This document shows positions 1 through 48,080 of a stretch of 48,080 nucleotides of DNA, piece after piece. Positions within the stretch are counted from its first letter, which is position 1. Each line of letters starts with the position of its first letter. Made by a program: the position numbers and the translations under genes. The stretch is from contig NIVC01001460.1 in assembly GCA_002269645.1 (NCBI GenBank), positions 1 to 48,080 on the forward strand, read 5' to 3'. A model generated the notes under the pieces. The model was not told the origin of the DNA. It saw only the letters and a program-made list of their open reading frames with translations, and did no database searches. This stretch comes from Macrostomum lignano (Eukaryota).

Positions 1-2149
1 AAAGCGAGAGCGTAACAATAAAATCGACGTCGCAGTATTCCTCGAGTGCAGAAATCAATGTCAACGATGCGCCTAATAACAAAATCAACTCTATAACAAT
101 ACGAGGTCCTCCAGAAAGGGCGTCTTCTTCTAGACTAATGGAATCGGAGTCGTGTGCTCCTATCGGTTAATCTAGGATAACCAAATCAATAACTCGATAA
201 TCCTCTAAGGGTATCGGAATCGGTCCGCAGATCCTATCCAATCTCTTAGGAAAATGGGAGGCCTCAAACTCAATAGACTCAGTAAAAATCAACTGAACAG
301 TAATGGCCGGCAATAAAATTGCTCTCAATAATCAAAATAACGAAGACCCAATCAAAAGCTTACCAATTGGTATTTAATCTCTTCCTCAGAGATATAGCCT
401 CGTTTGGCTGCTCTTGCAAAGCCCAAGATCTTTGGAGGCTGTTCCGAGTCTGAGATTTCAGCTCGAATTTTGCTTTTGTATTTATACACAATTTGTCTGC
501 CTTGATTCGACCTTGAGCTCAGAACGATTTTTTGATGAGTTCACGAAGGGAATATTATTATTTGACCGGTGGGGTTTTTGAATAGAAAAGGGTGAGACTT
601 TGGTCACATTCAGGTTAACATTTACCGTATTTGGAAGTTCTAAAAATAGATGTCGAGAACCGGTTTTTCGGACAATAGCATAGTCACTCGCTGTTTGCAT
701 GATATTACTGTATTACTAAAAATAGAGTATGACGCATAGCTATTTTTAAATTTGTGTTAATAATTTTATCTTACTACTTCTAGTAGGCTACCATGTTTTG
801 GAGATCTCTACAAGGGTGGTCGCCGGTCCGTCTAGCAGCGTGATCTTCCGTGGGGAAGAAAGTGGCTCGTATTGTCGCCCGAAGGAACTGGATGAGCTGT
901 GGTGGGATGCTGTCGGGCTGGCAGACCTCGTCAATGGACGGGTTCGGCCCGAAGTAGCGTAGCCGGTCTCTGGTAAAGAAAGGGCAGTGACAAACAAAGT
1001 GCTGAGCAAGCAGTGCCTGGCGAGGTAGCCATGGCCAGTAAAGGTCATGACAAGGGCTCGAATATCCTTCTGATTTTGGTTCAGAAGGACGTTTCTGAGC
1101 CTACGAGAGAGACACGGAACCACGGCACGAGATTGATGACTGTCGAAGGCATAAGGACCAAGGGGCAGGGCCAAAGAAAGAGCCAGAGCCGCCCCTCTTG
1201 GCGAGGGTCCCCGGAAACCCTGCGTGCCCTGGGATCCACTTCAGCCTAACAGTATTGCTACTGGCGAGAAGGTTGAGCTGCCGGACGCAGTCGGCGACTG
1301 TCCGGGAGTTCGTTGTGGTGTGGCAAAGGGCCTGTAAGGCCGCTTGGCTTTCAGAGTGGATGACAAGTCTCTCCTCTCGTACCCTTGGCGTTCAGCTCTG
1401 CAGCGCAGGAGCTGATGGCAAGGACTTCGTTCTGGAAGACTGTGGAGAGTCTACCAGTGTGCTGGGCATGCGTAAAATGACGCGGCCGTTGATGATGATG
1501 CAGACCCCAAAGCCGGCGTGGCCGTCTTTGATGGATCCATCCGTGTAGCAATGGACCTCCTGGAAGTTCCAGTGGTCAGTGGCAGCATCCTTTGAGGGGA
1601 TGGTGACCTTGTAGCGCTGAAGAGGTTGAGAGTGCGGCGTTCGCCGTCAGATAAGACGTGGAGCCCGCTCGCTGTCTCTCAAGTCTTTGAGGCAGAGGTC
1701 GGCGAGAGGCAGGAGCTTGCGCTTAGCCATGGCCCTTTGGGGCTGGATTCGAATGCCAGCGTCAATTAGACGGCGGGTAGTCTTAGCCGCTTCCCTGCGG
1801 ACGAAGATGTCCAGCGGGGGAATGTTGAGGAAAACGTTGTGGCCATCTTAGGGAGCAGACGGGGGGCGCTCATGATCATGCGGCATGCGCGCCCATGCGT
1901 TCTCCTGAGAGCCTCTAGACAGGTCTTTATCTGCAGGGCGCTAGCCCAGATCAGGCCGCCATACGAGATAGCGGGCCTAACCATTGCAGTGTAGATCCAC
2001 CAGAGGCGCTTGGGGGTGAGCCCCCAGGTGGTGCCGACAGCCTGCGCAGTTGCGCGAGGACTACGAGGGCCTTTTTGGCTTTTGTTGAACGTGGGGTGAC
2101 CAGTTCAGCCTGTGGTCCAGGGGTTTACCTAGACATTTAGTCTGCTTGC

Positions 2150-3962
2150 TTTAATGTGAGCATCTTACGTAAATTACCTTTAATTGTCATTAATTATTAA
2201 TTAATGTTTTCGTTCTATTTTTGGGTTTGTTTTCAAAGTGCTTTTTGTTAGTTAGAGTTTATTATTGCGAAACAACTAGACGCGTTCCAAAACCAGTTAA
2301 ATCAGCCGAGGGCCGACAACCTGGTAGGAGCTTTCGGGTTTCCATTTTTCGGGTTCGGGGTAGAATCCGAACCCAAAGCTCTAACCCCGAACCCAGACCC
2401 AAAACCCGACCCGGCCCCGAAATTCTACCCGAAAAAAACATCAATACTCAATCAGAATCAAAATAGTTGCACTATTTTTCGTATTTTTAATTTCGTATTC
2501 TCAAAATTAATTTGTATTAATTGTTGAGTCATGCTGACTGTCAGAAATTCAACTAAATTTTAGAAAATCACATTGATATAGTCCATTTTTCATTTTAACC
2601 AAGAGACATGGCTCAGAATTTGGAATCAGCAGATTCGTAAATAAAGGCACTGCGAACTATTAAAGATTCTGTCAATAAATTATTTAATAATATGATTGCA
2701 TAATAATAATATTAGTCAAGACATTCCTCAGCTCAGTATAATGCAAGCAATGCAAATGCACCAATATGGTCTTCTTTTGCTTGGAGAAGGCTATAATATT
2801 ATATAAATTCATTTTTTTTCTAAACGAATTCTTGACGAAGCCTTAATTTATCATTTGTGTAAATTGTTGCGCATTATAAGGTAAGGTAGCATACTGGAAT
2901 GATATTTAAGACGATTTAAAAAATTAAATATACGCGAAAAAACCTAGAAACACTCAGTTTACGCTTAATTTCGTTCCAACTCGTAAAAATATAAAAAACC
3001 CGAAAACCCGAACCCGGTACCAAAACCCGAACAACCGAAACCCGAACCCGAATACACTACCCCGAACCCGAACCCGACCTGAACGCCTACCCGAACCCGA
3101 ACCCGGTGTCAAAACCCGACTCTACCCGGCCTGAGAGCGCGCCGTGGGTTCAGTGCAATTTGGATTATCGAGCGGTCAGCCAGACAGACATCCCGGTTCT
3201 TCTCCTTTTCGTCTGGTTGATCGTTTTCGTCTCCCGGCCGTTTTGCCATCTGCCGTGCTTTGAGGCGCTTTTATCGAGTCGAGCCCCGGCCCATATCTTG
3301 TTCCGCTGCCCGACCGCAGTAGCCTTGCCGGCGTAACAATCGCGACAACCTTTTTCAGAGTTTGTCGTCGGCAAGCGCGGTATAGGTAGGAACTGTCGGT
3401 TTGACATAGTACGCGACCTCGATCCCGAGGGCCCCAGTATTTCACTGAAAGGCATATCTGGTAGGATTTGGCGAGGGATTCGCTGAACCGTCAGACCGTC
3501 AGTGTCCTCTTCTGAGAGTAGGACCTTGGGATTAGGCCAGGGGTGTGTAGGAAGCTTCTCCGTTGGTCCTGTGTTCTGGTTTCGCCTTTTCACTTCTTCC
3601 AGCATTGAGATCCACTCGCCGGAGTGCGTTGTTAATTTCATTTGTCAAGTGTTCAATTGCAAATTGCGTTATCTAATCTGTGTTAAAATTTGGAGTCAAT
3701 CAAATATTAAGAATTCAAGTCTCAGTCAGTCTTTATGTCAGATTAGGATCATCAATCTAAATCCATCTGGAATTGCTTTCTACCGCGTAATTCATTTACT
3801 TGTACCGTATCTGCGACTATTAGAGAAAGCTTGGTAGGACTCACCTACCCGCGATAGGCAATAGGAATTAATAGTTTTAAAATCTCCAATCGCTCCAGTA
3901 GGTTTGTCTAGGGCCTAAACTACGGCTCGTATTTGCCGTATCGCAATGTATCCAATATTCCA
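2150..3962 (-). mobile_element. Unclassified 1.8-kb insertion nested in the LINE RT region
   Basis: Flanked by a direct repeat TTGC at 2146-2149 and 3963-3966; removing it restores the LINE sequence. On the minus strand it begins TGGAATATTG, holds a 158-aa ORF (3641-3165) and has an AATAAA near the far end. Confidence 0.7.
2330..3125. repeat. MITE-like segment with clustered CCCGAA/TTCGGG repeats at both ends and an AT-rich core
   Basis: TTCGGGTT/CCCGAACC clusters at ~2340-2435 and ~2995-3125 in roughly inverted arrangement. No TSD found. Confidence 0.5.
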
Positions 3963-5927
3963 TTGCAGAAGGGGATTTCCCTTCCGTAAAGCGTGAGCGG
4001 CCGAATCTGCCACTTGGTCCTGCTGGTGAACATGATCGCTGCGGTCTTAGTCTCAGAGAGCCTTAAACCACAGCGGTCCGCCCATTGCTCAGCGGCGTAG
4101 ATGAAGTTCTGAAGAAGGTCCCTGAGGGTATCAGGGGACGGACCAGATGCCACCGCGGTGACATCGTCCGCATATCCAACTTTCAGAATGGGGTCAGGCC
4201 GAACATCCCGGAGGAGCTCATCGATGACCATATTCCAGAGAACTGGAGACAGCACCATACCTTGCGGGCTACCTTTGCAGACGATGACCGTCCTCTGGTA
4301 GTCCAGCAGACTGGCGGTGGCCGTGCGATGGCTGATCATGTACATGATCCATCTGGTGAGATGTGAGTGCGTTTGCCTCTCACAAAGAGCTCTTCGGAAC
4401 GCCTCGAAGAGGATGTTATCGAAGGCGCCAATGATGTCCAGGAAGATCCCCAGAGCGAAGCCGCAACCAAGCACGGCCTTCTCAAGTTATCGACCAGGAC
4501 GTACAGCGCGATTTCAGTGGAGCGACCCGCCCGAAAGACGTGCTGGTTCTCGCTGGAAGGCTTGTTCTTCAGCTCTACGGAGAGAAGGCGCCACAGCACC
4601 AGTCTCTCCATCAGCTTGACCAGGGAGGAGGTCAGGCTGATCGGTCTGAAGGATTTGATAGAATGGCAGTCCGGGCGGCCTGGCTTAGGGATAAAAATCA
4701 CCTTTGCCTCGGTCCATGCCTGCGGAACATAACGAAGCGTGATGCACGCCCGAAAAAGGCTGCAAAGTTTACGCAGGAAGCCTGGGCATTTAACCGCCTC
4801 TCTTAGAATGGCAGGTACGATGCCGTCGGACCCTGGGGCTTTGAAAGGTTTGAAGGAGTTAGCCACTCTCACGATGCGGTCCGTGATGATAGAGGCAGCC
4901 AGCGCGTGACCTCCCTCCGAGTGATCCGGAGTGGTCGGGCTAGCTGGCTCGTTGGGGAAAAACGCAGTGAGCATTTCATCAAGCGTTTCCCCTGGGTTGT
5001 CCGTGGACGTACCGTTGGTGCGTTTGACTGAGGAAAGCTTAGAAATTTTGTCCAGCGTAAGCGCTTTCGCAATTCTGGAGGTGGGGCGTGAGCCCTCTAG
5101 CTCCTCGCAGTATTGTCGCCATTTTTGAGCCTTTGCATTCCTAACCTGCCTTTTTCAACTCATGGATTGCTTCATGATAGGCGGTTTGGTCCGCTGGGCT
5201 CTTAGTTTTAGTTGCTCTGCGGTGGAGTCTCTTAGCTCTGCGACGGAGGCCAGATTAATGCCGGTGCTGCCCCAGTGAGTATGGTGGGCGTTGATGTCGC
5301 CGGCAACCATAAGCTCGTAGTTTTTGGCACAGCAGAGCTCCACCAGCGTAGCGAGGGCTGTGGGACGACCGCAGAATCGCCTGTTAGGTAGACCGAGGCT
5401 ATGAGGGTGGTCTTCCCAGGAAGGAGGTCCTCAGATTGGATGACGCAGATGTCCCTGTTAGACAGGTCCGATCTGAGCCACGCACTGAACATGTTGACCG
5501 AAAAGATGCAAGCTCTGGGAGGCTGGTTGGCCTCGCGAAGGTATGTATAAAAACAGTTGTAGCTGGCAGGGGCGTTTTGAGGCTTACCTCTAAGAGTCCA
5601 GGGTTCCTGGACGAAGATGAGCCCTGGCGTGTCGAGCCCGGCGTGACGCATAAGGTTGACCGAGGCTGCAACGCAGTGTTGCAGATTAATCTGCTAGCAA
5701 TGGATTCCCTGGCTGCTGATCATTATCATGCAGTTGGGGAATCGGTGAGCAGGTCATCCTCCTCCTTTTCAGGGGTGGTTGGCCCTCAGATCTCCATGGG
5801 AGTTTCAGCGTCCTCGGCAGTTAGGGTGGCTGCGGAGTCCTCCGCGGGTATGAGCCCAGCATGGACGTTACCGTCGCCTCCCCTACGTGCTTCGGTGCTT
5901 CACTGCCCGTCCCCTCTGCCTCGTCGG

Positions 5928-7055
5928 TCAGGTCGATGCGGGTGGTGCCAGCCTCCTGGTGAGTCGCAGACTCGAACAGTCGGTCGGCGCCTTCCCGCCG
6001 ACAGCCCGGCCTTCTGGCTGTTGGGGTGGAGCACGAGAAGCGCGGGCCTGGATCAGACCGGACCTCCGGGTGCTCCTGGCGGGTCTGCGATTGCGATATC
6101 CGGTTTTAGCAGCGCGAACTGCCTTACTGGGCTTGGGGTCGGCCGTTTGCCTCAGCTTCTTTGCCGGAAGAGCCTGGGCCCCAGTTCCGGTTTCGGAAAC
6201 CTCGGCATGCTTGGCTTCATCAGCTTTCCGCTCCTTGCAACGGAGGATGGTCAGCTGAGTCAGACGAAGGTGGATTGTGGACTTAGGCGGCAGGCGCTTA
6301 GCCCAGTCGTCGGAGAGCCCAAGAATCACCGTGGCCCCCTTCTCCTTGCGGGAAGTGGCGTGGTGTAGTATCCCATTGACCTCAAGGCCAGGATGCAGCT
6401 TTAGCAGGATTTGCCTAAGCTGATCCCCGGACTTAATGGCACTGCCGGCCGGGATCCAGACGCAAAAGCGCTGGGTCTTTTGTCGCTCGCCCTCGCTGGC
6501 GAAGACAAGCTTGCCGAGCTTCTTGAGCCTGTTCAACTTTGGCAGAAGCTCGCGTAGACTGCGGCTGCTCTCCTCCGAGTTGCACCAGATGAAGATGCAG
6601 CCGTCGGTCTTGGTAGATTTGACCACGCTCACGGGCGTAGTTGGTGGCGGCGGTTCCCGAAGGCCCGGCCGCGCTGGTAGCAGGTTTACTGGGTGGCTCA
6701 TCAGCGGGGGTTGTATCCTGGGGGGCAGGGGTTGCTGTGGCTCCTTTCGGCCCAACGGCAGCCTCGCCCTCCCTAGGTTCCCCCTCCGCCGGTGGCCGGC
6801 CCGCAGTATCCCGCAGTCACCGTCGCCGCTCGTTGCGGCGTTGGTTGCGGGCACGTCGGGCCTCTGCTGAGGGCCCGGGTGCGCGTGCGGGCATGTCACC
6901 GGCCGAGCCGGTGGCAAGCCCATCTGCCCCGGTGGGGCGGCGCTGGTGCTAGAGTCACCGGCCGGAGTTGCCGGGGCCCCGGCTTCAGCGGGAGTTTTAT
7001 GTTTTAGAGGCGGAGAACGCCATAGCTGAAAGCGGGAAGGAGTGAGCTGAGTCAC
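5928..7055 (-). CDS. LINE ORF1 (gag-like); Pro-rich N-terminus, DUF4780-like core
   Basis: 375-aa ORF directly upstream of the APE domain. The core FCVWIP...ILLKLHPGL resembles the VWIP..NPGL signature of LOA/R1-type ORF1 (recognised by eye). True start codon uncertain. Confidence 0.65.
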   Translation of the reverse strand: MTQLTPSRFQLWRSPPLKHKTPAEAGAPATPAGDSSTSAAPPGQMGLPPARPVTCPHAHPGPQQRPDVPATNAATSGDGDCGILRAGHRRRGNLGRARLPLGRKEPQQPLPPRIQPPLMSHPVNLLPARPGLREPPPPTTPVSVVKSTKTDGCIFIWCNSEESSRSLRELLPKLNRLKKLGKLVFASEGERQKTQRFCVWIPAGSAIKSGDQLRQILLKLHPGLEVNGILHHATSRKEKGATVILGLSDDWAKRLPPKSTIHLRLTQLTILRCKERKADEAKHAEVSETGTGAQALPAKKLRQTADPKPSKAVRAAKTGYRNRRPARSTRRSGLIQARASRAPPQQPEGRAVGGKAPTDCSSLRLTRRLAPPAST

Positions 7056-7552
7056 AAAGGAAAGAGGAAAGAAGAAAAAGGAAAAGGAAGGACCGCTAGC
7101 GACCGGACAACCCCCCGGCCTTCCAGCCCATCGGCACAGTCAAACACCTTAGGCACGTTAAGCAGTACCACGGCCTGCAGGCTGGCGAGCCAGACCCGCA
7201 TACCCAAGTTCGGCCGAAGCCACTCGATGCGTCGCCAGCGTCGGAGCCCAGTCAGTCCAGCAGCCCAGGGTCTGCCTTGAACACACGCGGGGACGAGTAC
7301 CCCTGGGTCCTGGGTACCCCTACTACTTGCGAGACAGCGTGGGGGAGGGTCTGCGGCTGCCAGCGGCAAATTGAGGGTGCAGACCTCCCACCAGCCTTAA
7401 CCTGCGGATAGATAGGGGATAGGGGCAGGCGTGAAGCGTCGCAGACCATAGCCCATAGGCCTGGTCTGTCTCATATTTCACAGGCGTGCTGAATACACCT
7501 TCGCATGCAATATATCCGCTACATTTACTTTAGTAATGGCGATACGCGAGAT

Positions 7553-7903
7553 CAGGGGTGTCGCCATGGATTTTTTGGTGGGGGGGCACCAGACACTCAT
7601 TTTGGCGCCGCAGGCACTCATTTTAGCGCCGCAGGCACTCATTTTAGCGCCGCAGGCACTCATTTTAGCGCCGCAGGCACTCATTTTAGCGCCGCAGGCA
7701 CTCATTTTAGCGCCGCAGGCACTCATTTTAGCACCGCAGGCACTATTTTTTTGCCAGCCTGACGCAAATTTATTGATTTCCATAACGGGTCACATGGTGG
7801 GGGGGGGGGAGAAAGCATTGGCATGCCCCCCCAGATCTTTTACTGGGGGGGGGGGGGGTAGGGGACACATGTCCCCCCTGTCCCCCCATTGGCGACGCCC
7901 CTG
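7553..7903. mobile_element. hAT-type MITE (351 bp) with an internal 21-bp tandem repeat
   Basis: TIRs CAGGGGTGTCGCCA / TGGCGACGCCCCTG (1 mismatch in 14). Perfect 8-bp TSD CGCGAGAT at 7545-7552 and 7904-7911. About 7 copies of GCACTCATTTTAGCGCCGCAG at ~7596-7745. Confidence 0.92.
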
Positions 7904-8369
7904 CGCGAGATAGCAATTAAATTAAAAGCGTTCTAACAAATCTGCAACCAAGGAACGAATTATTCTGTATATAACAATTTCCGGATCCATGGCTATAATC
8001 AGAAGTTTCTACGAGTATTTTAAAAAAAATTTGGCTTCAATTAGTCCATCATTCGAGCGGTATTTTTGATAGAAAATGGATACTACACTACAGATGCTAG
8101 GCTATAACTAGCTCAGTATATAATGTGACTGAAATATTTCATGGACTTTTAATTTGCTTCCGCTGTCCCGATGTTATCTATGTAACAAAGCCGCAAGCTC
8201 AGGTATGGGCATGATTTAGTCTAGGGCACCGATAAGATGCAGTTTGCACGGCTGGAACAGGACCGCCTGGCTTAACCGAGTAAAGAATTCGGTAGTAACC
8301 AGTAAACAACTTGATAATTCTTGCCTTAGAAAATTGTTTAGCAGGCTGCATTAAAAACCGAAGTCGAAA

Positions 8370-11238
8370 ATGCGAGCCCGACTCCGCACGGTGACCGGTG
8401 CCGCTCAGGAGGTGGCTGGCATCACGAGAACTCACGGCTTGCTGCACATATTCCTGTCCAGAAGCACAGCTAGACGGCTCTTCTGGCTGCTTCTGTTCGT
8501 AGCTGCCCTGATCGGCTGCACCGTCCACCTGGCCAAGTTGGTGCAGAAGTTCACCGAGCACTCCGTTGAGTCGCAGCTGAAGCTGAGGAGCGAACAAGCC
8601 CAGTTTCCCGAGGTCACAATCTGCAACTTCAAGCCCCTTTCTGCAAGCGTAGGTCCTAATATTCTTGTAAGCAAATACTTTCCGACTTTCTGGGGCAATT
8701 TCGTCAACTGGTTCAAAGAGGACACCCCGAAGCGCCCGCAAGAATCGGATGAAAGCTATGAAAGCCGACTTGAGACGGTGTGCAAGAAGGTCCTAGACGT
8801 GATGTGGGTGTCGGACGACACCAGAGACATCTCCCACCTCGACGAGACCATGCTGCTGCGATGCCGCTACAACAACGAGCCATGCAGTTACAAAAACTTT
8901 TCGCTTGTCCAGACGAGCCGGTTCTGGAACTGCTACACGTTCCACCCGGACCCAAAGCAGTCGTCCAGCGGTTCTGGGGGCAGAGGAGCCAAGTTGGACA
9001 TGGTTCTCTTCACCGATGGATACATTGGCTCTTCTAGTTTTACCTACCGTCCCGAATTTTCTAATATTATTTCAAAACTAGTATGTCTTGGTCGATTGGC
9101 TTTCAATATGATAGCTATAAGCCGGCTGCTGAACAACAACCAACCTCAGTCGAATGGATTGCGAATTTTCTTTCACGAAGCAAAAAGCTACCCGTTGACT
9201 GGTACGTATTATTTAAAAAATAGATTTTTTGCCTAGTAAGGTTTTACTTTGCTTAGAGGGTTTATAATTGTCTTGATTTAGAACTGCAATACTTTCCAAA
9301 TGCTCGAAAACTTCGAAGGTTCTATAAAAATGAACGATTCATCGAGCAAAAGATTCCAAATGCTCACTTTAGCTTTTATCGCTAAAACCTTTTACCCATG
9401 CTAAACTGCAGACGCCGAGTTCGTAGACGTGGCCTCAGCCAGAAGCACCTCCATCAAACTCAGGCCGATCCACAACCGGCTCGTGTCGACGCCGAGTCGC
9501 AGGTGTTCCGAGCCTCCTTTAGAAACCATCAACTACGTCAGATACTTCTCCAACGCCTCGACGAACGTTGTTAGCAAGGAGTACTTCAAATCCATTTCAG
9601 ATTTTGTATTCGAGGCACAGCAGAGCATCCTGCAAAGCAACTGCGGCTGCTACTCGCACCTGCTTCCGTTCTCGGTGAACACGAGCGACCTGTGTTACTT
9701 CGCTCCACCGCAGAATTGGATAACCCCATCAGATGCTGTGCTCAAAAGAATCAGCTGCCATGACCTCTGGTTTGAACACGCACAGAGGCGAGGTCAGGAG
9801 CTGGTGAAAGAGTTTCAGCACCGGATGCGGTGCGATTTTACGCAGCAACGGCCTTGGCAGCAGAGCCGCAGCTGGCCCCCGTTAAGCGCTATTCAAGAGA
9901 TCTCAGAAGAACTGATAGCGCCGCTGGTCAGACATGGAATGAAGTTCAGGCGGAGCAGGGATGGAAAAAAGCAGCACATGATAAAAAAATTTCTACTTTT
10001 TTCCAGAAAGGAACATGTATTAATGCATCTTCTTGAGCAGGACTACTGGAATTGCACGGCTTGGTTCAGTTATAATAGAACTATTGATAATACTAACACT
10101 TCCACACTCAACGAGCTTTTGGAAGAATACCTCGAGTCAGCACCGTACTGCCTTCAGCGTCGCTCATTGTCCAAAAACCTGGCAGCAGTCAGCATCAACT
10201 TGCAGAGTCCTGCGGCGGACGCTTACGAAGAGAAGTACAAATACCACTGGACTGAGGCTCTGTCGGAGGTGAGAGCTGCATTTCTGTTGCAATATTCTCG
10301 CAGGCTGCAGGTGACCAGACCCGCCTAGACCCGCTAATTTTCATGCGCATTTTAAAAAACGGCCTTAGCCCCTCCGTCCCGCCCTGGTTCCCTTAGCGAC
10401 ACTGAGCTGCTCCGATCTGCCATTTTTTTTACCTCGTAAAATGCTAGCTAGCCCCACTACAAAGCTGCTTACATGTAGAAATTAGGTTGAGCAAACTGAG
10501 CTGCGCGAGCCTCAGAGCCGATTGGGTCGCGAGTCCTCCCAGTAAGCTACCGTCTTCCCATGGGTTCTCACCCGCTCCAATTGGCATGAGCTACCGTCTT
10601 CCCATGGGTTCTCACCCGCTCCAACTGGCATGAGCTACCGTCTTCCCATGGGTTCTCACCCGCTCCAACTGGCATGAGCTACCGTCTTCCCATGGGTTCT
10701 CACCCGCTCCAATTGGCATGAGCTACCGTCTTCCCATGGGTTCTCACCCGCTCCAACTGGCATGAGCTACCGTCTTCCCATGGGTTCTCACCCGCTCCAA
10801 TTGGCTTGAGCTACCGTCTTCCCATGGGTTCTCACCCGCTCCAACTGGCATGAGCTACCGTCTTCCCATGGGTTCTCACCCGCTCCAATTGGCATGAGCT
10901 ACCATCGGGTGGCCATCCGCTTGCAGCTTACTCCTGAATGACTACGGAGTGACCGAACGCTTTGCAAGGTGCCGCCTCTTTGTCTCGGTGCTCAGTGCCC
11001 AGCTAACCAGTGCCCGAGCCCCACAGCAACACGGCAGCAGGAAGCTGCAGAGACCCCAAACCAGACATCTGCTCAAATTCGAGCACTTCTCCTCGAAATC
11101 CCTCAGATCGGTGGAGCTCTGGGACTTTGGCTCGGCATCAGCGTCGTGAGCACCTTCGAGCTGCTTGAGTTCATCTATATTCTGGTGCAGAGGTGCAGGA
11201 GAAACGATAGCGACTCGGATAGCGAAGAAGAGTCCTGA
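8370..11238 (+). CDS. DEG/ENaC (ASIC/FaNaC superfamily) ion channel subunit; exons 8370-9201, 9412-10268, 11107-11238
   Basis: N-terminal HG motif (TRTHGL), TM1 (LFWLLLFVAALIGCTVHL), FPEVTICN, CRYNNEPC...NCYTF, GLRIFFH, and TM2 with GGALGLWLGIS (GxS filter). GT-AG junctions are phase-compatible (1, then 0) and give one open frame. Confidence 0.92.
10545..10903. repeat. 44-bp minisatellite, ~8 copies, in DEG/ENaC intron 2
   Basis: Unit AGCTACCGTCTTCCCATGGGTTCTCACCCGCTCCAATTGGCATG, near-identical copies. Confidence 0.95.
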
Positions 11239-11917
11239 GTTCGAATCAGCAGCTAGCTCTCTGCATTGCGATTCTGATCGTTCACTAGCTTTATTTTCAC
11301 CGGCTGGTTTCTGACTTTACAGCGGCATTGCAAATGTCGTGCTGAGTTCGATGCCTTCAGCTCATCCTCGATTTCATTTCAGAAGCGAAGATTGATAGAG
11401 AACTTCAGACGCATCGCTTCATCACTGCTCAATCTGTGAGAAATTCGTACCGCTCTGTTGACTGTTTCTAGCAATTCTTGATGCTTAACGCGATAAATCT
11501 CTGTATTTTACTGTCACAGCATGAAAAATCCCTGTAACTTACTGTCACAGCATGATAAATCTCTGTAACTTACTGTAATTCACTGCACGGGGCTGCAAAG
11601 TGCCGAAGGCCATTTTGCGGTACGCAGAAGTGACACAGATTTAATTTTTGTTCGAGTCCCGTCTGCAGCCTCTCTCAGGTGGGCACTGATGCAGCGCTCA
11701 GCTCTTCTGTGTCTTTTCAATATGGGGTCTAGTTTTTTTTAATATTAACAAGTGTGCAATAATTTTGACTTTTTTTGTACCTCAAACTGCGAACCGATGT
11801 GTTGCAATCGCCAAAATACACCAACTCACTGCTAAATACTTTCCTACATCCTTTGTTTTGAATATTAAAAAAATTATACACCATTTTATTTTACAATTTT
11901 TAAACAAACTGCAAAGA

Positions 11918-12192
11918 CCTTCAATCCGCTGTGTCTGACCCTCAATCCGCTGTGTCTGACCCTCGATCCGCTGTGTCTGACTCCCAATCGGCTGTGTCTG
12001 ACTCCCAATCGGCTGTGTCTGACCCTCAATCCGCTGTGTCTGACCAGCAATCCGCTGTGTCTGAACCACAATCCGCTGTGTCTGACCCTCAATCCGCTGT
12101 GTCTGACTCCCAATCGGCTGTGTCTGACTCCCAATCGGCTGTGTCTGACTCCCAATCGGCTGTGTCTGACCCTCAATCCGCTGTGTCTGACC
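11918..12192. repeat. 21-bp minisatellite, ~13 copies
   Basis: Unit CCCTCAATCCGCTGTGTCTGA and variants. Confidence 0.95.
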
Positions 12193-12580
12193 TTCTATCC
12201 AGCAAAAACACTTCGTGCTCACCAATGCTAGACCTTATCAATCTTATCTGAGGTCACTGGGGAAACTATGTAGCTACCGGTAAGGCCATCAATTTCCACT
12301 TAGGCAAAATTGAATTCCCTATTGGAAAATCTGGATGTTACAAATTTTACATCTTGAAATTGGTGAGTTGTTGAGAAATGAAATTAAAAAATGGCGAGTT
12401 CAAGTGTATAGTTTTCAATCAGTCAATCAATCACCCATCAAGCGCTTGAGAAAATTAGATCAAGAACACTCAATCAGAGGCTTCATGACGATTTCCAATT
12501 TGTCGCTAATGCTAAAAAACGTGAAATATAAGCGGTGGCAGGGGGCCGCTTTCCAAACTGCAAATCTTCGCCGCATCGCG

Positions 12581-13609
12581 ATGGCCGAACCGCATCAGCA
12601 GATGCTGCTGTTCCTGCTTCTCGGGAGCCTGCTGCTTGTTCACGCTGAATGCCGCTCCGCCATAGCCAAGTACGCTGTTGTCAGCGCTAGCCAGTGCCTG
12701 AACAAGTCAAAGTCGGTGTGGCAGATCAGCTCCGGGCGCTCCTCTTCAATGCTCGACTGCTTCATGTCGAGTCGGTCGTTCCGTCTCGGCAGCATCGGCG
12801 TGGTGCAGTGGAACAAGCGAGACGCCTCGTGCGCGCTGTTCCGCTTCGGTGAGGTGTGCCGCCTGCTCAACTTGACCAGCTCGTCTACTCCGACTGAGGG
12901 AGTGGCCGCTGAGAGCACCTGCGAGACCGTGGTGGATTCGGAGTACGACGCGATCGCTGCGAACGAGCACTTCAGCGCTGTGTGGGTCGGAGACAGGGGA
13001 CCGGCGCTGGAGAACCTGGTGTGCGGCTTCGAGGGACAGAGGAACCCCGTTAAGTCGCTCAATGTGACCTGGACGAGTGAGGGCGCTCGCATGGACGGAG
13101 TCTCGTCTCGGCTGTGGGTGGACGACCCCACAGGTCTGGACTTCACGGCGTCCTACACCTGGGTGCCGCACCTGAAGAGAACTCCCGGAAGGCGGAGCTA
13201 CATGTCATGGGGCACTTTTGACAGCGCCAGCAAAGAGGAAATTCAATTTTTTGAGAAGAAATCGCTAAATCTATGCTTAAAGTCAATTCCACTAACGAAA
13301 ATTGTCTCCGGATCTGTCCTGCCCGCCAACCCTGACCGATTCTTCATTGTCGGTGTGGTCCGGGACACGGCCGCAGGCAGGATAAAATTCTTTGTCGATT
13401 CGGCTTTTCTGCGCGAGGAAACAAGTTTTGCTGCTTCAAATACGACTGCAAACAGTGGGAAGAGTTTCTGCTTGAAGATCGGCTGGCAGACTGTTTCTTC
13501 AGGCCGGAGCCTGTTGCTCAACGGAGTCATCCGGGCTGTCGCCGTGACAAGTCGGGTTCTGACTGAGGATCAGATCCGGATGCTTTTCCATGAGCAACTC
13601 GAATACTGA
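12581..13609 (+). CDS. Secreted 342-aa protein: signal peptide, PAN/Apple-like domain, LamG/concanavalin-A-like lectin domain; intronless
   Basis: Hydrophobic leader (MLLFLLLGSLLLVHA); Cys pattern SQC..MLDC..WNKRDASCALF; C-terminal ARMDGVSSRL...IKFFVD...LKIGW...LNGVIRAVAVTSRVLTEDQIRMLF typical of the LamG_3 fold. ATG 12581 chosen over 12335 because GC-rich coding composition starts there. Confidence 0.75.
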   Translation: MAEPHQQMLLFLLLGSLLLVHAECRSAIAKYAVVSASQCLNKSKSVWQISSGRSSSMLDCFMSSRSFRLGSIGVVQWNKRDASCALFRFGEVCRLLNLTSSSTPTEGVAAESTCETVVDSEYDAIAANEHFSAVWVGDRGPALENLVCGFEGQRNPVKSLNVTWTSEGARMDGVSSRLWVDDPTGLDFTASYTWVPHLKRTPGRRSYMSWGTFDSASKEEIQFFEKKSLNLCLKSIPLTKIVSGSVLPANPDRFFIVGVVRDTAAGRIKFFVDSAFLREETSFAASNTTANSGKSFCLKIGWQTVSSGRSLLLNGVIRAVAVTSRVLTEDQIRMLFHEQLEY

Positions 13610-13993
13610 GTAAGGCACGGACGACTCAAAGTGCGCCTAGAAGGCACCTGTTGTCAATGTTTCAAATCATCTTGCTTGTCAATTGACCCGAGTTGATGCA
13701 CATGAAAACTGATAGAAACAAAACATATTTCGCTTAATTATTCTTTATATAGCACATTGTCGTGTTTGTGGGATCAGAAAAACTCTATATGCTCTACTCT
13801 GCATATTACCTTTCGTAAAAAATGCTAAAAAGTACACTTGAAACTTGACGCTTAAAAAAACTCCCTGCTTTAATGCACTCGATGGGTTTGCTTCACGCGA
13901 AATGACCAAAACTCATTAAATTATTGCTAATATATATGCATAACGATAAGATCTTAAGATCGGCAATTCTCATTTTCATTCTCAGTGTAAATT

Positions 13994-14482
13994 GCTGAGG
14001 CCGATTCTCATGCACCCGATGGGCTGCTGAGGCCGATTCTCATGCACCCGATGGGCTGCTGAGGCCGATTCTCATGCACCCGATGGGCTGCTGAGGCCGA
14101 TTCTCATGCACCCGATGGGCTGCTGAGGCCGATTCTCATGCACCCGATGGGCTGCTGAGGCCGATTCTCATGCACCCGATGGGCTGCTGAGGCCGATTCT
14201 CATGCACCCGATGGGTTGCTGAGGCCGATTCTCATGCACCCGATGGACTGCTGAGGCCGATTCTCATGCACCCGATGGGTTGCTGAGGCCGATTCTCATG
14301 CACCAGATGAGTTGCTGAGGCCGATTCTTATGCACCAGATGAGTTGCTGAGGCCGATTCTTATGCACCAGATGAGTTGCTGAGGCCGATTCTCATGCACC
14401 AGATGAGTTGCTGAGGCCGATTCTCATGCACCCGATGGGTTGCTGAGGCCGATTCTCATGCACCAGATGAGTTGCTGAGGCC
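13994..14482. repeat. 32-bp minisatellite, ~15 copies
   Basis: Unit GCTGAGGCCGATTCTCATGCACCCGATGGGCT; variants cluster toward the right end. Confidence 0.95.
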
Positions 14483-14509
14483 AATTCAATCTGAAAATCT
14501 GAATCCGTA

Positions 14510-14902
14510 TCAGCTCGACAGAAATGAGGGACATGTCCGTATAGCAGAGCATCCAGTGTCGAAGGATAGCCGTGAAACCGTCTCCGCCTGGCTTGGCGAT
14601 GGTCTCGTGAGCCGTCCTCCCTGCAGATCAACAAGTGGCTCCCAGTCGAGGGCTTTCAGCATTTCAAGGAGCTGCTGCCCAGACTGGGTGTGGAGGGCCT
14701 GCTGGTCTTCAGGACTTAGGCCAACTTGGTCCAACCTAGGTCAGATTTGGTCAGCCGAAAGTGGCATCTCCTGGCTTTGGATGATCAGAGCCGGCTTTCT
14801 CTTGGCCTCAGAGTCGGCAGATGAGGTGGCTTTCGATCTCTTCTGTGAGGTGATGCTACGGGCCTTTTCAGAGCTGTGGGGCGCGCTACCCTGTTGTCCA
14901 GC
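14510..14902 (-). pseudogene. Coding-like fragment with an in-frame TGA; possible SAM-like domain
   Basis: Frame open 14902-14744, TGA at 14743-14741, then PRLDQVGLSPEDQQALHTQSGQQLLEMLKALDWEPLVDLQGGRL, loosely like EPS8-type SAM spacing. Recognised by eye only. Confidence 0.25.
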
Positions 14903-14933
14903 CTATTCAGCGCTGTAAATGTCCGGTTCTTAG

Positions 14934-14995
14934 AAGGGGTCGGCAAACTCTGGACCGCGGGCCACATGCGGTCTGCGAAGCCTCTCCATCCGGTC
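14934..14995 (+). mobile_element. Solo hAT (Charlie-like) terminal sequence
   Basis: AGGGGTCGGCAAACTCTGGACCGCGGGCCACATGCGG resembles the common CAGGGGTCGGCAAAC..GGCCCGCGGGCC hAT end. No partner TIR seen. Confidence 0.45.
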
Positions 14996-15049
14996 CTGGG
15001 GTCCTTTGAGACTTTACAATAGCCAACCGGCCTGCTCGAGGTGCTGTGT

Positions 15050-15720
15050 CTTTTTCAGCTCTCTTCTCTCCTTTAGTTTCTCTACCCTCTCTCCTCTCTC
15101 ACTTCTCTCCCCTCTCCTCCCTCCCCTCTCCCCTCTTTTCTCTCTCCTCTCTCTCCTCTCCTCTCTCCCCTCTTCCCTATCTTCCTGTCTCCCCTGTTCT
15201 CTCTCCCCTCTCCTTTCCCCCTCTTTTCTCTTTTTTATTAGAGGCAGGGGGTTGTGTGCACCCTGGCGCACTTTAAGCGACATAGGCACACAAGCGCGCG
15301 GATACGTACGCAGGCACACACTCACACAGGAGTGCACAGCGGCCCTAACTTTATTTTATCGTTAGGCATGTACACTTCACTGCGCCTTGGGGGGTTGGCT
15401 CTCAAGGCCGTTAATTACACGAGCAGAGCCAAGCCGAGATTCCAATTTAGCCCCAAATTAATGTGACTGCACTTGGAATCGAGCCTGGGTCGCTGGCACA
15501 CCAGAGCAGCTGCGCTACCGCTGGGCTACGGCCCCCCTCTCCCCCCTCTTGCCTCTCTTCTCTCCTCTCTCCCCTATCTCCTCTCTCGCTTCTCCCCATC
15601 TCCTCTCTCCTCTCTCCCATCTCCTCTCTCCTCTCTCCCCTACTCTCCCTCCCATCTCCCCTCTCTCCCATATCTCCCCTCTCCTTTCTCTCCTCTCCTC
15701 TCTCCCTTCTCCCTCCTCTA
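15050..15720. repeat. Two CT-rich low-complexity tracts (15050-15240, 15535-15720) flanking a SINE
   Basis: Polypyrimidine CTCTCC-type tracts of similar length and composition. Confidence 0.9.
15245..15534 (-). mobile_element. tRNA-derived SINE (head ~15534-15465)
   Basis: Minus strand reads GGGCCGTAGCCCAGCGGTAGCGC (A box) ... GGCTCGATTCC (B box) at tRNA-like spacing, with no complete cloverleaf. 3' boundary approximate. Confidence 0.55.
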
Positions 15721-15948
15721 TTGCTCCTGGGAAGGCATAGAAGCTTTCCAGACTTTTAAATTTTGCTTGCAATTCTTTATTTCATAGCTTCATAGCAATT
15801 CATAGCTTCGAAAGCGGTTTTTACGACCTAATCCTTTTCTAAGCCTTTAGTTTATGGTCAGCAAGTGCATGTGCAAACGCAATCTTGCTCTATAAAATCA
15901 TATTTAACTGCATGGCCTCAGATCTCAGATCTGATTCTCAAAAGCATC

Positions 15949-16251
15949 ATGAGACTCAATCTACTACAGCACTGCGTCTACCTCATTATGAACTTGTTCT
16001 CAGCAGCGATGATACTGACGGCATGTCCTGTTGGTATCCAATACCTGCTGCTGATTAGGCACAGCTTGCCTTCGGCCTGCGTAGGGATGATCATGGCCAT
16101 CGTCGGCCTGATGATTGCGGTGTCCTGCAGGGCCACGGCTCGCATTGGCAAACGGCTCATCATCTACATGCCGGACAGGTATCTGGGGGAGCAGAGGAAG
16201 CAGACGGAGACACCCAGCGGGCGAAGCAGCACGAACAGCGACTTGCAATGA
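15949..16251 (+). CDS. Hypothetical 100-aa protein with two hydrophobic segments
   Basis: Non-repetitive ORF: VYLIMNLFSAAMILTACPVGIQYLLLI and ACVGMIMAIVGLMIAVSC, then a basic/polar tail; GC-rich third positions. No family recognised. Confidence 0.45.
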   Translation: MRLNLLQHCVYLIMNLFSAAMILTACPVGIQYLLLIRHSLPSACVGMIMAIVGLMIAVSCRATARIGKRLIIYMPDRYLGEQRKQTETPSGRSSTNSDLQ

Positions 16252-16319
16252 TAACTGTTCTATGTCTGTTTGCTTCCTACTAATTCGCTATGCCAGTACC
16301 TAGCAGATCTCAGGTATTC

Positions 16320-16835
16320 TGCTCACTTCGCTTTCCACCTCTCTTTCCGCTGCTCACTCCGCTCTCTCCCTCCACTGTTGCTCACTCCGCTCTCTCCCTG
16401 TTGCTCACTCCGCTCTCTCCCTGTTGCTCACTCCGCTCTCTCCCTCCACTGTTGCTCACTCCGCTCTCTCCCTCCACTGTTGCTCACTCCGCTCTCTCCC
16501 TGTTGCTCACTCCGCTCTCTCCCTGCTGCTCACTCCGCTCTCTCCCTGTTGCTCACTCCACTCTCTCCCTGTTGCTCACTCCGCTCTCCCTGCTGCTCAC
16601 TCCGCTCTCTCCCTGTTGCTCACTCCGCTCTCCCTGCTGCTCACTCCGCTCTCTCCCTGTTGCTCACTCCGCTCTCTCCCTGCTGCTCACTCCGCTCTCC
16701 CTGCTGCTCACTCCGCTCTCTCCCTGCTGCTCACTCCGCTCTCTCCCTGTTGCTCACTCCGCTCTCTCCCTGTTGCTCATTCCGCTCTCTCCCTGTTGCT
16801 CACTCCGCTTTCTCCCTGTTGCTCACTCCGCTCCC
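16320..16835. repeat. ~23-bp pyrimidine-rich minisatellite
   Basis: Unit TTGCTCACTCCGCTCTCTCCCTG with 21-28-bp variants. Confidence 0.95.
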
Positions 16836-17324
16836 TCCCCCTGTGACACTTAGAAAATCAAGTTTGCTTTTTAAAGTTACAGTACTTTGTATAATTTTAA
16901 TCTTTAACGATCAAACGTTTTTAAAGTGATCTGCGAGCTTGAGAAACCTGACCGGCTTCAATTTTAATGTGAATATTCAAGGTGAATATTTAGTCCCAAT
17001 GCTGATAAGACACTGTACTCGTAGTTACAATGGCTGACCACTCGCTCATGCAATTCTTTTTTAGGGTCAAAAATTGACCTTAGACGTTAGACTACGACGC
17101 AGTGCTCATGTATATGCACAGAGAACCTGATGACTGATATGCTCGCTTGACTGAGACAGTGAAAGTTTTGCATTTATAAGTTTCAGTCAGTTTAATGCCC
17201 GGTCGCGTCAATCGATTATAGCCACTGATTTGAAAGCAATTTCGAATATACATGTACATGTAAATTTGCGCACTACTCCACGTTTTTAACAGTTTTTAGC
17301 ATCTTAGCTACTGAGGGTCTGCAT

Positions 17325-18232
17325 GGGAGGCTGGCCCAGCAACTGAGAATCTGGGAGGCTGGCCCAGCAACTGAGGATCTGGGAGGCTGGCCCAGCAACT
17401 GAGGATCTGGGAGGCTGGCCCAGCAGCTGAGGAGGATCTGGGAGGCTGGCCCAGCAACTGAGGATCTGGGAGGCTGGCCCAGCAGCTGATGAGGATCTGG
17501 GAGGCTGGCCCAGCAACTGAGGATCTGGGAGGCTGGCCCAGCAACTGAGGATCTGGGAGGCTGGCCCAGCAACTGAGGATCTGGGAGGCTGGCCCAGCAA
17601 CTGAGGATCTGGGAGGCTGATCCAGCAGCTAGCTGATAAGGATCTGGGAGGCTGGCCCAGCAACTGAGGATCTGGGAGGCTGGCCCAGCAACTGAGGATC
17701 TGGGAGGCTGGCCCAGTAACTGATGAGCATCTGGGAGGCTGGCCCAGCAACTTAGGATCTGGGAGGCTGGCCCAGCAACTGAGGATCTGGGAGGCTGGCC
17801 CAGCAACTGAGGATCTGAGAGGCTGGCCCAGCAACTGACGATCTGAGAGGATGGCCCAGCAACTGAGGATCTGGGAGGCTGGCCCAGCAGCTGAGGATCT
17901 GGGAGGCTGGCCCGGCAACTGGGGACTGAGGATCTGGGAGGTTGGCCCAGCAACCGATGATCTGGGAGGCTGGCCCAGCAACTGAGGATCTGGGAGGCTG
18001 GCTAAGCAACTGAGGCTCTGGGAGGCTGGCCCAGCAGCTGATGAGGATCTGCGAGGCTGGCCCAGCAACTGAGGATCTGGGGGGCTGGCCCAGCAACTGA
18101 GGATCTGGGGGGCTGGCCCAGCAACTGAGGATCTGGGAGGCTGGCCCAGCAACTGATGAGGATCTGCAAGGCTGGCCAAGCAACTGGGAATCTGGGAGGC
18201 TGGCCCAGCAACTGAGGATCTGGGAGGCTGGT
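17325..18232 (-). repeat. 28-bp minisatellite, ~31 copies; same family as SCAMP intron 4, opposite orientation
   Basis: Plus-strand unit GGGAGGCTGGCCCAGCAACTGAGGATCT is the reverse complement of the unit at 30189-30768. Confidence 0.95.
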
Positions 18233-18695
18233 GACCTAAACAATACAAATAAAACAAAGCAGTGAACCAAGGGGCACTATGGATAAATGAAGAGAACAAT
18301 TTTATTAATTTTGACATAAAATTGAATCAGTTGGCGGGCCACAGCTTAGTGAGCCGTCATCGGGATAGGGGCTCAAACCGGATGTTTGATTAATAATAAT
18401 CGGCATGAATAAAAACAACAAAGGTGGCCTAAATTAAAAGTACAAAAAGTGAGTTACACTATACTTACTGGTTCTCAAAGTCGAAGGCTATTTGAAAGTA
18501 TTTTTAAGAATCATGAAAAACAGGTGCATATAAGTTATATCGGGAGAGATGATGTCAATGAACTAGCGAGGATATAAAAAAATTACAAAAAAAGAGAAAT
18601 TTCTGGAATAATAATTATTTTAGGTTACGATTCACTCAACTTGCTCAATGTTTATTGAATCTGTCAGATTGTAAAATGACAGCCTTTCTTTCAAT

Positions 18696-26389
<7,694 letters not shown>

Positions 26390-26776
26390 GATTTTATTAA
26401 TTAACAAAGATTAAAATACAGCAGCAGTGAATTTTTTCAACCACAGATACTAGAAAATGGACGAATAAACATAAAGTTAAAATATGTATAGTAATTGCTT
26501 AAGCGCATAAAACAAAACTCGTAATAATTGTATGCATAAAATAGATAAAATATAGGAATATATAGGTGTAATAAAAAAATTAAGCTATTTATTCCAAAAA
26601 ATTAGGCTATATAAGTTTAGACGAATTAAAACTATTGTTTGTCGATAAATTTAATATCTCATCTTTCAAGATTTTCTTAAGTACGTTCTTTCACCCTAGT
26701 GAGTCATAAGTAAATATTTTTACTACAGATCTGACGACCTGTCTCTGATCAAATTTTTTTTAGTTCATGAAACACT
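26390..26776. promoter_or_regulatory. Putative bidirectional promoter between CTSD and SCAMP
   Basis: The divergent start codons at 26389 (-) and 26777 (+) are separated by only 387 bp of very AT-rich, repeat-free DNA. Confidence 0.65.
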
Positions 26777-29700
26777 ATGAGTGATTTTGGAGATAATCCG
26801 TTTGGTGATCCTAAAGCTAGCCAGAGCGCGGATCCCTTCTCTGTAAGTTGTAAATTCAAAAAAGTCCAGAATTTATTTATTGGCAAAATGTATTTATTAG
26901 TACTTATAAAGCATATATTAATTTAGAAACCTTTTTATTCTACTAAAAAATAGAAAGCATCATACTTAATTTTTACTAAAGGAAAAGCAATACTTCATAC
27001 TTTACTACATCACAGATAACTCAGGTCATTTAGCAAATTTAGCAATTTAGCAAAAAATCATCTTTAGTAAATAGGAGAGCAGATTCTTTGTTATTATTGA
27101 ATAGATATTTTTGTATCATAAAATTGTAGTAGTAGGTTAGGCCTATGCTATAGAGGTAGAAAGCAATTTCTTTATTCTAACCATATTGGTCTTGTATGAA
27201 GTAGAGTTGGATCAAACATGACATTAATTAACAATTAATTAGCCCTAATTTGTAAAATTTACAAAAGAAATACTTGTAAAATTGTAATATAACCTATTAA
27301 AAAGGTCATTTTTATTTTTAACCCCCCAAATAGTAGGGGCCTAAGGTCTTTTTTAAAACATTAGATCTTAAAAACAAAAAGTATACAAGATCCCTGACCC
27401 TCATTGTGATTGTGTCTTTGTTAATTGGCCTATATAAATAACTTTATATTTAATGTATTTCTACAAAAAATATAAAAAAATTAATATTATGAAAGATAAA
27501 AATATCCTTTTACTTTTGAGTATATCTTAGGCTATTGAGGTATGATTTTAAATTGGTTTTGGATGGCTAGTACAACTTTTAATTTATCATTCAGCTTTGG
27601 ATACTAATATAATTTGAGAATATATATTTTGCATAAAAATAGTTTCATTTAATGCAGGCAATGCCAGGCATCCATTTTGTAAATCTAATGCCATGGTAAA
27701 AGTCTATGAAAAAAAAGATTATAGCTTAGAACTTGTTGCATACTTTATTACAACTTTTATGTCAAATGAAACAGAAATTCTAGCATCCATTGAAAACTCT
27801 GCTATTACATCTTTATAGCTTAGAGCTATACTCAACATAGAAAGGACTTATAAAACACCTCTCATATAGGGATCTATAGCATTAAATTGCAAACTTGGTA
27901 GAACTACATATAAAATAGAGAGTTGAAGTTTTTAGCACACATGCATATTCATCTTTGGCATATTTAAACTCATGCCTACTAAATCAGGACCCATCAGTGC
28001 AACAGGCAGCAAGAGGTTCTCAGGCAGCCACTGTTCAAGACTTCAATCCATTTGAGAAAGGTCAGGAAAGATCCGCGGTTGCTGGGCCAGCTGTTCTCCC
28101 AGCAACTGGTGGAGGCCCACAGCAGGCGGCCCCACCACCTCCATACACGTCCTCTGCCCAGCAGCCCGCGCCATCCAAGATCAACACTGACGAACTGGAA
28201 AAGCGTCAGCGAGAACTCGACGCCAAGGCCAGGGAATTGGAGAGGCGAGAAGAGGAGCAGCGGCAGAGGGAGCAGGATCTGTCTGCTGGCGGATGTGAGT
28301 GAGCTGTGCATCAACTGGGAAACTTTCAGATCCCAATTCACTCGGGACATTCAGATCCCAAAAAACTCTGGGCATGCAGATCCCAAAATCGTCACATCGG
28401 GATGTTCAGATCCCAAAACAGTCGGGGCATTCAGATCCCAAAATCGTCATATCGGGATGTTCAGATCCCAAAACACTCGGGGCATTCAGATCCCAAAATC
28501 GTCATATCGGGATGTTCAGATCCCAAAACACTCGGGGCATGCAGATCCCAAAATCGTCATATCGGGATGTTCAGATCCCAAAACAGTCGGGGCATTCAGA
28601 TCCCAAAATCGTCACATCGGGATGTTCAGATCCCAAAACACTCGGGGCATTCAGATCCCAAAATCGTCACATCGGGATGTTCAGATCCCAAAACACTCGG
28701 GGCATTCAGATCCCAAAATCGTCATATCGGGATGTTCAGATCCCAAAACAGTCGGGGCATTCAGATCCCAAAATCGTCACATCGGGATGTTCAGATCCCA
28801 AAACACTCGGGGCATGCAGATCCCAAAATCGTCACATCGGGATGTTCAGATCCCAAAACACTCGGGGCATGCAGATCCCAAAATCGTCACATCGGGATTT
28901 TCAGATCCCAAAACACTCGGGACATTCGGATCCCAAATCATCACTCGGGACATTCAGATCCCTAAACACAAAAAAAATTTATTTTTCAGTCCGTGCGAAC
29001 AACTGGCCGCCACTGCCTTCATTCTCCCCAATCGGGCCCTGCTTCTATCAGGACATCGATTTAGAAATACCACTGGAGTTCAGAAGGATTGTACAGTTGG
29101 CCTACTACCTGTGGATGGCTCACGCCTCTGTGCTGCTCATTAACATAATTGGAGCGATTACTTATTTTATTGCGGTGAAGGAGAACAAAGCCAATGCTGG
29201 CACAGTGTTTGGCGTATCGCTTATTGTGTTCGTCATCTTCACTCCAGCCTCCTTTGTGTGCTGGTTCCGCCCGCTGTACAGGGCCTTCAAGTGAGCTCTG
29301 GCTGACATACAGAAACTAGGACAGGCATGAGAGATAGGCAGACACTAAAAGAGACAGACAGACACTAGGAGAGACAGACAGACAGATACTATGAAAGGCA
29401 GACAGACACAATTAAAGATAGGCAGACACAATTAGAGACAGGCAGACACAATTAGAGAGAGGCAGACACAATTAGAGACAGGCGGACACAATTAGAGACA
29501 GGCAGACACAATTAGAGACAGGCAGACACAATTAGAGACAGGCAGACACAATTAGAGATAGGCAGACACAATTAGAGACAGGCAGACACAATTAGAGACA
29601 GGCAGACACAATTAGAGATAGGCAGACACAATTAGAGACAGGCAGACACAATTAGAGACAGGCAGACACAATTAGAGATAGTCAGACACAATTAGAGACA

Positions 29701-30952
29701 GGCAGACACAATTAGAGACAGGCAGACACAATTAGAGACAGGCGGACATAATTAGAGACTAGCAGACACAATTAATTAAAGACAGGCAGACACAATTAGA
29801 GACAGGCAGACACAATTAAAGACAGGCAGACACAATTAGAGACAGGCAGACACAATTAAAGACAGGCAGACACAATTAATTAAAGACAGGCGGACACAAT
29901 TAGAGACAGGCAGACACTAAGAGAGACTCACAAAAAACTAGAAGAGTTTTAACTATCTCTTCCAGAAGCGACAGCAGCTTCAATTTCTTCCTGTTCTTCC
30001 TGATGCTGTTTGTCCAATTCTCCATACTGACCATCCAATGCCTCGGCCTGGACTATCTGGGCTCCTGCGGCTGGATCAACGCCTTCGTCATGATGAAGGA
30101 GAGCACAGCTGTGGGCGTCCTGATGCTCATCATCGCCATCGCTTTCACCGCTTTGGCTGCGTTGGACCTTCTGCTGCTGGTTCAGGTGAGTCCTCAGTTG
30201 CTGGGCCAGCCTCCCAAATCCTCATCAGTTGCTGGGCCGGCCTTCCAGATCCTCAGTCGCTGGGCCAGCCTCCCAGATCCCCAGTTGCTGGGCCGGCCTC
30301 CCAGATCCCCAGTCGCTGGGCCAGCCTCCCAGATTCCCAGTTGCTGTGCCAGCCTCCCAGATTCCCAGTTGCTGTGCCAGCCTCCCAGATCCTCAGTTGC
30401 TGGGCCAGTCTCCCAGATCCTCAGTTGCTGGGCCAGCCTCCCAGATCCTCAGTTGCTAGGCCAGCCTCCCAGATCCTCAGTTGCTAGGCCAGCCTCCCAG
30501 ATCCTCAGTTGCTGGGCCAGCCTCCCAGATCCTCAGTTGCTGGGCCAGCCTCCCAGATCATCAGTTGCTGGGCCAGCCTCCCAGATCCCCAGTCGCTGGG
30601 CCAGCCTCCCAGATCCCCAGTCGCTGGGCCAACCTCCCAGATCCCCAGTCGCTGGGCCAACCTCCCAGATCCCCAGTCGCTGGGCCAGCCTCCCAGATCC
30701 CCAGTCGCTGGGCCAACCTCCCAGATCCCCAGTCGCTGGGCCAGCCTCCCAGATCCTCATCAGTTGCCGTGCCGCCCGCAGGTGCACCGCATTTACCGCA
30801 GCACAGGCGCCAGCTTTGCCAAAGCTCGTCAGGAGTTCAGCCAGGGCGTGCTGACCAACGAGGCAGTCAGGGGCGCCGCGGCAGATGCTGCAACAGCCAC
30901 CGCCAGATCTGCCTTCACGGGTGGGGGCAGCGGCAGCGGAGGTCGGTACTAA
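26777..30952 (+). CDS. SCAMP: Secretory carrier-associated membrane protein (SCAMP), 354 aa; exons 26777-26842, 27988-28294, 28990-29290, 29966-30185, 30782-30952
   Basis: N-terminal NPF/DPF motifs (MSDFGDNPFGDP...DPFS|DPSVQQ...DFNPF), coiled coil, NNWPPLP, E-peptide CWFRPLYRAFKSDSSFNF, four TM segments, VHRIYRSTGASFAKARQEF. All junctions GT-AG and in phase (1065 nt). Confidence 0.96.
28325..28962. repeat. 55-bp higher-order repeat (25-bp + 30-bp subunits) filling SCAMP intron 2
   Basis: TCAGATCCCAAAACACTCGGGGCAT alternates with TCAGATCCCAAAATCGTCACATCGGGATGT. Confidence 0.95.
29340..29915. repeat. 20-bp minisatellite filling SCAMP intron 3
   Basis: Unit GACAGGCAGACACAATTAGA. Confidence 0.95.
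30189..30768 (+). repeat. 28-bp minisatellite filling SCAMP intron 4
   Basis: Unit CTGGGCCAGCCTCCCAGATCCTCAGTTG, ~20 copies, starting right after the GTGAGT donor. Confidence 0.95.
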
Positions 30953-32593
30953 CTGGCACCCTGAGACCTGAACCTTGGCAGAAGCCCTGTTTTACAATTT
31001 CTGTGTCTCCGTCATCATCTCTTCTATCTATCGGTAGAAGCTGATCTTCTAAATGCCTTGACTTTTATAAACTACAAAATTTATACAATATTCCGCTAAT
31101 TAATTTAAAAAAATGTTCCTCTGTCTACTCAGACTATTGATCAGTAGAATATTTTAACTTTAATATTGGCTTCAGTATATATTGTTTTTTATTGTTAATG
31201 TTGTGTATAGTTGTTTTGCATGTCATACTACTGATCATTTAAGTAGTATCATTGGTAAGAAATATTTAGGCACTATGAAAATTGTGATAATTGAATTATA
31301 AAACTATTACTGACATTCTATTCAATTCTTTTTTATACACTAACGATATTTTGGATAATTATTCCTGCAATGCGCTGTTTATACTACTTACTTTCCTGTC
31401 TGTATTTTTTCTATTTAATATTCATATTCAAATTAAATAATCATTTAATGTCAGTAGTACGAGTAGACTGTGATGGCCATTTATTTTTAAATCGCTCATA
31501 GGTGGCTGACTTGGCTTGTAAATTCAGTACAGTTTGTAATGACATTAATGCTGTCTACTGCCAATATTTTGTTTAAATTAATGTTTATCAAGCCCTGCTA
31601 ATGTGTTGTTGTTGTGGTATTTATTAATCTTCAATTTTTGTTTCTGCAATATATTATAGATTGAATCTTTACATTATTCTCATTTTGCGGACTTATTTTT
31701 ATAGTTTTATAGTAACAATATGCAATAATGAAAATGACGTGACCACTTGCAATAGTATAATATATTCATATACTCGTAGAATGATGAAACAGCGCCTAAG
31801 GCACCCAGTTAAATGATTTTGTGTTACAAATTTCGGTTTGAATAAAAGATTTTGAGAATCGACCTAATCTTTTCTTTTAAATGTCGTTTTTTTTTATTTG
31901 GCGCCCTCCTCACTGGCTTACGAGTCTCCAAGGAAATTCCATGGAAATTCCGTGACTAGTTCTCTAAAAAGATTAAGATGGCAATATTTATGATAGTATT
32001 GCGTCAGGGCGATCAGTCAAAAGGGAGTGGGGTGCACAGACGGCAGATGTACTTGTCAAAACATTTACCATGTAATCATCATGGACATGGTAGCTAAGCA
32101 AAGGCTGCAATTGTTCCAGGTACAGGGATTTAAAGGGCATGAAATTCATCGCAATACGATGCATGTACTTTTCTCGACCATGAAGGCCTAAGTTAAACCA
32201 AGGTTAGTGAAATTATGATTTTGGCAAGTTTTTGTGGTTATACAAGGAATACATGTACATGTAATTAATTGTTTGAAACGACTCCCTGAATACTTGTGAG
32301 GAGTTCATGGAACGCACTTCATTTGCTCTGACCTGGTGCTGCGTGGGAATATATCCCGTCAGAGGACACGGACTTGCAAGACGATCCGGTACGTGGTATC
32401 AATTCCAGGATCGTGACTGCAGCAGACAACGTCAGGAGCGCAAGGCCTCTGCATGCGTAGGCAGAATGCAGTCAACAAGAGGCCGACCTGTTACAGCAAA
32501 CCGACGTCGGTCTACGCTCCCAATTTCTATCAACGTCGCTGACAAATATGTACTTTTACATTACGTCGACGGATAACGACGTAATTCTCGCAT

Positions 32594-32893
32594 ACAATTG
32601 GTGAACAAAGAATTGGTGAACACAGCATTGGTTGAACACAGCATCGGTGTGGTGCGCAGCCTATGCGTTTACAATGCATTTTCTCTTGCTCTCTAGCCAA
32701 CGTGCTCAGCACCCCAATGTATTGCGTAACTCATAGCTGCACGTCGGCAGCTGCGTGAATATATATCGCAAATATACGGCTCTTAGAGGCCAAGATTCTT
32801 ACCCACAAAAGCGGACTACGAACACTACAATCGGTAAACACAGAATTGGGAACACAGCATTGGTATAATAACGGAATGGTGAACACAGCATTT
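32594..32893. repeat. Two short clusters of the 15-bp CACAGCATTGGTGAA motif
   Basis: 32594-32650 and ~32838-32893 match the unit of the large array at 43495-44805. Confidence 0.7.
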
Positions 32894-33459
32894 TAAGGCT
32901 TTCAAGCCTGCAGTCAACCTACAGTCCAATTCTAAATTTTAAATTCCAGATTTTAGGCCCTAAATAGATTTCTACTAATTCTTATTTTATTCAGACCTTT
33001 ATGATAATTGCCTGCTACGTGCGGTGCCAATTATTATGTTACAAAACCAAATTATTCTAAGAACAAAAGCTTCTTTTCAAGCTATAAGAAAAAATTAATA
33101 CAACAAACAATGTGTTTAAGTAAAAAACTCAACTTAACTAACTGGCATGGCAACTAACTAACTGGCAGTTAAAACAATAAATGCGCATGCCATGCAGTGC
33201 CAAAATGGCTCGGTTGGTTCCATGTTGGATTTTTCGCTACATGTACAATGGCCTGTTACTATTTTTAGCCACGGCGTACGTTTGTTTAGTATCCTTAAGA
33301 AGTTTCTCCCAGTTGACGACCATGGCTTTTTCACACCACGTAATGCCTATTTTTAATTGTTCGTTTTCCCAATATAGTTCCGTATTACATGTAGCTGACG
33401 GTGCATTGCAGGCTACAAATACAAATTTCGGGCGCCGATTACAAGCCTTTGCTTTCGAA

Positions 33460-36400
33460 ATGGCCATGGAAATGGAAGAGTTCTTCGAGGCCAGTAATCA
33501 GCCTCAAGGCTGCGGTGGAAACTCCGAACAGTTCCTCAGCAGGCTGAGCAGTCAGCTACGACCTTATTTGGATGCCGCGGATGCCCTGAAAGCAGACAAG
33601 AGCAGCAGTGCTGTGAATTACCCCAGCATCGTTGTGATCGGAGACCAGTCTGAGGGCAAGTCGACGGTGCTGGAGGCGATATCCGGGGTGGAGCTGCCTA
33701 AAGCCACCAGTCTGTGCACCAGGTGTCCCATCCAGCTGCGTCTGAGGGAAGGCGACGAGAAGATTGAGATCAGGTAAGACCAAGATGTTCTGTGTGTGTG
33801 TCAGTGCCGAGTCTAAATTAAAAAATTGCTGCATGTATATGATAACTCCAGTTACGGGCAAGGCAGCAGCCTTCATCCGAAGAAAATTTCGCGTAACGAC
33901 ATTGCCCGCGAAATATCTATCTCCCAGGAGCACATTGTGTCATCTAGCGGGCTGGAGATCACTGACGAGACAATTTCTGTGCTCATCCAGACGCCTGACG
34001 GGTTCAACCTAACTCTGATTGACCTGCCAGGCATTAACAGGTGATTTTACAGGACCCCGGATCTGTATTTGCTGCTGTATTTTTCCACATGTATACTCAG
34101 CGACATCGAAAAGTCGCCATTACAAAAGATTCCATCTGTGCTTGCCACTTCTAGAGTTGCAGGTAAAGTCTCTCAATCTTTGCGAGGGATGCAACTCAGC
34201 TACGCCGTGGCAGACTTGAGTTGAGGAATGAAGTGGGGGGAGCGGTGTGCGAGGGTTGGACGGATTAAGGCTACCCCGATCAGTTTTCTTGTATCTTTTA
34301 TTTCAGAATAGTCTAAGGAAAATTGCTCACTGGCGCATAGAGTGGCGACTTTTCAATGTTGCTGAGTATATTCTGTTCTATTTTTTGTAAGACCCTGCTC
34401 AACCCAACTCAAATCAACTCAAGCCTACTCAACCCCCCAATCCCACTCTAACCAACACAACCCAACTCAACCCCTGTCAACCCAACTTTACTAAATCAAT
34501 TAAATTCAGGTTCTAACTATAGCTAACCCTAATTTTTCAATATACAAATAACCCTACGTGTAAACATGACAGAATTTGATAGATAATTTCCAGATGAGTT
34601 AAGATAAGCTGTCACTTTTACTCCGAAAGCTTGAAACGAAAATACGGGTAAAATATTTGCAGGGACACGAACGACATCGAAGAACAAACCGTGAAAATCA
34701 TCGAGCGCTACATAAAAAGCGAACAGACAATCATTACCGTGGTGTTCAAATGCACTACTGACGTTAAAGCAGTCAAGGCTTTCCAGCTCGCTAAGAAGTT
34801 CGACCCCGAGGGCAAGCGGACCATTGGTGTGATCAGTCACTGCGACACGCTGAGTGAGAACTGGGAGGAAGCGATTAGCAAGCTGGTGTCTTCACAATCA
34901 GGAGTCTTTATTCCTGTCGCTTGCCGAGACTACATTTCAGGCGGGACTTCCGCAGAGGAGAATGTGCTGTCTCAGCGTGCAGAGCCTGAAACATTCAGCT
35001 CCCGTTAGGACGAAAGCCTGGCCATTAGCATTTTGGGATCTCTATGGGGAGAAATGGGATAAATGAAAGGAATAGGAATTTTAAACGAAATAAGTAATCA
35101 AAAGTGTTCCAGATCTTGACAAGTTGAGAAAGCATACAAAAGATTTTGCGGGTGGAAACGCTAAAAGTAAGAGTTATACAGCTGTACAGCTGTGCTCTCA
35201 AAACTTATTTCACAAAGAATTCTTTTTTGTAAAGCGCTAAATGGGGTTTTGCCATGGACGAACTCCTTTAGAAAATTACACAATGGTAGATTGTGTAGTA
35301 TGCAACTGAGTTGAATAATGGCCAAAACTCGAGTGCGCGTAGCGCACGAGTGTCTATGGCCATTATTCACCGAAGTTGCATACTACACAAGTGCATTGTA
35401 TTTATACTTTCACTCAGCGCTCAGTCATTATTCCACCATTTTGCGGCCATTATTCCACACTTCTGTCGCTGTCATTATTCCACACTTTTTATTATGCTTC
35501 AATTGGTTGTTTTAAGAGTTGTTTTACCCATAGACGACTGAGTTGTGTGGCTTAGTTTGACCATAGACACACTGTGATGAGTGCTGATTTCGCTTGCGTC
35601 TTGCAAGAAATCAGGAAAGCGAGTAGTGGGAGAAAAAGCTATTTGTCTTGTCAAACAACCATGGCTGGTGCATCTCGTCGAACAGCCGCGCTTATTAATT
35701 GAAAAAATCTTCCTGTCGACGACTGAACGAATCGTGCGGCGCTACCTAGGAAGAAAACGCGACCATGCAGTCTTCAACGCCTCGACGGCTATAAGCGATG
35801 CCTCAAAGCGGCCAATCGATTCAGTCGAGCAGCCGACAGTCCTAAAAAATCCCAGCTTGGATACTGCGGTACCAAAGAAGCTCATCAGACGAAGCTCATC
35901 AGTCACAAGCCAACGACAAATACGTGCATCTTTCAAATGGTAAGTTCGGTAACTATACTTGAGCACCTGTATTTCTCTTTCATAGAAAAAATTCAACATA
36001 GATCAACGCCTTTTGCAGTGCCAAATCATCAGGCTAAAGTGTCGAGCATCTTTGGAAACTGCGCCTTTGAGAACTGTGTATGTTTCACTTTGGGTGACAA
36101 ATTGATTTTTACATTGTCAAATTTTGACTACAAACTGATGAACTGCACTAGCTGTGACATTTATTATTAACTCTTTTCGTGTAGCTGGTACTTTAGTTTT
36201 AATGATTTTCCTTTTTGTTCATTTACTTCTTGTTGTTCTGTATTTATTAACAAAAATACTGAGCGATGGATTTTTTCAATCCAAATGTCTATAGTACACA
36301 TCAAAACTGTGGAATAATGGCCAAAATATTTTTTCATTGCGTCTGGGTAAAAGTATAATTACAATGGAAATAGAAACAACTTAAACCTTTGAAGCGATAC

Positions 36401-38968
36401 GCTCGTAAGTTGCTTTTGTTACCGTCTCTTTTTAGCGAAAACGAACCGAACATCAAAACCAGCTAAATGACTTGCTCGAAGGAGAGCCGACAGAGGCGGC
36501 CGACTCCAGGAAAGTAGCATGCGCTCTGCTCAAAAGATTTGCTCAAGAGTTTGAGGAGCAGGTGAAAGGAGAGCACAGAACGGAGAAAAATGTTTTATTT
36601 TCCGAATGTGAAAGAAACTTGGACGAATTCGAGCAATCCATTCGACAACTGACGGAGCCGAACGAGGACAATGATGAACGTGAGTTTTCGGTGGACGAGC
36701 TTCTATTGTTTTTTCGCATCATCAATCACGCTATCTTCGATAAAATGAACATTTTGACAAATTACAACTGCAAATAACTTTGTTTCTTTAATCAGAAACA
36801 TCAAATTGGTTTCTAAGGTTACCTGACCTGACTTACTCTTAAAGGTAATTCTTTATTGGTTGTACTCGTAGTATAACAGTTATACTGATCGAGATTCAAT
36901 TGGAGACCGTGCAACATTCCGACGTACTCGAATTCGATGGAAATCGCTGGTAAATTAGCATTTTTAAATTAAACCGGCGGATAACACTGGCTAAAAGTCA
37001 GTGTAATGTACAAATACCCGTTTACCATGCCGCGACGTTGATACATGTTGTAGTCTTCGAATTCGTGTCAGCCGACGTCGCTGAGGTCACCGGAAGGAGG
37101 GTGAGGTTTGCGCTGATTAGAGTTGATGGTGAAGCGTGCAGCTGAGGAAAGAATTAATATTGAAAGACCAATTAGAAAGGTGTGAGAGGCAGAGTAAGAG
37201 ATAAGAAGACCCGAATATCGAACCCCAGAAACCAAGAGTGGACGGACAGTAATCAGAGAGACGCGGACGAGAGCAGATGAGTTTAGGAGATGATTTCGAG
37301 AGTCGCGACAAACGGAAAAGGGCCAAAAACGTCCAGCCGCAGGAGTGACACCGCATGGATAGTAGGACGTACATGTAAATACTCTGCGACTGGCTCCATG
37401 AAGATTTTCCAGAAGTGTTTTCTTGAGAAGCTAAACTTTTTTTGCTTTCTGTTTTGACAGAAACCTTTTGACAATTTTTTTTTCTGAGAAGGCCGTCATA
37501 GCGAGAAACAACCAAATCTTTAAACGCATTTAGCTCCAGTCATTGTCGATCTCTGGATGCAATTCAATGCCGCTCCCTGTAATATTCAAGCACACATTAA
37601 CAGCAGTGCACAACTGAACTATTTTTCCGCTCCCGCGCCAATTTACAGTGCTGAACCAAGTCAAAGAGGAGTTCAAAGACCAGCGCGGTTGCGAGTTCAA
37701 ACAGATGGCCCATGTATTTCCGGTACTGCGCCGCATCGTAAAAAATCTGGTCAATGATAAATTCTGGCCATTGACAATGGGTGTATTCGAGAAAATTTGC
37801 ACCGCAGTGACTGACTACATGGATCAACTGGCCGACGTGAATTTTGGTAAATATCCGCCCTTCAGAGACTACATGAAGGAGAGGCTGACTAAAAAAACAA
37901 CTACGATCAAGACGGATGCCCGCAAGTGGCTCGAAAATGTCTTGAAAATGGAGGCGACCTGCGTTCAGACCCGGAACCGACAGTTTATTCGAGTTGGGTG
38001 AGAGAGTTTTTACTACTTTCAACATTCCATTTTTTGTTTATGATACATGTAAATGTCATTGGCATTGCCAAAATTTAACGAAACTCTTTGTCAACGTGTG
38101 AATATTTTTACGGTAGAACAGAAGCATAAAACAGCTTATGTATGAAATTATTGAAAATCCTATAGTACTTTGCATAGGCTTCAAATACTTGAATTTTCGT
38201 TCATTAATGGAAGGCATCAGGTGATCTGTTTTAAATTCAATAGTACGAACAGTCAGTACGAACTCTACAATCATGACGCTCTTGTGACTGTACAATCGTA
38301 CTACATTATAACGTTGTATCGTCGTGTAACCTGACTTAAATAGCCGTCTACTGTAACAAATAGACGGATATCACCGCAGGACATAACATTTTTTGTTTAG
38401 CTTAAGTACACTTCGTATGTCATTTGGCCGTCGGTGTAATGTAAAATAGTGATTTTCCATTGCCTGCGATTTATTACTCTAGATAGTTGCCCTGAGAATT
38501 ACGAATTTATACTCGTACTACAGCGCAAACCACATAATAAAACCTCTCGATCGTAGTCAAACTCCACCTGCACCGCGAGAAAGCTTCTCCAGTGAAGACC
38601 TCCCGGATCATGAAGAAGATGGAGAGCACAGCGCCGCTGATGACATTCCACAGTCGTTTAGACAGAGCATGGACGAAAATGAGCTATTAATCTATGTGCT
38701 TCTAACAAAGTACCTGCTCATTCTCGCTGATCAAACTGTTGACAATGTGGCCAAAACAATCCAGTACCAGTTAAGCTACAAGCTGGCGGAAGAGATGGAC
38801 TCGATTCACGCACTCCTGCCCGAGTCCGACACTCTGCATGGGTTGATGAAAAATCCGGAAAAAGAGGATAAGCTACGCAAAGTCAGACAACAACTCAAGT
38901 TTTGGAGCAATCTGGATGACAAACTAACGCAGCAGACGTCCGAATACAAGAGGGAATCTCGAGCTTGA
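33460..38968 (+). CDS. Mx: Mx-like (myxovirus resistance / dynamin superfamily) large GTPase; exons 33460-33773, 33852-34040, 34663-~35003, [unresolved], 36436-36679, 37649-37997, 38557-38968
   Basis: BSE1 [13 protein letters not shown]; G1 GDQSEGKST; G2 TRCP; G3 LIDLPG; G4 position ISHCD; VACR; stalk QRGCEF...NFGKYPPF...[10 protein letters not shown]; no PH domain; [15 protein letters not shown]...[11 protein letters not shown]. Five of six junctions are phase-compatible; the link between 35003 and 36436 is not resolved. Start codon uncertain (33460 preferred). Confidence 0.85.
35291..36322. mobile_element. Hairpin-bearing insertion in an Mx intron; possible Crypton-like relic
   Basis: 100-bp imperfect palindrome at 35291-35390; perfect 15-bp inverted repeat GGCCATTATTCCACA (35445-35459) / TGTGGAATAATGGCC (36308-36322); peptide fragments LDTAVPKK...FKW and [11 protein letters not shown] inside. 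Family assignment is a guess. Confidence 0.35.
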
Positions 38969-41719
38969 ACGGCATGACTGTGTCAGGATGATGGCAGGTG
39001 GGTAGTCTCTCCCAAATTACAATCTCCGACGTAACTTTAATTGCATGTACATTGAATAATGTTGTCTTCACTAAATACTTGTTATAAATTTCCAATGATC
39101 ACTAGAAGTACACTACATGTAGCTATAGTTAAGATCTGATTGTTTAACGAATATTCCGGATAATTAAGTTGGCATAATATTCAAAGTACGCTCGTATATG
39201 TGAAGAAAATTGAACCCAACGGAGCCAATTTAATACTCGTACTAGTCGATTTTACCAAAAAAATACTTTCGTAAAAATGATATTGTAATATCATTTGATA
39301 TCTTAAAATAAGTAATTTCATATTCTAAAATATCGTATTTTCATTTTATTAATAATATTATAGAGTGACAGATCAATTTTCATTTAAAACCAGATGTTTT
39401 TATTGTTTATTTCCTTTACTGTTGTGCAGGTCTGTTTTAGTCTTTAGCTACATGTGATTGCTTTGATTTATTTAAGAAAATTTTATTAAAGAAAGAAAGA
39501 AAGAGTTTGCGGGCGGCGAGCCCCCACTATACCAGTAGACTAACTAATTTCAGGGGTGTGGTCGAGTGACTTAACTTGATTTCGTGCTTCATATTAACCT
39601 ACCATTAAAGCGAGTGACATTTTTATTGAGATTCCCTATCGAGCATGGACACAACTATACTAAATATAGCCCAGTAATCTTCTTAGTGCTTAATTTAGAC
39701 CTAATACATAAAGAATAAGAGCAAATAAACCATCGTCCCACCTTGAAGACGACCAGCGTCTTCATTCACTAGGTAGGTCTCTGGTAAGAAAAATCCCTCT
39801 AGTCTCTGGCAGTAAAACCATTAGATCAGTTTTTAGAGCAGTCGCGTAACAAAGCATCCAACAAGTACGCAATCCTTCTCGAACACTAGAACGATCTTGT
39901 TGGACTTTTGTTGTTCTCGGTTTGACTTTAGAAGGTTTTATACCCTACTGTTGTTGTACTTCTGATTTTGCCTTCAATTTTGTTTTAAGTTGCGAATTTT
40001 TGTTTTTTTTGTGTCTACCTAAACTTTCGTACGAGCGTATTTGAATTTTTGTGCCCCGTTAAATTATCAAATTATTGCTGATTTATTAAAGCTATCGTAA
40101 TCTCGGAAGCAATTTTTCGATTTTTTGGGGTTTTTTTTTAAAAGGCTTACTGTGATTATTTGGTGTTTTTATCGTTTTAGCTGGACTTTAGTCACGCGTC
40201 AATAAAATCAGTTGATAGATTCGTCAGCAGATAAATAAAGAATTACCTAATTAATTATTGATACCTAAAGAATTACCAGATTAATAAAAGATATAGATAA
40301 TGCTATAGATATTGATTGTTCTGAATCAATTTCATTAGTCAATATTAATTAGAATAGTTATAGTTATAATAGTTAGAATCGTTAGGGGCTTTAAAATAAG
40401 CCTAAAATAATTACGCTTTCAGAGCTAAATGTGCTAATTCATTTCTTAAAGCTTTCTAGTCGAAGATTATACCCATAGCACGAAATGTCGTACCTGCTTA
40501 AATCGCAGCCGCTTCGGTAAAAAAAACACAGCATATTCGAATTAGAAAATCTCATTCATTTCAGTAATAGGAATGATTTTAGCTCGTATTACTGCTGCAA
40601 TAGGGCTTAAATATTTTACTAATTTGCAATACGATACCATGATTACTTTATCACCATTTTTCTGTAATGAAACATTAAAATTTTGCTACTGCCTAATATT
40701 AGTAATAAGTGTAGATTGGCTGGCCAATCACTGTTAGCGGGGCCGGGGGGGTGCTTGCCGTCGCCCCGTGTTTAGGGTGCAGACTCTGAGCAAGACGAGC
40801 CTTAATTGCCATGCACAGCCTTCAGGACATTCGTAACTGAAAACGGAGAACGAATTGCTGTAAAGCAGATTCAGATTCAAACGTGTCTGAAGACAGATTG
40901 TCGATATAAATATATATCGAATATTATATGTCCCGGTGCTCGTGGTAAAGTAACTCATTATCTTTCAAGACATTTTTTAATTTCAAGTTTTGTTGTATGC
41001 TAAAACTAATTTCTGCAGGTGCCTCCATTTTTACACAGGGGGTGTGTCTCGGGCGAGCCTTCTCATTCACAACCCCCTCGAAGATTCTTGTAGAGTTTGC
41101 TGCAATGAGATGATGGCGTTTAAAAATTAGCCAGCTGAGCTTTAATTCATGATGGGAACTAGAATACCAGACAAGAACACGAGAGCTGAAATATACTTGT
41201 ATCCGTAGAAATTTTTTAAGACCGACAGAAACTGTGTTTTTGCTCTCATGATGCTAAACAAAAGGAGGTAATGGCGGTGGATCTGGGGCTGCTCGAAGAC
41301 CGCTGAAGCCGCCGATGATGAGCTGGTCTGACAGCTGCGGCAGCGGACTCGCACTGCTTAGCGATGCCGACCTGACTGAAGATGACACTGACAGCGACAG
41401 CGAGCGACCCGATATCGACACGGATATCTTCACGGAGGCGAAGCTGCTTCGAAGTTAGCCGAAGATGGATATCCGTTATGATGTGAATCTTAGTGTCTTT
41501 AATCATGCGGCTAATAATTATACAAAATATATATGGTAAGGAACTGTCTAGAAAAATCATTGACGAACGACACAGAACTTTTGCATATGTCACTGTAATG
41601 CAATCAGTTAGTGAGCATGCGATTATCCATCCTCACATGGAACGATGTGATGCCAAAGTTTGCCTGTAAGCCACAAGTAATAAATCAGGAGAAGTGATCG
41701 GTCTGCATTCAAAGAAATT

Positions 41720-43160
41720 TTAAAGAGCACAAAGCTCAGGCCGCTAACAGTTCACTCAGACCAGGGAAAAAAATTTTTTTTTCACCTTGAGCTATCGTTG
41801 GAGCTGCATATTGAAAGCAGAATTCTAGGATTGTAGAAGTATGATTTCGAACTTTTAAGATCGAAATGTGGTGATATTTTACTCACAAAAGCACTTCAAT
41901 CCTACACAGCATAAGGAGTCTCAATCGTGACACAGCACAGGGAATTTTGTGATAGGGAGGGAGTGAGCGGGAGAGTGGGTGAGAGGGATAATGGGGGAGG
42001 GGGAGTGAGGGAGAGAGAGAGGGAGGGAGAAAGGGAGAGAGAGGGAGTGAGAGAGGGAGAAAGAGGGAGAGAGATGAGGAGAGAGGGAGAGAGAGGGAGT
42101 GAGAGAGGGAGTGAGAGAGGGAGAGAGAGGGAGTGAGAGAAAGAGAAAGAGGGAGAGAGATGAGGAGAGAGGGAGAGAGAGGGAGTGAGAGAGGGAGAAA
42201 GAGGGAGAGAAATGAGGAGAGAGGGAGAAAGAGGGAGAGAGATGAGGAGAGAGGGAGAGAGGGAGAGTGAGGGGGGAAAGTGGGGGAGAGGGAGTGAGAG
42301 GGAGAGTGGGGGAGAGGGAGTGAGAGGGAAAGAGAGAAGGGAAGATAATGAAGGAACGCAGAGACACTGGAGCAATGGAATTGGGGACTCCACTCACAAT
42401 TCAATGATCTCTATGAAGGGCACACATGGGGAGTTCGGTTGAGTGCAAAACTCAGCGGCAAGAAGTATTTGCGAACTCGGACTAAAAAATGGCAGTACTG
42501 AATGACTCACTCACTCATCCCGCCAGCCAAGTGCAGCGACCCGCCAGCCATTGTCAGAGCAGTGGAATTTTACCGCTGGCAAGAGTGGGGCAGACAATGA
42601 AGCCCCACCTACTCTGCAGCTACCTGCTTGCGCCAGCCTGAGTTTGAGCTGAGCAAAAACTCCATAGCTATACGAGCTACAACTCAGTATAAGAATTGAA
42701 GTCCACACACTGGGCAGTATAGACTCTGCTACGCTGTCTGCATTGGGAGGGTATAATTAGTTATCAGATAGCGACAGAGCCGCAATTCATGCAGTAGCAG
42801 TGACAGGCTTTGGAGACAAAAGCTGTCGAGCTCAGAGCTTCGTGCCGCAACTCGCCCCGACGCGACTGACTCAAGTAACAATACAAGTATGCGAGTATCT
42901 TTCACATGCATCGATGTTCTGTAAAAGACCACTAAGGAATAGCAAGCTTTCAGCAGCAGAAGTAGTGAGGTTTGAAAAGCACAAAATGCAGGCCGCGAAC
43001 AGTTCGCTCAGACCAGAGGAAAGAATTTGTCAGCTCGAGCTTTCGACATTTAAAACAAACAGCAAACAGAGACCAGCGATTGCATAAGTATGAAATCAAG
43101 AGCTTTTAAGATTAAAATTTGGTGATATTTTACTTAAAAAAGCACTTCTAGGTCGTACAC
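41720..43160 (+). repeat. Diverged ~190-bp direct repeat (41720-41910 and 42975-43160) flanking a GA-rich tract (41945-42350)
   Basis: Shared blocks AGCACAAA..CAGGCCGC.AACAGTTC.CTCAGACCAG and TTTTAAGAT..AAAT.TGGTGATATTTTACT.A.AAAAGCACTTC. Confidence 0.75.
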
Positions 43161-43494
43161 TGGGTGGTGCCAAAGTTAGTGGAGTCTTACAATGCTACAC
43201 TTTTTAACAAAAGAATCAGAATGGAACGAATCAATTTTTGCAAGCAAAACGAGTCGGTAGTATGAATGAACCTGTATGATGGCAAGTCAATAGAAATGTT
43301 GGATAAAGTCAATGAAAATGAAAGGCAGTGACAATCACCCGGTGACAATTTCCGACTACCTCTCTCTCTACCTCTATCCCCACTTCTCTTATCCTTGGAA
43401 TCCCATATCTTGACTCGCCGCGTCATCATTTTTTGCAGAAAAAAGGCCGCAAGGATAGAACGTAAAAGTATTTTAATTATCATTTTTTAAGCAC

Positions 43495-44805
43495 AAGCAT
43501 TGGTGACCACAGCATTGGTGAACACAGCATTGGTGAACACAGAATTGGTGAACACAGCATTGGTGAACACAGCATTGGTGAACACAGCATTGGTGAACAC
43601 AGCATTGGTGAACACAGCATTGGTGACCACAGCATTGGTGACCACAGCATTGGTCACCACAGCATTGGTGACCACAGCATTGGTGACCACAGCATTGGTG
43701 ACACACAGAATTGGTGAACACAGCATTGGTGACCACAGCATTGGTAAGCACAGCATTAGTGAACACAGCATTGGTAAACACAGCATTGGTAAACACAGCA
43801 TTAGTGACCACAGCATTGGTGAACACAGCATTGGTGACCACAGCATTGGTAAACACAGCATTGGTGACCACAGCATTGGTAAACACAGCATTGGTGACCA
43901 CAGCATTGGTAAACACAGCATTAGTGAACACAGCATTGGTAAACACAGCATTGGTAAACACAGCATTAGTGAACACAGCATTGGTGACCACAGCATTGGT
44001 GACCACAGCATTGGTAAACACAGCATTGGTGAACACAGCATTGGTGAACACAGCATTGGTGAACACAGCATTGGTGAACACAGCATTGGTGAACACAGCA
44101 TTGGTGACCACAGCATTGGTGAACACAGCATTGGTAAACACAGCATTGGTGACCACAGCATTGGTGACCACAGCATTGGTAAACACAGCATTGGTGACCA
44201 CAGCATTGGTGACCACAGCATTAGTAAACACAGCATTAGTAAACACAGCATTAGTAAACACAGCATTAGTGAACACAGCATTGGTAAACACAGCAATAGT
44301 GAACACAGCATTAGTAAACACAGCATTGGTGACCACAGCATTGGTGAACACAGCATTGGTAAACACAGCATTGGTGACCACAGCATTGGGTAAACACAGC
44401 ATTAGTGAACACAGCATTGGTAAACACAGCATTAGTAAACACAGCATTAGTAAACACAGCATTAGTAAACACAGCATTGGTGACCACAGCATTAGTAAAC
44501 ACAGCATTAGTGAACACAGCATTGGTAAACACAGAATTATGAACACAGCATTAGTAAACACAGCATTAGTGAACACAGCATTAGTAAACACAGCATTGGT
44601 GACCACAGCATTGGTGAACACAGCATTGGTGACCACAGCATTGGTGAACACAGCATTAGTGAACACAGCATTGGTAAACACAGCTTTAGTGAACACAGCA
44701 TTAGTAAACACAGCATTGGTGACCACAGCATTGGTGACACAGCATTGGTGACCACAGCATTGGTGACCACAGCATTGGTGAACACAGCATTGGTAAACAC
44801 AGCAT
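43495..44805. repeat. 15-bp satellite, ~85 copies
   Basis: Unit CACAGCATTGGTGAA with GAC/AAA/TAG variants. Confidence 0.97.
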
Positions 44806-44811
44806 TTGCAG

Positions 44812-47618
44812 GCTGCATGCGATATATTGCTTGGCCTCTGCGTATGGCTGTGCAGCCCAGCCAATGGGAGCAGACCTTGCCGAGGACAGAGTTAAGACAA
44901 GTTCATTATAAAAAGAACAGCTTTGGGTGAGTGAAGAAGTTTAAAGAGGAGTTGCAAGCATGTCAAATACTGTCGTAAACCAAAGTCTAAATGGAAGCTG
45001 TTCTGTTCCGCCTTTCGGCGCGGCGGCGACCTGTGGAGTATATTCAGTAACGTTGCAATTTATTTATATAATTATTTGAGAGAAAATCCATATCTTATAA
45101 ATACAGGAATTAATTTTATTCGTGAAGTTGCTGATAGATCGACGAGGAGGAAATATTGCTACAATTTTTACTGCCATCTTTAGTGTAGCGGGAGGTCATT
45201 TAATGAACTATTACACAGAAGATCCCAGTAGGATATTTCAAACCATTGACAATATTACTCAATATATAGTAAATCGAAACTCGAATAATTAGTATATAAA
45301 TTGCAAATAAACTGAAGCTACTTCAGTAGCTCCTCCCAATTTTTATTTTTTAAAATAATAATAATAATAAATAAATAAAATTAAAAAAGAAAAAAAAAAA
45401 AAAAAACAAAAAACTATTATTTTTATTTAAAAAAATAAATAATGCGGATCCGCAGACAGCAGCCTTCCCGTGGCGATCCGTGTGAGTAGCTTTCACAGTG
45501 ACTGCCAAAGCAAAATGCCTGCAGGCGTCACTGCAAAGCGAAACCAATGGCTGTCTAACAGAACAATTGATGATAATTCCGGGTGGCTTAATTAATATGT
45601 AAAAATCAGTCTTTAAGCATATGGTTATACAGTGTAAATATATGAAATAAGGTTCATGAACTAGATTGACTTTGCTTAACCAATTTTCACTAAACTTGCA
45701 CCTATCAGCGTTCAAAATGCTGATATGCTGTTACAAACTATCATAGTATTTAATGTTAGACCCATCCATTTGCCTGCACTAAAACAGTCACACAGACCCA
45801 GCGTGCCCTCTCTGTGTTAATTCATCTAACTAGCTAACTATGCAAACAAGCAAATAAGATGGGTGGGGCGAAAAAATATCACGCCACCACCCCAACACTG
45901 CCCCCAGCACAATGCTTCTCCACTGCCGAGTTGAGTAAAGTTTGAGCTCAAACCTAAGAGAAGGACTTGTCTCAGCTTTTCGAAGTTTCTGTCTGCCGAG
46001 GCAGAGGGTAGCAGGCGTGTAAGGTAGTTGGTGTGAGAGGCCTTCAGAGACTACCTATGATAACCTGTTACAGTACCATTTTGTGGGATCATCAATAAAT
46101 GTTTTTCCCGCAAAGTTACGACTCTTTATTTGTTATTTGTTGTGTAGCTATGCAGACTGCTTAAAAATGTGCATTAATTTTTTTAAGTAGTATGAAAGCT
46201 TATTACATACATGTAGCTTATACAGTACATATTACTGGAAGTAGCGAAACCATTTTTTTCTCTTTCCTACTCGACACATTGCAATATTGGGAGAATCTGC
46301 TACTGCTAATCTGCTATTGAAGATGAAGCGAACTCCCTGATTTCCGATTTGCCACCTCCCTGATTTCCGATGTGCCACCTCCCTGATTTCCGATGTGCCA
46401 CCTCCCTGATGTCCGATGTGCCACCTCCCTGATGTCGATTTAATTGCCACCTCCCTGATGTCCGATTTGTCACTTCCCTGATGTCCGATTTAATTGCCAC
46501 CTCCCTGATGTCCGATTAATTGCCACCTCCCTGATGTCCGATTTAATTGCCACCTCCCTGATGTCCGATTTAATTGCCACCTCCCTGATGTCCTATTTGC
46601 CACCTCCCTGATGTCCGATTTAATTGCCACCTCCCTGATGTCCGATTTGTCACTTCCCTGATGTCCGATTTAATTGCCACCTCCCTGATGTCCGATTTAA
46701 TTGCCACCTCCCTGATGTCCGATTTAATTGCCACCTCCCTGATGTCCGATTTAATTGCCACCTCCCTGATGTCCTATTTGCCACCTCCCTGATGTCCGAT
46801 TTAATTGCCACCTCCCTGATGTCCGATTTGCCACTCCCTGATGTCCGATTTAATTGCCACCTCCCTGATGTCCTATTTGCCACCTCCCTGATGTCCGATT
46901 TAATTGCCACCTCCTTGATGTCCGATTTAATTGCCACCTCCTTGATGTCCGATTTAATTGCCACCTCCCTGATGTCCTATTTGCCACCTCCCTGATGTCC
47001 GATTTAATTGCCACCTCCCTGATGTCCGATTTAATTGCCACCTCCTTGATGTCGATTTAATTGCCACTCCCTGATGTCCGATTTAATTGCCACTCCTTGA
47101 TGTCCGATTTAATTGCCACCTCCCTGATGTCCGATTTAATTGCCACTCCTTGATGTCCGATTTAATTGCCACCTCCTTGATGTCCGATTTAATTGCCACC
47201 TCCCTGATGTCCGATTTAATTGCCACCTCCTTGATGTCCGATTTAATTGCCACCTCCTTGATGTCCGATTTAATTTCCACCTCCCTGATGTCCTATTTGC
47301 CTCCTTCCTAAAGTCCGATTTGCCTCCTTCCTGATGTCCGATTTGCCACCTCCCTGATGTCCGAATTGCCACCTCCCTGATGTCCGATTTGCCCCCTCCC
47401 TGTGCTGCCTATCGCTGACACGCCTGCTGGCAACAGATTCGGCTTTTGCGACCCTGGCCTCCAACTGGTGCACAGCTACTACTCCTCAGCGAAGGCTGGA
47501 AGCAGGACTGCGGGCTGCGACTGCCACGGGATGGCTGTGCTGGATCTCATGGGCTGCTACACATATGATCCACAGACCGTGCAGCACTGGGAGCTGTGCA
47601 GAGCAATGCGTGTAGGAG
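44812..47618 (+). CDS. Putative exons of an unidentified gene: 44812-44926 and 47437-~47618 (possibly also ~41263-41453)
   Basis: 44812-44926 lies between TTGCAG and GTGAGT and is open (GCMRYIAWPLRMAVQPSQWEQTLPRTELRQVHYKKNSFG). 47437 follows CAACAG in the matching phase (FGFCDPGLQLVHSYYSSAKAGSRTAGCDCHGMAVLDLMGCYTYDPQTVQHWELCRAM) and has GC-rich third positions. Each exon directly follows a tandem array, as in the confirmed genes. No family recognised. Confidence 0.4.
46336..47402. repeat. 27-bp minisatellite, ~39 copies
   Basis: Unit GATGTCCGATTTAATTGCCACCTCCCT. Confidence 0.97.
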
Positions 47619-47755
47619 GTGCGGGTGTCATTTGTTAGATATAAATAGTAACTTGATTCATAGCTTAAGTTTTTGCTGCGCATGTGTGCATTGCTCTACT
47701 TACAGTAGCATTCTTTGATTAAACCTTACACAGCAACGTCACTCGGCCAGTTTTA

Positions 47756-48080
47756 TTATTTTTTACTCGGTTTTATTATCTCAGCATCCGATCTAGTCGG
47801 GTATGGATCATTTACGAGTTTCTGGTTCTCAAGAGCAAACAGGTTGCACTCATTACTTTGAAATCCAGGGGAAACCTTCTTCACTGATTTCTCTAAGGGG
47901 GAGGCTGCTTTTGCAAGATCCCTTTGTTTGAAAAAGTCTTTCTGAAAAAGTGTGCAATGAAATTCCAGCATACAGTTCCCAGATCATCAGTGTCAGGAGC
48001 TTGGGTTGGAATAAAATCGAGTCTCTTATTTAGCAGCTTCGTCTCAGGTTCAGAGAGTTGGAAGGTAAGAGGTGTAGATT
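47756..48080 (-). mobile_element. Degenerate Penelope-like element fragment (region N-terminal to RT)
   Basis: Minus frame reads LTFQLSEPETKLLNKRLDFIPT, matching the PLE motif LSxxExxLLxKGLxFxPT, and continues after a frameshift as F...LFQKDFF. Runs off the window edge. Confidence 0.45.

Follow-up and report, generated by a model that had tools for sequence, protein, structure and literature searches.

The window, a 48,080-nt stretch of Macrostomum lignano contig NIVC01001460.1, most likely contains a member of a small flatworm subfamily of Mx-like GTPases that diverges fast, and the gene is one of several near-identical copies in the genome. Judged from its sequence, this copy probably makes no full-length protein, and we hold with moderate confidence that it is a young, unprocessed, recently inactivated duplicate in decay. 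Its GT-AG exons run on the + strand from an ATG at 33460 to a TGA at 38966-38968, and exons 1-3 correspond exactly to UniProt A0A1I8J103 (P0121, 282 aa, M. lignano). The parts of the gene are as follows:

33460..38968, + strand: whole Mx-like dynamin-family gene copy, ATG to last-exon TGA, interrupted between G domain and stalk
33460..33773, + strand: exon 1, identical to P0121 residues 1-105
33559-33591, + strand: helix 1 of the bundle signalling element (BSE), in exon 1
33640-33666, + strand: G1 P-loop GDQSEGKST, in exon 1
33694-33729, + strand: switch region, in exon 1
33852..34040, + strand: exon 2, central G domain, with G3 DLPG (34021-34032) at its 3′ end
34663..35008, + strand: exon 3 as annotated, with G4, G5 region, last G-domain helix and TAG
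34835-34846, + strand: G4 SHCD (agt cac tgc gac), in exon 3
34916-34930, + strand: G5 region VACRD, in exon 3
35006-35008, + strand: TAG ending the 282-aa database protein P0121
35009..35166, + strand: damaged tail of ancestral exon 3, coding BSE helix 2, ending at a strong donor
35287..36360, no strand assigned: 1,074-nt insertion in intron 3, missing from the second copy L003 and probably a mobile element
36436..36679, + strand: exon 4, stalk start, where database fragment P0278 begins
37649..37997, + strand: exon 5, stalk helices, with conserved QRGCEF at 37681-37698
38524..38968, + strand: exon 6, loop at the L4 position, last stalk helix, C-terminal BSE helix and TGA

The gene order, SCAMP followed by the Mx-like gene, is the same in the window and at L003, and the M. 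lignano genome is partly duplicated. The intron position at exon 2 is common to the window gene and the paralogues P0271 and P0273. In exon 6, the loop at 38558-38659 is acidic and Pro-rich and lies where Mx proteins have loop L4. In database fragments the exon starts from 38557 instead, through an in-frame alternative acceptor.

The spliced dynamin-family gene with Mx hallmarks described in the original prediction was recovered. The G1, VACR and RGxE-type stalk motifs were all located, and Pfam matched Dynamin_N (PF00350; E = 3e-33, residues 57-226 of the exon translation) and Dynamin_M (PF01031; E = 1.3e-10, on exons 4-5). A precomputed dynamin-type G domain is likewise present in P0121, and P0278 carries the name 'Dynamin_M domain-containing'. 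The superfamily residues of GDQSEGKST (G1), the switch-I Thr (...CTRCP) and DLPG (G3) are present. As predicted, no PH domain was found by Pfam in the exon translation, nor any Fzo or other membrane-targeting domain; the other matches were generic P-loop ones. GED (PF02212) gave no Pfam match on the window exons; it matched paralogue P0273 weakly, and C-terminal helices are predicted in the P0001 model.

The type of dynamin was judged from sequence, fold and tree comparisons. In phmmer searches of the PDB, Mx2 (6.9e-36) and Mx1 (1.8e-34) ranked above dynamin A (9e-26), Drp1 (~1e-21), Vps1 (~3e-19) and OPA1 (~1e-16). The AlphaFold model of P0121 (pTM 0.81) has a confident G-domain core (pLDDT >85), and Foldseek of this G-domain model against the PDB placed MxA and MxB within the top five as the best folds. 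In an NJ tree sampled without animal Dyn, Drp1 or Opa1 sequences, the window clade was placed with Mx-like sequences but not within the core clade of animal Mx, at only 37.5% support. Window gene and P0001 formed a clade with 99% support, and P0122, P0271 and P0273 joined them at 88.5%. It is scarcely credible that the protein is instead a fission dynamin with a housekeeping role, of the Drp1, Vps1 or classical type. The low tree support would allow it, and Foldseek on the full-length P0001 model scored dynamin-1, Drp1 and MxB equally. However, the sequence scores are 10-15 orders of magnitude better for Mx, the best G-domain folds are those of MxA and MxB, the PH domain is missing by Pfam, and the P-loop reads GDQS as in Mx-like sequences, whereas Drp/Mgm1 sequences have G[GS]QS. 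Moreover, the family of the window gene is lineage-specific and multi-copy and has partly decayed, unlike Drp1 and Opa1, which are single-copy and conserved across animals (PMC11789081). Closer resemblance to Drp1/Vps1 than to Mx was thus not seen, and the comparisons support a dynamin-superfamily gene of Mx type in an invertebrate, with weak tree placement in the Mx-like group. Of the divergent Mx paralogue that had been proposed, the Mx type was upheld by phmmer and Foldseek and the intact gene was not.

Vertebrate Mx1/MxA and Mx2/MxB (PDB 3SZR, 4P4S-U, 4WHJ, 5UOT), the best sequence and fold matches, share with the window gene the GDQS-type P-loop, TRCP switch I, DLPG G3, a G-BSE-stalk build without PH, a disordered loop at the L4 position and the RGxE-type stalk motif. 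Their G domains are only ~30-37% identical to that of the window gene, which differs in having G4 SHCD instead of TKPD, no Asp three residues after G4, P-loop E where Mx has S, replacement of both switch-I glycines, and a broken BSE-helix-2 coding region. Dynamin, Drp1 and Vps1 have the superfamily, overall fold and assembly-stimulated GTPase logic in common with it; they differ in lower sequence similarity, the G[GS]QS P-loop, a PH domain or B-insert where the window gene has its L4-like loop, and in being housekeeping genes that are single-copy (Drp1) or conserved.

To our knowledge, M. lignano has no interferon system. Invertebrate Mx genes, among them at least six M. lignano Mx that predate interferon, have already been published (Langley et al. 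2025, PMC11789081), so an Mx-like gene was to be expected here and the predicted 'interferon-independent' system is not new. That study included sequences with all catalytic G-box residues preserved (PMC11789081); the window gene keeps the phosphate-, Mg- and base-binding residues and has lost the Lys of G4 and the Asp that follows this motif. Published M. lignano Mx of that kind are represented here by P0002, P0124, P0130, P0132 and P0134, which are also multi-copy and also lack the G4 lysine (TCPD). They lie within the animal Mx clade of the NJ tree, in a clade separate from the window's, and, unlike the window gene, have G1 GDQSVGKSS with no acidic residue and Cys-Pro rather than His-Cys in G4. 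Neither PAA93058, PAA93057, PAA51860 and PAA51889 nor Mlig006255, Mlig010126 and Mlig026459, of the window's subfamily, appear in those PMC11789081 supplementary files that were examined. What is new is a second, undescribed Mx-like subfamily in M. lignano, with G4 His/Asn for a near-universal lysine and an acidic P-loop, and the giving up of the G4 lysine by both M. lignano Mx-like lineages.

The SHCD motif, in which His replaces Lys, aligns column for column to TKPD of Mx1 and Mx2; it had been predicted correctly, one base off (34836-34847), and is accompanied by an acidic P-loop residue (GDQSEGKST). The G4 lysine is kept in 229 of the 257 dynamin-family proteins compared and the G4 aspartate in 257/257, including the D of SHCD; His at G4 occurs in 13, and 12 of these lie within the window gene's clade. 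Because the same G4 and P-loop residues recur in the near-identical M. lignano copies P0121, P0269 and P0270 (predicted) and at L003, SHCD is more than a sequencing error or chance. The combination of [ST][HN]CD and an acidic residue in the P-loop is the mark of three M. lignano paralogues, all full-length, and of one expressed transcript, P0001, a 2.4-kb intronless contig from another sample (SRR30276804) whose model is a full G-BSE-stalk protein (pLDDT 87.8). On these comparisons SHCD is not confined to this gene and is an inherited character of a small flatworm subfamily. Paramecium dynamin-like P0039, P0042 and P0045 also have a natural G4 without lysine (TQLD); unlike the window gene, they are Drp-type, with no relation to its clade, and keep the Asp after G4.

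The lysine of the N/TKxD consensus is not universal, as RD is found in GBPs and atlastins. Also missing from the subfamily is the Asp located three residues beyond G4, which in dynamin dimers contacts the partner's guanine. On the other hand, the G4 aspartate, which specifies guanine (PMC5084822), is retained together with the P-loop Lys/Ser, switch-I Thr and DxxG, and altered base specificity is therefore not indicated. Of the predicted changes in GTP affinity, specificity or turnover, the one in specificity is thus not supported, and weaker or faster-exchanging GTP binding is probably the most that these residues allow one to infer.

Intact members of the subfamily (M. lignano PAA93058.1, P0271; PAA51860.1, P0273; A0A1I8JAZ3, P0122; transcript P0001) resemble the window gene in G1 GDQS[DE]GKST, G4 T[HN]CD and, at L002 and L004, five matching intron positions. 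P0001 is its sister sequence (99% bootstrap, 51% G-domain identity). Unlike the window copy, they are full-length (633-699 aa) with exon 3 uninterrupted; P0271 and P0273 have DAPGF at G3, unlike DLPG in the window. They have the usual build of a G domain, a three-helix BSE and a four-helix stalk without PH domain. Since their phosphate-, Mg2+- and guanine-binding residues are all kept, they are expected to be GTP-binding, self-assembling mechano-enzymes, probably with weaker nucleotide binding or faster exchange and an altered G-G dimer contact. For dynamin biochemistry, these paralogues are natural variants for probing what the lysine in G4 and the trans Asp do.

The continuous 620-650-aa coding sequence of the original prediction was not found. 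The frame entering exon 3 terminates at the TAG at 35006-35008, and none of the three frames is open from there to the conserved exon-3 donor (35166/35167). All three frames of 35009-35166 contain stops, the entering frame three, and the frame changes at least once. At the end of the damaged tail stands a strong, conserved donor, AAA|GTAAGA, whose phase fits exon 4. The five introns of paralogue loci L002 and L004 all lie at positions equivalent to those of the window gene, and exon 3 there continues for 64-65 codons beyond G5 to a phase-0 donor; the matching window span has a length of 260 nt, which is not divisible by three. Only the last 13 codons of the tail, read in the exon-4 frame, still match the paralogues' exon-3 ends (shuffle p ~0.02). 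The segment coding BSE helix 2 is thus broken, and uninterrupted coding of the three BSE helices fails at the window locus. The annotated products are all fragments (G domain 282, 254 and 296 aa; stalk 262 and 196 aa), in a GenBank annotation built from RNA-seq with TransDecoder (PMC5730564); for the sister copy L003 it holds a 196-aa ORF only. No database protein spanning exons 3 and 4 was found; the databases contain only fragments, and exact look-ups for the window copy gave no match.

The frame is interrupted relative to intact relatives and the introns are retained, as in an unprocessed pseudogene; in addition, the splice sites able to bypass the damage are weak and the ancestral donor is strong. 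In the decaying-duplicate reading, stops and a frame change would have disrupted the part of exon 3 coding BSE helix 2. Because this disruption is shared by all copies seen, the copy was most likely inactivated by it, and the most it could yield would be a G-domain fragment of 282 aa, from an mRNA whose frame stops prematurely. A split gene, with a stand-alone 282-aa G domain plus BSE helix 1 and possibly a separate stalk fragment, is quite improbable. It would account for the complete, confident G-domain core of the P0121 model and the exact start of P0278 at exon 4, and would suit a species in which polycistronic, trans-spliced precursors are common (~39% of genes trans-spliced, ~7% of transcripts multi-gene precursors; PMC5730564). 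However, a stop that lies, as here, 160 nt upstream of a strong donor is the arrangement usually seen in targets of nonsense-mediated decay, a stalk-only protein could start only within exon 5, as exon 4 lacks a Met, and no recorded transcript contig encodes exactly P0121. Moreover, dynamin-type G domains require BSE and stalk for assembly-stimulated hydrolysis (PMC5084822).

The second copy, L003, shares the exon-3 tail damage and has further exonic lesions, namely one nonsense codon and four single-base gaps. All five extra lesions are in L003, with zero in the 1.88 kb of window exons. A 42-nt indel between the copies, just upstream of the TAG, is in frame. Coding exons of the two copies are 0.96% divergent, compared with ~2.1% for introns and flanks (Poisson p ~1e-4). 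The G-domain exons are the most conserved part (0.59% vs 2.1%, p ~4e-4), which also speaks for the split gene. pS, at 1.96%, is close to the noncoding rate; pN/pS comes to 0.35 (10 non-synonymous and 8 synonymous changes; one-sided p = 0.026), or 0.31 in the stalk exons alone. The neutral pattern (~1), which is expected only of old pseudogenes, was not seen. Together, the divergence values, the lesion-free window exons and the in-frame indel suggest coding constraint on the window copy, though the shared damage should predate the split of the copies. Gene conversion or chance are other possible causes of these features.

Such constraint would fit a copy that is still functional because the damaged stretch has turned into an intron, a reading close to the original prediction that we regard as possible, though rather doubtful. 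Splicing could run through a 125-nt intron, from GT at 35004 to AG at 35127-35128, into a 38-nt mini-exon (35129-35166), or from an internal exon-3 donor straight to exon 4, giving a ~600-640-aa Mx-like protein with BSE helix 2 shortened or missing. Besides the pN/pS of 0.35 at a neutral pS, stalk exons included, and the contrast in lesions with L003, several details agree with this. The TAG sits within a possible donor GTTAGG, the in-frame 42-nt indel lies beside a candidate donor, the mini-exon retains QKILR, homologous to the paralogues, and the phases fit (a phase-1 donor, one base into the mini-exon, phase 0 into exon 4). However, the full-length product would need an extra putative splice at weak sites. 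GTTAGG is a poor donor and GAG| a poor acceptor, in the remaining candidate donors A is missing at +4 and G at +5, and all would compete with the strong ancestral donor GTAAGA. In addition, ~19 residues would be lost from a helix that runs unbroken, and is modelled with confidence, in the intact relative P0001, and none of the database proteins spans exons 3 and 4.

A broader reading, which we consider unlikely, is that the proteins with [ST][HN]CD and an acidic P-loop form a flatworm lineage of Mx-like GTPases with a distinct function and that the window copy is still in use, intronised or as separate polypeptides. Loss of the G4 lysine and of the trans Asp would then alter the coupling of nucleotide binding to G-domain dimerisation, and an intronised BSE helix 2 or separate G-domain and stalk polypeptides would be an unprecedented Mx/dynamin architecture. 

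A third new point, beside the subfamily and the loss of the G4 lysine in both lineages, concerns turnover. As a decaying duplicate, the window copy would document a gene that was duplicated, then disrupted and decayed further, the birth-and-death pattern that defence gene families typically show. For annotation, the locus makes plain why database entries of the gene are confined to 'Dynamin-type G domain' and 'Dynamin_M' fragments.

The gene was found to be a spliced eukaryotic gene on the + strand, with exons set by reading frames and GT-AG boundaries. Pfam analysis gave matches to Dynamin_N (3e-33) and Dynamin_M (1.3e-10) and none to a PH domain or GED. A bacterial-style interpretation of the ORF list was considered and discarded. 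Every motif quoted in the original prediction was located in the gene; the SHCD motif itself was confirmed, while its position had been off by one base and is corrected here.

Exons (reading frame, GT-AG) and motifs of the Mx-like gene
33460-33773, + strand, exon 1
33559-33591, + strand, motif [11 protein letters not shown]
33640-33666, + strand, G1 GDQSEGKST
33852-34040, + strand, exon 2
34021-34032, + strand, G3 DLPG
from 34663, + strand, exon 3
34835-34846, + strand, G4 SHCD (agt cac tgc gac)
34916-34930, + strand, VACRD
36436-36679, + strand, exon 4
37649-37997, + strand, exon 5
37681-37698, + strand, QRGCEF
38524 (or 38557) to 38968, + strand, exon 6

The family of the gene was examined by sequence, fold and phylogeny. 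In a phmmer search against all PDB sequences, Mx2 (6.9e-36) and Mx1 (1.8e-34) ranked at the top, far ahead of dynamin A (9e-26), Drp1 (~1e-21), dynamin-1 (~1e-20), Vps1 (~3e-19) and OPA1 (~1e-16), and SHCD aligned opposite the TKPD of Mx. The five best Foldseek matches of the AlphaFold model of P0121, the database protein of this gene (pTM 0.81), were MxA and MxB at 30-32% identity, with dynamin, Vps1 and Drp1 ranked below. The nearest full-length relative, P0001, comes from a 2.4-kb intronless transcript contig (SRR30276804), and its model (pLDDT 87.8) confidently showed a G domain, a bundle signalling element (BSE) and a four-helix stalk. This model aligned with dynamin-1, MxB, Drp1 and MxA over ~640 columns, indicating that the predicted full-length fold does not separate these families. 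In a neighbour-joining tree of 44 G domains (244 columns, 200 bootstraps), the window gene joined P0001 at 99%, followed by the intact M. lignano paralogues P0122, P0271 and P0273 at 88.5%. This clade fell among Mx-like sequences (animal Mx, fungal and algal Mx-like, and rotifer proteins) with 37.5% support, apart from the DRP3A/ciliate and Mgm1 groups and outside the core animal Mx clade, which includes other M. lignano Mx proteins. We conclude that the gene is Mx-like and not of the Drp1/Vps1 type, as the phmmer ranking and the G-domain Foldseek matches indicate, with weak tree support for its exact position (37.5%). A Drp1/Vps1 identity was thus discarded, and a Drp1/dynamin-type housekeeping gene is highly improbable.

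An exhaustive HMMER search with P0001 alone as query retrieved P0121 (UniProt A0A1I8J103, "Dynamin-type G domain-containing protein", from the flatworm Macrostomum lignano), whose 282 aa are identical to exons 1-3 up to the TAG at 35006-35008. Two near-identical proteins, 254 and 296 aa long, fall into its 90% cluster, and a search with P0121 as query gave no further close protein. The stalk exons were represented in databases only by P0278 (262 aa, "Dynamin_M domain-containing"), whose first residue lies exactly at the exon 4 start, and P0279 (GenBank BOX15_Mlig026459g1, 196 aa). All public predictions of the gene are therefore fragments. Neither P0121 nor two window ORFs matched a contig in exact look-ups. 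The word-indexed search was non-exhaustive, missing P0121, P0278 and P0279, and absences there were not counted as evidence.

The original prediction described a gene of roughly 620-650 aa; a continuous frame of that length did not hold up when the intact paralogue loci L002 (PAA93058.1) and L004 (PAA51860.1) were compared. Five of five intron positions are common to these loci and the window gene. In both paralogues the third coding exon runs on past G5 for 64-65 codons, which cover the last G-domain helix and BSE helix 2, and stops at a phase-0 donor; the following exon starts at the counterpart of window exon 4; the P0001 transcript has 63 codons in the corresponding span. The gap between exons 3 and 4 thus reflects a longer exon 3 in the paralogues, and an extra exon sought between them by tblastn and Smith-Waterman with P0001, P0122, P0271 and P0273 (all frames, 34900-36480) was not found. 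At 35166/35167 the window retains a strong donor (AAA|GTAAGA) whose phase fits exon 4, and the last 13 codons before it, in the exon 4 frame, match the paralogue exon ends (QKILR, shuffle p ~0.02). From the first G5-strand codon to this donor there are 260 nt, not a multiple of three. The entering frame of the exon-3 tail contains three stops, the first being the annotated CDS end, and all three frames are closed across the stretch. Read-through translation past the TAG showed no significant resemblance to relatives (shuffle p > 0.1). The segment lost here corresponds, in the P0001 model, to the first half of one unbroken, confidently predicted helix (residues 274-315). Reading TAG under a variant genetic code was considered and rejected, as the sister transcript P0001 itself terminates in TAG.

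A second genomic copy, L003 (NIVC01001300.1, GCA_002269645.1), was reached via P0279 and shows ~98% identity to the window, with the same gene pair, SCAMP then the Mx-like gene. Such duplicated blocks are expected, because 180 Mb of the Mlig_3_7 assembly consists of non-repetitive blocks that are >=95% identical (PMC5730564). The exon-3 tail is broken alike in L003, which carries 42 additional in-frame bases directly before the TAG, matching the 296-aa P0270, and lacks the 1,074-nt insertion of window intron 3 (35287-36360). L003 also has one nonsense codon in the G5 region, reflected in the 254-aa P0269, and four single-base gaps in exons, at least two of them reflected in the P0278 and P0279 predictions. 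With these lesions the L003 gene copy is clearly non-functional. Because the GenBank annotation was built from transcripts (StringTie/TACO and TransDecoder; PMC5730564), its 196-aa model shows that the 3' part of the L003 copy is transcribed, with no long ORF found on it.

The divergence between the two copies sits poorly with a simple pseudogene. The coding exons differ at 18 of 1,884 sites (0.96%), versus ~2.1% for introns (without the MITE-bearing intron 2) and flanks (Poisson p ~1e-4). Eight coding differences are synonymous and 10 non-synonymous; pS is 1.96%, about the noncoding rate, and pN/pS is 0.35 (one-sided p = 0.026), or 0.31 for the stalk exons alone (p = 0.037). The five additional lesions are all in L003. 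Both copies carry the exon-3 tail damage, which should thus have arisen before they diverged; a fully neutral history would in that case give pN/pS ~1. Chance could account for the low ratio, the counts being small, as could gene conversion that carried the damaged tail from one copy to the other, or the window copy may still be in use. Such use would need a frame-restoring splice, giving a product with a truncated BSE helix 2, and is the less likely reading: the phases do fit a 125-nt intron from GT at 35004 to AG at 35127-35128, leaving a 38-nt mini-exon, but its donor GTTAGG and acceptor GAG| are weak, the remaining in-phase donors inside exon 3 are poor, and each competes with the strong ancestral donor. 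Use of a split or truncated product appears more improbable still. We lean towards the window gene being an unprocessed duplicate that was recently inactivated. Whichever reading of the locus holds, its identity is secure as a member of a flatworm-specific Mx-like subfamily with G4 [ST][HN]CD.

The G-box motifs were compared across 257 alignable dynamin-family proteins, together with a motif table. The G4 Asp was present in 257/257 and the G4 Lys in 229/257. His at the Lys position occurred in 13, 12 of them in the window clade, and an acidic fifth G1 residue in 14 (13 in the window clade). The window copies read SHCD, the P0001, P0271 and P0273 types THCD, and P0122 TNCD. In contrast, G4 is TCPD in other M. 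lignano Mx proteins and TQLD in Paramecium dynamin-like proteins, whereas Mx of molluscs, amphioxus, hagfish and fish retain TKPD or TKMD. The motif shared by the window copies and the related THCD proteins thus speaks against a sequencing error, and SHCD is not a peculiarity of the window gene either; it is a character of the subfamily. Of the compared proteins outside the flatworm clade, only P0257 (647 aa) has His at this site (THVD); its P-loop is likewise unusual (GAQSHGKSS), and it may be an independent instance of Lys to His at G4. Guanine is specified by the G4 Asp, and a further Asp, located in the G4 loop (Asp211 in dynamin), touches the partner's guanine in trans (PMC5084822). The window gene keeps the former and lacks the latter (SHCDTLS), and it also keeps the P-loop Lys/Ser, the Gln-Ser of GDQS, the switch-I Thr and DxxG. 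No indication was seen of the altered base specificity that had been proposed. By general P-loop GTPase behaviour, GTP binding is probably retained, likely weaker or faster-exchanging, with a modified G-G interface.

Langley et al. (2025; PMC11789081) showed Mx to be older than interferon and reported six or more Mx proteins in M. lignano. An invertebrate Mx-like gene that is independent of interferon is thus no new finding. Neither accessions nor gene names of the window subfamily occur in those supplementary files of PMC11789081 that were searched, and the literature searched held no other paper tying M. lignano to dynamin or Mx, so the subfamily and its motif variant seem undescribed. The window gene is a new member, probably defective, of a known kind. 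Its value lies mainly in two things: the intact paralogues offer natural variants of G4, and the locus gives evidence that Mx-like genes undergo birth-and-death turnover in a flatworm. The accession numbers PAA93057.1 and PAA93058.1 (protein cluster P0129/P0271) are adjacent and both proteins lie on the 349-kb contig NIVC01000034.1 (L002), which suggests a tandem arrangement of THCD-type paralogues.

The surroundings of the gene contain further genes and repeats.

Other features of the window
8370-10328, + strand, amiloride-sensitive sodium-channel (ASC/ENaC) exon
20106-22612, minisatellite, 23 nt x 110
24752-25108, - strand, cathepsin-D-like aspartyl protease exon
27955 to ~30100, + strand, SCAMP gene, directly upstream of the Mx-like gene (order repeated in L003)
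28338-28969, minisatellite, 55 nt x 11.5, within the SCAMP gene region
43496-44806, minisatellite, 15 nt x 87
46349-47402, minisatellite, 27 nt x 41

An imperfect direct repeat, ATTACA(CA)ATGG, flanks the 1,074-nt insertion, which begins with a 100-nt hairpin (35291-35390) and contains inverted repeats at 35438-35465 and 36302-36329. The 120-aa ORF of the insertion (35581-35943) had no Pfam match, and neither the window nor L002-L004 yielded a second copy; the insertion is probably a non-autonomous mobile element. A 279-nt MITE-like element in intron 2 (34092-34370), bounded by 28-nt inverted repeats, is present in both locus copies, with raised divergence around it. A retroelement remnant with reverse transcriptase lies at 3920-4974 (- strand), where the RVT_1 match is shared between two ORFs that overlap in different frames, so that at least one frame break is present; upstream of it, GC-rich ORFs extend to ~7050. 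A 424-aa ORF (12335-13609, + strand) without a Pfam match has a hydrophobic stretch resembling a signal peptide. Minisatellites are unusually dense over 7590-47402, consistent with the tandem-repeat content of M. lignano, reportedly ~15%, and the arrays at 17324-18231 and 30191-30759 share an identical 28-nt unit in opposite orientation.
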